Shown: in pieces, positions 1-64,000 of the stretch
Layout of the letters: every line of letters starts with the position of its first letter
How positions within the stretch are numbered: position 1 is the stretch's first letter
Assembly: GCA_046759445.1 (NCBI GenBank)
Contig: JBHICG010000002.1
Location: 1-64,000, forward strand
Reading direction: 5' to 3'
From: Candidatus Scalinduaceae bacterium
GTDB lineage: Bacteria; Planctomycetota; Brocadiia; Brocadiales; Scalinduaceae
Length of the DNA stretch: 64,000 bases
The notes under the pieces: generated by a model
The model's database searches: none
Told to the model about the DNA's origin: nothing
The model's input: the letters and a program-made list of their open reading frames with translations, nothing else
Position numbers and translations under genes: made by a program

Positions 1-1009
1 TTGCGATATTGTGGGCTACGTCATACACTATCTCTATCCCAAGCTTATGTGCATCTGCATTAAAAACTTTTGAGAAGGTCTCCCTGATCCTGTGGGCAAT
101 TACCTGCCTGTTTACAAAGGCGCTGTTAGCTGCACAGACCATCGCCTTATAATAATCTGAGCCTTCCGGAGATTTAAAAGGTGCACAGGCAAGTTCTCTA
201 TCCCTGACAGTCATACCATATTTCTTCATTGCGTTATCAAACACCCTTAGATAATCCGTTGCAATTTGATGACCGAACCCTCTGGAGCCACAATGTACCA
301 TGATAACTATTTGATCTTTTTCCTTAATACCAAAAGTCTTTGCAATCTTCTCGTCAAAGATATTTTCTGTTGTCACCAACTGAATTTCCAAATAATGGTT
401 TCCGGATCCAAGAGTGCCTAATTGATTTATTCCCCTCGATATGGCCTTTTCACTCACCTTTGATGGGTCTGCACCGGGTATATGTCCGTATTCCTCTATC
501 CTCTCCCGGTCCTGAGGCCACCCATAACCATTTTCAATGCACCAGTCAACGCCTCTTTTCATAACTTCTTTAAATTCTGATACTGAAACCTTTAGAATAC
601 CCTTGGAGCCGACTCCTGCAGGAACAGACCTGAACAACTCATTTACGAGTTCTCTCAATCGTGGCTTTACTTCATTTATTTTTAAATTTGTGGTGATTAG
701 CCTCATCCCACAATTTATGTCGAAACCAATTCCTCCCGGAGATATGACACCGTCTTCTATATCAAAGGCGGCTACGCCGCCAATAGGAAAACCGTATCCC
801 CAATGACCGTCAGGCATGCAAAGCGCATATTTTTGAATGCCGGGGAGACATGCAACGTTCGTAATCTGTTCAAAGACACCTTTATCCATATTTTCCATGA
901 GTGTGTTGCTGGCATATATCCTTGCAGGAACTTGCATTCCTTCTTTCTCAGTTTTCGGGATCTCCCATATCCAATCAGATACCTTATTGACTTTCATATC
1001 GATATTCAT
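1..1009 (-). CDS. rtcB: RNA-splicing ligase RtcB (archaeal-type), runs off the window edge
   Basis: Not in the ORF track; manual translation from ATG at 1009 gives MNIDMKVNKVSDWIWEIPK...MPDGHWGYGFPIGGVAAFD...ISPGGIGFDINCGMRL, later GSGNHYLE and HCGSRGFGHQ motifs. Confidence 0.95.
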   Translation of the reverse strand, partial: MNIDMKVNKVSDWIWEIPKTEKEGMQVPARIYASNTLMENMDKGVFEQITNVACLPGIQKYALCMPDGHWGYGFPIGGVAAFDIEDGVISPGGIGFDINCGMRLITTNLKINEVKPRLRELVNELFRSVPAGVGSKGILKVSVSEFKEVMKRGVDWCIENGYGWPQDRERIEEYGHIPGADPSKVSEKAISRGINQLGTLGSGNHYLEIQLVTTENIFDEKIAKTFGIKEKDQIVIMVHCGSRGFGHQIATDYLRVFDNAMKKYGMTVRDRELACAPFKSPEGSDYYKAMVCAANSAFVNRQVIAHRIRETFSKVFNADAHKLGIEIVYDVAHNIA

Positions 1010-1111
1010 TTTCTTGCCTTTTGAATGTTATATTTTGAAATTGTTATTATCATTCGTTTTTCAGTTGCGCTTGCCCCGTTGCGAAGCTTTACAGGGTCTG
1101 TATAATTTATT

Positions 1112-1149
1112 CCCCCTCACCCTATCCCTCTCCCCAAATGGGAGAGGGG
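1112..1149. repeat. CCCCTCACCC-N-CCCTCTCCC...GGGAGAGGG palindromic (REP-like) repeat, copy 1; partial copy at 1169-1189
   Basis: Near-identical to copies at 1718-1753 and 2017-2053. Confidence 0.85.
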
Positions 1150-1292
1150 AAAGATAGCCAAACCTGTTCCTCTCCCAAAAGGGAGATGGAAAAATATTCA
1201 ACATCACTTTTGCTTTAATAATTCATTTTTAAAGGTTTGTCCGAAATGATTGTCTAACTTATTCAATAAATTTAATATAACAAGATTTTATA

Positions 1293-1715
1293 CTATTCCT
1301 TTCCTCTCCCCTTGTTATGGGGAGAGGATGCCTGTCGATAGATAGGTAGGTGAGGGGACATTTTCACCTTTTTTTCCTCTATAGTCTTTAAAATAACAGC
1401 ATATACTCCTTCAATATTATTTAATATATCCAAATCACTAAATCTTAATATTTGTATTCCATACTTGGCTAACTTTCTGGTTCTCAATTCATCTTTAACT
1501 TTACCTTCATCGCTATAATGTTGTCCTCCATCAGCTTCGATACCAAGTTTGCATTCTGGAGAATAAAAATCTAATATATATCTATCAACTGGAAACTGTC
1601 TTCTAAATTTTACTTTAGCTAGTTGGCGATTACGTAGCAGTGACCATAATTTGTGTTCTGCATTTGTTTGGTTTTTTCGAAGAGATCTACATTTTCCTAT
1701 ATTCTTTTTCTTCAT
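1293..1715 (-). CDS. DUF559 / Vsr-like endonuclease
   Basis: LRKNQTNAEHKLWSLLRNRQL..KFRRQFP..YILDFY..IEADGGQH..LRF motifs typical of DUF559. Confidence 0.9.
   Translation of the reverse strand: MKKKNIGKCRSLRKNQTNAEHKLWSLLRNRQLAKVKFRRQFPVDRYILDFYSPECKLGIEADGGQHYSDEGKVKDELRTRKLAKYGIQILRFSDLDILNNIEGVYAVILKTIEEKKVKMSPHLPIYRQASSPHNKGRGKE
1303..1357. repeat. Inverted copy of the REP-like repeat, interrupted by a 21-bp insert, inside the DUF559 3' end
   Basis: CCTCTCCCC-N7-GGGGAGAGG hairpin at 1303-1327, insert at 1328-1348, GGTGAGGGG at 1349-1357. Confidence 0.7.
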
Positions 1716-1717
1716 TA

Positions 1718-1753
1718 CCCCTCACCCTGCCCTCTCCCCAAAGGGGAGAGGGG
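1718..1753. repeat. REP-like palindromic repeat, directly upstream of the DUF559 start
   Basis: CCCCTCACCCTGCCCTCTCCCCAAAGGGGAGAGGGG. Confidence 0.85.
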
Positions 1754-1938
1754 AAAGTATTTCTTCTTATCTTCCATTACCAATACTCATCAACGTTAAA
1801 CGTATCCAGCTACGCAACCTAACAACGCTTAGTTTCATATATCTAAGACAAACCTGGATATCCATTTTATTGGCTTTTGAAAAATTTTGTATTTCCTTAC
1901 TATAGTGAGCGAGATAATTAAGGTGTCCGTCTACCTAT

Positions 1939-1994
1939 GTCATTCTCACGAAAGTGGGAGTCTGAGATAGATTCCCGATCAAGTCGGGAATGAC
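1939..1994. repeat. GTCATT...AATGAC double-hairpin palindromic element
   Basis: GTCATTCTCACGAAAGTGGGAGTC ... GATTCCCGATCAAGTCGGGAATGAC; related degenerate copies near 7249-7432 and 40099-40122. Confidence 0.75.
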
Positions 1995-2016
1995 AATGCA
2001 AATTCTGAAGTTTAGT

Positions 2017-2053
2017 CCCCCTCACCCTGGCCCTCTCCCCGAAGGGGAGAGGG
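2017..2053. repeat. REP-like palindromic repeat
   Basis: CCCCCTCACCCTGGCCCTCTCCCCGAAGGGGAGAGGG. Confidence 0.85.
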
Positions 2054-2081
2054 ATAAACGATCAACGTTAAACGTATCTTA

Positions 2082-2176
2082 GCTGGTTCAATCATGTTGA
2101 TTGAACCTAAATGTTTAGGTTTTCAGGCTTGCAGCCTGAACCAGCCAAGTAAACGCAGGCTGAAGCCTGCGGCTAC
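2082..2176. repeat. About 62-bp double-hairpin element plus a GTAG-type REP hairpin (2154-2176)
   Basis: 2082-2145 closely matches the reverse complement of 4741-4801; CGCAGGCTGAAGCCTGCGGCTAC follows. Confidence 0.75.
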
Positions 2177-2179
2177 TAC

Positions 2180-2608
2180 TCATATATCCAAAACAAATCT
2201 AGCTATCCATTTACCTTCCTTTTTAGAAACGTCAAAAAGATGGTAGGTTATCGCCTTTACGTCACACCTTAGTTCATGCTTAGATTGTTTTATCTCTTCT
2301 CCAAAGATTATGGCATTAAGTAAATAGTTAGAGTTCTTTTTTATCTCTATATCAAATTTACTGAATACCATATATTCTGAATCCTTTAAATATATTATCT
2401 CGGCAAGCCAATCAAACAACAATTTATCTATTTCCTGATTTTCCAGATGGATTTCTTTTTTTGTCTTCGATTGTACACCTTTAGTATCCACCATGGTCTC
2501 AAAGGTTGCCATCGCAGAAGCCCTGAACAGTTCCTCAAGGGTATCCCCACGGGATTCTATTGCTACGTCGGCCGTTGCTATATCATCGAGGAATACGAAC
2601 TCTTCCAT
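2180..2608 (-). CDS. Archease (RtcB activator)
   Basis: TADVAI, LLFDWLAEIIY, DVKAITYH, C-terminal VLDI; upstream of rtcB on the same strand. Confidence 0.93.
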   Translation of the reverse strand: MEEFVFLDDIATADVAIESRGDTLEELFRASAMATFETMVDTKGVQSKTKKEIHLENQEIDKLLFDWLAEIIYLKDSEYMVFSKFDIEIKKNSNYLLNAIIFGEEIKQSKHELRCDVKAITYHLFDVSKKEGKWIARFVLDI

Positions 2609-2883
2609 TTAATAGATATCAATGAGAAAGTAAATCTATTTTCTAGTACACGCTTTATTATGAAACAAAGTGAACATAAAAGCAAGTTTAACCTAAATTG
2701 GGTAATTTAGGTTAAAGATTAATAAGATTTTCACAAGGCTAGATGATTGATTGTTAGCGTAAGATATTACGAAATGTTGATTTGCTGATGTCCGTGGAAC
2801 ATTATCACAAGAAAAACTAAAAGGTAGTATTAGGATATATATTAGTTGAGTGTATTGCAGACATTATGCTTAAGGTTTCATGT

Positions 2884-3378
2884 TCAGGATTGTGCTATTA
2901 GATTGAGATGTTCTGGTAATAAAAACCATCGGAAATCACCTTTATGAGTTGGAAGTTGTTCGACATCAATGCGGCAGACTCCGCCCATTTCGAAATGTAC
3001 AGAGACACGTGCGGTCTCACTCAGCAATTCTGAAGCAATCTCTCCAAGTGAGGGGAGATGACCTGCAAGTAGCATATTATTTTTGTCTGTAAAATCTTTT
3101 AGATAAGATACGGCATCTTCAGCAGGAACTGTTGGCTCCAGTGTGGGAGTAACCTTGATTTGATCCTTTGGGTATCCCACCTCTTCAGCAATGATTACGG
3201 CAGTTTGGTGAGCACGCGCCTTGGGACTACAGAAGATGAGGTCGAAGTCTAAGCGTAATCGCTTAAGTGCTTTTCCTGTAACATGACATTGTTTAAGACC
3301 GTCATCGTTAAGGTGCCTTTCTGAATCCTCATCTTTAGTATAGGCAGCTCCGTGTTGAACAAGATAAATTTCCATCAT
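2884..3378 (-). CDS. sixA: Phosphohistidine phosphatase SixA family
   Basis: IYLVQHG (RHG variant), SPKARAHQTA, LLAGHLPSL. Confidence 0.85.
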   Translation of the reverse strand: MMEIYLVQHGAAYTKDEDSERHLNDDGLKQCHVTGKALKRLRLDFDLIFCSPKARAHQTAVIIAEEVGYPKDQIKVTPTLEPTVPAEDAVSYLKDFTDKNNMLLAGHLPSLGEIASELLSETARVSVHFEMGGVCRIDVEQLPTHKGDFRWFLLPEHLNLIAQS

Positions 3379-3512
3379 AAACCTCCTTTTATAATTTGCA
3401 GCATTGTCAAAAAAGTGTTCGCCACAGAGTACGCAGAGAAAATATGGTTACTTGATCAAGACCGTAAATGTTTTCTACGATTATTTCATTAAGATGTAAC
3501 ACGGAACAGCAG

Positions 3513-3728
3513 TTATTTTTCTGATATTCTGCGAAGGAAGCGCCAAAGTTTACGCCAATTCAGGTATACATGCAGGGTAGCAAGGCTTAAGGTAGCATAA
3601 GCAAAATAGCGATGTGGAACAAACCTGCGCAGTTCAAATTGTGATTGTAAATAGCCCAGAACCCCTGTGATACAAATAGAAAATATCAGCAAGATACTTA
3701 TTATGTAATTAATATCATCGCGCTTCAT
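3513..3728 (-). CDS. Small two-helix membrane protein (DUF4405-like)
   Basis: Two hydrophobic segments, H..F and LHVYLNW motifs; abuts the upstream gene. Confidence 0.6.
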   Translation of the reverse strand: MKRDDINYIISILLIFSICITGVLGYLQSQFELRRFVPHRYFAYATLSLATLHVYLNWRKLWRFLRRISEK

Positions 3729-4538
3729 TCATAGTGTACCAACAGCATGGAGGTAAATAACAGCCTCCTTTTTGCCATCAACGTCAATAAGTTGATTAAG
3801 TTCGTTGTCCAAAAATGCACCTACGCTAACAGAGCCTAATCCCAAAGACGTTGCCTGTAAATAAATATTTTGGCTAATGTGCCCAGCTTCTATATATACA
3901 TAGCGGAAACCACGTTCTCCATATTTGTGACGAACACGGTTAAAGATGGCTGATAATACAAAGGTTACATCTGCGTCACCCAACATCTCTTGTTTGAGGC
4001 CAGCAGAGGTTACCTCTTTTCTGAAATCACCAGATTTTACCAACTCCAATGCATGGTTAAGCACGGCATAATGGTATATACCCTGTGGCAAACCCTCCAC
4101 ATTATTAGCGATTACATAAATCTCAAATGGGTAAAGGGCACCTGCAGATGGTGCGGTGCGTAAGGGTTGACCATAAATTTTACCAGTTATTCCCTGTGCG
4201 GAGAATAGTAACTGTGACAATTGGGATATCGTGATTGGTTTTTTGGAGTAATTTCGTACTGAGCGTCTCTTCTCAATAGCTTCTTCTACGGATGTTCCTC
4301 GATATTCTGGCTTAGGTAATTCTATTACCTTTGCATCAGCATAATCCTTATATTGCGAAGGCTTTTTTGGCTTGATGCGAAACAAATCCCCTATGACACC
4401 ACGCCACGTTAAAGATGTTTCATGATGAAACCGCTCACCAATGCTCAATTCCTTCTCCACATCTTCACTATAAGCCGTTGACCTAGAGGTAATTGCTAAT
4501 AGTACGAAGATGAATATTTTGATAGAGAGCGTCTTCAT
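3729..4538 (-). CDS. SagB/ThcOx-family nitroreductase-like flavoprotein with N-terminal signal peptide
   Basis: RRSVRNY, RTAPSAGALYPFEIY, EAGHISQNIYL, GLGSVSVGAF. Confidence 0.9.
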   Translation of the reverse strand: MKTLSIKIFIFVLLAITSRSTAYSEDVEKELSIGERFHHETSLTWRGVIGDLFRIKPKKPSQYKDYADAKVIELPKPEYRGTSVEEAIEKRRSVRNYSKKPITISQLSQLLFSAQGITGKIYGQPLRTAPSAGALYPFEIYVIANNVEGLPQGIYHYAVLNHALELVKSGDFRKEVTSAGLKQEMLGDADVTFVLSAIFNRVRHKYGERGFRYVYIEAGHISQNIYLQATSLGLGSVSVGAFLDNELNQLIDVDGKKEAVIYLHAVGTL

Positions 4539-4740
4539 GTTTTTTCAGAAATTTTAAGTATACACCAACGTATTAAAAACGTAGAGAAAACAAATATAAA
4601 TACTTTCTCCAAGGACAAATTGCTGATACTACAGAATACTTAAGAACTACAAAATAATAACATTTATAATCAACTGTTCCTTGCATTAGGCGAAAGAGGA
4701 AAAGGTGTATAGTTTTTTATTTTGCATTCCCATAATCAAT

Positions 4741-4801
4741 GCTGGTTCAGGCTACAAGCCTGAACCAAAATGTTTAATTCAATCTACAAGATTGAACCGG
4801 C
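4741..4801. repeat. Double-hairpin element, inverted copy of 2082-2145
   Basis: GCTGGTTCAGGCTACAAGCCTGAACC-N-TTCAATCTACAAGATTGAACCGGC. Confidence 0.75.
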
Positions 4802-4907
4802 AAAAAACACCATCTTAGCGGTAGATAGTGTAGATGTTGATTTTATTGAGGAGAATTGTTGCGAAACAATTTGTTACAGGATAAAGAGTAATATTATTTT
4901 AAAGTTC

Positions 4908-6716
4908 CTAAGAGGTTTCCAAACGCTTTTCCAGGGCGTCTAGTTCATCTTGAAGCCCTGCAGGTAGTCTGTCACCAAATTTTGCAAAGTGTTCCTTAAT
5001 TAAGGGTATTTGTTTTTTCCAATCTTCAGGATCCACTTTTAAGAGTTCTTCTAAATCCTCAGTAGAAACATCCAAACCATCAAGATATAGGGCATCCTTA
5101 GTTGGGACCCAACCAATAGGCGTTTCTTCAGCCTTTCCTTCACCGCTGACTCTTTCAATCACCCATTTTAAAACACGGCTGTTCTCACCAAAACCAGGCC
5201 AAAGAAACTTGCCGTTTACGTTCTTACGGAACCAATTCACATAAAAAATCTTGGGCAATTTGTCAGCATCAGTCTTTTTACCGATGTTGAGCCAATGATT
5301 AAAATAATCACCCATATGGTAACCGCAGAAAGGCAGCATTGCAAATGGGTCATAGCGGAGTTCGCCAACTTTGCCAGCAGCGGCGGCAGTCTTTTCAGAG
5401 GAGACAATAGAACCTAAAAAAGTTCCGTGCTGCCAGCTAAAAGATTGATGTATTAAAGGCACAACACTTGCGCGTCGTCCGCCAAATAGAAAAGCAGAAA
5501 TAGGAACACCCTTTGGGTCTTCCCATGCGGGATCTATTACGGGGCATTGGCTGGCAGGCGCTGTAAAACGCGCATTTGGATGAGCTGCCGGAGTACCTTT
5601 ATCAGGTGTCCATTCATTACCTTTCCAATCGATTAATTTAGCAGGTAATTCATCCGTCATTTCTTCCCACCATACATCGCCATCTTCCGTATAGGCCACA
5701 TTCGTGAAAATGCAGTTTTCTTTCATAGCAAACATACAATTTGGATTAGATTTCATTGATGTTCCGGGCGCTACACCAAAAAAGCCTGCTTCGGGATTAA
5801 TTGCGTATAGACGGCCATCTTCACCAAATTTCATCCAGGCAATATCATCACCTATGCATTCTACTTTCCATCCGGGGATGGTGGGAATCAACATTGCTAG
5901 ATTGGTTTTACCGCAGGCACTCGGAAATGCCGCTGTAACATACTTCTTTTCACCATTAGGCGGCGTAATGCCCAGAATAAGCATATGTTCGGCAAGCCAT
6001 CCTTCTTTTCTTGCCATCGTAGAAGCAATACGCAACGCAAAACATTTTTTTCCTAATAAGGCATTTCCACCATAACCGGATCCATAGGACCAAATAGTTC
6101 TTTCTTCAGGAAAGTGAGTAATATATTTATTATTTGCATCACAAGGCCAGGGAACATCCTTTTGCCCTGCTTTCAGTGGCATACCCACAGAATGAAGACA
6201 AGGAACAAAATCACCATCTTCACCTAAAATATCTAAAACAGCCTTTCCCATACGGGTCATAATTCTTTTATTATTTACAACATAGGGAGAATCTGATAAT
6301 GCTACTCCGATATGTGCGATATTCGAACCCAAAGGCCCCATACTGAAAGGGATAACATACATGGTGCGTCCCTTCATACAACCGGTATAAAGCTTAATCA
6401 TTTCAGCCTTCATTTCATCCGGATCACGCCAGTTGTTGTTGGGGCCGGCCTCTTCTTTATCTTTTGTGCAAACAAAAGTTCTATCTTCTACTCGAGCAAC
6501 GTCGGCTGGATCTGATCTTACCCAATAACTGTTTGGTCTTTTTTTATCATTTAATCTTACATAAGTGCCGTTTTTGACCATCATTTCGGCCAGCTCATCA
6601 TACTCTTCCTTGCTTCCATCGCACCAGACAACCTGGTCAGGCTGACACATCTTTGCCATTTCGTGAACCCAGGCCAGAAGTTTTTTATTGTTTGTTAGTG
6701 GAGTTGTGCTACCCAT
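4908..6716 (-). CDS. pckG: Phosphoenolpyruvate carboxykinase (GTP)
   Basis: [40 protein letters not shown]; start moved to ATG 6716, which has an AGGAG RBS. Confidence 0.96.
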
Positions 6717-6740
6717 AGAGTCTCCTGTTAGGGCGGCGCT

Positions 6741-6764
6741 CCCTGTCTGCCGACAGGCAGGCAT
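6741..6764. repeat. CCTGTCTGCCGACAGGCAGG short palindromic repeat
   Basis: Hairpin in the pckG leader; related to the insert at 1328-1348. Confidence 0.6.
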
Positions 6765-7248
6765 ACCCTCTATAATGTTTATTTAGTATTACACTGTAAA
6801 ATATTCTTTTTCCCCTATTTACTTGCCCGCATGAAAGATACAGTCGAACAGGAGGACAAGTTTTTTAATAAACGAATATTTACTTAAAATATCCTTGAGA
6901 TTAAATTCGAAACAATATCTATAATATAAAGCAAAATATCAAAATTCAAAACAACCTTAATCATTATTTGTTTAAGTGGTTTGGAACATTAGAGTAAGGC
7001 AGTTCAAAGAGAATTGCACGTCATTCGAATTTGCCTGTCCCGTTTGATAGCAAGCATCCTACGGGGTGAATGTTTCGATAATCGGGTTTTGATACTTTAT
7101 TATGATTGCTGCTCTGCTTCGTTGTGAAATTACTATTAAAAGGTTTGGTATGTTACCAACTATTGAGGTAATTTGCAACAATAACTCAACAGATTGCTTG
7201 GGAAATCAATAACAACAGAAATCACTTCTCGTTGTACCCGTACTCTAT

Positions 7249-7432
7249 GTCATTTCAACCCGATGTTCTTTCTGACGGGCAGAGCCCTTCGCTCAGTGGC
7301 ATTCTGAAGGAGCAAAAGCGACTGAAGAATCTTTCTCTTTAGACTATCCATCAGTGGTCGTAGCTGGCTCAGGATAAGCTCTGAGAAGAATCCCGTCTTC
7401 ACTTTTTGTCATGCTGAATTTATTTCAGTATC
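7249..7432. repeat. Cluster of degenerate GTCAT-type palindromic repeats
   Basis: GTCATTTC.., CATTCTGAAGGAGC..GACTGAAGAATCT, GTCATGCTGAATTTATTTCAGTATCT in a long intergenic region. Confidence 0.5.
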
Positions 7433-7647
7433 TAATAGTGTGCCTGGCATAAACCCACGAAAAATCACTAAAATGTGCATTTTACATTGCAATTGTAGCA
7501 AATATGGGTTTTACTAGTCCTGGATACCCTTTTGTATTAAAGTGGCTACATATTTACTTGATTATTCGAGTAAGATTTTGCATATACACATTATTGAGCT
7601 AGTACAACTATTCCTATTTTATAACACACTTTTTGAATCACTAGAAT

Positions 7648-8322
7648 ATGGAAGAAGGACTAATAAAAGTTTCAGATGACTCAATCATAGACCTCCCACA
7701 TAAAGGGCCGTATAGGGACGAAAACGATAAAGTTCTACATGGTATATATATCAAGAACCTAGATAAGACACAGGAAAAGCTTTTTATAAATAATGGAGAA
7801 CTGGTGCGAAAATATAAATACCCAAATATTAGAACAGAGTTCAAGTCTGAAATGGTTAATGATTATAACCTTCACTTCTGTGGTGAGTGGAGTTGGCCTG
7901 ATGTTGATTATAAATACGGTCTTATTGATCGTGTAAGAAGGAAGAAAAAGCCTATGGGTCTTATTATTTGTGACAAAAGAAGTGAATTAAACAAACTGAA
8001 ACACACCATAAAATATCTAAATCTAAATATTATAAAAAAAGACAAGGAACTTGGGTTCTGCCAAAAGGGAAAGCTGAAAGATTTGTTTGATTTAGATTCT
8101 CTGCAAAAGGATTACGTCAATTATCTGAGTTACAAGGCTATTGACTTTAAGAAAATAGAAGACAAGACACTCGATGAGTGCATTACGCCTTTTGATTATT
8201 ACAACCCTAAAGATGATGAAGAACTTATAATAACAGGGTTGGTTTTTGGATATCCAATAGAATTCACAGTCTCTATCATACCCGCGTTTCCGCACGGGGC
8301 TTTCCTACGGGGTAAAGTATAA
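7648..8322 (+). CDS. Hypothetical protein
   Basis: 224-aa ORF, GLVFGYPIE motif near the C-terminus; no family recognised. Confidence 0.6.
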   Translation: MEEGLIKVSDDSIIDLPHKGPYRDENDKVLHGIYIKNLDKTQEKLFINNGELVRKYKYPNIRTEFKSEMVNDYNLHFCGEWSWPDVDYKYGLIDRVRRKKKPMGLIICDKRSELNKLKHTIKYLNLNIIKKDKELGFCQKGKLKDLFDLDSLQKDYVNYLSYKAIDFKKIEDKTLDECITPFDYYNPKDDEELIITGLVFGYPIEFTVSIIPAFPHGAFLRGKV

Positions 8323-8385
8323 ATCTTAAAACAAACTCTGACACCTTAGGCTTGCATATCGAACTATTAAAAGTTAAAATATAGC

Positions 8386-8766
8386 ATGAAGTTAAACCAC
8401 ATTGGTATAATTAATAAGAGCGAAGAGCAGGCACTACCGTTTTATAAGGATTTTTTAGGTCTTGAAAAGACAAAAGAAATTATATTGTCTCCGGAACTTT
8501 CAGAGCAATTGTTTTCTCTTTCTCAAGAGGTAAAAGTTTTAGTTTTTGAAAATGACGGGATAAAGATCGAGGTGTTCATATCTGATTTTCAACTTGCCCA
8601 CCCCAATTTTACGCATTTCGGTATAATGGTGGATAATTTTTCAGAGATCACAGAAAAGGCTAAGCGGTCTAATGTTGACCTTATCATTGGGAAACATAAG
8701 GAGAAGACCGTCTACTTTCTAAAGGATTTTTCAGGCAACTTAATTGAAGTAAAACAAAAACCGTAG
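8386..8766 (+). CDS. VOC/glyoxalase family protein
   Basis: LNHIGI..FYKDFLGL, THFGI, LKDFSGNLIEV. Confidence 0.85.
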   Translation: MKLNHIGIINKSEEQALPFYKDFLGLEKTKEIILSPELSEQLFSLSQEVKVLVFENDGIKIEVFISDFQLAHPNFTHFGIMVDNFSEITEKAKRSNVDLIIGKHKEKTVYFLKDFSGNLIEVKQKP

Positions 8767-8893
8767 AATTGGTATCAAAGTACTTTTGCTTTGTTGTCTA
8801 TTAAATTAAATAGAGACTTATGCATAACCTATGGCAATGAATATATAGGGTTGCATATTTGATATTGGTTCCTGAATAATTAACTGTATTATT

Positions 8894-9514
8894 TTGAAGA
8901 GGCATAATATGAAATGGTTATTTGCTTTATTTTTGTTCATTGCTATTGTTCTGTCTTCATTACAATTTAGAACTAAACAAGTCTTCAGTTTTCAAAAGGA
9001 GACTCCTGAAGTAGTGATAGAAAAGTACCTGGACGCTGTTATCTCAAATGATTATCAGACCGCATATTCATTTGTCTCAGATAACAATAAAGAAATCAGG
9101 GAATGGCTGGAATTTTTAAATTTTGTTACCAGTATAGCCCCTGCAAAGCTTATTTCAACAATCCATCTGGCTCATTCTTTAACCAGACACCAGATTGTTA
9201 AAATAGATTTAACCAGTGATGGAACTGCGGTCATTAATGTTGAATCAATAGCCCCAAACATGGAAAAGATACTTGAAATTACTCATTCTGAAGATGAAAT
9301 TAAATCATTATATGACAACGGCAGCTTACCCTTAAAGCAGAAACAAGGTACTTTCATTCTGGGTAAGGAGAATAATATTTGGAAGATAAAAGAAGTGGAG
9401 GGGACATCCGGAGATTCTGTTTCTAAATTAGCAATGGATTTAGCAGAAAAATTACTCAGCAAAGAAGAAAGCCTAAAACTGGATAATGAAATCAGGAATT
9501 ATCAGAATAAGTAG
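8894..9514 (+). CDS. Hypothetical exported protein (NTF2-like/DUF4878-like)
   Basis: Signal/TM segment, TPEVVIEKYLDAV...DYQTAYSFVS, C-terminal KENNIWKI. Confidence 0.6.
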   Translation: MKRHNMKWLFALFLFIAIVLSSLQFRTKQVFSFQKETPEVVIEKYLDAVISNDYQTAYSFVSDNNKEIREWLEFLNFVTSIAPAKLISTIHLAHSLTRHQIVKIDLTSDGTAVINVESIAPNMEKILEITHSEDEIKSLYDNGSLPLKQKQGTFILGKENNIWKIKEVEGTSGDSVSKLAMDLAEKLLSKEESLKLDNEIRNYQNK

Positions 9515-9693
9515 GAAAACCCGCCAAATAATAATCGGACAAACTGACCAATTCAAGGGATCCGCGTAGCAATTGAAAGTAGGCAACCTGCCGAGAAATA
9601 AATCACAAAACAAGGTGTGAACCCATTTGTAGCTTGACTTATCTTTATAAAGAAATATTATTTTATAATACAAGATTACTCAAGATTTATCAA

Positions 9694-10332
9694 ATGGAAG
9701 CAAACTCTAAAAGAAGGGTTTTTATTAAGGAAACCCTAACGGACAGGGATCTAACGCAGGAGGACTTATCAAGCAGGTGCCTGATCGATAGTACGATACA
9801 GTCCTTCAAGTTAAGAGAAGGACGTTGCCGTTATCTACGAGCACAGGACACCCTCTTGAAGAATCTTTCCATTGATCATGTCCTCTGCGATAAGGGGCAT
9901 TATAAGAATTGTCATTTGAAAAATTTACAGGTTAGGGATTCCTTTCTTACCGAGAGCATTTTTTTCGGATGTAAGTTTGAGAAGATGGTGGGAGAGATAA
10001 GCTCCTTTGGTTTATCTACCTTTTACGACTGCAAGCTCCAGGGATCCTGCCTCAGTGAAATTTCCTTTAGCGGTTCCTGGTGGCATACCTGCCGGTTTGA
10101 GCAGGAAAATTACTTTTTTGTCCGTTTTCCTTCCTCAGTCTTTATTGATACTCAGTTTGTGGGGTGCCGTCTGCAAAAGGCTATTTTCAGGGCGGCAACC
10201 TTTATTCGATGTAGTTTTGAAAATTGTACGCTAGACGATACGGTATTTCATAAGGCCCGTTTAATAGATACGAAGTGGATTGATACTGATATAGATCAGG
10301 CAGCTAACCTGAAGGAGATTAGCTATGATTAG
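9694..10332 (+). CDS. Pentapeptide-repeat protein
   Basis: Repeating xxFxxCxL pattern (AIFRAATFIRCSFENCTLDDTVFHKARL); ATG 9694 preferred over TTG 9634. Confidence 0.8.
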   Translation: MEANSKRRVFIKETLTDRDLTQEDLSSRCLIDSTIQSFKLREGRCRYLRAQDTLLKNLSIDHVLCDKGHYKNCHLKNLQVRDSFLTESIFFGCKFEKMVGEISSFGLSTFYDCKLQGSCLSEISFSGSWWHTCRFEQENYFFVRFPSSVFIDTQFVGCRLQKAIFRAATFIRCSFENCTLDDTVFHKARLIDTKWIDTDIDQAANLKEISYD

Positions 10333-10352
10333 ACGTATTCTCAGTCAACTTC

Positions 10353-10958
10353 ATGATGGATCTCATAAATAACTATAGTATTATGATGACCAATCTGATA
10401 TTCAGGCGTTTTACAGTGGGGAATTTCGGTATCAACGGTTTTCTGATGGCGGATCCCGAGACCCGGATTGGGGTTTTTATTGACCCGGGTGGTTTTAGTA
10501 CTGAGATAGAGGCCTTTATTCAAGAGCGACAGATTCTGCTCAATTATCTTTTTTTTACGCATGGTCATTGGGATCATACCGGAGGTCTGCCAGAGTTCAA
10601 CCGCCGCTACACAGTCCAGTGCTATGCCGGTCAGGGGGAGGTCAGTGCTGCCAAACATCAGTTACGGGGTGGTGAGATGCTCGAGGTCGGGCATTTAAGA
10701 TTCGAGACGCTTTCCATACAGGGCCATACCCCCCATGGAATTTCGTACTATGGGTCCGGTTGTGTGTTTACGGGTGATGCTCTTTTTTGCGGGTCGGTTG
10801 GCGGGACAGGCTCACCAAAAACTGCACAGTGTCAGATCGACCATATCCGCAGGCATATCTTTGCCTTGCCAGATGAGACCCTGGTCTTTCCTGCCCATGG
10901 CCCCATGACCACGGTTGGAGTGGAAAAATATACCAATCCATTTTGCCAGGTAGGTTAG
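10353..10958 (+). CDS. Metallo-beta-lactamase-fold hydrolase (glyoxalase II-like)
   Basis: THGHWDH, GHTPHG, FTGDALF, PAHGPMTT. Confidence 0.9.
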   Translation: MMDLINNYSIMMTNLIFRRFTVGNFGINGFLMADPETRIGVFIDPGGFSTEIEAFIQERQILLNYLFFTHGHWDHTGGLPEFNRRYTVQCYAGQGEVSAAKHQLRGGEMLEVGHLRFETLSIQGHTPHGISYYGSGCVFTGDALFCGSVGGTGSPKTAQCQIDHIRRHIFALPDETLVFPAHGPMTTVGVEKYTNPFCQVG

Positions 10959-10996
10959 AGCATACAAATAATAAGAACAGCGACCCTTAAAAAAGG
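10955..10996 (+). repeat. Module-boundary motif, copy D
   Basis: 34/42 ungapped identity by manual alignment to the reverse complement of 56074-56115. Confidence 0.7.
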
Positions 10997-11335
10997 GGGA
11001 GTACGGAATATGTTTGATCTGCAATCAGGCCTGTCTTTTAAAAAGGGATAATTTGATAGAATTAAGGTAAAAAAAACTGGTAATTTTACAAAATAGCATT
11101 GTGAAGTGTTTGACTTATAAAAGTACCACCAAGCAAAAAACATCCCCTTTCCCCATATCCCGAAATATTTCCCCAAGTAACTTAGGAGTCTTAAAGGCTG
11201 GTTTCCTCTTGATTTTGATAATTAGTTGATTATCATAAACCTCAGAATTTGCACAGTCTAAAAAAGTCTTGCTTAGTTTCTTAAACAAGACTCATTACCA
11301 TACCTGAATAGAAAGGTAAATAATACATAAAAATT

Positions 11336-11890
11336 GTGGGGTTTATGGTAGCATGTTTATTAAGCGTATATAATGGGCAATCTTATGCCCAGAAAAATGA
11401 CTTTAAGATAAAGGTTGGGGTATATGTTCGTGGCGAAGAACACCTCAATGGTTTAATTGAAAGTTACATAAGTAAAGAGCTCAGGAGTCTAGATAATATT
11501 ATAGTAACCTATTCTAAACTTGATTGCGTAATTGACATTGTAGTAAAAGAACTTACAAACGGTAACGGCGGTGGGAAAAACGGTTATGCGCTTTCCGTAA
11601 CTATTGTTGACAGGTTTGATACTTTTCAAATAACAAGGGCAATTAAAGAATTAGATACCATAATCCCAAAGATCATAACTCAAACGATTGTGATAAAACA
11701 ACTGGAAGAATTATCGGAAGAATTAGTTGGTATAGCAATAAGTACCGCCAAAATTAAAAGTTATCATAATAGTTTTTTGTATACCGGAAGTGCTAGTCAA
11801 TTACGTGAACTATGTTTAAAAGTAGTCGCTGATTTTAATAACGAGTACCTTAAAGGGAAAAGGAAAGTGATGCAAAGAAGGTATTATTGA
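11336..11890 (+). CDS. Hypothetical exported protein
   Basis: 184-aa ORF with signal-peptide-like start ending SYA-Q. Confidence 0.6.
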   Translation: MGFMVACLLSVYNGQSYAQKNDFKIKVGVYVRGEEHLNGLIESYISKELRSLDNIIVTYSKLDCVIDIVVKELTNGNGGGKNGYALSVTIVDRFDTFQITRAIKELDTIIPKIITQTIVIKQLEELSEELVGIAISTAKIKSYHNSFLYTGSASQLRELCLKVVADFNNEYLKGKRKVMQRRYY

Positions 11891-11951
11891 TTAGAAGCAA
11901 TATGCGAAGCCTTGATACTATATATTCAATGTTAGAGGAAAGGAGCTATTA

Positions 11952-12143
11952 ATGAAAATTTTAATTGAAAGCCAAACGAGGATTAAAATGATTCCGGAAA
12001 CCGAACATGAGAAAGAGAGCCTTGATGCGCTGTGGAAGGTTGTTATCCGTTGCGATAAAGACAGTAAGGTATTATGCCCTATCGGCGCCTACATACCTTC
12101 GCAAGATGATGGTGCCAGCTTTGCAATACAAGACCAGCGGTGA
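11952..12143 (+). CDS. Small hypothetical protein
   Basis: 63 aa, strong AGGAG RBS. Confidence 0.7.
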   Translation: MKILIESQTRIKMIPETEHEKESLDALWKVVIRCDKDSKVLCPIGAYIPSQDDGASFAIQDQR

Positions 12144-12325
12144 TGGATGCAAGAAGCTAAAAGCAGGCAATTTTACAAAGTAAAATAACCAGAGGCAGGA
12201 TGCAAGAGAGAGGAAAGGGAGTTGTAGTAATAAGAATGTGAAACTGAAAAAGAGGATTCTTATCTATTAATAAATCTAAAAATATTTAAGGCAAACCCTG
12301 GCAAATAATATCGGGAGATATACAA

Positions 12326-12691
12326 ATGACAGTAAATAATACTGGAACGAAATCAGAAAGACGTAAGGGGCCAGATCTTTGGGTTAGGATACTTGGATGG
12401 CTTTGTGTTTTCGGCTGGTTTTTAATGTTTGTGGCTCTATTTATCATTGACAGGGCAAAACCACAAGCTGAAAACATGTTCACCAAAGCTGCAAAAATTG
12501 AAGTGCGTACTACTTGGAACCAAGAATTAACTAACTACCTTTTTTACTTAATGATTTTTGGACTTTGTATAAGCGTCATTGGAATTGTGATTAATTCTAG
12601 AAGGCATCATCGTGAAGATGACAGGTTCAGGTTTACCCTAATAATATTAGGAATAATATCGTTCTTAGGCATTATCAAATATCTTTTCTAG
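12326..12691 (+). CDS. Hypothetical membrane protein (3 TM)
   Basis: ERRKGPD N-terminus, three hydrophobic helices, GGAG RBS. Confidence 0.75.
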   Translation: MTVNNTGTKSERRKGPDLWVRILGWLCVFGWFLMFVALFIIDRAKPQAENMFTKAAKIEVRTTWNQELTNYLFYLMIFGLCISVIGIVINSRRHHREDDRFRFTLIILGIISFLGIIKYLF

Positions 12692-12926
12692 TTTTAATGC
12701 CGGATGGTTTAAAGTTTATAAATGTATTTTGCATCTATTTAATTACATGCTGTATACTTTGCAAAACCATAGTTGTTGTATTTTCTTTGCAATTTAGTTT
12801 TCATTAATCTAGGAGGAGGCGGTATACTCTTAACCGAAATATGAAAAAAACTCTTTAACAGAAAAAATGCCATTTCTGTTCTATGAGCGTTTATTCGAGA
12901 AGTAATGCAAAAAGAATAATGTTGAG

Positions 12927-13778
12927 ATGCAAGTTATGAGCAAAATATCTCTTTTTAAATTGTTAAACAAAGTAAAAGATCTGCCTCCTTTGCCCCAGAG
13001 TATTTCACAAATACTTGAACTCACTAGAAGTGCTAATTCTTCTGCTCAAGATTTAACAAGAGTATTTGAACGTGATCCAACGTTAACGGCAAATATCCTT
13101 AAGCTTGCAAACACATCTTTTTATGGTTTCAACAGGAAGATAACAACCATATCCCATGCAATAGTTTGTCTTGGCTTTAACACCGTTAAAAGCATCGCAT
13201 TAACCGCATCCACACAAGACATGTTGAATAATGAAATATCTGCGTATAATCTTGGAGAAGGAATGTTGTGGCAACATTCCACATCCTGCGCAACCTGTGC
13301 GAGAATAATTGCACAGCGTATTAGATATAAAGATTGTGAGGAAGCTTATATAGCAGGACTATTACATGATATTGGCAAGATTATACTGAGTAGTTTTGCA
13401 GAAGAACAATATGACCAAATAGTCGAGAAAACAAAGGACAATAAAACTCCATTTAATATAGCAGAAAAGGAAATTTTGGGTTTTGATCATCCCCAAATTG
13501 GTGGAAAAATTGTTGAGAAGTGGAACCTGCCACCCATTCTCGTAGAAGCAGTACAATATCACCACCAGCCAGATAAAGCCGAGATAAATAAAACACTGAC
13601 ATACATCGTACATCTTGCAGATGCAATTAGTGATATGCTTGGAATTGGACTTGGTAGCGACGGTCTTATGTATGTATTTGAAGAAAATACTTTCGATATT
13701 TTAGGCATTAGAAAGGAAGATGCAGAATCTATAATGAGCGAACTCGTCGATAAAATTCAAAGCACAGAGCAACAATAA
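12927..13778 (+). CDS. HDOD domain protein
   Basis: LPPLP, DPTLTANILKLAN, GLLHDIGK, GFDH, WNLP, YHH. Confidence 0.92.
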   Translation: MQVMSKISLFKLLNKVKDLPPLPQSISQILELTRSANSSAQDLTRVFERDPTLTANILKLANTSFYGFNRKITTISHAIVCLGFNTVKSIALTASTQDMLNNEISAYNLGEGMLWQHSTSCATCARIIAQRIRYKDCEEAYIAGLLHDIGKIILSSFAEEQYDQIVEKTKDNKTPFNIAEKEILGFDHPQIGGKIVEKWNLPPILVEAVQYHHQPDKAEINKTLTYIVHLADAISDMLGIGLGSDGLMYVFEENTFDILGIRKEDAESIMSELVDKIQSTEQQ

Positions 13779-13925
13779 TCATACTTTGGCACAGTCGTAG
13801 TCAGGGCACGAACGATATCCTTTTCCTACCTTAAGCTCTATCAGGTGAATCTTCTTTAAGAAATAGTCTGATGGGTTAAGGTTTCAAGTTAAGCAAACTC
13901 ATTAATGGAGGGATGAGGGCCAAAC

Positions 13926-14153
13926 CTAATCTGTTGACAAATGATTAAATCCATCAGGCTTATATTCTTTCCTTCGGTAATCAGTTTCATAAAAACCAGA
14001 CCCTTTAAAAATAATCGTACTACCTGCACCAATAAGACGCTTTAATTTCAGTTTGCCACATTTAGGACATTTTCTAATTGGTCTAGTGGATATTGACTGA
14101 AATAATTCAAATGTATGATCACATGTGGTGCATTTATAATCGTAAGTTGGCAT
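13926..14153 (-). CDS. FmdB-family zinc-ribbon protein
   Basis: MPTYDYKCTTC...CPKCG...IIFKGSGFYETDY. Confidence 0.9.
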   Translation of the reverse strand: MPTYDYKCTTCDHTFELFQSISTRPIRKCPKCGKLKLKRLIGAGSTIIFKGSGFYETDYRRKEYKPDGFNHLSTD

Positions 14154-14571
14154 ATTTCTTCTTCCTTGTAATTCGTTAAATTATTGCACTTGTGATTGTT
14201 TTTACAATGCCAAACAAGCACAAAATTAACTAACTTTATTATCGGCACACCATCAAAAAGACTTTAACACAAACTCTTTCCTTCGATACACTCCTAACCC
14301 ATTCACGCCAAATTACATACAGACTCTTATCTCCCATATTTTTTATTGACTTGAGTAATTAATTAGCTAATAATTTATATTCTTACAAAACCATAAAATT
14401 TTATCCCATGGATGGCATTTATGGAAATATAGCAACTTCGTTTCATAGTATCGTAAATAATAAATCTACTTGGATTATATGTTCTAATAGATGCAAAATA
14501 CTACGTCAATTGGGAAACCGAATTATAAGTTAGACAAAATCACAAGAAACCAATAAAGAGAAGATGAAGAA

Positions 14572-14958
14572 ATGACAGTACTGATTGAAGAACTTAAGAA
14601 GGAGCATTCGGAAATCGTTGCCGCACTCAACGAAGTAAAAGAACTTGGTATTCTTTCGAAAGAAGGGCAGGTAAAACTTATGTCTGCAAAAGCGCATTTG
14701 CTTACACATCTTAAAAAAGAGGACGAACAACTTTATCCGGCTCTTAGAAAAGAAGCGGAACATAATGAGAGTCTAAAAAAGCATTAGATTTATTCACAAT
14801 GGATATGGAGGATGTCTCAGAAGTTGTACAAGAATTCTTTGATAAATATTCTGGAGGAGTTTCGGAGAGAGTTTGAAAGCCTTTTCGTAGCTCTTGGTAA
14901 AAGGATAAGAAATGAAGAAGACGTTCTCTATGATGAGTATGAATTTATGAATCAGTAA
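14572..14958 (+). pseudogene. Hemerythrin/HHE cation-binding protein, two frameshifts
   Basis: LKKEH..HLKKEDEQLYP in the first frame; ALDLFTMDM..FFDKYS continues in another frame after the A-run at 14775-14780; EFESLF..RIRNEEDVLY resumes after a second shift, TAA at 14956-14958. Confidence 0.8.
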
Positions 14959-15060
14959 TATTTAAATTGGGGATACAGTACTTGATTATGTAGTTTTATA
15001 GATTATTTTTATATATTTAATAGTTGGAAAGCAAGTTATAACAAGAATGGAGGAGAAAAT

Positions 15061-15519
15061 ATGAGGAAACGTCTTGTCACATGTCTGGGAATCACAATCA
15101 TGGTGTTATTCTGCGTAAGAGCAGAAGCCATTGAGTGGGAGACCGATTTTGAGAAAGCTTTATCAGCCGCCAGGACTTCTGGTAAGTATATATTGCTTGA
15201 TTTTAGTGGATCAGACTGGTGCGGTTGGTGTATGAAACTGGAAAAGGAAGTATTCAATAAGGATGATTTCAAGAATTTTGCCAGAGAGCACCTTGTTTGT
15301 GTATTAGTGGATTTTCCCCGGCAAAAAAAACAGAGCAAGAAACTGAAGCAGCAAAATTGGGAGTTGGCAAAGAAGTACGGGATTCGAGGTTATCCAACTG
15401 TTATTATGCTCAGCCCAGAGGGAGAGCTGGTTGGCAAGACCGGATATCTACAAGGTGGACCCAGGATGTATGCGCAACACCTAAAGGAAATCATCGTTAA
15501 ACATAAGGCAAAACAATAA
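15061..15519 (+). CDS. Exported thioredoxin-family protein
   Basis: Signal peptide, FSGSDWCGWC, GYPT. Confidence 0.9.
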   Translation: MRKRLVTCLGITIMVLFCVRAEAIEWETDFEKALSAARTSGKYILLDFSGSDWCGWCMKLEKEVFNKDDFKNFAREHLVCVLVDFPRQKKQSKKLKQQNWELAKKYGIRGYPTVIMLSPEGELVGKTGYLQGGPRMYAQHLKEIIVKHKAKQ

Positions 15520-15685
15520 AGGAAATTGATCTCGGAACAACCGAAACTTTCCAAACGGTTTTGTGTGTAGATAGGAACAAATTCTGTTTTTCAAACAGGG
15601 ATATATTTGTCTGAAAATAGTTTAGAAGTTCAAGGAATTTAGTTATGCCAAATAAAAAATAAATTTTTCGGGAAGGGACCTTATA

Positions 15686-16870
15686 ATGAGAAGGGTTTAT
15701 CTTGACCATATAACCACTACACCAACAGACCCAAGAGTAGTTAAAGAGATGTTGCCTTTTTTTACAGAACATTTCGGCAATCCATCTTCACATCTGCATG
15801 AATATGGCTTAAGGGCTAAAAAAGCAGTGGATGAATCAAGGGAGAAAGTTGCAGATTTGATTAGAGCCAAACATGAGGAGATAATTTTTACTTTTACGGG
15901 AAGTGAGGCAAATAATCTGGCAATAAGAGGCTTAGCCCTTGCAAATAAAGATAAGGGAAGTCATATAATTATTTCAGAAATAGAACATTTTTCAATATTA
16001 TATACAGCAAGAGATTTAGAAAAAGAAGGTTTTCGGGTATCCTATCTAAGGGTAAACAAAGATGGTCTGGTAGATCCTAATGATGTCGCTAAAGCCATAA
16101 ACAAGGAGACCATCCTTGTTTCAATTATGCATGCAAACAACGAAATCGGCGTAATCGAACCTATACAGGAAATAGGAAAAATTACAAAAGAAAAGGGAGT
16201 TATATTTCACACGGATGCCGTTGCAACAGCGGGGATTATTCCAGTAGATGTTTCGAAACTGGGAGTAGACTCCCTGAGTATGACTTCACAATCATTTTAC
16301 GGTCCGAAGGGCATTGCCGCATTGTATTTAAAAGAAGGCATTGATATTATCCCCATAATGAAGGGAGGCGCTCAAGAAGGCGGCCGTAGACCCGGTACTG
16401 ATAACATACCAGGAATCGTGGGAATGGGTAAGGCCGCTGAACTTGCCAAGACCGAGATGAAGTCGAGAATCGAACACCTTGTCCCGCTTCGCGATAAGAT
16501 TATAAAAGAACTGCCGGAAAGGATAAAGTACTTCCATTTTACTGGACATTTAACAAATAGGCTTCCAGGACACGTAAGCTTTTGGATATCCTTTGCGGAG
16601 GGTGAGACACTGGTGTTATTCCTGAATTACAATGGTATAGCAACTGCCAGTGGTTCAGCTTGTAGCTCTCCAGATCTTCAGGCATCTCACGTGCTTACCG
16701 CTATAGGCGTACCTCCAGATGTATGTCATGGTTCAATTACTGTGAGCCTTGGAAAGGATAGTACAGAAGAGGACGTTGATTATTTTCTAGATACATTACC
16801 AAAGGTAGTGGAGAGATGCTGGCATATGTCTCCCCTGTATGAGGATGAATTAAAAAAGCAGAAGGCGTAA
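15686..16870 (+). CDS. IscS/NifS-like cysteine desulfurase family protein (atypical PLP motif)
   Basis: YLDH.TTT, GNPSS, HANNEIG, SGSACSS; SQSFYGPKG replaces GHKxYGPKG. Confidence 0.88.
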   Translation: MRRVYLDHITTTPTDPRVVKEMLPFFTEHFGNPSSHLHEYGLRAKKAVDESREKVADLIRAKHEEIIFTFTGSEANNLAIRGLALANKDKGSHIIISEIEHFSILYTARDLEKEGFRVSYLRVNKDGLVDPNDVAKAINKETILVSIMHANNEIGVIEPIQEIGKITKEKGVIFHTDAVATAGIIPVDVSKLGVDSLSMTSQSFYGPKGIAALYLKEGIDIIPIMKGGAQEGGRRPGTDNIPGIVGMGKAAELAKTEMKSRIEHLVPLRDKIIKELPERIKYFHFTGHLTNRLPGHVSFWISFAEGETLVLFLNYNGIATASGSACSSPDLQASHVLTAIGVPPDVCHGSITVSLGKDSTEEDVDYFLDTLPKVVERCWHMSPLYEDELKKQKA

Positions 16871-16916
16871 TCCACCATTTTTTGTTTATGTTTACGCCTT
16901 GTATGTCCTTTCCTTT

Positions 16917-17792
16917 CTAAAGAGAGCTACGTAGTTTATTGATTTCTTCTGACAAAGGCAGTGGTTTGTAGCCCAATGCTAATGCCTTGGTACTATCAAG
17001 GGAGACATCGGGTGGTCTCGGCGCCGACATGGCTACATCCTTTTGCTTGCTTGGGATCAACCTGGGTTCTTGAATGTCTAAGACATCCTTGAGCAACTTA
17101 CCAAAATCATAACGTGAAATACGTTCAATGCCTCCTAAGTGTATTAGACCTGTTATTTTCTCAAGAGCCAGGAAAATCCCTTGAACGGCTGTTTGTACAC
17201 TTACGGGAGTCCTAAATTCATCTACAAATAATCTCAATTCTCGACCTTCTCTCATTGTCTCTATCATTGGTTGAATAAAACTTGTAGCTACAGGTCCCGA
17301 GATACCAAACATCAAAGGCATACGACAAACGGTGACCTTTGAATAATATTTAAACATGCCTTCCTCTGCCAATACTTTCTGCTCACCATAAATATTAACA
17401 GGGCAAACCTGGTCTTCTTCACAGTAAGGGGCATTAAGCCCATCAAAGACCAGGTCAGTTGAAGTGAAAACACACGGAATTGAATAATCAGCACAAAGAC
17501 CCGCAATACTGATTGAAGAATCTACGTTGATTTTTTGAGATTCAGTGCGATTTATCTGGCAGAAATTAGGATCAGTTTGCGCTGCAGTATGGATAACTAC
17601 ATCAGGATGTATCTTTTGAAATAGTTTCTTCAGTTCATTTAAATCGGTGAGATTAACTTTCAGTATATTTATGCCTGCAACTTCCATGTGACGGGAAAAA
17701 GCTGTTCCGAATGTCTTCCATTCTTTTTTTGCCACCTGACAGATATTCCAACCCAAAAAACCACTAGCACCCGTAACAAGTAATTTTTTCAT
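16917..17792 (-). CDS. RmlD-like NAD(P)-dependent oxidoreductase (SDR)
   Basis: TGASGFLG, STDLVFDG, YGEQK, RPPDVSL. Confidence 0.88.
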   Translation of the reverse strand: MKKLLVTGASGFLGWNICQVAKKEWKTFGTAFSRHMEVAGINILKVNLTDLNELKKLFQKIHPDVVIHTAAQTDPNFCQINRTESQKINVDSSISIAGLCADYSIPCVFTSTDLVFDGLNAPYCEEDQVCPVNIYGEQKVLAEEGMFKYYSKVTVCRMPLMFGISGPVATSFIQPMIETMREGRELRLFVDEFRTPVSVQTAVQGIFLALEKITGLIHLGGIERISRYDFGKLLKDVLDIQEPRLIPSKQKDVAMSAPRPPDVSLDSTKALALGYKPLPLSEEINKLRSSL

Positions 17793-17901
17793 AATTCATT
17801 TTTTCACCCTCATTATAGAAAAAATTAATGAAGTTATTTGTCCTATCTGAGGTGAAAGGAACGAATAGTTGCCATCTCAAAACTGTATATCAACTTGTCC
17901 C

Positions 17902-18840
17902 TTATTCACTACGTCCAGGATATTTCTCTTTAAGAGGTTGGCTGTCCCTATTTATGTGTGTTTGTTGAGCGAGGGCATTTCTTATGTATTTTGGAAGGTT
18001 AAAAAGAGCCTGGTGCGTTGTACCATCATAGAATCTCAATTCACCATTGACTCTTTCAGATATCCTTTGGTCTATGTCTTCCTTAGTTAACTGTGTTGGA
18101 TCAAGGTCATTTGTGGCAAGACAGAAACCCCAGAGCATAGCAAAAGATGGTACATAGGCGGCATAAGGAAAAACCTTTGTGAATACGTTCTTAAGGGTTT
18201 TATTAATGATGGTATAGGTGTTGAGGGCGACAAGGGAAGTGGTGCTTGCCTGTATGGAAAATAATCCTTGAGGGGTAAGCCTCTTCTTTACAATCTCGTA
18301 GAATTCTTGGGTAAAGAGTTTATAAGAGGGACCTCCTTCTAAAGGGCAGGTAATATCAATGATTATTACGTCAAATTTTTCATCAGTCTCCTCTATGAAC
18401 TGGCGACCATCCTTAAACAAGAGTATTGTCCTCTTATCTGAGAAACTACCGTTATGAAAGCTTGGCAGGTATTTCCTCGAGCATTCTACCACCTTTTCAT
18501 CAATATCTATCATCATAGCCTTTTTGACGGTCTTATGACGGAGTGCTTCTCTTAGGGCTGCACCCTCACCACCTCCTATGATGGCTACCTTGTTGGGTAT
18601 GGGATGTAGGATTAAGGCAGGTTGTACAAGGGCTTCGTGATAGACAAACTCATCCACCTCGGCTGACTGAAATTCATTATCGAGAATAAGAAATCTACCA
18701 AAGCATTGACTATCTGCAATTACTATCTCCTGAAGATCAGAATATCCATGATATATAGTTCCATTTATGGCATGCTTATGGACCTCATAGGGACTAAAAT
18801 AGTCGTAAATCCATCGTGAAGGGACATCTTTTTTCAACAT
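17902..18840 (-). CDS. speE: Polyamine aminopropyltransferase (spermidine synthase)
   Basis: DEFVYHEALV, IGGGEGAALRE, FDVIIID. Confidence 0.93.
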   Translation of the reverse strand: MLKKDVPSRWIYDYFSPYEVHKHAINGTIYHGYSDLQEIVIADSQCFGRFLILDNEFQSAEVDEFVYHEALVQPALILHPIPNKVAIIGGGEGAALREALRHKTVKKAMMIDIDEKVVECSRKYLPSFHNGSFSDKRTILLFKDGRQFIEETDEKFDVIIIDITCPLEGGPSYKLFTQEFYEIVKKRLTPQGLFSIQASTTSLVALNTYTIINKTLKNVFTKVFPYAAYVPSFAMLWGFCLATNDLDPTQLTKEDIDQRISERVNGELRFYDGTTHQALFNLPKYIRNALAQQTHINRDSQPLKEKYPGRSE

Positions 18841-19238
18841 ACATCCCCTATAACTTCAGAATGTGCCCTGGAAAGAATGGTTCCTGTTATCTGTGGAGAA
18901 CCTCTTTTTAGTTCAAGGGTGGTAGAATCCTTCGGTTCAAATCCCTCCAGTAAACGTTTTGTTGCTAACTGAGGATTAACAACTGTTCCACATGTAAAAA
19001 TATCAATGGCTACATAACCTTCTATAGGCCATGTATGGATTGCAATGTGAGATTCTGCCAGGATGGCTACACCGGTTATTCCCGGAGGATCAAACTCGTG
19101 ATAGAATTGCTTAATTACTGTAGCTCCGGCATCTTTAGCTGAATCACACAAGAGTTGCATTATCCTTTCTGTATCAGTAAGGACTTCCCTTTTACATTCC
19201 CACATCTCAAGTATGAGGTGTCGTCCGAATGCTTCCAT
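18834..19238 (-). CDS. speD: S-adenosylmethionine decarboxylase proenzyme
   Basis: GRHLILE, LAESHIAIHTWP, DIFTCG. Confidence 0.95.
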   Translation of the reverse strand: MEAFGRHLILEMWECKREVLTDTERIMQLLCDSAKDAGATVIKQFYHEFDPPGITGVAILAESHIAIHTWPIEGYVAIDIFTCGTVVNPQLATKRLLEGFEPKDSTTLELKRGSPQITGTILSRAHSEVIGDVC

Positions 19239-19472
19239 TCTCTGCCCCCCATTCTTACTTAAAAAGAAAGATAAAGAATAATTTGTAGCGATAGTTTGTT
19301 TTTGATGGGTATCAACACAAACCTGTAGGCATATAACACCTAATATTGCCTTAAATTACTCTAATAATCTTTTAATTTATATAATGGTTGTCTATTGATA
19401 AATAAAGACTTAAATCTTATATATTGGTTTTAGTTTGTCAAGAAAGATTTTGTTTCTTGTCATTTAAAGATA

Positions 19473-19501
19473 TTGACAATTTAATACTGATTTGATATAA
19501 A
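19473..19501 (+). promoter_or_regulatory. Sigma70-type promoter for fhs
   Basis: TTGACA (19473-19478), 17 bp, TATAAA (19496-19501) with upstream TG. Confidence 0.7.
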
Positions 19502-19559
19502 GTGCGACGTTCTAGCCAGGTTACCATTTACAAAGGCAGTTTCGTTATTATTAAATAGA

Positions 19560-19611
19560 CCAACGCTGTCTCAGTAATTTAATCGAATGAGATGGTGTTG
19601 GCCTTTTTTTT
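19560..19611 (+). terminator. Intrinsic terminator within the fhs 5' leader
   Basis: 14-bp stem CCAACGCTGTCTCA/TGAGATGGTGTTGG with three G-U pairs, then CC and T8. Confidence 0.7.
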
Positions 19612-19646
19612 AGTTAAATTATTAGACATTTTCAGGAGGTAGAAGA

Positions 19647-21410
19647 ATGGCATTGGATCCTACTAAACATGCAGATTGGGAAATAGCAGAAGACTCTGAA
19701 GCCAGGATGAAAACAGTATATCAGTTGGCAGAAGAGTTGGGTCTGGAGAAGGAAGAATTACTACCCCACGGGCATTATGTAGCAAAGATTGATTTCAATA
19801 AGGCTATTAATCGGCTTGGGAACAAGCCGGACGGGAAATACGTTGATGTGACTGCAATTACACCGACTCCTCTAGGTGAAGGAAAATCTACTACAACTAT
19901 GGGGCTGGTACAGGGTTTGGGAAAAAGAGGCAAAAATGTTGTAGGTGCCATTCGTCAACCATCTGGAGGGCCTACCATGAATATCAAGGGTTCTGCTGCA
20001 GGTGGGGGGCTTTCTCAATGTATTCCTTTAACTCCTTTTTCTCTCGGATTGACAGGAGACATTAATGCAATAATGAATGCTCACAATCTGGCTATGGTGG
20101 CTCTTACATCTAGAATGCAACACGAATTTAATTACAACGACGAACAACTTGCTAAAAGGAATCTGAAACGTCTTAATATTGATCCATATAACGTTGAATT
20201 TAAATGGATTTTAGATTTTTGTGCTCAGGCTCTCAGGGATATAATTATTGGCATTGGCGGGAAAATGGATGGGTTCATGATGGAGTCCGGATTTGCCATC
20301 GCCGTTTCCTCTGAGATAATGGCGATTTTAGCAGTTGCCAAGGACTTGAAAGATATGCGTGAGCGTATGGGGAAAATTGTATTGGCTTACGACAAGTCTG
20401 GAAAACCTATAACTACCGCTGATCTGGAAGTTGATGGTGCTATGACTGCATGGATGGTTGATGCAATTAATCCGAACCTGATGCAAACAATTGAAGGACA
20501 GCCGGTATTAGTTCATGCAGGGCCTTTTGCCAATATTGCCATTGGCCAGTCCTCGATTGTCGCCGATAGGATTGGACTAAAAATGGGTGATTATAATGTT
20601 ACTGAATCTGGTTTTGGAGCAGATATCGGATTTGAAAAATTCTGGAACTTAAAATGCCGTTTTTCAGGGAATAAACCCAATGCAGCAGTCCTTGTTGCTA
20701 CTATCAGGGCACTCAAATGCCATGGTGGTGCTCCAGTGCCTATTCCGGGCCGTCCTCTGGATCCAAGTTACAAGGAAGAGAATGTTGAATGGACGGAAAA
20801 AGGAACCGCAAATCTTCTCCACCTCGTTAATGTGGTCAAAAAGGCAGGGATTAACCCCGTGGTTTGTATAAATAATTTTTACACGGATACAGATGCTGAA
20901 ATCAAGGCGGTTCGAAGGCTTGCTAAAGAAGCTGGAGCCCGTGTTGCACTTTCCAAGCATTGGGAAAAGGGTGGCGAAGGAGCCCTGGAACTGGCTGATG
21001 CCGTAATAGACGCTTGCAATGAAACCAATAACTTTAAGTTTCTCTATGAATTAGACACCCCTTTAAGGACGCGTATCGAGTTGATAGCAGAGCAGGTTTA
21101 CGGTGCAGACGGAGTCGATTATACTCCGGAGGCTCTAGCAAAAGCCAAGTCGATGGAAGTTGACCCGGAAATCGCCAAATTGGGAACCTGCATGGTAAAA
21201 ACCCATCTTTCCCTTACAGATAATCCACAGATTAAGGGTGCTCCAAAGAATTGGAGATTGAATATTCGAGATATATTGACTTTCAAAGGAGCTGGATTTG
21301 TGGTACCAATTGCGGGAGCTATCAAGCTCATGCCGGGGACCTGTTCAGATCCTGCCTATCGACGCGTTGACGTTGATGTGGAAACTGGTAAGGTAAAGGG
21401 ACTTTTCTAA
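19647..21410 (+). CDS. fhs: Formate--tetrahydrofolate ligase
   Basis: [49 protein letters not shown]. Confidence 0.97.
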
Positions 21411-21661
21411 TTCCATAAATGGTTATCGCAAAAAGATATTAGAAAGCTGTCAAAAGGAGATTGCAATATTCTATGATCACCAAGGGATTTGGTGGTTTTT
21501 GAAAAAGGTTAGACAGGTTAATGAAATGAGCTATAATAAAATGTTGCCCATGTGTATGAACAAAACACACTATATTGATTGATTTGTCTGTTATTTTACA
21601 TTTACATAAGTATTAAACGTCGTGTACGTTTCTAGAGTAGAAAGGAGTTCATTTTAGAAGT

Positions 21662-22165
21662 ATGAATATATATAATGGAAGAATGTCGAAGAGTTTTATA
21701 AGACACTTTTTTGATCTTTCATTAATCGGTTTGGTTTTTTGCCTATCCTGCGGAAGGGAAGGAACACAGCAAGAAGGGGCTGTTGAATGGTATACTGAAC
21801 TTGGGTTTAAAAAGGTGGGGGAACAAATGAAAAAGGATACCCAACTATTGACGCGCAAAATAAATGAGGGCGAATGGAATGAAGCGATTAAACTATGTGC
21901 TACGATAGGAAAGTCTTTTGAAAAATTAGACCTAAATAATCCTGTCATTCCTAAAGAGTTTTCTGAGTTTAAACAATCATTTGATAGTTCCTTATCAAAG
22001 CTTTTGCTTGCATGTCAGGATAAAGATAGTGAAAAGGTTAAGATTCGATTGCAAGTATTTAAAAAATCATGTCATCACTGTCACGTAGTATTTCGTAAAG
22101 AGATGAAAAGATCACAGAAGGAAACAGACTATGGTGTGGCGTTGGAAAGGTTATATACAGATTAA
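21662..22165 (+). CDS. Cytochrome c'-like monoheme (lipo)protein
   Basis: Lipobox-like CLSC, helical body, CHHCH (CxxCH) near the C-terminus. Confidence 0.75.
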   Translation: MNIYNGRMSKSFIRHFFDLSLIGLVFCLSCGREGTQQEGAVEWYTELGFKKVGEQMKKDTQLLTRKINEGEWNEAIKLCATIGKSFEKLDLNNPVIPKEFSEFKQSFDSSLSKLLLACQDKDSEKVKIRLQVFKKSCHHCHVVFRKEMKRSQKETDYGVALERLYTD

Positions 22166-22238
22166 GGGCTTACAAAAATTAATTTGGCGTCAATGCATTC
22201 TGCGTATATATTTAAAACAGTAGACTATAAAAAATATT

Positions 22239-23183
22239 ATGAAAATACTTGTTACGGGTGGGGCAGGATTTATTGCGTCTAATTTAGTTGATAAATTAAT
22301 ATCTCTAGGGCATGATGTGGTAATAGTTGATAACCTTTCAACAGGTAAAACTGAAAATATCAACCCAAGGGCAACTTTCTATAAAGAGGATATATGCAAT
22401 GCTAAGGGTTTAGAAAAAATATTTTCAAAAGAAAAACCTGATATCGTCAATCACCATGCTGCTCAAGTTGATTTAAGAAGATCTGTAAAGGAACCTACGT
22501 ACGATGCACAGGTTAATATATTAGGTTCTTTGAACCTTATAGAATTATCAAATAAGTATAACATAAGAAAATTCATATATATTTCTACAGGCGGAGCCAT
22601 TTACGGAGAGCCAAAATATCTGCCAGCAGATGAAAAACATCCCATAGAACCTTTGTCGCAATATGGTGTAAGCAAGCATACTGTTGAACATTATTTGTTC
22701 GTTTCTGAACAAACCCATGGTCTGAATTATACAGTATTGAGATATCCAAACGTTTACGGTCCAAGACAAGACCCTCATGGGGAGGCTGGGGTTGTTGCTA
22801 TATTTAGTGAATTGATGCTGGATGGCAAACAACCAACTATTTTTGGTGATGGAGCTAAGACAAGGGATTACGTTTATGTTGATGATCTTATAAATGCAAA
22901 TGTTATCGTTATGTTTAATCCCGCAAACTCACAAGGGGAGTTTTATAATCTTGGTTGGGGTAAGGAGGTAAAGGACATAGAGATTTTCGAAGCGGTAAGA
23001 GATGCATTGGGGCTTAAAATAAAACCTATCTATGATAAGAAACGACCAGGTGAAATTGATCACATTTGTCTTGACAGTGCTAAGGCAACTAAGCAATTAC
23101 ACTGGAAGCCAGAAGTGAAACTTAAAGAAGGGATAAAACTGACTACAAACTTCTATAAAAAAAGAAGGCAACAAACGTCTTAA
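22239..23183 (+). CDS. NAD-dependent epimerase/dehydratase (GalE-like)
   Basis: TGGAGFIA, YGVSK, NVYGPRQDP, RDYVYVDD. Confidence 0.92.
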   Translation: MKILVTGGAGFIASNLVDKLISLGHDVVIVDNLSTGKTENINPRATFYKEDICNAKGLEKIFSKEKPDIVNHHAAQVDLRRSVKEPTYDAQVNILGSLNLIELSNKYNIRKFIYISTGGAIYGEPKYLPADEKHPIEPLSQYGVSKHTVEHYLFVSEQTHGLNYTVLRYPNVYGPRQDPHGEAGVVAIFSELMLDGKQPTIFGDGAKTRDYVYVDDLINANVIVMFNPANSQGEFYNLGWGKEVKDIEIFEAVRDALGLKIKPIYDKKRPGEIDHICLDSAKATKQLHWKPEVKLKEGIKLTTNFYKKRRQQTS

Positions 23184-23221
23184 TAAAAAACCTTTGAATG
23201 AAAACACAGTGAAAATCCATT

Positions 23222-23620
23222 TTATCTCTTGGTCCACTGGAAACTTGCCCTTGCACCCTTTTGACCATATTTTTTTCGTTCCTTCATTCTACTATCACGA
23301 GTCAAAAGCCCCGCATTTCTTAAATTTTCTACAAGTGCTTGATCCGATTTATAGAGGGCCCTGGCAATACCTAAAGATATTGCTCCAGCTTGACCACTTA
23401 AACCGCCACCATGAACGTTTACGAATACATCATATTCCCCTAAACTTTTTGTGGTTTTTAATGGTAGTCTGGTCACAAATTTATCTCGATCCCTGGAAAA
23501 AAAATCTTCGAGTTCTTTACGGTTTATAATGATCTTTCCAGTACCTTTTCTTAGTCGAACCCTAGCTATAGATGTCTTGCGTCTACCTGTACCCCAAAAA
23601 AAATCATTACCTTTACTCAT
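23222..23620 (-). CDS. rpsI: 30S ribosomal protein S9
   Basis: GTGRRKTSIARV, GGGLSGQAGA, ERKKYG. Confidence 0.98.
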   Translation of the reverse strand: MSKGNDFFWGTGRRKTSIARVRLRKGTGKIIINRKELEDFFSRDRDKFVTRLPLKTTKSLGEYDVFVNVHGGGLSGQAGAISLGIARALYKSDQALVENLRNAGLLTRDSRMKERKKYGQKGARASFQWTKR

Positions 23621-23637
23621 TTTATATTTCCTTATAA

Positions 23638-24069
23638 TTAAATTTCCAAGACCTTTGGTTGCTGTGCCTCGTGAGGGTGATCAGGTCCTGCATAGACCTT
23701 TAACTTTTTTAACATGGCACGCCCTAATTTTGTTCTTGGTAACATTCTTTTGACGGCTAACATAATAACTCTATCCGGATGCTTATTCAGCCAGGTTTTT
23801 ACGGGATGTTTCTTGAGGCCTCCGGGATAACCTGAATAAGTATAATAAACCTTGTCATTAATCTTGTTACCCGTCAATTTTACTTCTTTCGCATTAGTAA
23901 CAATAACGAAGTCACCTGTATCAACGTGTGGAGTATATATGGGCTTTGTTTTTCCCTGAAGAATCATAGCAATACGGCTCGCCATCCTTCCTAACACTTT
24001 ATCTTTGGCATCAATTAAACACCATTCTCTCTGTACTTCTTCTTTTTTAGCTATAAAAGTCTTTATCAT
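23638..24069 (-). CDS. rplM: 50S ribosomal protein L13
   Basis: [30 protein letters not shown]. Confidence 0.98.
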
Positions 24070-24294
24070 GAGTATAAGCTATTTGTGTCAGAATTTACTG
24101 GTTACTTTTTACAAACTTCTAAATATTACGATAAAGTATTTGTATAAGAAAATCTTGAACCACATTGTATATCATAGTATCTAAGACTTGTCAATATTTT
24201 TGTTTGATTTAATAAATAAAGTTATTAGAATGGTGAAAAAGACTTTATATAAGCAATATAATTAAGTGTTTGCAAATATCAAAAGGAAATTATC

Positions 24295-24594
24295 TTGCAA
24301 AAAATTAACATATTTTTCCTATCGTTAAAACATCAGATATGGAGAAGGTATTATTATGTCTTTAATAAAAAAGAAGTAGCCCAATCAATAAGAAATAGAA
24401 AGGGAGAATGTAAACGATGTGGTCTTTGCTGTCAAGCCTCGATACGATGCCCTAAATTCTTTTACGATGAAGACGGTTTAGCAATGTGCAAAATACATGA
24501 TAGTAAGCCACATATGTGTAAAATATATCCGTACAATGGGAGGGACTTTTTTCCACATCTAAAAGAAAAGTGTGGTTTCTGGTATGAGGAATAG
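24295..24594 (+). CDS. YkgJ/CxxCxxCC cysteine-cluster protein
   Basis: CKRCGLCC, CKIH..KP..CKIYP. Confidence 0.8.
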   Translation: MQKINIFFLSLKHQIWRRYYYVFNKKEVAQSIRNRKGECKRCGLCCQASIRCPKFFYDEDGLAMCKIHDSKPHMCKIYPYNGRDFFPHLKEKCGFWYEE

Positions 24595-24624
24595 TAAAAA
24601 AAACAATCGTTAGAGGGGAGCTTT

Positions 24625-26121
24625 TTGATGAAGATTTTTAAAGTAAGATTTTTATTAGTTTTAATAATACTCTTATACTGTACGACCTCTTATGCTCAAA
24701 AACTAAAGCTAGATGTCAAGGAGCATGTACTTAAGAATGGTTTAAAAATATTGATGCTGGAGAAACATGATGTTCCAACTGTCTCACTCCGTGTCGTTTA
24801 TAAAGTTGGATCTGTAAATGAGCACCCCGGAATTACGGGGGCATCTCATCTGTTTGAACACATGATGTTCAAAGGTACAAAGATCTTTGGAATTAAGGAT
24901 TTTGAAAGTGAAAGACCTCTCCTTGGAAAGGAGGATGAACTTATTGCTAAGATCGAAACAGAAAAGGCCAGAGGTGATGATATTGATAAAGAAAAGGTAG
25001 AATTCCTGGAAAAAGAATTACGAGAAGTATGGAAAAAGCAAAAGGAATTAATAGTTAAGGATGAGATGTGGTCTATTTACCTTAAAAATGGCGCTACAGG
25101 CCTTAATGCCTCTACCGGTAGTGATGCTACATATTATTATTGCAACCTTCCCGCAAACAAGCTTGAATTATGGGCGTTTATGGAATCAGACCGTATGCGA
25201 AATCTTATCCTGAGAGAATTCTATTCTGAAAGGGATGTCGTGATGGAAGAAAGGCGGCTTCGTACAGAAAATAGTCCCTTTGGTTTATTGATAGAACAAC
25301 TAAACGCAGCCACATATACCGCCCATCCTTACGGCTGGCCTGTTATAGGCTGGATGTCAGACCTCCAAAACATAAAAAAGGAGGAAGTTGCCAAATATTT
25401 CAAGCAATATTATTCTCCCAATAATGCTGTTATAATTGCAGTTGGTGATATAAATCCGGGTAAGGTAATCGAACTTGTAGAAAAGTATTTTGGTGATATT
25501 CCACGCCAACCACCTTCACCTAAGGTCACGACAGTTGAACCAAAACAGATTGGAGAGCGTAGAGTTTATGTTGAATATGACGCCAATCCTGTTTTGTCTA
25601 TCGCTTATCATAAACCTGCAGTTGGCCATCCAGACCAATATGTTTTTGATGTCATTGAGGCAATACTTTCCAGTGGAAGAACCTCAAGGTTATATAAAAG
25701 TCTGATTGAAGATAAACGAATTGCTGTGATGGCCCGTGCATACGGAGGACCTTCTAAGTACGCAGATGCCTTCATCTTCTTCTGCACGCCACGAAATCCA
25801 CATACGGTAGAGGAGGTTGAAGAGGCAATATACGAAGAGCTGGAAAAACTAAAGATGACCGCCGTGACTGAACACGAACTACAAAAGATTAAGAATCAGA
25901 TCGAAGCCAATTTTATAAGAAGCCTGGACTCTTCAACAGGACTGGCTAGTATAATAGCCTCTTATGAGGCAATCTATGGGTGGAGATATATTAATACCTT
26001 AGTTGAGAAGACAATTGCAGTCACACCGGAGGATATCATGCGAGTTGCAAAAGAATATTTTACTAAAACTAACAGGACTGTTGCTATCTTAGTGAAGAAG
26101 GGGGAAGGAAAGAGATCATGA
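24625..26121 (+). CDS. M16 family zinc peptidase, catalytic subunit
   Basis: HLFEH (HxxEH), NAST, ERDVVMEERR, HPYGWPVIG; signal peptide. Confidence 0.93.
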   Translation: MMKIFKVRFLLVLIILLYCTTSYAQKLKLDVKEHVLKNGLKILMLEKHDVPTVSLRVVYKVGSVNEHPGITGASHLFEHMMFKGTKIFGIKDFESERPLLGKEDELIAKIETEKARGDDIDKEKVEFLEKELREVWKKQKELIVKDEMWSIYLKNGATGLNASTGSDATYYYCNLPANKLELWAFMESDRMRNLILREFYSERDVVMEERRLRTENSPFGLLIEQLNAATYTAHPYGWPVIGWMSDLQNIKKEEVAKYFKQYYSPNNAVIIAVGDINPGKVIELVEKYFGDIPRQPPSPKVTTVEPKQIGERRVYVEYDANPVLSIAYHKPAVGHPDQYVFDVIEAILSSGRTSRLYKSLIEDKRIAVMARAYGGPSKYADAFIFFCTPRNPHTVEEVEEAIYEELEKLKMTAVTEHELQKIKNQIEANFIRSLDSSTGLASIIASYEAIYGWRYINTLVEKTIAVTPEDIMRVAKEYFTKTNRTVAILVKKGEGKRS

Positions 26122-27647
26122 TAACGGGAAAAGCTAAGGTTTCACTAAGCTCAATATTAATCTTTCTATTTTTTATGTGGTCAAACCTGTTTTTCGTGCA
26201 GGTAGGGACACTTCTTGCATATGATGGGCATGGTGGTCATGTGAAGGGTGGACAGGCTCATGCTATAGGACCAAAGCTAACTGAACCACAATCAGAAGGC
26301 GCCAGGATAATATCAAAGTTCAAGTACAAGCCAATTGAGTTCACACCGCCAAAGCCAAAAAGAATGGTTTTAGACAACAGTATGATCCTTTACCTCCTTG
26401 AAGACCATGATTTGCCTATATTCAATATTACAGCACGGGTTAAGACGGGCGCTATTTATGAACCTAAGGAAAAGGCCGGGCTTGCAAATCTGGTTGGTAG
26501 TGTGATGAGAAGAGGGGGTACAAAGACAAGAACGCCGGAACAGATTAATGAAGAACTGGAATTCATAGCGGCATCTGTTGAGACGTCGATTGGGAGGGAA
26601 TCAGGTAGCGCTTCACTATCTACGATGAAGAAAGATATTGATAAAGGTCTGGAGATATTTGCTGACGTACTTATGAACCCTGCCTTTCCTGAAGACATGA
26701 TCGGGAAACAAAAAGATGAGATATTGGAAAGTATCCGAAGAGAAAATGATACTCCCAGACAAATTATTTTTAGAGAATTTAGAAAGATATTGTATAAGGA
26801 AGATCACCCTTACAGCAGAAAGACTAACGGGTACAAAGATACTATTGAGAATATAACCAGGGAAGACATGATTGCCTTTCACAGTAAGTACTTTCACCCA
26901 AACAATGTCATTGTGGGTATTTCGGGAGATTTTCATACAGAAGAAATACTAAAAAAATTAAAGACCGTTTTTGCAAAATGGGAAAAAACCGAGATAGACT
27001 TTCCTGAAGTACCACCAGTGGAAAAGGAATTTCAGAAATCGACAAATTATGTTTATAAGGATATCAATCAGGCTCATGTAGTTGCCGGGCATTTAGGCAT
27101 ACACAGGTTAAGTAAGGATTATTTCCCGATTAAGATATTGAGCTTTATCCTCGGCAGTGGAAGTTTTACGGCTCGAATACCCAGCAAGGTTCGTTCTGAC
27201 GAAGGGTTAGCATATTCGGCATACAGTGCTTTCCACACGCCAAGAGATCTTGGTTTCTTCTTCGTATCGTTACAGACAAAGAGTGAATCAACAATAAGGG
27301 CTATAAAACTTGCCCTTGAGGAGGTGAAAAAAATAAGAGAGAAACTCGTTGATGACGAGGAATTAGAATTAGCCAAGGATACCTTTGTAAACCAATTCAT
27401 CTTTAAATTCACGTCAGGCGCCAGTATTGTTAGTCAGATGATTGGCATAGAATACGAAGGATTACCTTTAGATTACCTTGAAACTTATGTAGATAATATA
27501 AAAGTAATAACCAGGGAAGACATACTACGTGTAGCAAAAGAGTATCTGCACCCAGATAAGATAAAATTGCTCGTTATCGGTAATATGGAGCAATTTGATA
27601 AGCCTTTTACTGAGTTTGGAGAAGTAAATACTATTGAATTAGATTAA
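26118..27647 (+). CDS. M16 family peptidase, non-catalytic partner subunit
   Basis: M16-type motifs (KAGLA, HPY, VRSDEGLAYS) without HxxEH; ATGA overlap with the upstream gene. Confidence 0.9.
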   Translation: MITGKAKVSLSSILIFLFFMWSNLFFVQVGTLLAYDGHGGHVKGGQAHAIGPKLTEPQSEGARIISKFKYKPIEFTPPKPKRMVLDNSMILYLLEDHDLPIFNITARVKTGAIYEPKEKAGLANLVGSVMRRGGTKTRTPEQINEELEFIAASVETSIGRESGSASLSTMKKDIDKGLEIFADVLMNPAFPEDMIGKQKDEILESIRRENDTPRQIIFREFRKILYKEDHPYSRKTNGYKDTIENITREDMIAFHSKYFHPNNVIVGISGDFHTEEILKKLKTVFAKWEKTEIDFPEVPPVEKEFQKSTNYVYKDINQAHVVAGHLGIHRLSKDYFPIKILSFILGSGSFTARIPSKVRSDEGLAYSAYSAFHTPRDLGFFFVSLQTKSESTIRAIKLALEEVKKIREKLVDDEELELAKDTFVNQFIFKFTSGASIVSQMIGIEYEGLPLDYLETYVDNIKVITREDILRVAKEYLHPDKIKLLVIGNMEQFDKPFTEFGEVNTIELD

Positions 27648-27712
27648 TTCCTTCCCCTAATGCAAAAATAATTTGAAAAGTTTAAGTAAGTTCTTGTTTT
27701 GCATTTTAAAAT

Positions 27713-28411
27713 TTGAAATTTTCACTTTCAATGGCCTCTCTTAACAAGAAGGAAATCCTCATCACTGCCGGCTCTACACGCGGTTATATAGATGTTGTTC
27801 GTTATATAACCAACACTTCAACAGGTAAGCTTGGCACAGAAATAGCTCTTGAGGCAATGCGTCACGATGCAGTTGTTACCTATATATATGGAAAAGACAG
27901 TTTATGTCCTGTAATAAAAAACCACGCTGGTATCAGACCTTCTCAACTTAAATTAATGGAAATTGAAACCAATAATGACTTAATAAAAATCCTGCAAAAA
28001 AGATTAAGGGGTAGAAGATATGATGCTATTGTTCACGCAATGGCTATAGCTGACTACATACCAGCTAAACCTAAATATAATAAAATACCCTCTGGGAAAA
28101 AGGAATTAATAGTAAAATTGGTACGAACACCAAAAGTAATAAGCGTTATCAGGAATGTATGGCCGGATGCCTTACTTGTGGGATTTAAATTAGAGGTAAA
28201 TAAAACAAAAGAAGAACTGATAAAAATAGCCAGAGGATTTTTGAAAAGAAGCAAGGCTGATATGATTATAGCAAATGACTACAAAAATATTTCAAGAAGT
28301 CGTCATACAGCATACATGATAAGTAATGCCTGCCATAAACCAGGCACATTAAAAAATAAAAAGGAAATAGCAAAAGGCATAATTTTATATCTTGAAAAAA
28401 TACTTAAATAA
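27713..28411 (+). CDS. coaB: Phosphopantothenate--cysteine ligase (CoaB-like)
   Basis: ILITAGST..ID.VRYITN.STGKLG, HAMAIADY, LVGFKLE, IIAND. Confidence 0.88.
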   Translation: MKFSLSMASLNKKEILITAGSTRGYIDVVRYITNTSTGKLGTEIALEAMRHDAVVTYIYGKDSLCPVIKNHAGIRPSQLKLMEIETNNDLIKILQKRLRGRRYDAIVHAMAIADYIPAKPKYNKIPSGKKELIVKLVRTPKVISVIRNVWPDALLVGFKLEVNKTKEELIKIARGFLKRSKADMIIANDYKNISRSRHTAYMISNACHKPGTLKNKKEIAKGIILYLEKILK

Positions 28412-28550
28412 AAAGTAATGTCGATTTTTATGGTTAAATTTTATTTGACTGGATATCTGTATGAAATATAATTGAGTTTTAAGGTTTGTTGCTAAAACTA
28501 AGTGAAAATAATTCTCTATATGAGAATCTTATAAAGGAGTTGAGTGTTAT

Positions 28551-29561
28551 ATGGAATGGGACAAAGAAGCAAGTTCAAGGCTTGAAAATGTACCAATCTT
28601 TGTAAGAAGACTTGCGCGTTCAAAGATAGAAAAACGTGCCCGCGAAAAAGGGAAGGATATTGTTACTGCAGAGGACGTGGAATACGTAAAATCAAGCTTT
28701 ATGGGAGCCAAGAATAATAAAGATATAAGTACAGATCCATTCTCTGTTGCCTCTGCTACAGAAGAAGATAAATTTGAAATCTTGAAAAGATCAGGTGAAT
28801 ATGAAGTAGAGGATGGGTGTCCCGCCATGTACCACATAGATGTATGTCGCGGAGAGGATATCGAATGTCCTTTTTTGATAGCAAGTGTTAGAGGGCTTTT
28901 ACAAAAAATAAAGGATAGGCTTAGAGAAATAGAGTTTAGTAAAAAGCTTATCAATAAGATTGAAGGCAAGATTCTCCCACACCAGAGGCTAAAGATTGCA
29001 GTAGCTAGCTGCCCGAATTGCTGTTCCCAACCTCAGATCAGGGATTTTGGTATACACGTGAGGGCAAAGGTGTTTGTAGATAAAGATGTTGAGTGTAATG
29101 GATGTGGAAATTGTTTGAAGGCATGTAAGGAAGGTGCAATAAGAATTTCGGGACTCTCAAATGAACTTCAGGATGAAACAAAAGGGAAACATACAAGATA
29201 TTCCGGAGGTAATAAAAAAAATGTCACAATTAACTATAATCGTTGTGTTTACTGTGGTCTTTGCGCTGAAGTTTGTCCTACAGGTACCATAAAGACAGAG
29301 AAGAAGTGTTACCGTGTTATGATAGGTGGTAAATTAGGCAGACATCCACGATTTGCAGATGACCTCATCGACTTTGCAGATGAGTCGGAAGTGATTAAGG
29401 CACTTGATGTATGTGTGGATGTAATATTATCTGAGAAGAGAGAAAAACGTTTTGGAACGCTAGTGGAAAAAATAGGAATTGAAAAATTCAAAAGAAGAAT
29501 CAAAGATAAAGAACGTAATATACAAAAATCCTCTAGCAGCAAAGAGGTAGTACACTTCTAA
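28551..29561 (+). CDS. PCP_red-like domain fused to a nitrite/sulfite-reductase 4Fe-4S domain with a 2x[4Fe-4S] ferredoxin insert
   Basis: MEWDKEA..RLENVPIFVR; KIAVASCPNCCSQPQIRDFGI; CNGCGNC..C and CVYCGLC..CP; GGKLGRHP. Confidence 0.8.
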   Translation: MEWDKEASSRLENVPIFVRRLARSKIEKRAREKGKDIVTAEDVEYVKSSFMGAKNNKDISTDPFSVASATEEDKFEILKRSGEYEVEDGCPAMYHIDVCRGEDIECPFLIASVRGLLQKIKDRLREIEFSKKLINKIEGKILPHQRLKIAVASCPNCCSQPQIRDFGIHVRAKVFVDKDVECNGCGNCLKACKEGAIRISGLSNELQDETKGKHTRYSGGNKKNVTINYNRCVYCGLCAEVCPTGTIKTEKKCYRVMIGGKLGRHPRFADDLIDFADESEVIKALDVCVDVILSEKREKRFGTLVEKIGIEKFKRRIKDKERNIQKSSSSKEVVHF

Positions 29562-29595
29562 ATACAATTATAAGAGTAATACATTTATATTAAAA

Positions 29596-30063
29596 ATGTC
29601 ACTTAGTGAAATAGATAGAAAAATACTCCACAGGCTTCAGACAAACCTCCCGTTATCCCATAGGCCATTTCTTGACCTAGCCAAAGAACTGGAACTTGAT
29701 GAGGACCTTATTATAAAAAGAATAAAGGCCATGATTGAAAATAAGTATGTTCGTCGTATCGCCCCTATTATAAATACGCAGGCGGTTGGGAATTCTGCGA
29801 CGCTTGCGGCAATGCAAGTATCGGAAGATAAATTGGAAGAGGTAAGCAACATAATAAATGGATACAGTGGTGTTTCTCATAATTACTTAAGAAAGGGAAA
29901 GAATAAAGAAATTCCACTTAATATCTGGTTTACGATGTCAGCGCCATCAAAAGAGCGTCTTGCTGGCAATATTCAAGAAATTGAAGAACGCACAGGCATT
30001 AAGGTTCGTTGTTTGCCGACAACTAAGAAGTTTAAGATAGGGGTCAAATTCAAAATAGCTTAG
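29596..30063 (+). CDS. ahbA: Siroheme decarboxylase alpha subunit (AhbA/NirDL-like)
   Basis: Lrp/AsnC-like HTH, LPLSHRPF, GVSHNYLR, NIWFT. Confidence 0.82.
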   Translation: MSLSEIDRKILHRLQTNLPLSHRPFLDLAKELELDEDLIIKRIKAMIENKYVRRIAPIINTQAVGNSATLAAMQVSEDKLEEVSNIINGYSGVSHNYLRKGKNKEIPLNIWFTMSAPSKERLAGNIQEIEERTGIKVRCLPTTKKFKIGVKFKIA

Positions 30064-30085
30064 GTAAGCTGAAAGGTAGTAATTT

Positions 30086-30550
30086 ATGACAGAAGATGAT
30101 TTAGACATTAAACTGATAAAACACATACAGGATGGTATTCCCCTGACAAAGACACCGTACAAAGATATCGGTGATGGTTTAGGCGTGTCAGAGAAGGAGG
30201 TTGTTGATAGGTTAAGAAATCTTTTAGAAAATGGAAAGATAAGGCGTCTGGCAGCTTCTATTGCCCATAGAAAGATAGGCATAAATTCCAATGCAATGAC
30301 CGTGTGGAGAGTCCCAAATGAAAGAGTAGATGAATGTGGAAAGATCATGGCAAGTTTTGTAGAGGTTACTCACTGCTACGAAAGGCCAACATTTCCTGAT
30401 TGGCAATATAATGTCTTCACCATGATTCATGGCTATACGGATAAAGAATGTGAAAACGTTATCGAGAGAATAAAACAAAAAACAGGCTTGTCTGATTATG
30501 TAATGCTATATAGTGAAAAAGAATTCAAAAAGGTGGGAGTCAGGATTTAA
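30086..30550 (+). CDS. ahbB: Siroheme decarboxylase beta subunit (AhbB/NirGH-like)
   Basis: HRKIG..NAMTVW, VTHCYERP..W.YNVFTMIHG, LYSEKEFKK. Confidence 0.85.
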   Translation: MTEDDLDIKLIKHIQDGIPLTKTPYKDIGDGLGVSEKEVVDRLRNLLENGKIRRLAASIAHRKIGINSNAMTVWRVPNERVDECGKIMASFVEVTHCYERPTFPDWQYNVFTMIHGYTDKECENVIERIKQKTGLSDYVMLYSEKEFKKVGVRI

Positions 30551-30720
30551 GCAAAGGCTTCTGAATATCAACAAACAATTCTGATACATTGAATTGTTTT
30601 GAAGGTTAGTATATGCCCTGTTTGAAATTCAGCAAGGTCTTGATTTTCTTTTATCAGTGAATTTGTTTTCTGAAAAGCTTCATATTATATTTACGAAGAA
30701 CATTCATAGGTCAATAAATT

Positions 30721-31132
30721 TTCAGAAGCAGGTAATAAGCCGAGTTCTGTTTTAGATGACCATTAATCTGGTCTCGATGTTACCATCGAGATCAATCGGC
30801 TTACCCAGAAGCTTTTAAGCGGACCGCTTATACTTCTTTATTTAGCCTTTCTCCCAGTGGGGTTTACCATGCCCCTCCAGATCACTCGGAGAGCGGTGGG
30901 CTCTTACATTAAGCTCGTTAATTTGAGCCCCACCTTTTCACCCTTACCCTGTCAGACGATTACTTCATCAATCTTACAGGGCGGTATATTTTCTGTGGCA
31001 CTTTCCTTGGGATCACTCCCACTCCGCATTATGGAGCACTGTGTCCTATGGAGCTCGGACTTTCCTCTCCAGAACTATTATAGTAAAATTTGAATTTTTA
31101 GAACTGGAGCGGCCATCTCACCTACTTCTGAA
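30721..31132 (-). ncRNA. rnpB: RNase P RNA (bacterial type A)
   Basis: Minus strand has GAGGAAAGUCCGAGCUCC, AGUGCCACAGAAAA, AAGGGUGAAAAGGUG, GGUAAACCCCAC and ACAGAACUCGGCUUA; ends pair (UUCAGAAGUAGGU/ACCUGCUUCUGAA). Confidence 0.96.
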
Positions 31133-31843
31133 TTGGTGCTTTTCGTTTAGGAAAAGTATGCGGCCACAATTTGAACAAAGAACGAGTTCTCTGCCACCCA
31201 TGAGAGAGTTTAGGGTTTGTAATCTTATATTCATAAAACAACTACCACATACATTATCAACCACCTCTGCAATAGCTTTCCCATCCTTAATATTTGATAA
31301 TCTCTGGTAATGATATAAAGTATCCTCATCTAGCAAATTTGAGTATTCTTCCTGATCACTCTGCAGTTTTTGGATTTCCTCATCTGTTTCTTTTATATCT
31401 GTATCTACGCTTTTAATGAATTCTTTTAATCTTGTTTCATCATGTTTTAATTCTTCTGTCAATTTCTTATATTCTTTATCAATTATTTCCAATTTTGACA
31501 TCAGGTTTAAAATATCATCCTCCAGCAAGGACTTATCGGCCTTTTTACAGCTTATTTCAGAACTTAATGCGCTGTACTCCCTATTTGTTTTAATCTGGTT
31601 TAGTTGAACATTGAGCTTATTGATTTCCTCCTCATCAGTTTTTAAATCAAGGTCTTTTTTATCAATTTCTTTTTGTATTGATAACAATTCATTGTGTTTT
31701 TGCTCGGAAGAATATCCTTTACTTTTTATTTGATCCTCTTCTTTTTGAATTTCTTTTTTTCTGTGTTCCCTGTATTCTTCTAATTCGCTTATCTTGTTTC
31801 TCAGTAATTGTAATCTTTTTAATACTTCTAACCTTTCAACCAT
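31118..31843 (-). CDS. C4-type zinc-ribbon coiled-coil protein (DUF164)
   Basis: Long coiled coil, KTNREY, CGSC...CSNCGRIL. Confidence 0.9.
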   Translation of the reverse strand: MVERLEVLKRLQLLRNKISELEEYREHRKKEIQKEEDQIKSKGYSSEQKHNELLSIQKEIDKKDLDLKTDEEEINKLNVQLNQIKTNREYSALSSEISCKKADKSLLEDDILNLMSKLEIIDKEYKKLTEELKHDETRLKEFIKSVDTDIKETDEEIQKLQSDQEEYSNLLDEDTLYHYQRLSNIKDGKAIAEVVDNVCGSCFMNIRLQTLNSLMGGRELVLCSNCGRILFLNEKHQFRSR

Positions 31844-31885
31844 AAAGTTTCCTGAGTATTTAATGCATTACCGTAGCAACTTATT

Positions 31886-33544
31886 TTACTTGCTTTCGCC
31901 AACACTATCTAAAAATCCTTCTAACATTCGGCTTCTTACTGGATGTTGTAGTTTTCTGACAGCCTTTGCTTCTATTTGTCTTACCCTTTCACGTGTTACC
32001 ATAAATTTTTTGCCGACTTCCTCGAGTGTATATGTATAACCATCTCCAATACCATAGCGAAGCTTAATTATTTCTCGCTCCCGATATGTTAGTGTATCAA
32101 GTACACTTTCAATCTTTTCTTTAAGCATCTCTTGTGCAGCTGCTGATACAGGAGAATCTGATTTCTCGTCTTCTATAAAGTCGCCGAATGAGCTATCCTC
32201 ACTTTCTCCAATTGTCCTGTCAAGAGAAATTTGATGTCTAGAGATTTTAAGTACTCTTCTTGCTTCAGAGATTGGTATCTTCACTTCCTTTGCAATCTCT
32301 TCAATTCCTGGGCTTCTACCTCTTTCTTGTAATAGTTTTTTTGAAACATTCCTTATTTTGCTCATTGTCTCGATCATATGGACGGGAATCCTAATAGTTC
32401 TAGCCTGATCAGCTATTGAACGAGTGATGGCCTGTCTTATCCACCATGTAGCATAAGTGCTAAATTTGTAACCTCTTTTATATTCATACTTATCAACGGC
32501 CCTCATCAATCCTGTATTTCCTTCTTGCATAAGGTCAAGAAAACTTAGACCACGATTTCTATATTTCTTTGCAATACTTACTACCAATCTCAGATTCGCA
32601 CTAGAAAGTTCTCTCTTCGCAGCTTCATGTTCCTTGTAAATCCTTTCGATGGATTCAATACGTTGTCTTAATTTTTCTGGGTACTCAAGTGTTAAGTTCT
32701 CAAATTCGCCAAGTCTAGATTTCAATTCTCGCAATTTGCCATTCCATTTGCCTTGCTTTCTATTGCGTAGTTTAATGTGTTTTTCAATATTAGCCATTTC
32801 TTGAGATATTTCCTGTAACCGTTTCATTATCGGTTGTAGTTTCTTGGTACGAATATTTAAATCTTCAAGAATTGCAGAACCTTTTCTTTGGCGATTTCTA
32901 ACGTTTTTCAGAAGTCTTACCCTTTCTTTTGCAGATGTCTTTTTCAGCTTTGCCCTGAGGTAATCTTCGCTATTTTTCTTTATGATTATTTTTAATTTTT
33001 TTGCCTTTTCTGGAAATCGCCTAAGAAGCCTATCTTTATGGTTCTCGAATTCAACATTAATAGCCAATGTACGGTCGAACGGAAGATCACCACTAATAAT
33101 ATCCTCTAAAATCTTTAAGCAAGCTTCTTGTGAAAAGCCGAATTTAAGTATTTTCCTGTGAAAATTCTTTCTGGTCATTTCTATTTTTTTTGCTAACGAT
33201 ATCTCTTTTTCCCGAGATAATAGAGGTATTACTCCCATTTGAGTTAAGTACATTCTTACTGGATCGTCAATTTTTTCCTTAACAGTTTCGACTTGACCCA
33301 ATTCTGCTCCTGCTGTTTCACTTAATTCCTCTTCTTCTGTCTCTATTATATCACGAGTTTCTATCTCGGACTCTTCTATAAGGTCAATCCCTAACTCATC
33401 CAACATCATTAATATTTCATCAATCTTTTCGGGACGCATTAAAGCATCCTCAGGTAAAAAATCATTTAACTCTTCGTAAGTTAAAAATCCTTTCTCTTTA
33501 CCTTTCCGTATAAGAGCCTTAATCTTTTGACTCAGCTTTTCCAT
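31886..33544 (-). CDS. rpoD: RNA polymerase primary sigma factor
   Basis: [43 protein letters not shown]; follows dnaG. Confidence 0.96.
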
Positions 33545-33584
33545 TAAAGGTTCTCCCTATTTAATAAAACAAAAATTTTGTTTG

Positions 33585-35423
33585 TCAAGATTTCCTTAAA
33601 GAATGGAAATCCATGCTTTTTTTATGAAATATGGTAAGCAATTTGTCAACTTCTTGTGCAGATTCTTTTGAACTGTCTAGAGCTAACATCCTTTTTTTTG
33701 TGTGTTTTAAATCTTCTAGATTTTTTCTTTTCTTAATAAATTGAATACATTCATTAAGCAACTTTTCTCCGTTTTGGTCTAGTTCCATTATGCTGTTTTC
33801 TTCTAATGTACTTTGCTTTGAAATTATATCAATTAAACCTCTGCTCATTTCTGTAGTGTTTAACATATGAGAAATATCACTAAGCCCTACCTGTCCTTCT
33901 TGTGAATAAATCTCTGATATTCTTTCGGCTATGCATCGAAGTCTCTCATTACTAAAACTATTAAAGCCGATATCTGATTCTATCTTTTTAATTAAATCAT
34001 TCTTGGTTAGCATTATGCCTAAGATTGTCATTTCTACAGTTTCTGCCCGATATGAGTTTGGTTTTATTTTATTTTTTAAAGAAGCGTCTAATGTTCTGTC
34101 GTACAACTTCGTTCTATTCATTTCATTCTTTTGTAAAGACTTAAATCTGGCTAAATGTTTACGCAAAATATCTTCTTCTATGGACATTTCTTCTGCAATC
34201 CTCTTGATAGTTAATTCGCGCTTTAAAATATTAGGAATTTTCATAGCCGTTGAGAAAATATCTTCTATTGCCGATGTTTTTCCTGAAACTGAAGAAATAT
34301 TCCATTTATCTTTTGAAAGTTTTATTTTAAAACTGAAAAAATCATATGCTTTCTCCACTTGTTTTAAAAACCTTTGCACACCCTTTTTAACAAGATAATC
34401 GCATGGATCATAATTTTCAGGCAAAAGAACAACGCTTACTTCGAAATCTTCCTCGATGAAAATATCTAAATTTCTTTCTGAAGATTTTTGGCCTGCAGTA
34501 TCGGCATCAAATACTAATACGGCTTTGTCGCAGTAACGTCTTAATAACCTAACGTGCTCGCGAGTCAATGCCGTACCAAGTATTGCAATTGACCAGTCTA
34601 TTCCACATTGATGTGCCATTATAACATCTGTATAGCCTTCCATAAGCAATACCTTACGATTTTTCATTATGGAATTTTTTGCCAAGTTAATTCCATAAAG
34701 TGTCTTGCTTTTATTAAAAATCGGGGTTTCTGGCGAGTTGAGATACTTGGGCAAAGAATTATCTAGTGCCCTTGCTCCAAATCCTACAGGTCTGTTTTGA
34801 AGATCAAAGATTGGAAACATTAATCTATTACGGAAACGGTCGTAGAAAGCATTATCCTCTTTTCTTAATAGAAGCCCTGCCTTTTCAAGCACTTCTGTGC
34901 TTATATTCCACTCTTTTGAATGCGTCAGTATTGAATTCCAACGATTAGGAGAATATCCCAATCTAAATTTTCTAATTGATTCGTCATTTATAAACCTGTT
35001 TGAGACGTAATCTTTTGAACGTTTACCCTCACTGGTTTTCAATAGCATTTTACTGAAAAAAAATGCTGCCTCTTCATTGGCTTCGTACAATACACTTATT
35101 TCCTGCCTTTTTTCATTTGTAACAAAATCATCAATCTTAATATTTGCCTTTTCAGCAAGAAGTTTAACTGCTTCTGGAAATGCCAAACCTTCCTGTTTCA
35201 TCAGAAAATTAAAAACGGTTCCACCCTCCCCACAGCCAAAACATTTGTAAATTTGCTTTTCTACATTAATAGTAAAAGATGGCGTTTTTTCGTGATGAAA
35301 AGGACATAAACCTATAAAATTCCTCCCTTTTTGCTTGAGAGGGATATAATCAGAAACAACGTCAAATATGTTTAGGGTTCTTTGTATTTCAGAAATTTTT
35401 TCGGGGGGGATATAGATAGCCAT
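33585..35423 (-). CDS. dnaG: DNA primase
   Basis: CPFHHEKTPSF..CFGC, KYLNSPET, EGYTDV, FDAD.AG. Confidence 0.97.
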   Translation of the reverse strand: MAIYIPPEKISEIQRTLNIFDVVSDYIPLKQKGRNFIGLCPFHHEKTPSFTINVEKQIYKCFGCGEGGTVFNFLMKQEGLAFPEAVKLLAEKANIKIDDFVTNEKRQEISVLYEANEEAAFFFSKMLLKTSEGKRSKDYVSNRFINDESIRKFRLGYSPNRWNSILTHSKEWNISTEVLEKAGLLLRKEDNAFYDRFRNRLMFPIFDLQNRPVGFGARALDNSLPKYLNSPETPIFNKSKTLYGINLAKNSIMKNRKVLLMEGYTDVIMAHQCGIDWSIAILGTALTREHVRLLRRYCDKAVLVFDADTAGQKSSERNLDIFIEEDFEVSVVLLPENYDPCDYLVKKGVQRFLKQVEKAYDFFSFKIKLSKDKWNISSVSGKTSAIEDIFSTAMKIPNILKRELTIKRIAEEMSIEEDILRKHLARFKSLQKNEMNRTKLYDRTLDASLKNKIKPNSYRAETVEMTILGIMLTKNDLIKKIESDIGFNSFSNERLRCIAERISEIYSQEGQVGLSDISHMLNTTEMSRGLIDIISKQSTLEENSIMELDQNGEKLLNECIQFIKKRKNLEDLKHTKKRMLALDSSKESAQEVDKLLTIFHKKSMDFHSLRKS

Positions 35424-35865
35424 AACAAAATTTACTTATGATATCATATAAAATATAAAAGTCAATACTTATGTTGTTTAAGTTGTTTAATAAAAAAATG
35501 AAAATGTATATATTTTTATTTACATTTTTTAAGTATACTCTGGTTAAAATGGGGCTAAAAATCTTAGCAAATATAACTTTATTTTATAACATATTTAATA
35601 ATGTTTAAGTTCCTACTACCATCTACCATTTTAGATTTATTATATAATTATTTGGAATTTGCCATAACTTCTGTTTAGTTATTGCCTTACAAGTGTTGCA
35701 GGTGGAGAAAAGATTACGTGGGATTTATGTGATAAATTTTGGCAGACTATCCGTCATGCCAGGTTTTTGTCTTATTTGTCTAGGTGATTGATTCAATCCA
35801 GGATGTCTAAGCAAGGCAAGGGGCTTTAACCTAATAATTTATGTTTGCTTCTTTATATAGTAATT

Positions 35866-37284
35866 TTAACAGGATAAATTCACAGCCATCTGGCGAACGT
35901 GCTCTTTAAATCTTTTGCCTCTTTCTTCGTAGTTTGTAAACATGTCATAACTGGCACACGCTGGAGATAGTAAAACTACATCGCCGTGTCTGGCAATTGT
36001 ATTTGCCTTACGTACCGAATCATTAAGAGAAGGCGATAAGTAAATATCAGGCTTTGCATACTTGCTTCTTATGTTCTGGATAAGCTTCTGTATATTTTTG
36101 GCGGTTTCTCCGATTAAGATCACGCTTTTTGTATTTTTTGCGCATTCCCGTGCAAATTGATTAAGGTTTATTCCCTTATCATAACCTCCTGCAATTAATA
36201 TTATGGGATTTTCAAAGGCCTTTATTCCTGCAATAGATGCTTCTGGTGTTGTAGCCTTTGAGTCGTTGTAATATTGTATCCCATTAATCTTGCTTACGAA
36301 TTCCAGTCTATGTTCAAGTCCTGAAAAATTTATAACGGCATTTTTAATAGACCCAGCATTTGCACCAATTATGTTTGCCACACATGCTGCTGCCATTATG
36401 TTTTGTATGTTATGAATACCCTTAATCTTAATTCCTGATAAACAAGAAATAACGGTCTTTTTTAAATTATAGTTGATAATAATTTCATTATTGTGCGGGA
36501 AGGCACCCCATTTCAATTCTCTCTTGGTGCTATACCATAAGATATTGCTTTTACATTCGCTTCCCCACTTTCTCAATACTTGATCATCATAATTCAGTAT
36601 GGCAAAATCACCTTCCTTTTGATAAAGAATGATAGTCTTTTTAGCATCAATATAATCTTTTATATTCTTATGTCTGTCAAGGTGGTTTGGAGCTATATTG
36701 GTAACTACACTTACATGAGGACTCAACTTTATCTTACTGAGATTATCAAGTTGAAAACTTGATATCTCAAGGACAACCATATCACGCGGTTTTATTTCCT
36801 CAATATGTTCCAGTAATGATATGCCTATATTTCCTCCCACCCAAGTGCGAAATCCTGCCTCTTTCAACATATTTCCGATTAATGATGTAGTCGTGGATTT
36901 TCCATTGCTCCCCGTAATCCCAACAATTGGCGCTGGGCAAAGCTTAAAGAATATGTTCAATTCTGTATCAATGTGGACGTTGTTATCTTTAGCTATTTGT
37001 AAGAATTTCGATTCATTCGGTATCGCAGGATTAACAATTAACAGGTCTACATCAGAAAAATCTTCCTCAAGGTGTTTCCCTAGCCTATATTTAACTGGCA
37101 AACCGTCTAGCAATTTTAGAGATTGCGATAACTCTTCAGCGCTTTTCAAGTCTGTTACCGTTACATTTGCATCTTGAGAAACAAGAAATTTAGTAATGCC
37201 AACACCTCCGCCAAATAGTCCTAATCCCATTACGGTTGTCTTTTTGTTTCTAAAACAATCTTTTGGTGTAGTTTTTTTGTCCAT
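35866..37284 (-). CDS. murD: UDP-N-acetylmuramoyl-L-alanine--D-glutamate ligase
   Basis: GITGSNGKSTT, LEISSFQL, HRLE, NDSKAT, LSPACASYD. Confidence 0.96.
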   Translation of the reverse strand: MDKKTTPKDCFRNKKTTVMGLGLFGGGVGITKFLVSQDANVTVTDLKSAEELSQSLKLLDGLPVKYRLGKHLEEDFSDVDLLIVNPAIPNESKFLQIAKDNNVHIDTELNIFFKLCPAPIVGITGSNGKSTTTSLIGNMLKEAGFRTWVGGNIGISLLEHIEEIKPRDMVVLEISSFQLDNLSKIKLSPHVSVVTNIAPNHLDRHKNIKDYIDAKKTIILYQKEGDFAILNYDDQVLRKWGSECKSNILWYSTKRELKWGAFPHNNEIIINYNLKKTVISCLSGIKIKGIHNIQNIMAAACVANIIGANAGSIKNAVINFSGLEHRLEFVSKINGIQYYNDSKATTPEASIAGIKAFENPIILIAGGYDKGINLNQFARECAKNTKSVILIGETAKNIQKLIQNIRSKYAKPDIYLSPSLNDSVRKANTIARHGDVVLLSPACASYDMFTNYEERGKRFKEHVRQMAVNLSC

Positions 37285-37296
37285 AATCGGTGTTAT

Positions 37297-37908
37297 TTAT
37301 CCTAATTTGCTCTTAATTGCATCCATTACTTGATTTGTTACTCTATCGAAAAAATCATGTTTGGATTGAATATCTACGAATTTGTGTTTATCAATTGTAA
37401 TTGGTTTATGGTAATAGACAGAAATCTTTCCTGGATGTGGTAGCTTTTTGTGCTTTGGCCATGTTTCATAAGCGCCAACTATAGTAACAGGAATAATACT
37501 GGCATTTGTCTTGGATGCAATCCTGGCAATACCTAACTTAAACTTCTTAACCTTTCCGTCAATACTTCTTCCGCCTTCTGGAAAGATAATCAAGGCCTTT
37601 CCAGCATTCAGGGTTTCAAGGGCTTTAATATAAGCGCTCTTATCGACCTTAGATATTTCCACGGGGAAAGCGCCTAAAAAACGTATTATTTTTCCAAAAA
37701 TGGGTATGGAAAAAAGCCTTCCCCATGCCATGGCTTCCATATTTCTCCTGATACCAATAGCAACAATTACTGGATCGTAATAAGTTATATGATTAGGGGC
37801 TACAATAATAGGCCCATTGGCGGGAATGTTTTCACAACCATAAAACGCAATTCTATGAAAAACCTTAAAATAGAGAAGAGGTATCCATCTAAGAAGTTTA
37901 AATTTCAT
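37297..37908 (-). CDS. plsC: 1-acyl-sn-glycerol-3-phosphate acyltransferase family
   Basis: NHITYYD (NHxxxxD), IFPEGGRS. Confidence 0.88.
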   Translation of the reverse strand: MKFKLLRWIPLLYFKVFHRIAFYGCENIPANGPIIVAPNHITYYDPVIVAIGIRRNMEAMAWGRLFSIPIFGKIIRFLGAFPVEISKVDKSAYIKALETLNAGKALIIFPEGGRSIDGKVKKFKLGIARIASKTNASIIPVTIVGAYETWPKHKKLPHPGKISVYYHKPITIDKHKFVDIQSKHDFFDRVTNQVMDAIKSKLG

Positions 37909-38103
37909 ATTCGAAATAAATAATTGACACTTATCCTATGCCACAGTAAAATCCCTATCAAATAAGTATAAATTAAGATAACACTTCTAATAAATCAAGC
38001 ATAAACCCCAATAGGTATCACCTATCTAATGGGGAAAATACTGTCAGCGTCTGTTCTATATGTATCACTGATTTTACAGGTGGTTATAATTAATGGAGTA
38101 AAT

Positions 38104-38943
38104 ATGCTTAAGGAAAGAATAGGCTTTATTGGTGGAGGGAAGATGGGTGAGGCCCTGGTTAAGGGTATCCTTAAGGCGAATCTTAGTGCCATAGATAGGA
38201 TTATGATCAGTGACGTAGACAAAAAGAGATGTCAAATAATAGAAAACGAAACCAGAATACAAACCACACAAGAAAATAGAAAAGTAACGTCCAATTCTGA
38301 TATTATAATTCTTGCTGTCAAACCAAATATGATGGGTGACATCATGGAGGAGTTAAAGAGTGATTTAACTCCCAAACATCTAGTTGTTTCTATAGCAGCC
38401 GGAATCCCTTTGTATTTCATAGAATCACACTTAAACAAAGACTGTAGAGTTGTCAGAGTTATGCCTAATACGCCATGTCTTGTAGGTGAGACTGCCGCTG
38501 GTTATGCATTGGGGAAAAATGCCACTCAGAATGATGGGAAATTAGTTGGTGAGATTTTTGACGCAGTGGGCAAGTCTTATTTGTTAGAAGAAAAATATCT
38601 AGATGCCGTTACGGGTTTAAGTGGGAGCGGACCTGCCTTTGTATATATGGTTATTGAAGCATTATCAGATGGCGGAGTTAAGATGGGTTTGCCAAGGGAT
38701 GTATCAACGGCACTTGCCGCACAAACAGTTCTTGGCGCTGCAAAGATGGTATTAAAGTCTGGCATGCATACTGGTGAACTCAAGGATTCTGTTACCTCTC
38801 CGGAAGGGACTACAATAGAGGGTATTCATGCCTTGGAAAAAGGGGGTATCAGGAATGCGCTGATAGACGCAGTTGAAGCTGCTACTAAAAAATCCAAAAA
38901 ACTGGGGAAAACATTATCAAAACAAAGTTACGAAAAAAACTGA
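38104..38943 (+). CDS. proC: Pyrroline-5-carboxylate reductase
   Basis: IGFIGGGKMG, RVMPNTP, SGSGPAF, VTSPEGTT; ATG 38104 has a GGAG RBS. Confidence 0.96.
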   Translation: MLKERIGFIGGGKMGEALVKGILKANLSAIDRIMISDVDKKRCQIIENETRIQTTQENRKVTSNSDIIILAVKPNMMGDIMEELKSDLTPKHLVVSIAAGIPLYFIESHLNKDCRVVRVMPNTPCLVGETAAGYALGKNATQNDGKLVGEIFDAVGKSYLLEEKYLDAVTGLSGSGPAFVYMVIEALSDGGVKMGLPRDVSTALAAQTVLGAAKMVLKSGMHTGELKDSVTSPEGTTIEGIHALEKGGIRNALIDAVEAATKKSKKLGKTLSKQSYEKN

Positions 38944-39147
38944 TTTAGGTTTTTAGGACAACGAAACATCGAAACGAAGCAAATACACAGATATGGTTAT
39001 TGTGTTAATTTTGAACAAAAAATCTTTTCGAATATGTAAATAGTTTTTTTACAATTATTAATTTAATCGATTTAAAAATTCATGAAGACATGTGTGACTC
39101 ATTTCTTAGAGTATGTCATGCCATTTTGGTGAACAGAAGAATACAAT

Positions 39148-39996
39148 TTAATTTTTATTTATGATGTTCCATACCTTTTCTGCAATCTCTTTCTTAGGTA
39201 AAATTTGATTGTTTATTGTACAACCAATTGTGAACCAGCTACTATCTTCCTTAGCAAGATATGTGTATATGTCTTGAACCTTCTTTAAATAATTTATATC
39301 TTCTTCATGTAAATCCGCTTCTGGTTTGAACCCCTGACTGCCTTTAACTCTAGCCTTGATTAATTCTTGTGAAACATCTATGGATACATGAAGATAAATG
39401 GTTAGGTTAGGCCTGGGGATAGCATACACTTTATATTCAAGTTCTTCTATCCATTTAAAAAATTTGTTTCGTTCACCGATGTCTTTAATCTTTGCTCCCT
39501 GATGTGCCATATTAGAACAAACGTATCGGTTAGATATAATTATGTTTCCTTCATCGAGCCAATTGTCCAGCTGATCTTTCATTTCCCATCTATCACCCGC
39601 ATAAAGCAGAGAAGAAAGGTATGGGTTTACCTCATCAACCTTTGATTCAATTCCTTCGGTGTTTGTAATTTTAGTCAAAAATTTGTTTGAGGTCAGATCA
39701 GATCTATAATTTCTTTTCTTGGGAAGTGGGTAATTTTTTAGATGTTTTTTTAATTCTTGCGGCCACCCAAATTCACCATTCAGATATCTTTCGATCATAT
39801 CTGCAAAAAACGACTTGCCATATTGTGGAAAATCAGTCATTTGTACCTGATAACCTGCTTTCAGCAACCTTTCCACAAGTAGATGAGTTTGAACTGTCTT
39901 TCCACTCCCATCAGTACCCTCTACAACAATAAGTTTGCCCCTCCGCTTGCTATCATTCTGGTGGGTGGGCAAGCTATGAGGTGAATTCATAATCAA
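39148..39996 (-). CDS. tmk: Thymidylate kinase with internal insertion
   Basis: EGTDGSGKT P-loop, FPQY, LLYAGDR, NRYV.SN. Confidence 0.9.
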   Translation of the reverse strand: MIMNSPHSLPTHQNDSKRRGKLIVVEGTDGSGKTVQTHLLVERLLKAGYQVQMTDFPQYGKSFFADMIERYLNGEFGWPQELKKHLKNYPLPKKRNYRSDLTSNKFLTKITNTEGIESKVDEVNPYLSSLLYAGDRWEMKDQLDNWLDEGNIIISNRYVCSNMAHQGAKIKDIGERNKFFKWIEELEYKVYAIPRPNLTIYLHVSIDVSQELIKARVKGSQGFKPEADLHEEDINYLKKVQDIYTYLAKEDSSWFTIGCTINNQILPKKEIAEKVWNIINKN

Positions 39997-40349
39997 AACC
40001 TTTCATTTTCTAAGACAGGATTTTTAGTATAATATCAATTCTTGTGTCAACTTTTTAAAGGTTTACGTATAATCATGAACTGTGTTATTCAGCCTTTTGT
40101 CATCCTTGTGGAAGCAGGAATCTATCTTCATTTTGCGACAACTACATTGGGATTCCACTTTCTCTGCATGAACGAATCGTTTGGATAAGCCATATAGTAT
40201 CAATGTCTTAATAAAAATCAATTGATTTGTTATTATTAATTTAGGGTTAGGTATAGCGGTTAGGATTTTTGAAGTAGTATTAAAAAAATTGGTGCGTGAT
40301 AAAATGTATAATATTGTAAAAGGAATATTTTTTGATATAATTACGCATT

Positions 40350-41849
40350 ATGTATATAAGATTTTTATATTCGTCACAATGTAAGATATTTTGTGTTATT
40401 TTTCTGCTTGTATTCAGTCATAGAGTATTTGCAGGAGATGAAGTTGAAAAGCTAAGACGAGAAATCTTAGAACTGGAAAAGATTGCAAACCCATTTATAC
40501 AGATTTTCCAAAAAGTTTCAAGTTTGGTTGAGCCTTCAGTTGTAAGTATCATAGCAGAAGGTGAACCTGGAACTTCTATGAATCCGCACGATAAGTTGCC
40601 TTCTCCCTTTTCTCTCCCCGAGGAGAATGGGAAGAAAAAACCTAAATCTCATAGGCCAAGCTTTGGTTCAGGAATTATAATAAAAAAGACAGGGTATATT
40701 CTTACTAACTTTCATGTTATAGCTGGTTTTGAAAATGGAAGGATAACCGTAACACTACATAATGGGGATAAATATGATGCTGCAGTCATAGGCAAGGATC
40801 CAAATACAGACTTGGCTATTTTAAAGATAGCCGGCAATAGCCTCAGAGAAGTTACTTTTGGAGACCCAAAGAGCGTAAAGGTTGGAGATTGGGTTATTGC
40901 TATTGGTAATCCTTTTGGATATAGACAAGCCGTTTCAGCAGGCATAATAAGTGCTATAGGGAGAACACATATCACACCATTTCCCAAACCTTTTGCGTAT
41001 GAAAATTTTATTCAGACTGACGCAGCAATAAACCCGGGTAATAGTGGCGGTCCGCTTGTAAATCTACGCGGCCAAGTCATCGGTATTAATTCTGCTATTG
41101 CAACACGAACAGGAGGGTTCCAGGGGGTTGGTTTTGCAATCTCTGCGGAAATAGCAAATGAAGTCATCGATGATCTTATCGAAAAAGGAAGAGTAGTAAG
41201 GGGATATTTAGGTGTCGGAATTCAAGATATCAATGATGGACTTGCCTCGTACCTGAATCTAAAAGATAAAAGTGGTGTATTAAGGCAGTTTAGATTAGAT
41301 TCCGATAAGGGAGCCTTCATATCAGAAGTGTGGCAAAATACTCCTGCATCAAGGGGAGGGATTCATCCTGGAGATGTCATTATTGAGTTTGATGGAAAAA
41401 AGATTCTCAATGCTGATGATCTTCAGAAGGCTATAAGGAATTCGGCCGTTTATAGTAAAGTTAAAGTAAAAGTTATACGTAATAAAAAGAAAGAATTACT
41501 GGTAGTCAAAATAGACCAACAGCCAGGGAACATGTCAGGCAAAACGTTCATAACCGTAAAGGAACCCGAACATACAAGCTTTAGCATGGGTTTAAGTGTT
41601 GAAACCCTGACGTCAGAAAAAGCAGAGGCAATGGGTTGTCAAAAAGGAAGAGGAGTACTTGTAAAACACGTTAAGATAGATAGTCCTGCAGAAAGGGTAG
41701 GCATAATGCCTGGTGACTTAATTTTAAAGGTTGGCTCAAAGGATGTTAATTCAACTGATGAATTCCATTCAGTATTAAGAGGATTTATAGAAAAAGGGTT
41801 GTCTGTTTCTATATTTATTAGATCGAAGGGTTTTATTACCTTGAAATAA
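40350..41849 (+). CDS. HtrA/DegP-family serine protease with two PDZ domains
   Basis: LTNFHV, TDLA, QTDAAINPGNSGGPL. Confidence 0.95.
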   Translation: MYIRFLYSSQCKIFCVIFLLVFSHRVFAGDEVEKLRREILELEKIANPFIQIFQKVSSLVEPSVVSIIAEGEPGTSMNPHDKLPSPFSLPEENGKKKPKSHRPSFGSGIIIKKTGYILTNFHVIAGFENGRITVTLHNGDKYDAAVIGKDPNTDLAILKIAGNSLREVTFGDPKSVKVGDWVIAIGNPFGYRQAVSAGIISAIGRTHITPFPKPFAYENFIQTDAAINPGNSGGPLVNLRGQVIGINSAIATRTGGFQGVGFAISAEIANEVIDDLIEKGRVVRGYLGVGIQDINDGLASYLNLKDKSGVLRQFRLDSDKGAFISEVWQNTPASRGGIHPGDVIIEFDGKKILNADDLQKAIRNSAVYSKVKVKVIRNKKKELLVVKIDQQPGNMSGKTFITVKEPEHTSFSMGLSVETLTSEKAEAMGCQKGRGVLVKHVKIDSPAERVGIMPGDLILKVGSKDVNSTDEFHSVLRGFIEKGLSVSIFIRSKGFITLK

Positions 41850-41860
41850 ATTATCCCCGG

Positions 41861-44185
41861 TTAAGAATCATCAACTAAAGAAGCCAAATCCTTTGCTGTA
41901 AAATCACATTCGGGGTAATTTGTGCAACCGTAAAACCACATGCGTTTTTTTCCGCGGCGTTGTACTAGATTGCCATTGCATCCCTCACGAGGGCATTTTC
42001 TGTCCGTAGGTATGGCCCTGGCGTTTTTACACTTTGGATAATTTGAACAACCTAAAAATTTGCCCATCCGACTATTTCGTATAACCATGTAACTTCCACA
42101 TTTTTCGCATTTTTCGTCAGTTTTTTGTACTTTGGTTTCGACAACTTTATCACCATCAAGTGACTTTGTGTTTTTGCATTCTGGATAACCGGAACATGCT
42201 AAGAACTTAACGTTTCTATTGAATTTAATAACCATATCTTTGCCACATTTTTCGCATACTTGCCCCGGTTTTTCATGTTGAATAGGCTTCCCATCTGTAT
42301 CCAGAGCTGTCGTATTCTTGCAATCCGGAAATCCCGAACAGCCAAGAAACTTGCCGATTCTACTCCATCTGATTACCATTGGTTTACCGCATACCTGGCA
42401 AGTATATTTGCTCTCTTCAGGCAATTGTTTTACACTGCTCATCTCTATTTTTGCTTTTTCTAAATCAGAACTGAAGTTTTTGTAAAACTCGTTTAAGACT
42501 TTGAGCCAATCTTCATGAGCTTCTTCAATTTCATCCAACTTGTCTTCCATTTGAGAAGTAAATTCTACGTCGAGAATCATGGGAAAGTGTTTAATAAGCT
42601 TTTCTGTGACTAATATTCCTAGTTCAGTCGGATAAAATAAGCGTTTTGTTTGTTTTACATAGCCACGGTTTTGTATGGTTGAAATAATTGCCGCATATGT
42701 GCTTGGGCGACCAATACCTTTTTTTTCCAATGCTTTTACCAAAGTCGCCTCCGTAAATCTAGGTGGTGGTTGAGTGAAGTGTTGGCTTGGAGTGAGCTTG
42801 ATAAGATTCAAAGCTTGATCTTTTTTTAATGTTGGTATATCTTGATCTTGTTTACTTCTCTCCTGATCCGTATATGTCAAGATCGTATGTCCATCAAATA
42901 TTGTCTCTTTACCTCTTGCCTTAAAAATATATTTTTTTATCTCTCCTTTTTTTGGTTTGGCAGTTATTTCTACTTCTGTAATTGAATACTGAGCTGGTTT
43001 TATCTGACTCGCAACAAATCTATCCCATATTAGTTTGTAAAGCTTATATTGATCGACTGTTAAAAATGATTTTATACTTTCTGGTTTTCGTTCTACATAG
43101 GTGGGCCGAATAGCTTCGTGACCAAGCTGTGCTCCTTTTTTTGATATATGAGTCTTTGGTTTAGGCAGCAGGTATTCTTTGCCATATGTTTGTTCGATTA
43201 CTTCACGACATGAGCTTATGGCTTGTTGAGACACACCAAAGGAATCTGTTCTCATGTAAGTAATTAATCCGATAGATCCTTCATCTCCAAGTACAATACC
43301 TTCGTATAATTGTTGTGCTAGCAGCATGGTTTTTTTTGTACTGAATCTTAATCTTATTGATGCCTGTTGTTGCAACAGACTTGTAGAAAATGGAGGTGGT
43401 GCATTGTTAAGTTTAGTGCGCTTTGAAATGTTTGTTACAATATATTCAGCATCTTTTAATACTTCTTCTATTTTTTTTGAATCTTTTTCATTGGTGATTT
43501 CTTTATTTTTGTCATTAATTTTGGATAACTCAGCGACAAAAACTTCCTTTTTGGGCTTGGAAGTGCTTTTTGCCTCAGCATGTATTGGCATAAGTTCGGC
43601 CACAATTTCCCAATATTCTTGAGATTTGAATTCCGTTATCTCTCTTTCTCTTTCTACTATAAGTCTAACAGCTACAGACTGTACTCTTCCAGCACTTAAA
43701 CGTTTAGCGATTTTTTTCCATAGTAGGGGACTTATTTGATAACCAACAATTCTGTCAAGAATCCTTCGTGTTTGTTGTGCGTTGACTTTGTCCATGTTAA
43801 GGGGACCTGGTTCTTTAAAAGCATTTTGAATTGCATCCTTTGTTATCTCATTGAAGGTAACGCGCCTAATCTTGTTTTCTGGTATGCTCAAAGCTTTGCA
43901 CAAATGCCATGCTATAGCCTCACCTTCTCGGTCAAGGTCAGAAGCCAAATAAACAAGGTCTGCTTTTTTAACTTCTTTGCGCAATTTCCCAACTAACTCT
44001 TTTCTAGAAGGGATTATTCGATATTTAGGGATAAAATTATTTTCGATTTCTATACCAAGACTTTTACTGGGAAGGTCTCTGATATGTCCTATTGAAGAAC
44101 GAACAAAATATGATCGACCTAAGAATTTGTTTATAGTTTTGGCTTTTGCAGGTGATTCTACAATTACCATTGATTTTGTAACCAC
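41861..44185 (-). CDS. topA: DNA topoisomerase I
   Basis: IVESPAKAKTI, DREGEAI, SAGRVQS, ITYMRTDS, C-terminal zinc ribbons. Confidence 0.97.
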   Translation of the reverse strand: MVTKSMVIVESPAKAKTINKFLGRSYFVRSSIGHIRDLPSKSLGIEIENNFIPKYRIIPSRKELVGKLRKEVKKADLVYLASDLDREGEAIAWHLCKALSIPENKIRRVTFNEITKDAIQNAFKEPGPLNMDKVNAQQTRRILDRIVGYQISPLLWKKIAKRLSAGRVQSVAVRLIVEREREITEFKSQEYWEIVAELMPIHAEAKSTSKPKKEVFVAELSKINDKNKEITNEKDSKKIEEVLKDAEYIVTNISKRTKLNNAPPPFSTSLLQQQASIRLRFSTKKTMLLAQQLYEGIVLGDEGSIGLITYMRTDSFGVSQQAISSCREVIEQTYGKEYLLPKPKTHISKKGAQLGHEAIRPTYVERKPESIKSFLTVDQYKLYKLIWDRFVASQIKPAQYSITEVEITAKPKKGEIKKYIFKARGKETIFDGHTILTYTDQERSKQDQDIPTLKKDQALNLIKLTPSQHFTQPPPRFTEATLVKALEKKGIGRPSTYAAIISTIQNRGYVKQTKRLFYPTELGILVTEKLIKHFPMILDVEFTSQMEDKLDEIEEAHEDWLKVLNEFYKNFSSDLEKAKIEMSSVKQLPEESKYTCQVCGKPMVIRWSRIGKFLGCSGFPDCKNTTALDTDGKPIQHEKPGQVCEKCGKDMVIKFNRNVKFLACSGYPECKNTKSLDGDKVVETKVQKTDEKCEKCGSYMVIRNSRMGKFLGCSNYPKCKNARAIPTDRKCPREGCNGNLVQRRGKKRMWFYGCTNYPECDFTAKDLASLVDDS

Positions 44186-44469
44186 AGTATACCCTCTTTA
44201 TAAAAGTTTGAAGTTTTAAGACAAAAGAATTGATAATATACCTTAGACAAAGACCAAAAATTAAAACAAAGGTATTCATTAGTGTCAAGGACTTTTATGG
44301 TTGATGCCTTTCTTGTGTACTTTTTTACGTGTTTTAAATCACAAAAATCAAATTTTCTACAAAAAGCAGTTGATAGTTATAACGACGCTTTATATAATCA
44401 AACTTTCACTATTCTGTGGATTATTAACTGGTATTTTATTAAGTATTTTAAAATGTATTAGAGGGTTAT

Positions 44470-46182
44470 ATGCCGGCGACAAATTGGTTTAGAAAGAATC
44501 AGAAAAAACTCTTAGGTATTTTAGTCGTATTTTTGATGGTAATATGGGGAATAGGTCCGGCAGTTGATCTTTTGGTGCCGAAACCTCCTATTGGAGAAAT
44601 CTTTGGTGAAAAAGTATCACAGGAAGAGTTTAATGATACCGTTGTCAGGTGGGCTAGAGTTTTTTTCAGAGACTCTAGGGAACCCGTAGCTGAGCAAGTT
44701 TGGAAACAAATGGCATTATTTCGTCAGGCTGATGAAATGGGTATATTGGTAACTAATGAAGAACTGGCACAAGAAACGCAGAATTGGTTTCCTTTTGACC
44801 CGCAGATCTTTGCTGGCAAAGAGGAATACCGACGCATGCTTGGATCGATATTCCATATGACAGAATATCAGTTTGAAAAGACTTTTAGAGAATATCTCTT
44901 AGCCCAGAAGCTTATGTTCTTTTTAAAAAATTCAGTAAAGATAACCAAAGATGAAGCATTCCAGAGGTATATGAAGGAAAATGAAGAGGTAAAAGTAAAA
45001 TATGCAGCCTTTAAAGCCAAAGATTTTATTAACCATGTTGAAGCCAACGAAGATGAGATTAGGTCTTTTTATGACAAATATAGTGGAAATTTTCCAAATC
45101 CTGAAGAAGGGATCTGGGGTTATAAAGAACCGGAGAAGGTTAAAATAGAATATGTGATGGCGAGGTATGATGTGCTAGAAGAAGTTAATATTACTGATGA
45201 GGAAATGCACAAATATTATGAAGATAATAAGGATGTTATATTCAATGAAGATGTATATAAAGAAGCCATAGATGTATTCAAGGGCACGGAAAAGTCCGAA
45301 GAGGAAAAACCAGATAAAACTTCTATACCAGAATATAAACCGTTTGACGAAGTAAAAGAACGAATAAAAAACACGTTACGGCGTGAAAAAAATGAAGAAT
45401 TAGCGAACAAACGAATTGGTAAAGCTGATAAGTATATCAATGATAATATTGGAAAAGAGATATTTATTAGTTTTCCAAAACTTGCAGCAAAAAACAACCT
45501 GTTGTATATAGTGCCAACAAATCCAGGTGACGGAACAAATTACTTCAGAAAAGACGAATTGAGAAAAGTGATTATAGGCATGGAACAATTACCACAGCTT
45601 GTATCTGAAAGGGACGTAAACGATCCCTCACCACCATTGGGTTCTTTAGAAGGAAAGCTTATATTTCAGGTGCTGGAAAGGCTTGAGCCTAGTTCACCTC
45701 CTTATGAAGAAATCCGTGACAGGGTGGAGGAAGACCTACGTTACTCAAAGGCGTTTAAAAAGGCTGAAACATTTGCAGAAAAATGTATCGATAAGATTAA
45801 ACAAACATCTTTTCAAGAAGGTGTAAAATCTATTCAAGAAGAAACAGGTAAGATAGAAATAGTGGAAACTGATTACTTTAGCAGGCCCGGTATTATTAGT
45901 GAAAATGATTATATCAAGGTTTTGGGTTCCGATAGACCTAATCTTGCAGAAATGGCATTTGATTTGAAAATTGGAGAATCTGCGGTTGCTATAGAAGGAA
46001 AAGGAGAAAAAACATGTTATGTGATAACGTTGGTAGATAGAAAGAAGGTTGATCCAGAAAAATTTGAAGCAGAAAGAGATGCAATAATGAAAGGATACCT
46101 AATTGAAAAGCAATTGGCATTTTTATCTGAGTGGGAATCATGGGTAAATAAAAAAACACGATTAGGAAAAGGTAAAAGCTAA
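44470..46182 (+). CDS. SurA/PpiD-like membrane-anchored chaperone
   Basis: WFRKNQK followed by a TM helix, SurA-N-like region, KPFDEVKERI and PPYEEIRDRV repeats. Confidence 0.75.
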   Translation: MPATNWFRKNQKKLLGILVVFLMVIWGIGPAVDLLVPKPPIGEIFGEKVSQEEFNDTVVRWARVFFRDSREPVAEQVWKQMALFRQADEMGILVTNEELAQETQNWFPFDPQIFAGKEEYRRMLGSIFHMTEYQFEKTFREYLLAQKLMFFLKNSVKITKDEAFQRYMKENEEVKVKYAAFKAKDFINHVEANEDEIRSFYDKYSGNFPNPEEGIWGYKEPEKVKIEYVMARYDVLEEVNITDEEMHKYYEDNKDVIFNEDVYKEAIDVFKGTEKSEEEKPDKTSIPEYKPFDEVKERIKNTLRREKNEELANKRIGKADKYINDNIGKEIFISFPKLAAKNNLLYIVPTNPGDGTNYFRKDELRKVIIGMEQLPQLVSERDVNDPSPPLGSLEGKLIFQVLERLEPSSPPYEEIRDRVEEDLRYSKAFKKAETFAEKCIDKIKQTSFQEGVKSIQEETGKIEIVETDYFSRPGIISENDYIKVLGSDRPNLAEMAFDLKIGESAVAIEGKGEKTCYVITLVDRKKVDPEKFEAERDAIMKGYLIEKQLAFLSEWESWVNKKTRLGKGKS

Positions 46183-46202
46183 GTTCAGGTTAAGAGGCTA
46201 TA

Positions 46203-47150
46203 TTGGATACAATTTTAGGTATTAAAAAATTGCAAAAAAAACTTATTTGGCCGGTTGTTACATTAGGCGTGTTTGATGGCGTACATTTAGGCCACCAGAG
46301 AGTAATAGAAAAAACCGTAAATCTGGCAAATAAAAAGAAAGGGGAATCAATAGTTTTAACTTTCGGTCGTCATCCAAGAAGCATTCTTTCCAAAGAACCG
46401 CAATCATGTATTACATCACTTGAACATAGGTTAGTTTTATTTGAACAATTGGGCGTTGATATAACAGTTGTATTAAAATTTAGTAAAAAAGTCTCAGAAA
46501 CTAGTGCTGAGGATTTTATAACTAGAATAATTTACGGTTGGCTTGGAGCCAAGGTAATTGTGCTTGGTTTTAATTGTTCATTTGGTAAGGATAGAATGGG
46601 TAATGCATCTATGGTTCATGATTTTGCAAACAAGTATGGATTCGAAGTAGTTACCTGTAAACCTGTAGAATCTGAAGGTGAAACAGTAAGCAGTACTGCA
46701 ATACGAAAAAATATTGTTCAAGGGGACTTACAAAAAGCTAAAGGAATGTTGGGAAGACGTGTTTCTGTATTCGGTACTGTTGTTAAAGGTTCTGGTAGGG
46801 GCAAGATGTTAGGATTCCCTACGGCTAACCTTAATCTTCATCATGAGATAAAGCCTCCATCTGGAGTCTATGCTACAAAAGTTTTTTTAAGTGGGAAGGA
46901 GTATGGTGCAATAACTAATGTGGGGAAAAGGCCCACTTTTGGGGAAAACACACGTAGTAGTGAACCTATAGTTGAGGCACATATAGTAGATTTTAATGAA
47001 TCAATTTATGGGAAGGATTTAGAAGTGCAGTTCCTTTTTAAATTAAGAGAAGAAATAAAGTTTGAAAACATTGACGAACTAAAGCAGCAATTAAAACGGG
47101 ATAAAAAGAGATTCACGAATAGGTCTTTCAAAAAGATATTGACAGAATAA
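46203..47150 (+). CDS. ribF: Riboflavin kinase / FAD synthetase
   Basis: GVFDGVHLGHQ, VSSTAIR, GFPTAN, GVYA, NVGKRPTF. Confidence 0.96.
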   Translation: MDTILGIKKLQKKLIWPVVTLGVFDGVHLGHQRVIEKTVNLANKKKGESIVLTFGRHPRSILSKEPQSCITSLEHRLVLFEQLGVDITVVLKFSKKVSETSAEDFITRIIYGWLGAKVIVLGFNCSFGKDRMGNASMVHDFANKYGFEVVTCKPVESEGETVSSTAIRKNIVQGDLQKAKGMLGRRVSVFGTVVKGSGRGKMLGFPTANLNLHHEIKPPSGVYATKVFLSGKEYGAITNVGKRPTFGENTRSSEPIVEAHIVDFNESIYGKDLEVQFLFKLREEIKFENIDELKQQLKRDKKRFTNRSFKKILTE

Positions 47151-47166
47151 GAGCATAGCATACAAT
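47139..47166 (+). promoter_or_regulatory. Putative promoter of tRNA-Phe
   Basis: TTGACA (47139-47144), 16 bp, TACAAT (47161-47166). Confidence 0.55.
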
Positions 47167-47207
47167 GCGTAAGGCTTAATAATTAAACAACTTATAATAG
47201 TTTTTTT

Positions 47208-47283
47208 GGGCAGATAGCTCAGTTGGTAGAGCACGGGACTGAAAATCCCGGTGTGGTCGGTTCGATTCCGACTCTGCCCACCA
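47208..47283 (+). tRNA. tRNA-Phe (GAA)
   Basis: 76-nt cloverleaf, acceptor stem GGGCAGA/TCTGCCC, anticodon loop CTGAAAA, GTTCGATTC T-arm, encoded CCA. Confidence 0.98.
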
Positions 47284-47313
47284 AATCTAAAATATTTTAA
47301 CTTTGCGTTTCTC

Positions 47314-47742
47314 TTTAAAATAGATAAGGCGGTAATATTAAGAAAAGGGGAAGACATTATTCTTGTAGCATGCAGCGCTTTAGTCGCCAATTCCCTAAAG
47401 GCGGCAACAATGTTGTCCGATAAAGGGATAGAAGCTACCGTCGTAAATATGCATACGTTAAAGCCGTTAGATGTAGAAACGTTAGTGCAAGCAGCAAAAG
47501 AAACAGGTGCTATTGTAACGGCGGAACAACATGTTCTTGATGGTGGTTTGGGGAGTTGTGTAGCCGTTGCCCTTGCTAAAGAATATCCGGTGCCAACGGA
47601 GATGATTGGTATAGATAATCGCTTTGGTCAATCGGGTGACCCGGAGATACTCTTTAAAGAGTATCATTTAACTGCTGAAGACATAGTAGATGCGGCGATG
47701 AAGGTAATTAAGAGGAAAAATCAGAATAAGGGAGTGATTTAA
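47314..47742 (+). pseudogene. 5'-truncated transketolase C-terminal subunit
   Basis: FKIDKAVILRKGED..NMHTLKPLD..TAEQH..GGLGS..FGQSG; pyrimidine-binding domain and a credible start are missing. Confidence 0.75.
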
Positions 47743-49032
47743 ATGTCAAAAAGTTGTCTTAATTATATCTGGATAATAATTATAATTTTTTCCTTAAGCT
47801 TATACGACATCCATGCGCAAACAGACCCGAAAACTGATCCGGATACTTATTATCAGAATTTCGAAGAGTTTGTAAAAGTAGTTAAGGAAATACAAAATAA
47901 ATATGTTGATAAAGTGGGTCTGGAAGAATTGCTTAAGAATGCTTACGAAGGGATGCTTGCTGGTTTGGATCCTTATAGTCAATACGTTGATTCAGAGAAT
48001 CTTGAAGAGCTGAAGATTGAGACAGAAGGCGAATTTAACGGTCTGGGTATTGAAGTTGTTATTAAGGATGGTATTTTAACTGTTTTAACACCAATCGTAG
48101 ACTCACCTGCCTTTCGTGCAGGCGTGCTTATTGGAGACAAAATTATAAAAATTGATGATGAATCAACAAGAAATATTTCTATTCGTGAAGCCGTTAAAAT
48201 GCTACGTGATAAACCTCATACGAAGGTTAAGATCACGGTTGTTCATGAGGGAGAGAATGAACCCGTTGATATAACTATTGAACGCGCTAATATTCACATA
48301 AAAAGTGTACGTGGAGCAAAGATAGTTGATAAAGAAAGCAAAATTGGCTACATAGCGGTTAGCAGCTTTCAGGAAAATACTATAAATGACATGGATTCTG
48401 TTATCAAAGATTTAAGAAAACAAGGGTTGGAATCTTTAGTCTTAGACTTGCGATTTAACCCCGGAGGTCTCTTAAATATTGCCGTTGACATGGCGGACAG
48501 ATTTATTAAAAAAGGCGTAATTGTAACTACAAAAGGAAGACATAAATCGCAAGATCATAAATATAAGGCTCACAGATCAAGGACATATCCCAAATTTCCA
48601 TTGATAATATTAGTTAATAATGGGAGTGCAAGTGCCTCGGAAATTGTTGCAGGCGCTATTAAGGACCATAAACGTGGACTTTTATTGGGAACGAAGACCT
48701 TTGGTAAAGGCTCTGTTCAGAGTTTGATTCCAATAGAAAACAGGAATTCTGCCTTAAAGATGACAACTGCCAGATACTATACACCCTCAGGGATTCAGAT
48801 TGATAAAACAGGCATCGAACCAGACATAAAGGTTGACCTCACAAAGGCCGAAGTTAAAGAACTATATACATACCTATCCAGGATTAATGCTAAAGACATA
48901 CGAACAGATAACGGTCAAGAATTTTATAATGATAGTAAGAATAAGGCAAGGTTTGTTGACGTACAGCTCTCCAGGGCAATTGATGTCTTAAAAGGCATAA
49001 GAACTTATGCTAAAACAGCAGGGTCTGAATAG
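47743..49032 (+). CDS. S41 carboxyl-terminal processing protease
   Basis: LDPYS, PDZ GLGIE, LDLRFNPGG, SASASEI, TFGKGSVQ. Confidence 0.95.
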   Translation: MSKSCLNYIWIIIIIFSLSLYDIHAQTDPKTDPDTYYQNFEEFVKVVKEIQNKYVDKVGLEELLKNAYEGMLAGLDPYSQYVDSENLEELKIETEGEFNGLGIEVVIKDGILTVLTPIVDSPAFRAGVLIGDKIIKIDDESTRNISIREAVKMLRDKPHTKVKITVVHEGENEPVDITIERANIHIKSVRGAKIVDKESKIGYIAVSSFQENTINDMDSVIKDLRKQGLESLVLDLRFNPGGLLNIAVDMADRFIKKGVIVTTKGRHKSQDHKYKAHRSRTYPKFPLIILVNNGSASASEIVAGAIKDHKRGLLLGTKTFGKGSVQSLIPIENRNSALKMTTARYYTPSGIQIDKTGIEPDIKVDLTKAEVKELYTYLSRINAKDIRTDNGQEFYNDSKNKARFVDVQLSRAIDVLKGIRTYAKTAGSE

Positions 49033-49144
49033 ACCAAAAACAAGATAAAACAGTTCTGTAAATTTTTAATCATTCCCAGAAGTTGAAGGATAATTCTATT
49101 AATCAAATACACATCTTTGATATTTTCCAGTTTCTTATAAAAAT

Positions 49145-50155
49145 ATGATAATATTGGGCATCGAAACGTCCTGTGACGAAACATCCGCAGCCGTGGTGGA
49201 AGATGGCGTAAAAGTCCTTTCAAATATAGTAGCCTCACAACAAAAACTTCATTCAAGGTTTGGCGGTGTAGTTCCTGAAATAGCATGTCGTGCACATACC
49301 GAAACAATCATATCAGTTATTGACAGCGCTATTATAGAAGCAGATATTAATATTAATGATATAAATGCAATCTCGGTGGCAAACACACCGGGTCTTATCG
49401 GCGCATTATTAATAGGTCTTACCACTGCTAAAATGTTGAGCTGGATATTAAAGATTCCACTCATAACTACCAATCATTTACACGCACATATTTATGCGAG
49501 TAAAATCGAACACAAGGATATTGAATACCCGGCCATAAGCCTTGTCGTATCGGGGGGTCATACAACCTTATTTCTAACGCATAGCGAAACAAAACATACA
49601 CCCGTTGGCGGAACTATAGATGATGCTGCGGGAGAAGCCTTTGATAAGGTTGGCAAAATTTTAGGTTTAGGCTACCCCGCCGGGCCGGAAATTGATAGTA
49701 TTTCCAGAAACGGTAACGAACAGGCAATATCATTCCCACGTTCGTACATGGGAAAGGAATCTCTCGATTTTAGTTTTAGCGGTATTAAGACTGCGGTCTT
49801 ATATCATTGTCTGGGGCAGGATACAAAGCTTGACAGGGCAAAGCCGAAATTAAAAGACCAGGAGATTGCAGACCTTGCAGCAAGTTTTCAGGAAGCGGTT
49901 GTTGACGTTCTGGTAGATAAAACCATTTACGCCGCAACTAAATTTTCTGCTAAAGTAATAGTCCTCGGTGGTGGTGTCGCTTCCAACTCAAGACTTAGAC
50001 AAAAACTTGGAAAAGCGGCAAAGAACCAAGAAATACCACTGTATTATCCTTCAAAAATATTGTGTATGGATAACGCTGCGATGGTAGCAGGGCTGGCATA
50101 CCACAAATATCAAGAAAAAGATTTTGCAGAACTTAATGTTGAGGCAATACCTTAG
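49145..50155 (+). CDS. tsaD: tRNA N6-threonylcarbamoyladenosine synthesis protein TsaD
   Basis: LGIETSCDET, GGVVPEIA, NHLHAH, VSGGHT, DDAAGEAFDK, DNAAM. Confidence 0.97.
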   Translation: MIILGIETSCDETSAAVVEDGVKVLSNIVASQQKLHSRFGGVVPEIACRAHTETIISVIDSAIIEADININDINAISVANTPGLIGALLIGLTTAKMLSWILKIPLITTNHLHAHIYASKIEHKDIEYPAISLVVSGGHTTLFLTHSETKHTPVGGTIDDAAGEAFDKVGKILGLGYPAGPEIDSISRNGNEQAISFPRSYMGKESLDFSFSGIKTAVLYHCLGQDTKLDRAKPKLKDQEIADLAASFQEAVVDVLVDKTIYAATKFSAKVIVLGGGVASNSRLRQKLGKAAKNQEIPLYYPSKILCMDNAAMVAGLAYHKYQEKDFAELNVEAIP

Positions 50156-50157
50156 TT

Positions 50158-50907
50158 ATGGATAGCAACTCTATCAAGAATCTTTTGGAAAAGGTAAAAA
50201 AAGGCGAGCTTACGATAGAAAAGGCATTACGTTTCTTTAAAGATTTTCCATACAAAGACCTGGAATTTGCCAAGGTTGACATCCACCGAACTATTCGCTG
50301 CGGGTTTCCTGAGGTGATTTTCTGCGGCGGTAAGACGCCTTCTCAAGTCTTTAATATTGCCGACCAAATCGTTAAAAACGGAGCAGATTTGCTGGCAACT
50401 CGTGCTAATAAAGAGATTTATGAGTATATTTCTCAGAAATATAAGACTGCGCGATATAATGACATTGCCAAAACAATAGTCATTCGAAAATCACGCCATA
50501 AGAAAAAGAAGGGTCTAGTCTTAATTATAACTGCTGGGACTTCAGACATTCCTGTAGCTGAAGAAGCAAAAGAGACAGCGGAAATAATGGGAAACAACGT
50601 AAAGGTACTTTATGATGTCGGAGTTGCTGGCATTCATCGCCTGCTTAAAAACAAAAAAGATATTTCAACTGCCAGGGTGATTATTGTTGTTGCTGGTATG
50701 GAAGGAGCGCTTGCCAGTGTGGTTGGTGGAATGGTTGATCGCCCCGTCATTGGCGTACCAACAAGTGTTGGATACGGTACAAGTTTTGGTGGAGTTGCTC
50801 CGCTATTGGCAATGCTGAATAGCTGTGCCGCTAACGTTACCGTCGTTAATATTGACAATGGTTTTGGAGCAGCTTATGTTGCGTCACTGATAAATAGTAC
50901 CAAATAG
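50158..50907 (+). CDS. larB: LarB-like (PurE-related) carboxylase
   Basis: FAKVD.HR..R.GFPEVIF, AGTSDIPVAEEA, DVGVAGIHRL, AGMEGAL, VNIDNGFGAA. Confidence 0.9.
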   Translation: MDSNSIKNLLEKVKKGELTIEKALRFFKDFPYKDLEFAKVDIHRTIRCGFPEVIFCGGKTPSQVFNIADQIVKNGADLLATRANKEIYEYISQKYKTARYNDIAKTIVIRKSRHKKKKGLVLIITAGTSDIPVAEEAKETAEIMGNNVKVLYDVGVAGIHRLLKNKKDISTARVIIVVAGMEGALASVVGGMVDRPVIGVPTSVGYGTSFGGVAPLLAMLNSCAANVTVVNIDNGFGAAYVASLINSTK

Positions 50908-51042
50908 TGAGCGATTTACATAGATTTTCGATCAACCCATCAGATGTTAGCTGTGCAAAAATTACGCATTATATACTTCAAAACTTATTGATTCTATGGT
51001 ATAAAACATTAACTAGATTAAAAAATATTGAGTGAGTTCATA

Positions 51043-51477
51043 ATGATGGAAAAGATAAGAAATGATAAAATTTTAATACATAGATTATTGTCAGAAGCGC
51101 GTAAGGTTATAAAGTTTTCTTACTCACCATATTCAAATTTTCGTGTAGGTGCAGCAGTCTTAGATGAAAATGGCAAGATTTACACTGGTTGTAATATTGA
51201 GAATGCATCTTATGGGTTGGCAATCTGTGCAGAAAGGGTTGCTGTATTTAATGCTGTATCCCAAGGAGTTGAGAGAATAAAGGCAATTGCTATATATTGT
51301 GATAAACAGGATTTTTGCTCACCATGCGGTGCATGTAGACAGGTTATTTATGAATTCTCTAAGGATGCAATAGTTATTTTGGGAACTAAGGGAACTGAAT
51401 ATACTATAAAGACAATTGCTGAATTGTTGCCTTTGGGGTTTTGTCCCAAAGATTTAAGGCATCAAAATTTAGATTAA
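51043..51477 (+). CDS. cdd: Cytidine deaminase (homotetrameric type)
   Basis: YSPYSNFRVGAA, GCNIENASY, CAERVA, PCGACRQ, ELLP; ATG 51043/51046 preferred. Confidence 0.93.
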   Translation: MMEKIRNDKILIHRLLSEARKVIKFSYSPYSNFRVGAAVLDENGKIYTGCNIENASYGLAICAERVAVFNAVSQGVERIKAIAIYCDKQDFCSPCGACRQVIYEFSKDAIVILGTKGTEYTIKTIAELLPLGFCPKDLRHQNLD

Positions 51478-51482
51478 AGTCT

Positions 51483-52268
51483 ATGGGAAAGGGTACAAAT
51501 AGAAGGAAGGTGCCAGAGGGATTTGGGGAGGAATTCTGGAAAGGATTTTGGCAAACAATTCAAAGTGTTTTAGAGATAATTAAAATTCTCCCCCTATGGC
51601 AACGTTTACTTGGAATACTTGCTGTTTTTGTCTTCATTATTGTTATTGTTTCTATAATAGCAATCGGTGATAGTACTGTTGTTATAGTCGGTCTTATTAT
51701 TTTTGGTCTCCTTATTTTGGTTTTAGGAGTTGCCAGTTATTTTCCAATTATTAGATTTAAAGCAGTTAAGAAGGAAATGACTAAGTTACCTAAAAACACA
51801 ATTTCTGAGCTCTTAAAAGGTATTACTATAAATGTATCAAGAATATTGAACATCCCAAATGAAAAACTTAGATCCAATATATTTATGCTTGATGAAAATG
51901 ATTATTTAAAAATTCCTAATGGACTCCATTATAACATCGGAACTCCTGTTGAACTTTCAATAAAAATTCCACCAGGGTACGGTAGCACAGGGAATGCATT
52001 TCTCAACAAAGAGCCAACTATTGCAATTCTCAAAGAAGACTGGGGCAAGTATATTCTTGATGATGTGGAAATGCAAAAAGTGGATAAGAACTTAGTGTGG
52101 ATTGTCTCAATGCCAATCCCCTCATCAGGGACTCTTGGTGAGATAATTGGAGTGTTGAATGTAGATTGTCTTAATCTAAAAAAGGGAAGGACTGATCTTG
52201 AAAGAATAGTTGATGACATGTGGTACTGGGTAAACTTAATATCACCCTTATTATTAAGAAAGGAGTAA
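51483..52268 (+). CDS. Two-TM membrane protein with C-terminal GAF-like domain
   Basis: Two long hydrophobic helices, then LRSNIF..IPPGYGSTGNAF..WIVSMPI..IIGVLNVDC (GAF-like strand pattern). Confidence 0.72.
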   Translation: MGKGTNRRKVPEGFGEEFWKGFWQTIQSVLEIIKILPLWQRLLGILAVFVFIIVIVSIIAIGDSTVVIVGLIIFGLLILVLGVASYFPIIRFKAVKKEMTKLPKNTISELLKGITINVSRILNIPNEKLRSNIFMLDENDYLKIPNGLHYNIGTPVELSIKIPPGYGSTGNAFLNKEPTIAILKEDWGKYILDDVEMQKVDKNLVWIVSMPIPSSGTLGEIIGVLNVDCLNLKKGRTDLERIVDDMWYWVNLISPLLLRKE

Positions 52269-52270
52269 CT

Positions 52271-52468
52271 ATGAAGTTGAAGGAAAAAACTCAATCAGAA
52301 CACTCTATAATTTACGTACCAGAGCATTTTGGGAGCAAGTCAATATCGGGGCCGAGCAGTGCTTTCATGGAAACGGTTAAGGAGATAAAAGCCTTAAATT
52401 TTGTTGGAAAATCTACTGATGAATTTATAAATGTATGCAAGCTCAATATTCGCAAAAGCCCGTCTTAG
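52271..52468 (+). CDS. 65-aa hypothetical protein (or frameshifted N-terminus of the next gene)
   Basis: AGGAG RBS 5 nt before ATG 52271; overlaps the next ORF by 34 nt. Confidence 0.5.
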   Translation: MKLKEKTQSEHSIIYVPEHFGSKSISGPSSAFMETVKEIKALNFVGKSTDEFINVCKLNIRKSPS

Positions 52469-52992
52469 GAATTGATATAGATAACGTTATTTCACAAACT
52501 GATACCACAATAAGGAAACTCATACAGCGTCGATATGGTATATCTCTTATGCAAGCTCATATCATACATTTTGATTATCACAAATGTGGAGTAAATAAGG
52601 AACAAGAGAAAGAGATATTTTCTTTATTTAATACCTCTGAATGCGAAAAATTAAAAGTCATCCCAGGTGCTGCAAGAGCCTTATCTATTCTTAGCAACAC
52701 TTATACGGTCATATTAGTAACGAGTAGGAATCCTTCTATAAAACAAAAGACCGAAGAATGGCTGCATACAAAAGGAATCCATTATGACGAACTTATCTTT
52801 AATGATAGAAAGCATGATATAGATGTCAATTTCGACTACTTTATAGAGGATTGTTGGGAATATTCGATAAAGCTGGCTGAAAAAGGCATAAAAGTTATCT
52901 TATACGACTATCCTTGGAACAGAAACAAAGGAACCTCCCCTAATATTTTAAGATTTAAAAATTGGAATGAAATCCTAATTTTTTTAACATAG
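52435..52992 (+). CDS. HAD-superfamily 5'(3')-deoxyribonucleotidase (NT5C-like)
   Basis: LGIDIDNVI (DxD), IPGA, LVTSR, TEEWL, K, FIEDC, PWN. Confidence 0.88.
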   Translation: MQAQYSQKPVLGIDIDNVISQTDTTIRKLIQRRYGISLMQAHIIHFDYHKCGVNKEQEKEIFSLFNTSECEKLKVIPGAARALSILSNTYTVILVTSRNPSIKQKTEEWLHTKGIHYDELIFNDRKHDIDVNFDYFIEDCWEYSIKLAEKGIKVILYDYPWNRNKGTSPNILRFKNWNEILIFLT

Positions 52993-53333
52993 GTACTATT
53001 TCTACGTTGTCCTAACTGTCTTCAAGCCCTGGGGAAAAATGGACAAATCCTATTTTTTTTAACAAATGATTCAAATGCTAAATATTTAAGCATTGCAAAG
53101 ATCGCAGTTACAGTGTTGGTATACCATATTACCCAAAAGAGGATAATAACGATATAAGAAAACATTTATTGTGTCTCTTCCTATAAATTTGATTTAAATC
53201 TATTACAACCCTCATTTCGTTGTATACTTATTTCTTTACAATCCCAATACTACTTACGCCTTGCTTTTTCAGTTTTTTCTTTGTACATTCAAGCACTTTA
53301 ATTAAGGTTATAGAATTTACGTAACGTTAAATA

Positions 53334-54230
53334 ATGTATAAAGTAAAAGACCTACCTAAACTTATTTCCAGAAAAAAAAATTCACACAAAGGAAATTATG
53401 GTCGCGTATTGGTTCTCGCTGGTTCTCCTGGCATGACGGGTGCTGCGTACCTTTGCTCGAAAGCCGCATTGAGGAGCGGTTCAGGTTTGGTTACGTTGGG
53501 TATACCTGAAAGCCTGAATCTCGTAATGGAAACCAAACTGACATGCGTGATGACATATCCACTACCAGAAACGAAGGTGCTCACATTATCTAATAAGGGT
53601 CGAGAAGAAATCCTGGAGCTATGTAATAAACACGATGTTGTAGCATTAGGTCCCGGTCTTTCACAACAAGCAGAGACAAAAAAGCTAGTCCACTGGTTAA
53701 TAAAAACAATAGACCGCACCATTGTGATTGATGCTGATGGGATTAATGCGCTTGTCGGTAATATTAATATATTGTACAAGATAAAAAGAAACGTCATAAT
53801 CACACCACATCCCGGAGAGATGTCACGTTTATTAGACCTTGGTTCGGCAAAGGATGTACAAAAAAAAAGACTTAGCATTGCAACAGAGTTTGTTCAATCA
53901 ATGCATAAAAGATTAGGAAAAGAAAAGGGCATAACCTTAGTCTTAAAAGGGGATAAGACAATAGTTGCAGATTACGAAAAGATATACATAAATCAAACAG
54001 GTAATCCCGGAATGGCAACTGCTGGCACTGGGGACGTCCTTACGGGAATTATCGTATCCCTGATCGGTCAGGGGTTAAGTGAATTTAATGCCTCCCAGCT
54101 TGGCGTGTACGTCCATGGTCTTGCAGGTGATATAGCATCGAAGGAAAAAGGAGAGACATCAATGATTGCTTCTGATATTCTAGACTCTTTACCTGCTGCA
54201 TTTTTAAGATACGAAAAGAGGTGTAGGTAA
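53334..54230 (+). CDS. nnrD: ADP-dependent NAD(P)HX dehydratase
   Basis: SHKGNYG, GPGL, DADG, TPHPGEM, GNPGMATAGTGDVL. Confidence 0.93.
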   Translation: MYKVKDLPKLISRKKNSHKGNYGRVLVLAGSPGMTGAAYLCSKAALRSGSGLVTLGIPESLNLVMETKLTCVMTYPLPETKVLTLSNKGREEILELCNKHDVVALGPGLSQQAETKKLVHWLIKTIDRTIVIDADGINALVGNINILYKIKRNVIITPHPGEMSRLLDLGSAKDVQKKRLSIATEFVQSMHKRLGKEKGITLVLKGDKTIVADYEKIYINQTGNPGMATAGTGDVLTGIIVSLIGQGLSEFNASQLGVYVHGLAGDIASKEKGETSMIASDILDSLPAAFLRYEKRCR

Positions 54231-54616
54231 TGGCTCTATCAATCGAACAACTTGAATCATGGGAAAAAGAGGCGCGTATTCACCTTGACAAGCTTCATGA
54301 AGTAGATGAGATGATCAAGAGAAAATTAGTAGACAAGAACCTTGCCAGGCGGATGGGAACCGTTGCAGAGGATAATATACAGATACTAATTTCAAAACTA
54401 AGGAACTCCCTGGAGGATTCAGATATATCAGAAATATGTGCCGTACTAGACAAGATCAAGAATAAAGAATCCGATAATGAGGTGAAGGATGGATTGGAGA
54501 AGATAGCGCAAGAAAAAGGTTGCCACAAAGAGTTGATTGAGATGATTAAGGATTATGATGGTCACATACTTTTACTTGCAATGCAGGTTATAAAGAAATT
54601 ACTAAAACCTGAATAA
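54230..54616 (+). CDS. Hypothetical helical protein
   Basis: 128-aa ORF coupled to nnrD (TAATG overlap). Confidence 0.65.
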   Translation: MALSIEQLESWEKEARIHLDKLHEVDEMIKRKLVDKNLARRMGTVAEDNIQILISKLRNSLEDSDISEICAVLDKIKNKESDNEVKDGLEKIAQEKGCHKELIEMIKDYDGHILLLAMQVIKKLLKPE

Positions 54617-54829
54617 AATATTTAACCACAGAGAACACCGAGAGCACAGAGATACTTTATTGAAAGGATTAACAGGATTCAGACTGGACATTTGCGGACA
54701 GAGACCGCATCACCTCCCAATAGACGACCTTTGTTTAATACTAAAACTCCCTTGCCAAAACCTATGGCTGATTGAAACTCTACCGTCCACAAACCATCAT
54801 ACATTTTTATTTCCTCCATTTTACAGATT

Positions 54830-55663
54830 TCAATTTTCCAGTTTATTAACAAATCTCTTAATCACTTCAAAATATTCCTCACCACCCACTATATAAGTAT
54901 CGTTATGCGTGGCGCCAGGAATTGTATAGAATTCCTTTGGTTCATTGGCTGCCTCGTATAAAGTCTTTCCCTGTTCGATTGGTACAAGTTCATCTCTGTC
55001 TCCATGAAGGATAAGGACAGGTACTTTTACGTCCCTTATCTTCGTAATACAATCATATTTTGCCTGTAGGATATAGCCTACTGGTATGTAAGGAAAAAGG
55101 GTCCTTGCAAGTTCTTTCATAGACGTAAAAGGAGTTTCAAGAATCAGACCACAGCATTTTTCCTTTATGGCAAGATCAACGGCTACTGCGCTACCGAGGG
55201 AGCGGCCAAAAAACACAATCTTTTCATGATCTACGTCCCTTCTCGAAAGTAGATACTCAAGGGCTGCATTAGCATCAGTATATGTTCCCTGTTCAGATAC
55301 CTTGCCCTCACTCTTACCATACTGCCGATAATCAAAGATAAAGATATTTAAGGGCACTCTGTCGTATAGCATCTTTATGTTTTCGAGTCTATGGCTTATG
55401 TTTCCTGCATTGCCGTGAAACCACAGGAGTGTATGCAGATTGTTAGCAGTTAGAATTTCTGTTTTACCCGGGATAAACCATCCGTTAAGCTTCAGTCCAT
55501 CTTCGGTATTGAACGTGACATCATCATATTCAATACCCCAATCATCAGGTGTTGAATATACGTCTTTGTCCGGGTAGAAAATGAATTGATTTTCTATGAA
55601 GTCAGCACAACCCATTATAAATAATGTAGTGAAAACTAAGGATATTACATATTTCTTTACCAT
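54830..55663 (-). CDS. Alpha/beta hydrolase (ABHD13/17-like), probable lipoprotein
   Basis: FHGNAGN, DYRQYGKSEG, GRSLG, HGDRDELVP, HND; lipobox-like IMGC. Confidence 0.9.
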   Translation of the reverse strand: MVKKYVISLVFTTLFIMGCADFIENQFIFYPDKDVYSTPDDWGIEYDDVTFNTEDGLKLNGWFIPGKTEILTANNLHTLLWFHGNAGNISHRLENIKMLYDRVPLNIFIFDYRQYGKSEGKVSEQGTYTDANAALEYLLSRRDVDHEKIVFFGRSLGSAVAVDLAIKEKCCGLILETPFTSMKELARTLFPYIPVGYILQAKYDCITKIRDVKVPVLILHGDRDELVPIEQGKTLYEAANEPKEFYTIPGATHNDTYIVGGEEYFEVIKRFVNKLEN

Positions 55664-55758
55664 TGTAATTAATACAGTTCATGAACTATGTTGTTGATTC
55701 CACATTACTATTCTTTTTCTGTGGATTTTTTAGTGGTGTTTTCATTGATAAGGACAAT

Positions 55759-56022
55759 TTATGTTTCCCTTTGAGTTCCTTGTTTAATATGATATGTAAT
55801 TTTGTTTTTATACATAAAAGGGTCTGTAGAAAAGCATAGATGAACATACTTTATCTTATTTCTATATTTTGGTATTTCTTTGTCCAGAAGCTCTAAAGCA
55901 TTGGAAACAATCTTAGGTTGACACCATTCTTTATTACTCATTATTTTTGTATATGCACTTGCATATTCCTTAATGATCTCTAATTTAATCTCGGACCAGA
56001 TTCCTATTTGGTCAAGTTTCAT
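55759..56022 (-). pseudogene. Chimeric remnant: TcmP-like N-terminus joined to a radical-SAM fragment
   Basis: DQIGIWSEIKLEIIKEYASAYTKIM resembles the three-Cys-motif partner start; NALELLDKEI..VHLCFSTDPFMY resembles an SPL-like radical SAM segment. Confidence 0.55.
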
Positions 56023-56073
56023 TACTATTTTGTTTATAGATTACTTATTTTTATCTTTTAAGCAAGGCTTGAT

Positions 56074-56115
56074 CCTTTTTTAACGGTCGCTGGTATTATT
56101 ATTTTGCAACTCTAA
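56074..56115 (-). repeat. Module-boundary motif, copy A
   Basis: Core TTTTTTAACGGTCGCTG at 56076-56092. Confidence 0.75.
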
Positions 56116-56148
56116 AATGGAATAATTTTCCAATTTCATTTTGATCGT

Positions 56149-57750
56149 CTAAATCATCAAGCTATTGTAATACTTTTTTCTGTATTTCTGAAGAATAAAG
56201 CTATCCTTGCATGCTGAGCAGTTCTTTTGTGGAAGGGGTGAAAATTTTATCCAATGGTTGGGTCTAGAAAAGAGGTCATGATCTATGTAAGTGACATCTC
56301 CCTTTAGCGCTCTATCAGGAAAGATGCGTTCTTTAAGAATTTCTCCTCCAATGAGTATTCCGGGAAGAACCGCTGCAAAAGGTATTGGAACTATCAAAGA
56401 AGCCTGTCCCTCAAAACTCATTTGGCCGCAATGTAAAGATACCCAATCTGTAAAACGTTCTCCTAAAGATGGTAATGGAAATCCTAACCTACATTGGACT
56501 TCTTGCATTTGAGATATATGCCAGTCCTTAAAATATCCGTTATTATTACGCAATGTTTTTACTTCTTCGTATGGGAGTCCTATGAAATTTGCTAAATCTC
56601 TGTCTGGATCCTGCTTATTGTTATTTTGCAAGCAAACATGACAAGCAGTTAGACCCATTTCTACCCTTTTTACATAGAACCCTCTTTCTGCCACACCAGC
56701 ATCAAATATAATTCTAGGAAGGTCCCACTGAATTGCTTGTCGAGTTTCTAGGTTGTCAACGGTTGAAATAAGTAAATCGAAAGAATCGTACTTAGTGATC
56801 TTTGAGAACTCTAAATAAGTCTTTTTATAAGCATCAATTTCAAGGTTCGGAAATTGATCAAATAGTTTTCGTATTAGGTGGACTTTTGGCACTTTTTCCT
56901 TTGCATCTTTTCTGATGGCATATATATAACGATTAAGATTTGACAAGGTCACTTCATCTGGGTCTACCAAAACTACTTTACCTTGTAACTCAGGCAGACA
57001 TACAAGGCAATATAGACAAGCACCCCCTCCAGCGCCAACTCCAACTGTAAATACTTGCCCGAGATCAATAGTTTTAGGTAAAGTAGGGTTATCAGCATTT
57101 AACTTAATTTGTTCGTACGAAAAGAGAGAAAAGTGTATTTCGTCTTCAAGTAAATTCATTCTGGGTAGTTCGCTTGATTTAATACCTAAAGTTGTACCTT
57201 TATATTCTAAGACTCTTTTGAATATTTCGCTTACCGCCCAACAAGCAGTTGCCATAGCTCCTATTGGATTGAAGTTCGATGAAAATTCTCTGTCGTCACT
57301 TTTAGCCACTAGATGTACAAACCAACCGTCAGATGAGATTGAGACCATGTTAGGATGCCTTATACCTGTTTTTCCTATACCTATTAGTACTAATGGCTCA
57401 CAAGATAAAGAAGGCAAAATTCGAAGATTAACCCCGGTGGATATAATAGAAGAAAAATGGGTAACGGCTTCAGTTAGACTAGTATTATTTACTAAAGGGA
57501 TAGGGGTTATAAGTCTAGAATTTCGTTCAAAGATTACATAAATTTCTGTAATAATTGGATGAAGTCGTAATAAAAGGTTAAGAACTGTAAAGAAAGTAAG
57601 TTGACCATTTGGATTAACAGAAGCTTCTTTTCCTAATATTACTATTATAGGCGCAGGCACCTTAGCCCATCTATGAACTTCTTGTGGGGAAGATGGCATG
57701 AGCTGCCTAAGAAGTGTCATCGTCCTTAAGCACTCCTGTTCAGATTTCAT
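56149..57750 (-). CDS. E1-like (ThiF/UBA) ubiquitin-like activating enzyme, BilD-like
   Basis: N-terminal degenerate adenylation-like domain; VGVGAGG, DPDEVTLSNLNRY, STVDN, CHVC and CSAC Zn pairs, candidate catalytic HCG. Confidence 0.88.
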   Translation of the reverse strand: MKSEQECLRTMTLLRQLMPSSPQEVHRWAKVPAPIIVILGKEASVNPNGQLTFFTVLNLLLRLHPIITEIYVIFERNSRLITPIPLVNNTSLTEAVTHFSSIISTGVNLRILPSLSCEPLVLIGIGKTGIRHPNMVSISSDGWFVHLVAKSDDREFSSNFNPIGAMATACWAVSEIFKRVLEYKGTTLGIKSSELPRMNLLEDEIHFSLFSYEQIKLNADNPTLPKTIDLGQVFTVGVGAGGGACLYCLVCLPELQGKVVLVDPDEVTLSNLNRYIYAIRKDAKEKVPKVHLIRKLFDQFPNLEIDAYKKTYLEFSKITKYDSFDLLISTVDNLETRQAIQWDLPRIIFDAGVAERGFYVKRVEMGLTACHVCLQNNNKQDPDRDLANFIGLPYEEVKTLRNNNGYFKDWHISQMQEVQCRLGFPLPSLGERFTDWVSLHCGQMSFEGQASLIVPIPFAAVLPGILIGGEILKERIFPDRALKGDVTYIDHDLFSRPNHWIKFSPLPQKNCSACKDSFILQKYRKKYYNSLMI

Positions 57751-58241
57751 ATTCGAATCTCCAAAGGTAAGATAATGAATCTTTTCTGGATTTCCTTAAC
57801 AGGCAATTTTCTCCACCATAGTTTTCCTTGGTACTCGTAAATATAACAATTCTTTGAAAGTTCCATTCCTGAAAGACAATAGTTCCATACAACTATTGAG
57901 ATGTAGCCAATATGAAAACTCACTGGATGCCTTTCATCACCTGTTGAATGTTCTACCTGGTTTGGGTGACTATGAACTTGCGCTAGTAAGGTTAAACTAT
58001 GCCTTGAAAGCTTAGTTACAAGTCTTATCAAATCGTTTTGCTCGAGAGAAACTCCCTCTCCCCACTCAGAACCCCCAACAAACATAGTGGTTATAATAGA
58101 AGATTCTTGTGCTCTTTTACCAGCCCAAAGTACAAGACCTTCTTTACCGATTTCCCCCTTTAGTTTTAAATACGCTTCTGTGCCAGATATTATCTTATGA
58201 GAGATATAGAATTTATTAGCTATGGCGGTAACTAACTTCAT
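57747..58241 (-). CDS. JAB/MPN+ metallopeptidase, BilC-like
   Basis: EGLVLWAG glutamate, QVHSHP...HSTGD, G.ISIVV. Confidence 0.9.
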   Translation of the reverse strand: MKLVTAIANKFYISHKIISGTEAYLKLKGEIGKEGLVLWAGKRAQESSIITTMFVGGSEWGEGVSLEQNDLIRLVTKLSRHSLTLLAQVHSHPNQVEHSTGDERHPVSFHIGYISIVVWNYCLSGMELSKNCYIYEYQGKLWWRKLPVKEIQKRFIILPLEIRI

Positions 58242-58666
58242 TGATAAGCTTTGTCCATTTCAACTTGAATATCTTCTAATACCTTAGATAATAAATATTT
58301 CTTTACATTCCAAGTATAGTTAGTATGTAGAATCTCATGAAACTCTCTAATGCCTGGAATACACAACTGTGGTGGATTACGCCCCAGCGCAGCCTGAAAG
58401 GCTGATCCTAGTTTTGGCCAGAATTGCTTCCCTTCTTGCCTAGTCTGTGGATCAACAAAAGTAAAAGCAGGAGCTCTTTGTGGGTATCCCTCGTAATATA
58501 AGCGTGCCATAAATTTTAAGGTTGGACTCTTTTTAGGATACATAAGTACATATACATATAACCCCTCTGGTGTTACCTTCCATCCGTGATAAATAAACAG
58601 GTTATTATGCGCTTGGAGACAATCTAATTGTTCTTGAATTTTGTGACTAATAACTTCACTTTCCAT
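58238..58666 (-). CDS. E2-like conjugating protein (CEHH type), BilB-like
   Basis: YPQRAPAFTFVDP (E2 YPxxxP motif) and LCIPGIREFHEILH. Confidence 0.82.
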   Translation of the reverse strand: MESEVISHKIQEQLDCLQAHNNLFIYHGWKVTPEGLYVYVLMYPKKSPTLKFMARLYYEGYPQRAPAFTFVDPQTRQEGKQFWPKLGSAFQAALGRNPPQLCIPGIREFHEILHTNYTWNVKKYLLSKVLEDIQVEMDKAYQ

Positions 58667-58920
58667 TAGATCACCACTGCACCAAGAGGGGTTAGAATAA
58701 GCGTAGCACCGTTTGGCACATTTGATTCGCCGATAGTATCATCCTCAGACAGGGGATTACCATTGAATATTAAACGATAGTTGTCCGCTTGTGACGGATC
58801 GATCCCCAACTTAGCCATAGTAGATACTTTCAAAGCTCGAATAGGTTGGTTCGTATTTACCTCAACTTCTAAAGGCTGTTCTGTTGCCGCAGATTCAATT
58901 GTTAGTATAAGTTTTTCCAT
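58666..58920 (-). CDS. Ubiquitin-like beta-grasp protein, BilA-like
   Basis: LEVEVN.NQPIRALK..YRLIFNGNPLSEDDTIGESNVPNGATLIL parallels ubiquitin [29 protein letters not shown]; GAGG RBS. Confidence 0.88.
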   Translation of the reverse strand: MEKLILTIESAATEQPLEVEVNTNQPIRALKVSTMAKLGIDPSQADNYRLIFNGNPLSEDDTIGESNVPNGATLILTPLGAVVI

Positions 58921-58998
58921 TGCATTTCCTCCTATTTAACTTAAATTAAAAATTTTTAATTTTTCATTAATCACGAGATAGAACTTGAAAATATAGTA

Positions 58999-59096
58999 GT
59001 TAATAAATATTTAACCATAGCTTAACGTACCTGTCAAGGGAAAAATTTACTAATAGTTAATTATTTATTGACCTATCTTTCACAACTCGTTATACT
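58999..59096. promoter_or_regulatory. Divergent promoters with phased operator-like repeats
   Basis: Plus strand TTGACC (59068-59073), 17 bp, TATACT (59091-59096); minus strand TTGACA (59037-59032); TTAA-like tetramers at 11-bp spacing. Confidence 0.6.
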
Positions 59097-59124
59097 TTAT
59101 GCAATTAAGGAGACCTAATAAATA

Positions 59125-59472
59125 ATGGAAGACCAACTTGCCAAACGAATTGGACATCGCATAAAGAGCAAAAGAATTGAACGCAATATAAATCAAAACA
59201 AATTGGCTGAGAAGGTAGGTATAAGTCCCGCAGCAATAAACCAGTTTGAGAAAGGAGAAAAGAAACCATCGTCCGATGTACTCACTAGGATCGCAAAAGA
59301 ATTAAGTGTCTCCACTGACAGTCTTCTTACTGAAAAGGGGGATGAAATTTTCGTAGATGAAGAGGTTAAAATAGCTTTTAGAGCATTCAAAAAGTTGGAA
59401 AAAGGGGATAGAGACATAATCGTAAAGAATATACAATTTCTTAAAGAACAAGCGAAAAGAAAAGGAAAATGA
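59125..59472 (+). CDS. XRE-family HTH repressor, CapH-like
   Basis: QNKLAEKVGISPAAINQFEKGEKKPS HTH; C-terminal AFRAFKKL helix; AAGGAG RBS. Confidence 0.88.
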   Translation: MEDQLAKRIGHRIKSKRIERNINQNKLAEKVGISPAAINQFEKGEKKPSSDVLTRIAKELSVSTDSLLTEKGDEIFVDEEVKIAFRAFKKLEKGDRDIIVKNIQFLKEQAKRKGK

Positions 59473-60248
59473 ACATAGCAAAACTTTACGCAAAAGATCT
59501 TCTCATAGAATTTGAGAACTTATCTTTACCTATAAATCCAAAGAAAATTGCTGAGGCTAAAGGGATTATAATTAAAGAAGATGATCTAGAAGGCTTTAGT
59601 GGTATGTTGCTTAAGGTAGGCAAAAGAACTCTTATTAGCGTTAAAAGAAGCATAAGAGAAAGAGGGAAAAAGAGATTCACACTAGCCCATGAACTAGGGC
59701 ATTATCTTTTGACTAAACACTTAACACCTTCAGATATCTCATTTGAATGTACTGATGAAGACATACATCATTTCGGAGAAAAAGATAATAAAGAGTCAGA
59801 CGTGAATGCATTTGCAGCAGAGTTACTTATGCCAGAAGAATTTTTCAGAGAAAGAATTAGGTTAAGCGATCTTACTTATGAACTGATAGATAGTCTTACA
59901 AAAGATTTTGATACCACACTTACGGCTACTGGTAGAAGATTTGTGGAACTTAGTTCTTCATATGCATTAGTTTGTTCTCAAAATTCTAAAATAAAGTGGT
60001 TCCTTAAGGGAGAAGATTTTCCTTATTATTTGTACTCTTCAGGTACCGTAAGCGAATCTTCGGTTGCCATAGATTTTTACTAGAGAAAAAAATTACCTAC
60101 TTGTTTTGAATTGGTACCTGCAAACGCTTGGATTGATGACAACAGAATAGAGGACATGGAAATCTTGGAAATGGCTATACCACTTCCATACTATAATCAG
60201 GTTTTAAGTTTTTTAAGCATTGATAATTCCAATGAAGATAATGACTAG
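59469..60248 (+). pseudogene. ImmA/IrrE-family metallopeptidase (CapP-like) with in-frame TAG at 60081-60083
   Basis: RFTLAHELGH, E.DVNAFAAELLMP; frame stays open for 54 codons after the TAG (..VPANAWIDD..EMAIPLPYYNQVLSFL..) to TAG 60246-60248. Confidence 0.8.
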
Positions 60249-60309
60249 TAGACCCAAGTCAGACTTCTACTGATAAATTGCCTAAAATCGGCCAATTAAG
60301 CATAATACA

Positions 60310-60326
60310 TTTTTTAACGGTCGTTG
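60310..60326 (-). repeat. Module-boundary motif, copy B
   Basis: TTTTTTAACGGTCGTTG. Confidence 0.7.
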
Positions 60327-60512
60327 TCCCTAGTTTGTATAAACTTATAGAAAGGCTAATAAACCTCTGTTTCACTTGTCTATCGTATGATGGACATGTA
60401 TAATTTGATGAGTTATGGGGTAAGAATGCTACAAAGCAAAAAACTTGACTCGTTATTCCAATGGTGATAAAATCTTTAATACTTTCCTTAAAGTTCACCC
60501 ACTAGACCTATC

Positions 60513-61964
60513 ATGTCTATCCTTAACAAAGCAGAAATAGTAAATATTAAAAATGAAGATGATTGGATGGATGTTTTGTCTTCATGCGAAGGCCATTTAT
60601 CAATAAAAGACTACCCCAAGATATCTGAATATTTATCGAATAATATCAAGACAGTATTTATTGAAAAAGATTATATTGATAAAGATTTTCGAGATACATT
60701 TTATAACTTCTATTCAAAAAAATTCGCAGATTACCCCAACAAGGCTATTAGACTTCACTTTTTTACTACCCTTATTAGCAACGATGACATTTATGATTTA
60801 GACAAGTATCAAAACCATTATGTTGGTTTTATAGTTATAAGGCCTACAAGAATTAACACAATAGGTAGAACTATTTTAGATCCTTCTAAAATATCAAAAG
60901 CAGGCGGATATATTTGCTCTACAGATTATAAAGTCCATATTCTTGGTGCAGAATTAAATGTTAATGGGTTTCCTTACATAAGCCAAGACACAGACGTTAC
61001 TGTTTGTGCTCATGCCGCTTGTTGGATGGTTTTTAGATATTTCAGTGAAAGATATCCAACTTATGCAGAGATTTTACCGTTTAAGATTTCCCAATTAACA
61101 GAAAACCTTTCTTATGGCAGACTTGTTCCATCAAAGGGGTTATACCTTTCTCAAGTTGCAGAAATATTTTCAAAGTTCGGATTTTATCCTGAAATTTATA
61201 TTAAAGCTCAGTATCAAGATAATTTTGACAGGCTACTTTATTACTATATTGAATCGGGTTTGCCAGTAGTTGCTGGACTTAGCAGACATAATCATGCAAT
61301 AACAATCTTGGGCCATCTTTCTAATTATGAAAGATCTGTTTCAAATAACAGTGTAGAATATGTTGATGGTCTTATAATTAATGATAATAATCATCTCCCT
61401 TACCAAAAACTTTTAAGAAGTAATCTTAAAAAAGAAGGTTACTGTTCAAAGTATCACTTTGAAGATATAGATAGCTTTATCGTTCCCCTGTATGAAAAAA
61501 TTTACTTTTCTGCCGAATATGTTGATGCTATGGCGGAAGCTTTGTTAGATGACACACATTTTGGTATTAACGCTTTGTCTCAGCTTGTAAAGAAAAACAA
61601 CATTATAAAAAGAATATTTCTTACATCTTCTAAGTCCTATAAAATACAAAGAAGAAAACAAAATTTACCTTTTAATCTGTCATCGACATACTGTGGAATG
61701 AATATGCCAAAGTTTATTTGGGTATGTGAATTATCCACCTCAGAATTTTACTCAAAAGGTGAAATTATAGGTGAAATTATTTTTGATGCTACAGCAAACC
61801 ATATTGATACATTCTGTTTTTTGGTTATACATTACCCAGACTTTATAGTATTTAATGATAGAAATTATTTGACTTATAATCCAGAAAGGTTTATAAAGGG
61901 CACACTTAAAACAAAAGATTTGCTATCATATCAATTATATAAAAATAATCTAAAGGAGATATGA
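60513..61964 (+). CDS. Papain-fold (C39-like) cysteine protease domain protein
   Basis: PYISQDTDVTVCAHAACW (Gln..Cys), ESGLPVV, HAITILGH (His), IINDNN. Confidence 0.7.
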   Translation: MSILNKAEIVNIKNEDDWMDVLSSCEGHLSIKDYPKISEYLSNNIKTVFIEKDYIDKDFRDTFYNFYSKKFADYPNKAIRLHFFTTLISNDDIYDLDKYQNHYVGFIVIRPTRINTIGRTILDPSKISKAGGYICSTDYKVHILGAELNVNGFPYISQDTDVTVCAHAACWMVFRYFSERYPTYAEILPFKISQLTENLSYGRLVPSKGLYLSQVAEIFSKFGFYPEIYIKAQYQDNFDRLLYYYIESGLPVVAGLSRHNHAITILGHLSNYERSVSNNSVEYVDGLIINDNNHLPYQKLLRSNLKKEGYCSKYHFEDIDSFIVPLYEKIYFSAEYVDAMAEALLDDTHFGINALSQLVKKNNIIKRIFLTSSKSYKIQRRKQNLPFNLSSTYCGMNMPKFIWVCELSTSEFYSKGEIIGEIIFDATANHIDTFCFLVIHYPDFIVFNDRNYLTYNPERFIKGTLKTKDLLSYQLYKNNLKEI

Positions 61965-61965
61965 T

Positions 61966-62139
61966 ATGTCAATTATGAAATTTCCACCAATGGAAGAAAA
62001 AAAAGGATTTTTAGATACTAATGAAAAGGTTCATGAGGCTTGGTGTTCTTTAGAAAAAGCAACGGAGAAAGATTATAAGAAATACGATGAAGCGAAAAGG
62101 GCTGTACAAGAAATATCCCAAACTAAACTTTTAGACTAA
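61966..62139 (+). CDS. 57-aa hypothetical helical protein
   Basis: Not in the ORF track; AAGGAG RBS, starts 1 nt after the upstream stop; MSIMKFPPMEEKKGF...ISQTKLLD. Confidence 0.7.
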   Translation: MSIMKFPPMEEKKGFLDTNEKVHEAWCSLEKATEKDYKKYDEAKRAVQEISQTKLLD

Positions 62140-62256
62140 GATTAAAACGAAGAAATTATTTCCCATAAAATAACAGTTCGGTCTTACATTTAAATTAATC
62201 AACTCACTTCTCAAAGATTTCAATTGCTTGGTTTATGCTTATATCCCATCGTAAGA

Positions 62257-62272
62257 TTTTTAACGGTCGCTG
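62257..62272 (-). repeat. Module-boundary motif, copy C
   Basis: TTTTTAACGGTCGCTG followed by TTGTATATGCTC. Confidence 0.75.
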
Positions 62273-62329
62273 TTGTATATGCTCAGTAATTAAGTAACTC
62301 TTTTGGTATAATAAATCAAAAACATTTTT

Positions 62330-62525
62330 CTAAGACAGAATCATCCTTTCAACTTTGGTTTTTGCTGTTTTAATAATTTTTTTTGCTTCTTCTTGTAACT
62401 TTTCTGCATTTTGCATTCATTCATTAACTTCATCTACGATTTTTTGCTGAATATTTAGAGATGGGATTGGGATCTTGGTGGTATTCAATAATTCAACATT
62501 TACCCCTGACTGATTATTCCAATTT
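62330..62525 (-). pseudogene. Restriction-modification specificity subunit (HsdS-like) C-terminal remnant
   Basis: NQSGVNVELLNTTKIPIPSLNIQQKIVDEVNE*MQNAEKLQEEAKKII..KVERMIL with internal TGA at 62417-62419. Confidence 0.7.
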
Positions 62526-62866
62526 GTACATATAGTAAAAAATATCTTATGTTTTTGATATATATTTAGAATTATTGTTAAGTATTCTGGGCAAAATAGG
62601 GCCAATAAGAGAAAGGAAATAAATTACGTTTTTATTGCATAACATTTTACTTAAGCTAACTGTAAATTAGTCATACCTTTCAATATTTTATCTCCTTCCA
62701 TTCTACATTTCTTTACTGCAGTTAGGGTTCATTCTTCCAGCAATGTTTTTGTCTAAAATAATTTCTCTATCCAAGTTCTGTAAGTTCTTCAATTACTTTT
62801 AAGTCTGTATCTGTGGCTTCGTTAATATTTGGCATATTAATACACACTCATCTTTTTTGTTGAGGC

Positions 62867-63032
62867 TTACTTTTCTATGATATCTTCTGTGGTTGTGAAA
62901 ATAGCTCCAGCATCTTTCATTTCATTCAGTGCTTCTTCTACCCTCTTCGTTAACAGCCTTAATCGCATCTGTAACCAGTGAAACTTTGTACCCACGTCTT
63001 AGCAGTTCAAGGATGGCCACCTTAACACAAAA
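62867..63032 (-). pseudogene. Nicotinamidase/isochorismatase C-terminal remnant with frameshift
   Basis: FCVKVAILELLRRGYKVSLVTDAIKAV then a shift to EEALNEMKDAGAIFTTTEDII. Confidence 0.65.
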
Positions 63033-63130
63033 TTAATTAAGGAACCTAATTATATCCTTGCTGTCTTTTGTATGATAAATAATTATTACAATCGGTAAAT
63101 TATTTTTCGCTTCCACCTGAATAACCCTTT

Positions 63131-63346
63131 TTAATAGTTCTTGTTGTGACATTTATCGAGACGCTTCAAGAGCATTTTTTTGAATTCTTTTTCTGAAAGA
63201 TTCGGAAATCTCTTACGTAATCCATGAATAAAAAGTTTATTTGCAAATTCGGACAACTCAAATGCCTTAAGCAACCTCCTTTCAGGTGACATTTTACGAA
63301 GCACTTGAATGTATATCTTATGATTTGGACGTTCTTTAATATTCAT
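63131..63346 (-). CDS. Small hypothetical protein (type often found beside nucleotidyltransferase genes)
   Basis: LRKMSPERRL..AFELSE..GLRKRFPNLSE.E. Confidence 0.6.
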   Translation of the reverse strand: MNIKERPNHKIYIQVLRKMSPERRLLKAFELSEFANKLFIHGLRKRFPNLSEKEFKKMLLKRLDKCHNKNY

Positions 63347-63425
63347 ATTTGATAAAGTTCTTTTAAGGCTTCTTTTTCTCTTTCTTCACTAACAACTTTA
63401 ACTGTTCCACAATATTTTATCACTT

Positions 63426-63806
63426 CTATAACTGTTTTTTTAACCATTTTAGAACCTCTTTGCCTTTTTCAAATATTACCTTTGTTTTCTCTTTATCATA
63501 GTCTTTTAGCATCTTCTGGAGGTCGTCTGGATAATATGGGAAGATTCTCATCTTATTCAGGGCAGAAATAGTATCAGAAAATTCTTCAGGAAGCTTTAAG
63601 TGAACTTTTTCAATGAGATACGGTAGATTGTTTGTGTTTAAGGGTATTGCGTTGAATTTCTTCTGATAAAGCCCTTTAAGGGCTTTTTCAATGGAAAGAT
63701 GGCACAGAAATACGGCATAAAAATACCTTTCGGCCTTAAGCATATACTCGGCAGTATCCATATCGTAATCAGCCTGACTCAGCCATTCTTCAGGTTTTTT
63801 TGCCAT
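63426..63806 (-). CDS. HEPN domain protein
   Basis: EWLSQADYDMDTA..YAVFLCHLSIEKALKG..YPD; AGGAG RBS. Confidence 0.88.
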   Translation of the reverse strand: MAKKPEEWLSQADYDMDTAEYMLKAERYFYAVFLCHLSIEKALKGLYQKKFNAIPLNTNNLPYLIEKVHLKLPEEFSDTISALNKMRIFPYYPDDLQKMLKDYDKEKTKVIFEKGKEVLKWLKKQL

Positions 63807-64000
63807 ACTTACTCCTATCCCTTAGATTATGTGTATGTATATTTGCAAATCTTTTTTACAGTATCGCTCTACCGAAAAAGCGATTTTATAAAAAGCCCCG
63901 TTTATATAAGATTGTAATATACTTGTTTCGATTTGTAAACGCAGAGTTTTTGAGATGAGATTGCGAATAGATATGGCTATCTGGGATAATCTCTAAGACC

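Follow-up and report, generated by a model that had tools for sequence, protein, structure and literature searches.

The window analysed here is a stretch of 64,000 nt from a Candidatus Scalinduaceae bacterium, and its positions 51043-52992 hold four tightly packed genes on the + strand: cdd for a cytidine deaminase (Cdd), a gene for a protein with a membrane hairpin and a GAF-like domain (TM-GAF), a small ORF and a gene for a nucleotidase (NT5C). A gap of 5 nt separates cdd from TM-GAF and one of 2 nt separates TM-GAF from the small ORF, while the small ORF and NT5C overlap by 34 nt. The locus comprises the following features.

51043..51477, + strand: cdd, tetrameric-type cytidine deaminase of 144 aa, or 143 aa if started at 51046 (TIGR01354, NF004064, PF00383)
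51483..52268, + strand: TM-GAF protein of 261 aa, with a basic N-terminus, a hydrophobic hairpin and a predicted cytoplasmic GAF-fold domain (AlphaFold2 model, Foldseek)
51576..51746, + strand: hydrophobic hairpin of TM-GAF, residues 32-88 (Kyte-Doolittle scan, model)
51792..52265, + strand: GAF-like domain of TM-GAF, residues 104-261, which defines the family (profile search)
52260..52265, + strand: Shine-Dalgarno motif AAGGAG, 5 nt upstream of the ATG of the small ORF (read in the sequence)
52271..52468, + strand: small ORF of 65 aa, a conserved partner of TM-GAF (homologues, alignment)
52435..52992, + strand: NT5C-type HAD 5'(3')-deoxyribonucleotidase of 185 aa, a local fourth gene outside the conserved core (PF06941)

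In a mechanically made ORF list three of the genes begin at TTG or GTG codons that lie further upstream. Support for the ATG starts given above comes from database proteins that match at exactly 261 aa (P0001, TM-GAF) and 65 aa (P0154, small ORF); the database Cdd, P0157, has 143 aa, its start being the next codon, at 51046. Homologues exist for each of the four ORFs, which are therefore not chance ORFs. The four genes and their junctions had been called in an earlier note on this DNA, and the coordinates, gaps, overlap and family matches agreed with those calls. The note had also placed the locus between housekeeping genes, and Pfam profiles did identify an AIRC/LarB-type gene and an NAD(P)H-hydrate dehydratase gene as its flanks. 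Its description of the locus as AT-rich holds in a mild form: the locus has a GC content of 0.339 and the window a mean of 0.366 (sd 0.026), which places the locus at the 13.5th percentile of 1950-nt windows. The flanking genes have GC contents of 0.415 and 0.408.

No Rfam match was found within 50700-53500 at E<=1, and the numbers of promoters (13 found, 11.6 expected) and terminators (1 found, 1.5 expected) returned by scans of the window were at chance level. A defence-like island starts about 3 kb downstream of the cassette; this was counted in favour of reading the cassette as a conflict module (see below).

The TM-GAF protein and the family of its GAF-like domain

The TM-GAF protein gave no match in Pfam, NCBIfam, PADLOC or PHROG. 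A structure prediction of the protein, called for in the earlier note with regard to the GAF domain, was obtained with AlphaFold2 from 60 sequences, and the model reached a pLDDT of 89.8 (about 98 over residues 110-250). Foldseek against the PDB matched the model to fRMsr 3ksf, 1f5m (YKG9), Lcd1 GAF-cAMP 5w10 and CyaB2 1ykd, all with a probability of 1.00, the E values of the GAF matches going down to 4.9e-7, and an Atlas structure search aligned it with GAF proteins at a TM of 0.5-0.6. At the sequence level, the Pfam GAF, GAF_2 and GAF_3 profiles did not match TM-GAF at E<=0.01. GAF_2 matched 6 of 50 relatives, all under its cut-off of 28.6 bits, and the matches of a profile of 60 family members in PDB sequences were weak ones, to membrane segments, with a best E of 0.098. 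Judging from the model, the C-terminal part of TM-GAF is predicted to carry a GAF fold.

The Kyte-Doolittle scan marked hydrophobic segments at residues 32-50, 51-69 and 70-88, and the model contains helices at residues 38-61 and 64-101. The hairpin has basic residues on either side and a turn of 3-4 residues, and by the positive-inside rule both ends of the protein would lie in the cytoplasm. With the hairpin segments and the GAF matches of Foldseek, the architecture put forward in the earlier note, two TM segments and a GAF domain without a kinase or cyclase output domain, was recovered. Across 60 sequences of the GAF-like domain R130, E157, G167, W206, P211 and D228 are invariant, and N132, F134, G165, G170, S209 and N226 nearly so. 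The conserved polar residues among them (R130, N132, E157, S209, N226 and D228) hint at a pocket for a small ligand, although this alignment pattern is suggestive only.

A profile search with the GAF-like domain returned 685 clusters at 50% identity (E<=1e-3), and the domain defines an uncurated family. N-terminal TM segments were present in 110 of the 153 family proteins examined, a serine hydrolase in 22 and a match to the bacterial gasdermin (bGSDM) profile in two; a further 17 were domain-only proteins or fragments, and the other two fell outside these classes. The Ser, Asp and His of the hydrolase module are invariant across 18 sequences, and the model of a hydrolase-type relative (pLDDT 93.5) matched serine hydrolases and lipases as well as the same GAF domains. 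Plasmids carry the same hydrolase module as well, in fusion with a receiver domain (PADLOC candidate PDC-M60C) or with DUF6932 (PDC-M63A, which lies beside Olokun genes). A tblastn search of plasmids with P0127 gave 26 matching plasmids, in the hydrolase half only and with no match to the GAF domain; P0021, P0084 and P0130 found nothing there.

In the two gasdermin-type relatives, P0081 and P0121, the bGSDM profile of PADLOC matched with E values of 1.7e-18 and 1.7e-12, and the assignment rests on this one profile, phmmer searches of both proteins against the PDB having found nothing. Their C-terminal domain belongs to the same GAF-like family (35% identity, E 1e-26; hhalign 99.6%), and the fusions had no PHROG match. 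The swapping of TM, hydrolase and gasdermin modules is typical of ligand-gated killing effectors. The idea of a TM effector, raised in the earlier note, is favoured by these relatives, which replace the hairpin with a serine hydrolase or a bacterial gasdermin, and by the acquisition of the cassette as a block in a second genome.

The three-gene core and its deaminase

The second genome is a Dehalococcoidia MAG, in which the same triad of cdd, TM-GAF and small ORF lies between other neighbours (locus L001). Its Cdd and TM-GAF are 54% and 37% identical to those of the window, the gap between cdd and TM-GAF is 1 nt, and the flanking genes are unrelated to the window's. The two copies of the triad probably sit in different phyla, an Atlas look-up of the PpiD-like protein having pointed, as a lead only, to the PVC group for the window. 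Of 33 windows of 500 nt in L001, the three at 7501-9000 have the lowest GC contents (0.434, 0.452 and 0.414), and the others range from 0.484 to 0.612. A GC-rich hairpin followed by a T-run was read from the sequence 3' of the small ORF, independently of the promoter and terminator scans of L001, which were at chance level. Since the triad forms a sharp GC trough that ends in the hairpin, we conclude that it was acquired as a block, and since the trough covers cdd, that the deaminase travelled with the other two genes. The gene after the small ORF encodes a DNA glycosylase; it was set aside as a fourth component because of its native composition (GC 0.567) and its position behind the hairpin.

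The cassette is therefore a three-gene horizontally mobile unit and not one of four genes, as the earlier note had proposed: its conserved core consists of cdd, TM-GAF and the small ORF, and the L001 cassette lacks NT5C and is followed by the glycosylase gene. PADLOC had no match for the L001 TM-GAF, and tblastn with P0001 found nothing in the phage collection or in plasmids.

The linkage of the GAF family to cdd was followed through the sizes of source contigs, which were compared with those of 119 Cdd homologues besides the window's own (the best 120 of 7679 matches). Five of 29 GAF-family proteins share an exact contig size with a listed Cdd homologue, where about 0.29 would be expected by chance, and the listed sources overlap in all five cases. 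The remaining 24 had no size match among the best 120 of 7679 Cdds, in a test that is hardly sensitive for them as many of the contigs are very short. Four of the five matched Cdds rank 2nd, 3rd, 4th and 6th among the matches to the window Cdd. Four further metagenomic contigs thus appear to carry cdd together with a TM-type GAF protein, and with the L001 triad they bear out the earlier expectation that the two genes would be linked in other genomes. In a tree of 121 rows all six deaminases linked to TM-type GAF proteins, those of the window and L001 included, fall into one clade of 11 rows (SH-aLRT 97). A hydrolase-type relative, P0012, tentatively shares a contig with Cdd P0206; this could be the one match expected by chance. 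The link to Cdd is shown for one branch of the GAF family only.

The small ORF had no family match in Pfam, NCBIfam, PADLOC or PHROG. Homologues with 82% and 71% identity occur on contigs of the same size as those of the TM-GAF proteins P0002 and P0003, and the L001 small ORF aligns with the window's over 31 aa at 32% identity (pairwise E 5e-7). Across the cassettes the partner protein has 65-74 aa, and its alignment contains 12 invariant columns. The Shine-Dalgarno motif of the window gene is a strong one and sits inside the 3' end of the TM-GAF gene. Compared with the window, contig 2402 shows 72% identity in TM-GAF, 82% in the small ORF and 77% in Cdd, and contig 2311 shows 55, 71 and 90%, respectively. 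In these three loci, the only ones compared, the identities of TM-GAF and the small ORF co-vary and that of Cdd runs opposite.

The window Cdd scored 154.3 bits with TIGR01354 (cut-off 113.65), 154.1 bits with NF004064 (cut-off 74) and 78 bits with PF00383. In an alignment of 23 Cdd sequences the zinc/catalytic motifs CAER and PCGACRQ and the substrate motifs NxEN and FxVGAA are invariant, among them residues C61, A62, E63 and R64, P93, C94, G95 and C97, and N50, E52 and N53. By these motifs it looks like a catalytically complete enzyme of the tetrameric type, which by family would act on nucleosides. Drainage of the dCTP pool, one of the outcomes suggested in the earlier note, was set aside as unlikely for a deaminase that appears to work at the nucleoside level.

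NT5C scored 60.4 bits with PF06941 (cut-off 24.8) and has the HAD DxD motif, GIDIDNV, at residues 12-18. It is the sole one of the four window proteins to match a PHROG (phrog_420, E 2.8e-20), and the GC content of its gene is 0.328. The two-step route from dCMP to uridine that the earlier note had built on NT5C and Cdd would be at most a local addition, as the L001 cassette does without the nucleotidase.

Comparison with known systems

PADLOC had no model matching any of the four window proteins at E<=0.1, in a library of 2023 that may predate Kongming, and the PHROGs had none matching TM-GAF, the small ORF or Cdd. No description of such a cassette turned up in searches of the literature on cytidine deaminases and GAF domains in phage defence or abortive infection and on gasdermins with GAF domains, in agreement with the earlier remark that the combination corresponds to no described system.

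According to the available text of its reports, Kongming (KomA deaminase, KomB and KomC) is aided by phage nucleotide kinases in producing dITP and acts through a SIR2 effector complex (10.1101/2024.12.20.629578, PMC13454610). As far as that text goes, the likeness consists in a base-deaminating enzyme upstream of a ligand-activated effector and in a deaminated base as the immune signal; here, in contrast, TM-GAF would be the effector, and the enzyme is a Cdd of the tetrameric type, whose family acts on nucleosides. Pfam detected only dCMP_cyt_deam and NT5C domains in the four window proteins, and no SIR2, pyrophosphatase or KomA-type domain.

The TM effectors of Pycsar and CBASS have a ligand-binding domain, cNMP-binding or SAVED, joined to membrane helices. 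TM-GAF resembles them in this arrangement, and among its relatives, too, the killing module is exchanged, in this case between TM, hydrolase and gasdermin, but the predicted sensor has a GAF fold instead of a cNMP-binding or SAVED domain, and no cyclase or CD-NTase domain was found in the four genes or their immediate flanks. The known bGSDMs depend on an adjacent protease for their release. The relatives P0081 and P0121 resemble them in the bGSDM-profile N-terminus placed on the same GAF-like domain, whereas no adjacent protease was seen at the window locus, and PADLOC detected no gasdermin part in the window TM-GAF.

AvcD and the dCTP deaminases deplete dCMP and dCTP and are larger multi-domain proteins without a separate effector, whereas the window Cdd is a single domain of 144 aa without a PADLOC match. 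The likeness, in the available text of the AvcD report, lies in the use against phages of an enzyme from the cytidine/deoxycytidylate deaminase superfamily (10.1101/2021.03.31.437871). CapP and IrrE offer a GAF domain in a bacterial immune or stress sensor, and in the accessible part of the report this domain helps a metallopeptidase to bind ssDNA (PMC13228613); on that description the ligand of an immune GAF domain therefore need not be a nucleoside. Unlike them, the window TM-GAF has no peptidase domain in Pfam.

Proposed function of the cassette and its rivals

The reading that we tentatively prefer, at somewhat less than an even chance, is that of a mobile conflict cassette of the anti-phage or abortive-infection kind. 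We start from the gene order and coupling, the folds, the intact catalytic motifs, the transfer of the triad as a block and the swapping of N-terminal modules, and from these we infer all the functional steps, namely which ligand is bound, in which direction Cdd acts, that the membrane is damaged and what the small protein does. As the sensor, the GAF domain would bind a small ligand, a pyrimidine nucleoside whose level the deaminase would set, and the hairpin would be the killing part, damaging the membrane upon a change of state or oligomerisation. Two modes are proposed for Cdd: it could switch the system on through (deoxy)uridine, produced once infection floods the cell with (d)CMP and (d)C, a route that NT5C might feed in this genome, or it could act as a safety catch by keeping the (deoxy)cytidine level down. 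The small protein would co-evolve with the effector and regulate it, similar to an antiholin or an antitoxin. Counted against the conflict cassette were the position of both loci viewed, in the window and in L001, between housekeeping genes, the motifs of the window Cdd, which are indistinguishable from those of a housekeeping enzyme, and the nature of uridine and cytidine, ordinary metabolites that would be odd as alarm signals.

A wider version of this proposal is doubtful. It takes the GAF-like domain for the sensor of widespread unrecognised immune effectors, with a TM hairpin, a lipase-like hydrolase or a gasdermin as the active part, that would be gated by a free pyrimidine nucleoside and not by a cyclic or oligo-nucleotide; Cdd would either make a (deoxy)uridine alarm from the (deoxy)cytidine that floods the infected cell or clear the alarm in healthy cells. 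The immune signal would then be a metabolite that an enzyme of the housekeeping type produces.

A Cdd that scores above the equivalog cut-off and keeps all catalytic and substrate motifs, next to an intact HAD nucleotidase, between housekeeping flanks and with no defence model matching, could also belong to an ordinary pyrimidine-salvage operon. Cdd and NT5C would then recycle (deoxy)cytidine nucleotides, and TM-GAF with the small ORF would serve as a metabolic regulator or anchor, e.g. a nucleoside-responsive membrane sensor, metabolite binding being common among GAF domains. However, NT5C is not kept with the triad, and the triad in L001 is compositionally foreign and behaves as accessory. 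TM-GAF also diverges much faster than Cdd (55% versus 90% identity in the same locus pair), and relatives with a serine hydrolase or a gasdermin in the hairpin's place are hard to fit to a salvage regulator. We regard such an operon as rather unlikely.

The translational coupling of TM-GAF and the small ORF, through the AAGGAG motif and the 2-nt gap, and the co-variation of their identities in disagreement with those of Cdd raise another alternative, in which these two genes form a self-contained module of the toxin-antitoxin or holin-antiholin-like kind and Cdd is a passenger linked in one lineage; demonstrated links to Cdd are confined to a minority of the GAF family. The TM-GAF model also resembles predicted structures of viral proteins that carry the annotation of class III or T-type holins, with E values from 6e-5 to 2.4e-3 and a TM of at most 0.59. 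Holin T of T4 combines a single TM helix with a periplasmic domain, which differs from the hairpin and the presumably cytoplasmic domain of TM-GAF. In the available text of the reports, T is controlled by the small antiholin RI, which binds and inhibits it (PMC11413866, PMC8385771), and the two systems are alike in pairing a membrane-anchored protein with an alpha/beta domain and a small partner. As a holin homologue TM-GAF was rejected by sequence (hhalign probability 0.25% with T, no PHROG match): only the predicted folds match, and solved T structures are not among the 50 PDB matches listed for the model. A passenger role of Cdd is at odds with the L001 cdd, which lies inside the low-GC block and 1 nt from the TM-GAF start, with the separate clade formed by the linked Cdds and, tentatively, with the one hydrolase-type relative that apparently shares a contig with a Cdd. 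On this evidence a module of two genes is considered fairly improbable.

Resistance to or detoxification of cytosine-nucleoside antibiotics or analogues, with a Cdd-type enzyme that inactivates the drug and a membrane GAF protein that senses it, is very improbable: the cassette is mobile and some small Cdd-fold deaminases do inactivate nucleoside antibiotics, but the score of this enzyme is that of a true cytidine deaminase equivalog and its ribose-binding motifs are kept, a two-helix hairpin is not a transporter, and relatives of the gasdermin and hydrolase types speak against it.

If the cassette is indeed a mobile conflict module, bacterial suicide effectors would have a new family of sensor domains in the GAF-like domain, whose direct fusion to a gasdermin may not need a protease. 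After Kongming it would be the second case of immune signalling by a deaminated base, now at the level of the nucleoside and by an enzyme that resembles one of core metabolism. The label 'cytidine deaminase' would then call for caution in annotation, as it can mask a mobile immune gene. Should the role in defence not hold up, the analysis still defines a mobile cassette of three genes and, with some 685 clusters, a GAF-like family that is uncurated.

Genes of the locus and its surroundings

Four genes lie in a row between an AIRC/LarB-type gene and a NAD(P)H-hydrate dehydratase gene (nnrD):

51043-51477, plus strand: cdd, cytidine deaminase, assigned by the TIGR01354 profile and motifs
51483-52268, plus strand: TM-GAF, 261 aa, predicted GAF fold and hydrophobic hairpin; 5-nt gap after cdd
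52271-52468, plus strand: small ORF, 65 aa; 2-nt gap after TM-GAF
52435-52992, plus strand: NT5C-type HAD nucleotidase (PF06941), 185 aa; 34-nt overlap with the small ORF

All the junctions of this packed group, as described in an earlier note, were present in the sequence, and a Shine-Dalgarno motif (AAGGAG) lies within the 3' end of the TM-GAF gene, 5 nt ahead of the ATG of the small ORF. The Cdd protein scored 154.3 bits against a curated equivalog cut-off of 113.65 (TIGR01354, tetrameric cytidine deaminase), and its CAER and PCGACRQ motifs, together with the nucleoside-binding NxEN and FxVGAA, are invariant across 23 aligned sequences. The nucleotidase scored 60.4 bits against the PF06941 cut-off of 24.8 and carries the DxD motif. 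The locus had also been called AT-rich, which holds only mildly: its GC content of 0.339 stands at the 13.5th percentile, but the window mean is itself 0.366; the flanking genes have 0.415 and 0.408. No RNA element was found in the locus by an Rfam scan, and consensus scans for promoters and terminators gave matches at chance level only.

A defence- or mobile-looking island (56149-63806) starts approximately 3 kb downstream of the locus, and further features were recorded elsewhere in the window:

56149-57750, minus strand: ThiF/E1-like gene, 533 aa, apparently sharing an operon with a 164-aa gene without a match and a 142-aa PF14455 Metal_CEHH gene (island)
59125-60083, plus strand: HTH_3 and Peptidase_M78 pair, ImmR/ImmA- or CapH/CapP-like (island)
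60513-61964: 483-aa gene without a family match (island)
63426-63806, minus strand: HEPN protein (island)
30721-31128, minus strand: bacterial class A RNase P RNA, full length, 278 bits
39148-39996, minus strand: dTMP-kinase-like protein, 281 aa, kinase match in two stretches (residues ~120-258), ~110 N-terminal residues unexplained; a further gene for pyrimidine nucleotides, at a distance of 11 kb from the locus
47208-47280, plus strand: tRNA, 72 bits
47251-47742: Transketolase_C-only ORF whose listed start overlaps the tRNA; truncation of the gene, a split subunit or a later true start may explain it
53022-53165, minus strand: putative 47-aa strongly hydrophobic ORF in the 340-nt gap between the nucleotidase gene and nnrD (52993-53333)
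54230-54616, plus strand: 128-aa ORF, its ATG beginning on the final base of the nnrD stop codon (54230); no Pfam or NCBIfam match, weak PHROG match (E 0.0011)

A mobile unit of three genes

Among species-representative genomes, scanning revealed a single relative of the cassette, at locus L001 in a Dehalococcoidia MAG, so that the gene context was read directly at two loci, this one and that of the window:

7532-7957: cdd, 54 % identical to the window Cdd (E 1e-56)
7959-8780: TM-GAF, 37 % identical to the window protein; 1-nt gap after cdd
8797-9021: small ORF, 74 aa, 32 % identical over 31 aa to that of the window (pairwise E 5e-7)
9134-9793, plus strand: HhH-GPD glycosylase; MagIII-type 3-methyladenine and DR2438-type monofunctional glycosylases as best matches, all under cut-off

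The neighbours, an HMGL-like synthase and YceD upstream and an LPG-synthase-type membrane protein and GidB downstream, are quite unlike those in the window. Of the four-gene operon proposed earlier, cdd, TM-GAF and the small ORF recur together, whereas the place of NT5C as the next same-strand gene is taken by the glycosylase. The GC content of L001 is 0.542 overall, but only 0.427, 0.442 and 0.444 in the cassette genes, and the 500-nt windows over 7501-9000 (0.434, 0.452 and 0.414) are the three lowest of 33, the rest ranging from 0.484 to 0.612. In the stretch that separates the small ORF from the glycosylase, the sequence reads as a GC-rich hairpin with a T-run behind it, a feature absent from the output of the consensus scan. 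The GC trough and the hairpin indicate that the three genes entered this genome as a single block; the glycosylase, with its native GC (0.567), falls outside the block and is therefore probably a chance neighbour. What is conserved is a mobile unit of three genes. As to the host of the window, an Atlas look-up of its PpiD-like protein hinted at phyla of the PVC group.

Linkage was also assessed indirectly, by pairing TM-GAF relatives with Cdd homologues of identical longest-contig size and at least one common listed source.

Database proteins of identical longest-contig size (identity of the Cdd to that of the window)
P0003 (TM-GAF) with P0158 (Cdd): both 2311; 90 %
P0002 (TM-GAF) with P0160 (Cdd): both 2402; 77 %
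P0007 (TM-GAF) with P0159 (Cdd): both 10996; 80 %
P0008 (TM-GAF) with P0162 (Cdd): both 3714; 69 %

With the hydrolase-type relative P0012 (5290), matched to Cdd P0206, 5 of 29 GAF-family proteins found a partner among 119 listed Cdd homologues (the best 120 of 7679 matches, less the window's own), against approximately 0.29 expected by chance. The four TM-type matches are not due to chance, since their Cdds rank 2nd, 3rd, 4th and 6th among the Cdd matches; that of P0012 could be. The 24 proteins left without a partner say little because only those best matches were compared and many contigs are shorter than 3 kb. By the same size match, small-ORF homologues P0156 and P0155 belong to the 2311 and 2402 contigs, respectively. 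In a Cdd tree of 121 rows, the window protein, P0158, P0160, P0159, P0162, that of L001 and five others form a clade of 11 (SH-aLRT 97), and thus 6 of its 11 Cdds are linked to a TM-GAF gene. The pairing of the two genes claimed earlier was borne out in this way by their adjacency in L001 and by four further size-matched relatives.

Compared with the 2311 contig, the window showed 90 % identity for Cdd, 55 % for TM-GAF and 71 % for the small ORF, and compared with the 2402 contig 77, 72 and 82 %, respectively; TM-GAF and the small ORF therefore co-vary, at odds with Cdd. The hairpin is less conserved than the GAF domain (39 vs 66 % for 2311, 69 vs 80 % for 2402). Such co-variation, seen at three loci and only a hint, would fit an effector and a regulator that physically interact and evolve fast, next to an enzyme under constraint.

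The GAF-like domain and its exchangeable N-terminal modules

The TM-GAF protein had no match in Pfam, NCBIfam, PADLOC or PHROGs. Its AlphaFold2 model, built from 60 family members, had a mean pLDDT of 89.8 (~98 across residues 110-250) and comprised helices 38-61 and 64-101 followed by an alpha/beta domain. A Foldseek search of the PDB returned GAF domains at probability 1.00, among them free methionine sulfoxide reductase 3ksf (E 4.9e-7), 1f5m, the cAMP-bound Lcd1 GAF domain 5w10 and CyaB2 1ykd, and the Atlas's own model gave TM 0.5-0.6 against GAF proteins, which upholds the domain suggested earlier. As was also stated then, the protein carries neither a kinase nor a cyclase, nor any other output domain. 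Residues 32-88 are hydrophobic, with basic residues on either side and a turn of just 3-4 residues, and we infer a cytoplasmic position for the N-terminus as well as for the GAF domain.

A word-indexed search yielded only 6 proteins. When 1.84 billion cluster representatives were searched with a profile, 685 matched at E<=1e-3, of which 350 reached E<=1e-10 and 64 reached E<=1e-30; judged by sequence similarity, the GAF-like domain marks out a large, uncurated family.

N-terminal parts of 153 family proteins
Hydrophobic segments: 110 (74 with two segments)
Alpha/beta hydrolase: 22
Domain only or fragment: 17
Match to the gasdermin-type N-terminus of P0081 (local BLAST): 2
Other: 2

In the hydrolase module the AHSxG serine, the aspartate and the histidine are invariant (18 sequences), although most Pfam hydrolase-family matches fall under cut-off. 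The model of one such relative (pLDDT 93.5) resembles serine hydrolases, monoglyceride lipases and thioesterases in its N-terminal half and GAF domains in its C-terminal half. The hydrolase module also occurs on 26 plasmids without the GAF-like domain, including two from Klebsiella:

L002, 5476-9386, K. pneumoniae plasmid NZ_CP141988.1: hydrolase fused to DUF6932 (PDC-M63A), adjoining Olokun OloA/OloB homologues and a pair made up of an ATPase and a UvrD helicase
L003, 774-5729, K. variicola plasmid NZ_CP092633.1: hydrolase fused to a receiver domain (matches defence candidate PDC-M60C), third gene of a PDC-M60-like operon

P0081 (789 aa) and P0121 (817 aa) combine in one polypeptide an N-terminus matching the PADLOC bGSDM model (E 1.7e-18 and 1.7e-12, respectively), a middle part (TPR in P0121) and a C-terminal domain of the same family as that of the window (35 % identity, E 1e-26; hhalign 99.6 %). 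A PDB search gave no structural support for the gasdermin call on either. In the alignment, the N-terminal hydrophobic segment of P0081 ends in a cysteine. These proteins could be gasdermins governed by a built-in sensor instead of a protease.

Ligand-gated abortive-infection effectors, as in CBASS and Pycsar, keep the sensor domain constant and exchange the killing module. By analogy, a constant sensor-like domain joined to alternative modules that would attack membranes or lipids follows this known pattern.

Proposed action of the cassette and its place among known systems

Our preferred reading, held tentatively and with less than even confidence, is that of a mobile conflict cassette. In it, the GAF domain would serve as receptor for a small ligand, and the state of the ligand would govern assembly of the hairpin into a lesion of the membrane. 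How much of this ligand is present would depend on Cdd, and the small protein would restrain or adjust the effector. Gene order, folds, motifs, block transfer and family architecture were observed; the ligand and its source, the damage to the membrane and the part of the small protein are inferences. Infection might bring a flood of (d)CMP and (d)C, from which Cdd would make the rarer (deoxy)uridine as the on switch, NT5C first removing the phosphate in the window genome; or Cdd might keep an activating cytidine-type ligand low, the effector firing once that fails.

A salvage operon in which the membrane protein is a metabolic regulator would suit the canonical enzymes and the housekeeping flanks, but block transfer, the variable fourth gene and the gasdermin and hydrolase relatives make it unlikely. 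We are similarly doubtful of TM-GAF and the small ORF as a two-gene effector-regulator module with Cdd as a passenger: their co-variation and the family size speak for it, yet Cdd sits inside the foreign block and belongs to a dedicated clade. A nucleoside-antibiotic resistance module fits poorly and is very improbable.

As to the conflict cassette, the TM-GAF model resembles structures predicted for viral proteins that are annotated as class III or T-type holins, and T4 holin T is controlled by the small antiholin RI (PMC11413866, PMC8385771). Since hhalign detected no sequence relation between TM-GAF and T4 holin T, the likeness serves as a working analogy only. The GAF domain of the immune proteins CapP and IrrE can take part in ssDNA binding (PMC13228613), and on that account the TM-GAF ligand need not be a nucleoside.

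The window's genes include no cyclase, the defining feature of CBASS and Pycsar; they lack the KomA/B/C features of Kongming and differ from AvcD-type deaminases, T-type holins and gasdermin systems in the defining feature of each, the last of which has a profile match in the relatives P0081 and P0121. Literature searches turned up no account in which a cytidine deaminase accompanies a GAF membrane protein, in agreement with the earlier view of the combination as undescribed. We file the window cassette with the systems that pair an enzyme making or removing a nucleotide-derived signal with a ligand-gated killing effector.

Follow-up and report, generated by a model that had tools for sequence, protein, structure and literature searches.

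The window, a stretch of 64,000 nucleotides from a Candidatus Scalinduaceae bacterium, contains a strain-specific island of approximately 7 kb with six non-coding gaps, three of which hold a copy of a short repeat (copies A, B and C). The minus strand carries a Bil-like operon (56149–58920), encoding a ubiquitin-like protein, a CEHH protein, a JAB protein (BilC-like) and a ThiF-type E1 (BilD-like), of which PADLOC recognized two components (BilD, 1e-18; BilC, 9e-14). It is followed on the plus strand by an HTH regulator (CapH-like) and an M78 peptidase (CapP-like) at 59125–60083 (PADLOC: capH, 3e-17; capP, 4.5e-50), and by a pair of genes of 483 and 57 amino acids (60513–62139, plus strand) to which Pfam, NCBIfam and PADLOC assign no family. 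The 483-aa gene recurs at 12 other loci, and at 6 of these the 57-aa partner adjoins it.

Gene remnants lie around these modules, all on the minus strand: an N-terminal remnant of a TcmP-like gene (55759–56022; TIGR04474, E-value 0.002), a fragment of HsdS, the type I specificity subunit (62417–62605), and a C-terminal remnant of a nicotinamidase/isochorismatase-like gene (62850–63030). Relatives of genus g2 carry the intact nicotinamidase/isochorismatase-like gene directly after a hydrolase gene, and an intact copy is present on contig C63 of this genome. The gene content given in a preliminary description of this DNA was largely borne out (the Ubl operon, its regulators, and the TcmP and HsdS remnants), except that its "protease", the 483-aa protein, has a single weak lead to Peptidase_C39_2. 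As a search of 27 further genomes from the family did not yield the E1, and the [G + C] content of the block between copies A and C (0.31–0.36) is below that of the core (0.38–0.39), we regard this block as acquired.

Copies of the repeat in the window

The preliminary description had reported three same-strand copies of a 16-mer, and we found exact matches to TTTTTAACGGTCGYTG on the plus strand at 56077–56092, 60311–60326 (where the Y is a T) and 62257–62272; its third start was correct, and its first two lie one base too early. A fourth copy, with one mismatch, had been missed (10978–10993, minus strand). In 100 dinucleotide shuffles of the window the 16-mer was matched 0.08 times on average and at most once, and none of the shuffles had four matches.

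Copy A (56076–56115, plus strand; a T-run followed by AACGGTCGCTG; PWM score 15.4 bits) follows the 3′ end of the E1 gene at a distance of 57 nt and is separated by 55 nt from where the TcmP remnant starts, and its tail is decayed, reading GTATTA where TCCCTA is expected. Copy B (60310–60336, plus strand; 33.4 bits), in the gap that separates the capP-like gene from the 483-aa gene, is a full-length unit, TTTTTTAACGGTCGTTGTCCCTAGTTT, that differs from the family consensus by a single C>T change. In copy C (62257–62273, plus strand) the unit is broken off after GCTGT. Together with approximately 45 nt of upstream sequence (from 62212), the motif of this copy shows 87% identity to a repeat copy from another genus (G014:C119), in which the GTCCCTA tail is intact. 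The fourth copy, D (10972–11005, minus strand), ends in a decayed tail, TTCTTA, and follows a metallo-beta-lactamase-fold gene at a distance of 23 nt; the homology shared with relatives stops approximately 28 nt before this copy. Copies A and D have a further ~20 nt in common beyond the repeat, with approximately 38 aligned identities across repeat and downstream flank. Each of the three island copies is a singlet, oriented as a "right end": A with a decayed tail, B intact, and C truncated by another element.

A weaker similarity of the flanks, also part of the preliminary description, was not found, as A, B and C have nothing in common outside the motif (18–24 of 60 upstream bases identical in pairwise comparison). 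The three copies are no more similar to each other than to copies on other contigs, and their differing tails show that they do not derive from one duplicated site. Their common orientation would arise by chance in one of four cases. The exact 16-mer sub-type is strongly clustered in the window: three of its seven independent genomic sites fall within 6.2 kb, as occurred in 118 of 400,000 random placements (p ~3e-4). In the repeat family as a whole, with 47 independent sites, a cluster of this kind is nothing out of the ordinary, being obtained in 231 of 2000 random placements.

Copy C abuts the end of a second mobile element (62274–62321, plus strand; TGTATATGCTCAGTAATTAAGTAAC...TGGTATAAT). 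This end is approximately 98% conserved across several genera and is related to a ~125-bp inverted-repeat miniature element that is found beside halves of the first repeat. The second element and its miniature relatives adjoin such halves in 5 of 8 copies, as if inserted into the centre of the repeat, and in this they resemble insertion sequences that target REP sequences, such as ISPpu9 in Pseudomonas putida (PMC8450116). The search for a transposase of the second element brought up only an ORF of 126 aa, with leads to helix-turn-helix families, behind one of the copies. Assembly contigs break at 62274–62321, with loose ends that match other copies of this element.

A dispersed repeat family with its own transposase units

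The 16-mer forms the conserved interior of a repeat of approximately 22–28 bp that is dispersed over the genome and consists of a W-run followed by AAC(G/A)G(T/G)CGCTG(T/A)CCCTA. The genome holds approximately 50–60 copies, nearly all extragenic and most of them singlets. Exact 16-mer matches number 8, over 5 contigs; with up to two mismatches there are 17 (10 in the reversed control), and the 17-mer core with up to three mismatches gives 43 (4 in the control). A PWM scan of the genome, as proposed in the preliminary description, brought out the dispersed and mostly intergenic family: 60 matches at 14 bits or more (7 in the reversed genome) and 50 at 18 bits or more (2 in the reversed genome), of which one lies inside an ORF of at least 100 aa. 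With 49, 24, 13 and 12 matches in relatives G005, G015, G001 and G014 (controls 2, 2, 0 and 0), the repeat family is common to the bacterial family. Next to the copies are genes with housekeeping functions (aminotransferase, RpiB, NAPRTase, beta-eliminating lyase) and others for restriction, toxin-antitoxin systems and helicases. All nine loci that were checked have the repeat within or at the edge of genome-specific DNA, and in six of the nine it lies at most 600 nt from the end of homology. An Rfam search of the repeat gave no matching family.

Inverted copies of the repeat bound units of approximately 740 bp, each encoding a Y1/HUH transposase of ~223 aa, which answers the proposal that copies be sought beside a transposase. 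Two homologous units are complete, C19:40941–41682 (repeats at 40957, minus, and 41666, plus) and C86:70–808 (86, minus, and 792, plus); those on C16 and C61/C50 are cut off by contig ends and have the repeat at one end each (C16, C61). Similarity between the units ends at ...CCCTA. A transposase unit with the same inverted-repeat flanks is present in relative G014 (contig C181). The unit proteins match Pfam Y1_Tnp (E-values 1e-13 to 7e-16; 50.9–58.9 bits, cut-off 23) and come close to the NCBIfam model NF047646, "REP-associated tyrosine transposase" (76.9 and 78.8 bits, E-value ~1e-22, cut-off 80), in alignments that cover model positions 3–146 of 146. An H-x-H motif and a downstream tyrosine (..RYVENNPVRAG..), which we take to be the catalytic motifs, are visible in the translations. 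A phmmer search of the unit transposase against PDB gave no match. With tblastn, full or nearly full copies of the transposase were found on C19, C16, C86 and C61 (+C50) at 82–100% amino acid identity, and fragments on C8 (two) and C77.

Non-coding inverted pairs occur as well. A ~300-bp non-coding unit between inverted copies is present twice on C55 (1742/2005 and 21641/21904, both spaced 263 bp), an inverted doublet lies on C123 (both halves are visible, with the inverted half at 1199 scored), and doublets of approximately 67 bp were found at four places in three relatives (G014:C19, G021:C297 twice, and G015:C13). None of the four transposase units has an obvious target-site duplication. 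Stutter duplications are frequent at the junction between element and flank, which suggests activity at the outer end (...CCCTA) and not within the 16-mer.

Relation to known repeat and transposon systems

The inverted copies around Y1 transposase units, together with the short doublets, place the repeat in a REP/REPIN-RAYT ("TIRtron"-like) family. REP/REPIN-RAYT systems ("REPtrons") were reportedly described by Bertels and Rainey in 2011. The repeat is likewise short, extragenic and dispersed, inverted copies flank the gene of a Y1/HUH IS200-like transposase, non-coding inverted doublets occur beside many singlets, and related genomes have the family in widely different copy numbers. According to PMC3337134, REPINs are inverted REP doublets and singlets are decaying remnants. 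Of the features that define a REPtron, over-representation and extragenic location are both found in the repeat, and so are the inverted repeat flanks of the transposase gene and the inverted doublets. The imperfect palindrome (stem-loop) of a REP unit is lacking: folded as ssDNA, 52 copies have a mean dG of −1.7 kcal/mol (z −0.4 relative to shuffles), and only the AATAGGCGCTGTCCCTATT sub-type forms a 6-bp stem, so that in contrast to a REP a lone unit has hardly any palindromic character, and the window sub-type has none. The tag also differs, since the base after ...CCCTA is rarely C (T 31, A 10, G 10, C 1 in 52 copies) and the opposite strand therefore reads GTAG in 1 of 52; only TAG is constant. 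Whereas classical RAYTs are single-copy (PMC5581495), at least four diverged copies of the transposase gene are present here, and the copy number of the repeat is modest (~50–60).

Another counterpart is offered by the TIRtrons. Di Nocera et al. (2013; PMC3733652) describe "REPtrons/TIRtrons" as RAYT-like genes flanked by REPs or by TIRs with moderately abundant TIR families. As in the TIRtron/TIRYT arrangement given there, a tyrosine-transposase gene lies between inverted repeats of approximately 20 bp that are not GTAG palindromes, and a moderately abundant family of the same repeats is found elsewhere in the genome. In architecture the family agrees with the TIRtron/TIRYT definition in that text.

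The units also resemble IS200/IS605 elements in their Y1 HUH transposase (Pfam Y1_Tnp), their size of ~740 bp, their presence in several copies per genome and the lack of obvious target-site duplications. The ends of IS200/IS605 elements are formed by subterminal hairpins of the same strand, and these elements lack terminal inverted repeats. Membership was rejected, as the units bear terminal inverted repeats of ~20 bp and the NCBIfam model transpos_IS200 scores 18.9 bits on the unit transposase (cut-off 55), compared with 77–79 bits for the RAYT model.

Origin of the repeat copies in the defence island

We consider it probable that the window 16-mers are the inner part of the terminal repeat of a RAYT-like element, left as singlet remnants in the gaps of the island. 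The Y1 transposase would have dispersed the copies in trans by way of single-stranded DNA, in the manner of REPIN/RAYT and IS200/IS605 systems, and the singlets would be inert remnants. As the operons of the island are tightly packed, its gaps may be nearly the sole non-coding DNA in which repeats can land and persist; the family in general may accumulate in accessory DNA, and the copies would not be required for gain or loss of modules. On this view they seem to delimit modules mainly because they occupy three of the six non-coding gaps. This explanation bears on the earlier proposal of scars from an unrecognised mechanism that stacks defence cassettes in tandem with a recombinase acting in trans. 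The mechanism is not unrecognised, the motif being the terminal repeat of a REP/RAYT-type family with ~50–60 mostly intergenic copies. A trans-acting enzyme stands in the form of Y1/RAYT-like genes elsewhere (C16, C19, C61, C86), and insertion scars stand in so far as the copies are mobile-element sequences. Several features count against the RAYT-remnant explanation: the low palindromic character and absent GTAG tag, the multi-copy transposase gene, the clustering of the exact 16-mer sub-type, the common orientation of the three copies, and the strong association of the repeat family with strain-specific DNA.

The same RAYT-type copies could be functional seams: accessory blocks with one copy would integrate at copies of the repeat or be excised between them, and at least the A-to-C stretch of 6.2 kb would be such a unit; short-homology recombination or the Y1 enzyme in trans would be the means, and direct repeats would end up separating stacked modules, as direct IS26 copies separate resistance modules. 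We consider this rather unlikely. In its favor, besides the clustering (p ~3e-4), the shared orientation of A, B and C, the 9 of 9 loci with the repeat in or at the edge of genome-specific DNA and the acquired nature of the block (E1, low [G + C]), is the situation in two sister metagenome runs, X3 and X4. There the A-to-C block is present at approximately 93–99% identity, and nothing at 90% or more covers the core flanks of the window (50000–54200 and 54670–55600); the aligned pieces begin at 56087, within copy A, and end at 62260, within copy C, and one contig continues for ~200 nt into sequence unlike the window. This is what a repeat-bounded mobile block would look like, and it too counts against the RAYT-remnant explanation. 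The left limit, however, is only a contig start with 10 unaligned letters, and the right limit is reached 13 nt before copy C ends, a position that a simple crossover within the repeat would not predict. A variant contig (60060–60807), with a consensus C at 60324, spans copy B in unchanged arrangement. The one variant found thus keeps the two modules together, and B is not a border. Compared with relatives, the borders of the island are at ~55.68 kb and ~62.85 kb, away from the copies. Contigs of the source runs cross A, B and C with no alternative joints between the copies (although contigs drop rare variants), and a possible target copy was found at 0 of 11 corresponding "empty" sites in relatives. 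Homologues of the modules elsewhere lack the motif, which at up to two mismatches is present at 0 of the 12 other 483-aa loci; like the spanned copy B and the displaced borders, this gives no support to tandem cassette stacking. The differing tails of the copies and the junction duplications at the outer end (...CCCTA) also speak against seams, and the block was not found in the 131 other genomes of the class, the plasmids, the phages or the viral contigs searched. That the copies are joints by which whole defence blocks are moved and stacked between genomes, via Y1 in trans or short-homology recombination, we regard as improbable; the 6.2-kb block (Bil-like, CapH/CapP and 483/57-aa modules), bounded by the same-orientation copies A and C, would then have been recently exchanged with another organism of the same habitat, and would integrate or excise within the repeat.

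A regulatory site common to defence operons (operator, promoter element or terminator) is very improbable. Copy B does precede the 483-aa gene by 187 nt, shares its strand and has promoter-like hexamers nearby, and the element after copy C bears a TGGTATAAT box, but copy A is on the strand opposite to both neighboring genes and copy C has no downstream gene on the plus strand. Promoter-like sites (33, compared with 30.9 in shuffles) and terminator-like sites (4, compared with 3.1) are at shuffle level. None of those listed covers the 16-mer of copy A or C, and two weak ones touch B (60278–60306, plus strand, ending just before it; 60330–60302, minus strand, overlapping it). The copies have no hairpin, others of the family flank transposase and unrelated housekeeping genes, and Rfam offers no matching family. 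Least probable of all, to the point of being negligible, are attC-like sites in an integron-type cassette array. Such an array, too, has a short site repeated directly between its gene modules, but the sites of the window have no imperfect-palindrome structure: the three window copies fold as ssDNA at dG 0 to −0.8 kcal/mol, no better than shuffles, in line with the earlier remark that they are not hairpins. The contig of the window has no PF00589 tyrosine recombinase, in line with the earlier statement that no integrase is in the window (the seven matches in the genome are all on other contigs). The supposed cassettes consist of multi-gene operons that include regulators of their own, and the motif is spread over many contigs and flanks Y1 transposase genes.

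As it stands, the eye-catching pattern is probably due to something commonplace, namely repeats of a REP/RAYT-type family that occupy the gaps of a defence island. The 16-mers represent a usual kind of bacterial mobile repeat rather than a novel cassette system, although X3 and X4 hint that copies A and C are tied to the borders of a transferred block. The case cautions against taking short direct repeats that separate defence operons for recombination sites. If the A-to-C block were repeat-bounded and common to genomes, this would point to a part of REP-like repeats in the formation of defence islands, and if the copies were joints, these repeats would constitute an assembly system for such islands. 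A further result is a RAYT-like family whose traits are unusual: its terminal inverted repeats are hardly palindromic, its gene is present several times, and stutter duplications often mark the junction between element and flank.

The 16-mer repeat and its copies in the window

The preliminary description had reported three same-orientation, intergenic copies of a short motif, and these were confirmed: the 16-mer TTTTTAACGGTCGYTG occurs exactly, on the + strand and within non-coding gaps, at 56077–56092 (copy A), 60311–60326 (copy B) and 62257–62272 (copy C). The gap holding copy A runs from the 3′ end of the ThiF-type E1 gene to the start of a TcmP-like remnant; copy B is flanked by the capP-like gene and a 483-aa ORF, and copy C by a 57-aa ORF and an HsdS fragment. 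One further copy (copy D), which differs at a single base, is located on the - strand at 10978–10993. Dinucleotide shuffles (n = 100) gave a mean of 0.08 matches to the 16-mer, and four matches in none.

Copies A, B, and C have the motif alone in common, with an upstream identity of 18–24 of 60, which equals background. Copy A is full length with a decayed tail (GTATTA replacing TCCCTA) and resembles copy D across approximately 46 nt, copy B is a complete repeat unit with a single C>T change, and copy C breaks off after GCTGT, where a second repeat (62274–62321) starts. Judged by these unrelated flanks and different tails, the copies are independent family members and not one duplicated site; a target-site-duplication model is ruled out on the same grounds. 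In the gaps surrounding the repeat, several repeat families are combined as a mosaic. Approximately 200 nt from copy D (window 11202–11305, approximately) lies another short multi-copy repeat (60–100 nt), with many matches in the related genomes G001, G002, G005, and G014.

A repeat family bounding units with a Y1 transposase gene

In the genome of the window (3.62 Mb, 145 contigs, 37% G + C) the 16-mer has eight exact copies on five contigs. It belongs to a longer repeat, consisting of a W-run followed by AAC(G/A)G(T/G)CGCTG(T/A)CCCTA, the sub-types of which include TTTTTAACGGTCGCTGTCCCTA and AATAGGCGCTGTCCCTA. Genome-wide, the 17-mer core yielded 43 matches at up to 3 mismatches (4 for the reversed pattern), and a weight-matrix scan yielded 60 matches at ≥14 bits and 50 at ≥18 bits (7 and 2, respectively, in the reversed genome). 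Only one of the 50 strong matches falls inside an ORF of at least 100 aa. Numerous copies are close to contig ends, as expected for a repeat that breaks assemblies. Counts of the repeat clearly exceed the control in many genomes of this bacterial family (match versus control, 49 versus 2 in G005, 24 versus 2 in G015, 13 versus 0 in G001, and 12 versus 0 in G014), and are at the level of the control in the majority of genomes from other bacterial families.

An all-against-all comparison of the repeat loci revealed homologous units of approximately 740 bp, in which similarity stops precisely at …CCCTA on both sides and the repeat is inverted at the two ends. Both ends are visible for the units at C19:40941–41682 and C86:70–808, and contig ends truncate those on C16 and C61/C50; in G014, a transposase unit is likewise flanked by inverted repeat copies. 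Each unit contains a single ORF of approximately 223 aa, in which an H-x-H motif and a tyrosine region (..RYVENNPVRAG..) are present. This ORF matches Pfam Y1_Tnp (E 1e-13 to 7e-16), covers the whole of the 'REP-associated tyrosine transposase' model of NCBIfam at scores of 76.9 and 78.8 bits, slightly below the cut-off of 80, and reaches only 18.9 bits with the NCBIfam IS200 model; a phmmer search against the PDB gave no meaningful match. By tblastn, the genome holds four full or near-full copies (82–100% aa identity) and three fragments, the RAYT-like genes being located at C19:40961–41596 (N-terminus interrupted), C16:53130–53804, C86:119–793, and C61:21049–21609. Approximately 10 distant Y1-transposase-like paralogues of 320–330 aa with a long C-terminal extension are also encoded (including C16:38747–39733, C60:4899–5885, C58:4875–5834, C46:24820–25797, and C2:115129–116121), none of them repeat-flanked.

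Contig C55 carries two non-coding units of approximately 300 bp with inverted copies at both ends, and three related genomes contain, at four places in total, inverted doublets of approximately 67 bp (TAGGGACAGCGACCGTTT, approximately 30 nt, AAATAGTCGCTGTCCCTA). The 'GCATAAT' box upstream of several copies, including copy B, is the spacer of these doublets. Tn7-like or Mu-like ends, a sigma-54 promoter, and a start-codon context for the 'GGCATAAT' box, likewise a doublet spacer, were dropped after the units carrying the transposase had been found. Taken together, the motif very probably represents the terminal repeat of a family of RAYT-like Y1-transposase elements.

Tandem duplications with periods of 7–30 nt, comprising the end of the repeat and the adjoining locus-specific flank, were seen at 14 of 46 copies, versus 64 of 3000 random positions; examples are C25:32157–32230, C16:851–895, C50:147–200, C19:40900–40957, C49:21084–21130, and C117:1253–1300. 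This apparent stutter where element and flank meet might mark the cutting site of the transposase, and would predict cleavage at, or just beyond, …CCCTA.

The family shares its architecture with REP/REPIN-RAYT systems and with 'TIRtrons', as described in PMC3337134 and PMC3733652. Textbook REPs are palindromic, whereas the units here are hardly so (mean dG -1.7 kcal/mol, z -0.4 versus shuffles, folded as single-stranded DNA), a 6-bp stem being limited to a single sub-type. Of the textbook GTAG tag only TAG is conserved, the full tag being present in 1 of 52 copies. Moreover, the transposase gene is multi-copy, which is unusual compared to RAYTs, typically single-copy according to PMC5581495. 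Because of these differences, the best label is a RAYT-like element that has terminal inverted repeats together with a family of solo repeats. A perfect palindromic version of the repeat with a 9-bp stem, TAATAGGCGC-T-GCGCCTATTA, is found at C125:2640–2670 and resembles the long palindromic singlets that PMC3337134 proposes to be leftovers of REPIN excision.

The second repeat (62274–62321), abutting copy C, comprises 48 nt with a TGGTATAAT box, is approximately 98% conserved across several genera, and is related to a miniature element of approximately 125 bp with TGTATATGCTCAG inverted ends. Further members are located at C6:88263, C8:66414, C28:129, C29:14938, C31:30826, C65:17835, and C2:78032. 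Of its 8 copies, 5 directly adjoin a half unit of the first repeat, which would fit insertion into the center of that repeat, and a 5-bp duplication may accompany this. A 126-aa ORF follows the 48-nt sequence on C6; for this ORF there is no Pfam match and Atlas provides leads only (HTH_28/23/32 and N-termini of rve integrases); an IS481-family identity was therefore not upheld.

The defense island and its modules

The modules are arranged as previously noted: a Bil-like operon (ubiquitin-like protein, CEHH protein, JAB/BilC-like protein, and E1/BilD-like protein) with adjoining CapH/CapP-like regulators, followed by the 483-aa and 57-aa pair (60513–62139), although the latter, earlier taken for a protease with a small gene, is without family match. 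No relative of the Bil-like E1 was found in metagenome_contigs, viral contigs or 27 other genomes of the family, and the DNA of the A-to-C block had no match in 131 other genomes of the class, plasmids or phages. The 483-aa gene is present at 12 other loci across distant phyla (43–81% aa identity), followed by the 57-aa gene in 6 of the 12; in one genome the pair directly follows a CRISPR array (L046:1000–1200).

In relatives of genus g2, a nicotinamidase gene directly follows the hydrolase gene (window equivalent 54830–55663), and a C-terminal remnant of a nicotinamidase-like gene is present at 62850–63030, so that the island spans approximately 55.68–62.85 kb or more. With this fragment inside the island and an intact nicotinamidase and Nudix pair on another contig (C63:12105–13305), the locus is rearranged and not simply interrupted by insertion. 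Just upstream of the island, 50900–53330 is a 2.4-kb strain-specific insertion (G + C 0.33) without a repeat copy; G002 and G006 have the same flanking genes but lack this segment.

Seams between defense blocks or passive singlets

The copies could be active seams where defense blocks integrate, a reading that we consider improbable. Against it, relative to genus g2, copy A lies approximately 400 nt inside the left border of the island and copy C approximately 590 nt inside the right border. Same-genus genomes have different genes after the hydrolase and lack the repeat there. None of 11 sites in relatives matching five junctions of this genome holds repeat-like sequence of ≥8 bits, and none of the 12 other 483-aa loci holds the repeat at up to 2 mismatches, both of which count against seams; three-mismatch matches in L046, L047, and L091 were taken as chance, that in L046 being a perfect palindrome, AAGGTCAGCGACCTT, 100 nt past the 57-aa gene. 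Clustering of the exact sub-type points to a real association: three of its seven independent sites fall in a 6.2-kb stretch (p about 3e-4). For the whole family, one such cluster arose in 231 of 2000 random placements, which is not unusual, and three were observed. Also in favor of an association, at 9 of 9 loci, hand-picked on longer contigs, the repeat lies within or borders DNA missing at that place from same-genus genomes, which are only approximately 76–86% identical, such that 'specific' DNA includes sequence diverged beyond detection. At six of these loci the repeat is at most 600 nt from the end of homology, and two have clean empty sites in relatives. Two PLD-nuclease and SNF2-helicase genes (C6:36503–38290 and C14:40128–43352) are each directly beside a repeat copy, in DNA that same-genus genomes are without.

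Contigs of two possible source metagenome runs span A, B, and C and contain no alternative joints there. In two sister runs of the same study (X3 and X4), pieces 93–99% identical to 56087–62260 occur at 3–6x depth; core flanks (50000–54200 and 54670–55600) are without cover at ≥90% in these contigs, which cannot show absence, so that uncovered parts were used only jointly with the covered block. One contig fits 61947–62260 and continues with approximately 200 nt unlike the window, and another begins 10 letters ahead of 56087; the left limit is a contig start, and on the right the match stops 13 nt before copy C ends. From this combination, the block appears to reside in another organism and another genomic context, where homology breaks off within copies A and C. 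This is the only result in favor of the idea of a delimited cassette, and it holds for the A-to-C block as a whole and not for B, which is spanned by a piece (60060–60807, consensus C at 60324). A joint from 55931 to 62270 in X3 was not counted as excision, as its contig (approximately 30x) derives from another, more abundant organism and one side is only 30 letters within the multi-copy element after copy C.

A regulatory role of the motif is unlikely: the promoter and terminator scan showed no excess versus shuffles and left A and C uncovered, although two weak hexamer pairs touch copy B, and Rfam over 55000–64000 (E up to 1) gave a single match, a chance flavivirus hairpin at 61800–61832. 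Unlikely as well is an integron reading of the sites; folded as single-stranded DNA, the window copies have a dG of 0 to -0.8 kcal/mol. The island has only six non-coding gaps of approximately 95 nt or more, and a repeat confined to non-coding DNA must therefore fall between modules. We thus regard the window copies as probable passive singlets of the RAYT-like family, for which extragenic constraint and a preference of the family for accessory DNA would suffice to place them between defense modules.

Follow-up and report, generated by a model that had tools for sequence, protein, structure and literature searches.

A conserved isoleucine or valine in place of the attachment glycine in a branch of Bil-like ubiquitination operons suggests a new mode of ubiquitin-like protein activation

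Canonical conjugated ubiquitin-like proteins (Ubls), such as ubiquitin, NEDD8, SUMO, ISG15, Atg8, SAMP and BubA, are activated at a C-terminal glycine, be it native or exposed by a peptidase, and the question raised by the locus described here is what becomes of the C-terminus of a Ubl that has none and is encoded next to what seem to be its own E1, E2 and peptidase. The window (the whole 64,000-nucleotide stretch analyzed, i.e., positions 1 to 64,000 of contig JBHICG010000002.1 from the Candidatus Scalinduaceae bacterium assembly GCA_046759445.1) harbors a BilA-like Ubl gene at 58666..58920 on the minus strand, the open reading frame of which comprises 84 aa and a TAA stop. The last residues of the translation are ...NGATLILTPLGAVVI, the C-terminus ...TLILTPLGAVVI being directly followed by the TAA (the minus-strand codons at this end read GGT GCA GTG GTG ATC TAA TGG), and the original prediction that the protein terminates without a glycine or di-glycine, its last residue being an isoleucine, is thereby borne out. 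The eight-residue tail TPLGAVVI (58669..58692, minus strand) follows the beta5 anchor TLIL; it begins at Thr77 and ends with Ile84 (codon ATC, 58669..58671, minus strand), while the sole glycine among the final 13 residues is Gly80 (codon GGT, 58681..58683, minus strand).

The assignment of this protein to the Ubls is supported by its match to the Pfam ubiquitin family PF00240 (32.5 bits, above the gathering threshold of 25.4) and by an AF2 model displaying a beta-grasp fold with a pLDDT of 89.8, in which beta5 spans residues 73-78 and residues 79-84 form an unstructured tail (mean pLDDT of 51 for residues 81-84). A Foldseek search with this model gave at least 500 PDB matches at E <= 0.001, the top listed ones being ubiquitin, NEDD8, ISG15, SUMO and BilA chains, with BilA 8tyx_A matched at a TMq of 0.83.

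Which residue of the tail occupies the place of the reactive glycine was judged by extending local alignments ungapped to the protein ends, so that the positional homology given below relies on an anchored alignment of the tails at the sequence level. HMMER aligned Ubl residues 13-76 to ubiquitin residues 9-69, and the ungapped continuation puts Gly80 at ubiquitin position 73, Val82-Val83 at Gly75-Gly76 and Ile84 one residue past, in agreement with the placement originally predicted. Closer relatives point to Ile84 itself. BLASTP aligned Thr77 to Ser90 of the 98-aa NGR234 BilA (...TLFLSLKAGVAGA), which brings Ile84 onto Gly97; the canonical BilA end is ...TLFLSLKAGVAG with a single A beyond it, and it is the reactive Gly97 that faces Ile84 in the ungapped local alignment, a residue reported to be exposed by BilC and needed for conjugation (Chambers et al., bioRxiv 10.1101/2023.09.26.559546). 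Likewise, Pro78 was aligned to Pro79 of the GGGG-type homologue P0232, placing Ile84 on the last glycine of the latter upon ungapped extension, and a Gly-type relative from the same phylum ends in LTL-SLGAGAGG, i.e., with a glycine at tail position 8. A glycine at or after the homologous reactive position is thus absent from the window Ubl.

The searches returned 92 Ubl homologues, and after the removal of one 49-aa fragment 91 were aligned, seven of these being of the GGGG type and 84 forming the core set (the representative-sequence search yielded mostly polyubiquitins, and its best 150 matches contributed only seven relatives with a single domain and one protein with three). The terminal, conserved position is occupied by isoleucine or valine in all 84 core homologues: counted from the TLxL anchor, tail position 8 holds isoleucine in 58 and valine in 25, the lone exception, P0151, having a one-residue deletion that leaves its isoleucine at tail position 7. 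The terminal dipeptides are VI (34), KI (25), VV (21) and KV (4). Most of the proteins (71/84) stop exactly at the isoleucine or valine with a tail of eight residues, and the remaining 13 carry 2-9 unconserved extra residues, which is in line with the 0-9 unconserved residues found after the reactive position in Type II systems. Even close relatives differ in these extensions: of two proteins with 95% identity one carries RE and the other KG, and of two with 92% identity one carries NN and the other has no extension. As glycine occurs within five of the 13 extensions, three of which end in it (GG, GG and KHHG), and as the Ubl of locus L016 ends in VVVKG, a downstream glycine could be the real end in the glycine-containing extended forms. 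For the branch as a whole, the recurrence of the same kind of end in every core homologue indicates that the isoleucine or valine is not there by chance.

It had been set beforehand that a conserved glycine followed by variable tails would count against the original prediction, and the opposite was encountered, the residue at the Gly80 position being G in 23, E in 23, D in 15, K in 11, S in 6, A in 2, Q in 2, P in 1 and R in 1 of the 84 core homologues. This bears directly on ordinary BilA maturation, in which JAB would cut after Gly80, AVVI would be removed and E1 would activate Gly80, as the original prediction had also envisaged. Such maturation has a precedent in the conserved glycine and up to nine BilC-removed residues reported for Type II BilA (Chambers et al., bioRxiv 10.1101/2023.09.26.559546), and the window Ubl shares its tail glycine with 22 other homologues; however, P0002, which is 82% identical to the window Ubl, has an alanine there, 59 of the 84 tails contain no glycine at any of positions 1-8, and the supposed propeptide would be of fixed length and conserved (A-x-V-[IV]), whereas canonical tails are variable. 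Gly80, moreover, lies just two residues beyond beta5 in the model and four residues short of the canonical BilA Gly97 position. Maturation at this residue seems improbable to us, and Gly80 is probably an unconserved tail residue rather than a site of cleavage or activation. Still less credit can be given to an artefact, be it an error of sequencing or assembly, or a recoding event, that hides a glycine end, or codons retained only as the ribosome-binding site of the downstream E2 gene. The stop of the Ubl gene does overlap the E2 ATG (TAATG), and GGTGA is found four nucleotides upstream of that ATG, in accordance with the predicted double duty of the tail codons as a ribosome-binding site. A constraint of the tail by this duty did not hold up: in each of nine related loci, 3-25 nt separate the end of the Ubl gene from the mechanically called start of E2 (12 nt or more in six loci), and the x-V-I/V end is kept all the same, which argues for conservation at the protein level. 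As for an error, an RNA-library contig from a different study (X3) covers 58492-58690 with no differences, a related-strain DNA contig (X4) covers 57889-58827 with 43 substitutions, and no insertion or deletion was seen in any of the four sequencing runs compared, although one of these (X1) is possibly the source data and not independent; the X3 contigs do not cover 58722-58949, where most of the Ubl gene lies, or 56328-56669, and, coming from an RNA library, are no proof of transcription. Since the tail is identical in independent data, recurs in kind in 84 homologues of many different origins and persists in the spaced loci, the present data refute the artefact reading, including the sequencing error hiding a glycine that was originally named as a possible refutation.

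The gene order is Ubl-E2-JAB-E1 on one strand, running from 58920 down to 56149 (minus), and all of the catalytic residues checked in the encoded proteins are present in the sequences. The E2 (BilB-like, CEHH type, 142 aa, 58238..58666, minus strand) scores 27.1 bits against Pfam Metal_CEHH (cutoff of 25) and matches PDB BilB 8tyz_C at an E of 0.0016 with the Cys138 region aligned, whereby its Cys102, Glu108, His110 and His114 correspond to C138/E144/H146/H151; the C-x5-E-x-H-x3-5-H motif is found in 10/10 E2s (the window and nine loci). The JAB/JAMM peptidase (BilC-like, 164 aa, 57747..58241, minus strand) matches the PADLOC BilC model at 9.3e-14 and PDB BilC 8tyx_B at 1.4e-15, the alignment including Glu33 and the HSHP...HST.D motif (its own Glu34 facing E33, and His90, His92, Ser99 and Asp102 facing the HSHP...HSTTD motif with D106); Pfam Prok-JAB scores only 18.4 bits, under the cutoff of 25. 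The JAMM motif is found in the window JAB and in the seven complete JABs of the related loci, the JAB of locus L011 being cut within the motif by the contig end. The E1 (BilD-like, 533 aa, 56149..57750, minus strand) reaches 53.1 bits with Pfam ThiF and 1.1e-18 with PADLOC BilD, is about 25% identical to rhizobial BilD (tblastn), and was aligned by phmmer to Ensifer aridi BilD 8tyz_A at 6.8e-24 over residues 90-530, Cys417 and the four zinc cysteines included. Arg274 corresponds to BilD R246, the catalytic Cys441 to C417, and the zinc residues Cys370/373/511/514 to C340/C343/C491/C493, so that the adenylation arginine, the cysteine in an inserted domain and the four-cysteine zinc site by which Type II E1s are recognized are all there by sequence; in a 27-sequence E1 alignment (A3), R274, C370, C373, C441, C511 and C514 show no variation, with D332 (Asp332) conserved to at least 90%. 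Divergently transcribed on the plus strand are a CapH-like HTH regulator (59125..59472; Pfam HTH_3, 8.2e-16) and a CapP-like Peptidase_M78/IrrE-like metallopeptidase (59469..60083; Pfam PF06114, 3.6e-14, with an HELGH motif in the translation); in a published set of 162 Type II Bil operons, 25 are reported to have CapH/CapP as neighbors (Chambers et al., bioRxiv 10.1101/2023.09.26.559546). Taken together, the four genes most plausibly represent a divergent Type II Bil-like ubiquitination operon consisting of a Ubl, a CEHH-type E2, a JAB peptidase and a multidomain E1.

The arrangement is not peculiar to the window. A pattern search with an alignment (A1), from which one candidate (L018) was dropped for having a match of only 23 residues, led to nine related loci, and in all nine the same gene order was seen within contig reach: Ubl-E2 is kept in 9/9, JAB is included in eight and E1 in seven. 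One of these loci is archaeal (a Nitrosotenuis MAG), its Ubl ending in APLQTQVI, a tail devoid of glycine. The branch members come from metagenomes, including those of Acidobacteriota and Nitrososphaerota, and, going by the sequences recovered, the isoleucine/valine branch is widespread in both bacteria and archaea. Among 41 genomes examined for relatives, the window genome itself gave the sole full match, the other hits being ThiF/MoeB-sized frames with E values of at least 8e-6; a single-protein E1 search of the genome contigs gave 72 pattern matches and no confirmed relatives, and in a sample of the phylum, distant Gly-type systems were found in 2/400 other genomes.

The reading that we favor, with a probability of roughly 0.55, is that the isoleucine or valine is the activated C-terminus and that JAB trims whatever extends beyond it. 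The part of the original prediction that proposed activation at a hydrophobic non-glycine end fits the comparative data, as an invariant isoleucine/valine sits at the Gly97 position and the extensions after it are variable; the putative activation would proceed as follows. JAB would first remove the short variable extension after the isoleucine or valine, a step that the window Ubl, having no extension, would not need; E1 would then adenylate the isoleucine/valine carboxylate, the Ubl thioester would pass from Cys441 of E1 to Cys102 of E2, the Ubl would be joined to target lysines, and the JAB peptidase could undo the attachment. A possible accommodation of the side chain is offered by the nucleotide-binding loop of E1, GVGAGGGA (residues 237-244; 57019..57042, minus strand), as glycine instead of the usual isoleucine, valine or leucine at the fifth loop position may make room for it. 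GxGAGGG is present in 8/8 E1s from the window and the loci and in 29/34 database homologues, whereas the fifth position is isoleucine or valine in all six Gly-type E1s examined (GLGAIAHG, GLGAIGHG in two, GVGSIGSA, GVGAVANS and GLGAIGSA). This difference, however, is one clade-level correlation among proteins that are about 25% identical, and it may go back to a single inherited event. In its fullest form, the proposal is that the E1-E2 cascade of this branch, in bacteria and archaea alike, adenylates, thioesterifies and conjugates a beta-branched isoleucine/valine end, enabled by the isoleucine/valine-to-glycine change in the E1 loop, and that the JAMM peptidase cleaves after the isoleucine/valine; we would give this whole chain about even odds.

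What speaks against activation at isoleucine/valine is that every characterized system uses glycine, or glycine/alanine in CBASS, and we know of no E1 that activates a beta-branched C-terminus. A system with no C-terminal conjugation at all, in which the conserved hydrophobic end would serve in binding (e.g., to JAB, E1 or a target) and the proteins would act non-covalently or by other chemistry, would also have a parallel in Hub1, a eukaryotic Ubl that has no Gly-Gly end and acts non-covalently. In E. coli CBASS, a G-to-V substitution was reported to abolish thioester formation and conjugation (Jenson et al., PMC10097602; Ledvina et al., bioRxiv 10.1101/2022.03.31.486616), and the same reports describe the loss of conjugation upon Ser, Val, Arg and Trp substitutions. 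Against a purely non-covalent role, however, stand the E1 Arg274, Cys441 and four zinc cysteines, the E2 CEHH cysteine and the JAMM motif, which are kept across bacteria and archaea and suggest that the whole cascade is under selection; the variable extensions, furthermore, resemble removable propeptides, and the conserved isoleucine/valine lies exactly at the reactive position. We regard the absence of C-terminal conjugation as rather unlikely, albeit as the most serious competitor of activation at the isoleucine/valine end.

The closest described counterpart is the Type II BilABCD of Ensifer aridi TW10 (CEHH/6C; Chambers et al., bioRxiv 10.1101/2023.09.26.559546), which, as reported, shares with the window the common order Ubl-E2-DUB-E1, the CEHH E2, a JAMM peptidase with Glu, HxH and Asp, an E1 with an inserted catalytic cysteine and four zinc cysteines, a single beta-grasp Ubl with an eight-residue tail after the TLxL strand, and CapH/CapP-like neighbors. 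The two differ in that the reactive glycine of Type II BilA is described as "universally conserved", whereas the window branch has isoleucine or valine there in 84/84 cases, often in a tail free of glycine; in the loop of the distantly related E1s, which is GAI(A/G)H in E. aridi-type BilD and GAGGG in the window branch; and in origin, the known Type II members being reported from Rhizobiaceae and those of the window branch coming from the metagenomes mentioned above. Type I Bil of Collimonas sp. OK412 (Hör et al., bioRxiv 10.1101/2023.09.04.556158) is likewise a four-gene Ubl/E2/JAB/E1 defence operon, a likeness also seen in the PADLOC BilC and BilD matches of the window JAB and E1, but its Ubl has two beta-grasp domains and a terminal glycine that is reported to be fully conserved, called "an obligatory glycine" by its authors, with G163L abolishing defence. 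Type II CBASS Cap2/Cap3 (PMC10097602; bioRxiv 10.1101/2022.03.31.486616) also combines bacterial E1 and E2 steps with a JAB isopeptidase and is the only characterized case in which the activated end need not be glycine, alanine being natural; its substrate, however, is a CD-NTase, i.e., a nucleotidyltransferase and not a beta-grasp protein, and only glycine or alanine is reported as conserved at its end. MccB-MccA (bioRxiv 10.1101/2024.05.13.593989) illustrates that the E1/ThiF fold is capable of adenylating a C-terminal carboxylate other than that of glycine, in this case that of an asparagine, but the substrate there is a heptapeptide, with no E2, thioester relay or protein conjugation involved, and MccB is reported to be stimulated only by A, G, S and T in place of the native Asn. 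No report of an isoleucine/valine-ended Ubl in Bil-type operons was found in the literature on BilABCD, CEHH E2s, DUF2604 and non-glycine Ubl adenylation, subscription-only papers lying outside this scope; two supplementary files of PMC11601603 contained none of five tail motifs, and the supplementary table of PMC10557695 lists its 162 operons by IMG id, without sequences.

What is new here is a natural branch with a conserved isoleucine or valine where the known Ubl tags have their attachment glycine, which suggests a new mode of activation. Either the enzymes of this branch handle a hindered acyl group, which would amount to a new E1/E2/JAMM specificity, or a cascade that looks complete works without C-terminal conjugation. 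Whichever of the two is the case, the outcome bears on how E1 active sites choose their substrates, on the insulation of defence systems from other Ubl pathways and Gly-specific deubiquitinases, and on the prospect of engineering an orthogonal tool for protein ligation: if the favored reading is true, an isoleucine/valine tag would be orthogonal to E1s and deubiquitinases that are specific for glycine, whether or not these are encoded by phages.

The Ubl gene (58666-58920, minus strand; Pfam ubiquitin at 32.5 bits against a cutoff of 25.4) encodes the BilA-like ubiquitin-like protein of the Bil-type operon, and its 84-codon ORF (84 aa) ends in ...NGATLILTPLGAVVI, directly followed by TAA; as the DNA there reads GGT GCA GTG GTG ATC TAA TGG, the Ubl stop overlaps the E2 ATG (TAATG). 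HMMER aligned Ubl residues 13-76 with ubiquitin 9-69, and the ungapped continuation places Gly80 at ubiquitin position 73, Val82-Val83 at Gly75-Gly76 and Ile84 one residue beyond, which bears out the original prediction of a hydrophobic end with its tail Gly at about position 73, Val-Val at Gly75-Gly76 and a final Ile. In the AF2 model (81-sequence alignment, pLDDT 89.8), which BilA 8tyx_A matches at TMq 0.83, strand 5 is predicted at residues 73-78, and the chain end is unstructured and of low confidence. That such a tail is an artefact is extremely improbable, given that an RNA-library contig of a different study spans 58492-58690 with 0 differences and that no insertions or deletions were found in the four sequencing runs compared (one of which may be the source of the window DNA and thus not independent); a related-strain DNA contig spanning 57889-58827 shows 43 substitutions. 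Across 56100-59500, the genes for E1, JAB, E2 and the regulators are matched at 99% or more by contigs of a DNase-treated metatranscriptome from another study, a hint of transcription of the operon in its natural setting; most of the Ubl gene lacks a contig.

Ubl, E2 (58238-58666, minus; 142 aa; Pfam Metal_CEHH 27.1 bits, cutoff 25), the JAB peptidase (57747-58241, minus; 164 aa; PADLOC BilC 9.3e-14, with Pfam Prok-JAB at 18.4 bits falling short of its cutoff) and E1 (56149-57750, minus; 533 aa; Pfam ThiF 53.1 bits, PADLOC BilD 1.1e-18) are four consecutive co-directional genes, the nearest solved structures being Ensifer aridi Type II Bil proteins (E1 vs. BilD 6.8e-24 over residues 90-530; JAB vs. 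BilC 1.4e-15; E2 vs. BilB 0.0016). E1 Arg274, Cys441 and Cys370/373/511/514 align with BilD Arg246, Cys417 and the four zinc cysteines, JAB Glu34 and His90/His92/Ser99/Asp102 with the BilC active site, and E2 Cys102-Glu108-His110-His114 forms the CEHH signature. Divergently upstream lie an HTH_3 protein (59125-59472, plus) and a Peptidase_M78 protein (59469-60083, plus), the CapH/CapP arrangement known beside Type II Bil operons, 25 of 162 of which it adjoins according to Chambers et al. (bioRxiv 10.1101/2023.09.26.559546). The CapP-like ORF ends at an in-frame TAG (60081-60083), past which the frame stays open for 54 more codons (...VAIDFY-stop-RKKLPTCFELVPANAWIDD...; window 59469-60251, plus), and the regulator could be nonsense-interrupted or naturally short. 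Adjoining the regulators, a 483-aa ORF (60513-61964, plus; no Pfam match at E <= 0.01) has the Bil operon on one side and a HEPN-domain gene (63426-63806) on the other, and may be another defence-island gene.

Judging by the published tails of comparable systems, a JAB cut after Gly80 would be the default expectation: E. aridi BilA is cut by BilC between Gly97 and Ala98 and conjugated only as the form ending at Gly97 (Chambers et al., bioRxiv 10.1101/2023.09.26.559546), the Type I Bil terminal Gly is fully conserved, with G163L abolishing defence (Hör et al., bioRxiv 10.1101/2023.09.04.556158), the activated residue of CBASS is Gly or Ala, with Ser, Val, Arg or Trp abolishing conjugation (PMC10097602; bioRxiv 10.1101/2022.03.31.486616), and the E1-like MccB adenylates a peptide C-terminal Asn and tolerates only Ala, Gly, Ser or Thr instead (bioRxiv 10.1101/2024.05.13.593989); Bub systems expose a Gly too. 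Searches with the Ubl protein and then an 11-sequence profile yielded 92 relatives, 91 of which were aligned after removal of one 49-aa fragment, leaving a core set of 84 once 7 distant GGGG-type sequences were set aside. Counted from the strand-5 anchor (query T73-L76), the tail is exactly 8 residues long in 71 core homologues and carries 2-9 extra residues in 13. Position 8 (query Ile84) is I in 58, V in 25 and K in one (P0151), and as this Lys is due to a one-residue deletion that moves Ile to position 7, the conserved terminal residue is Ile or Val in 84/84. The terminal dipeptide is VI in 34, KI in 25, VV in 21 and KV in 4. Position 4 (query Gly80) is far more variable (G 23, E 23, D 15, K 11, S 6, A 2, Q 2, P 1, R 1), and P0002, second-closest of the homologues at 82% identity, ends ...TPLAAEVI, with Ala there; the alignment of Gly against terminal V-I that the original prediction had called for thus came out against the Gly (23/84 vs. 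84/84). The 13 extensions are RE, RE, RK, RR, QYI, QCMY, KKHES, TSC, GM, GG, GG, KHHG and WECHGSRNY, and extensions differ even between close relatives (...VVVRE vs. ...VVVKG at 95% identity; ...AEVINN vs. ...AEVI at 92%). This Ile/Val branch therefore resembles published BilA in having a conserved residue and a short unconserved tail, but differs in that Ile/Val replaces Gly. One member, P0082 (240 aa), is a three-domain tandem Ubl whose internal junctions (...ERRDVMVKLTF...) leave no room for a full tail, the conserved ...ERREVVKI end being found in the last domain only, followed by WTP.

Three positional comparisons, made by extending local alignments ungapped to the protein ends, point to the same residue. 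On two rhizobial plasmids, canonical BilA is as long as the E. aridi protein (98 aa) and ends ...TLFLSLKAGVAG-A, and as BLASTP pairs query T77 with its S90, past which 7 query and 8 BilA residues remain, Ile84 falls on Gly97 with Ala98 extra; the GGGG-type P0232 ends ...TLLLAPREGGGG-R, and query P78 pairs with its P79, therefore Ile84 falls on its last Gly; a Gly-type relative from the same phylum as the window, with the end LTL-SLGAGAGG, likewise has Gly as its eighth tail residue. By these alignments and the modelled strand end, Gly80 lies two residues past strand 5 and four short of the reactive position, and a tail cut back to it would be far shorter than in solved BilA complexes. The JAB trimming AVVI to leave Gly80, as originally offered, hence appears improbable, all the more so as 59/84 core homologues have no Gly in tail positions 1-8. 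The suggestion that the tail codons are bound by the E2 ribosome-binding site holds in so far as a GGTGA lies within them 4 nt upstream of the E2 ATG, but it cannot explain the conservation, since the stop/start overlap occurs in 0/9 related loci (gaps of 3-25 nt, at least 12 nt in six, with E2 starts called mechanically).

These loci come from ten (one named genome and nine metagenome contigs), L018 being left out for its 23-residue match only. Ubl is directly followed by E2 in all nine, JAB is present in eight (the L015 contig ends before it) and E1 in seven (the L011 contig ends before it); the CEHH motif is found in 10/10 E2s, the full JAMM motif in the window JAB and seven complete locus JABs, and the H-C-[GS]-[QE] cysteine motif in 6/6 full-length E1s. 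A Nitrosotenuis (archaeal) MAG supplies one locus (Ubl end ...RIAPLQTQVI), and the source names of other members include Acidobacteriota and Nitrososphaerota. The distribution of the operon is sporadic: no close E1 relative was found among 40 related genomes, and only two distant ones among 400 other genomes of the phylum. One distant Bil-like operon of the phylum (L022, genome G255, 700-4420, minus) has a 796-aa E1, carrying at its C-terminus a long, apparently proline-rich and then hydrophobic (membrane-like) extension, and a 124-aa Ubl ending ...AFG plus 18 residues overlapping the E2 gene.

The E1 nucleotide-binding loop reads G-x-G-A-G-G-G in 8/8 E1s (window and loci) and 29/34 database homologues, whereas its fifth position is Ile or Val in all six Gly-type E1s examined (E. 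aridi GLGAIAHG, S. fredii NGR234 GLGAIGHG, M. loti GLGAIGHG, Natrinema GVGSIGSA, and the same-phylum G093 GVGAVANS and G255 GLGAIGSA). ThiF, MoeB and eukaryotic E1s have Ile/Leu there as well. The modelled Type I Bil complex, according to Hör et al. (bioRxiv 10.1101/2023.09.04.556158), places the Ubl terminal Gly at this loop, and a complementary exchange (Ubl Gly to Ile/Val, E1 loop Ile/Val to Gly) is an attractive inference, one that comes from sequence rather than coordinates and may reflect a single inherited event between proteins about 25% identical. A second branch-specific difference (window E1 residues ~345-360, after LP[RK]) is (L/F)-D-A-[AGT]-[VIA] vs. A-N-A-W-T in rhizobial Gly-type BilD; a Trp near the adenylation core is thus lost in E1s of the Ile/Val branch.

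Taking together the observed conservation pattern, positional homology, operon context and catalytic residues, we regard as best supported, with a probability of roughly 0.55, the reading that Ile84 is the mature, activated C-terminus. We know of no E1 that activates an Ile/Val end, which counts against this, as do the Val or Leu substitutions that kill CBASS or Type I Bil and the Gly present within 5/13 extensions, three of which end in Gly. A non-conjugating role of the conserved Ubl end is a more tentative alternative. No prior report of an Ile/Val-ended Ubl branch was found in the text of the openly accessible literature.

With gene order, CEHH E2, JAMM peptidase and E1 all as in Type II Bil, but without the published "universally conserved glycine" of BilA, the system is best placed as a divergent branch rather than a plain member, one that, by its sequences, is related to Type II Bil and probably works like it. 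Were Ile84 activated, E1 would adenylate Ile/Val, possibly with a role for its loop glycine in handling the residue, the acyl group would pass as a thioester through an otherwise complete E1-E2 relay, and the JAB would cleave after Ile/Val where extensions exist and would also reverse conjugation.
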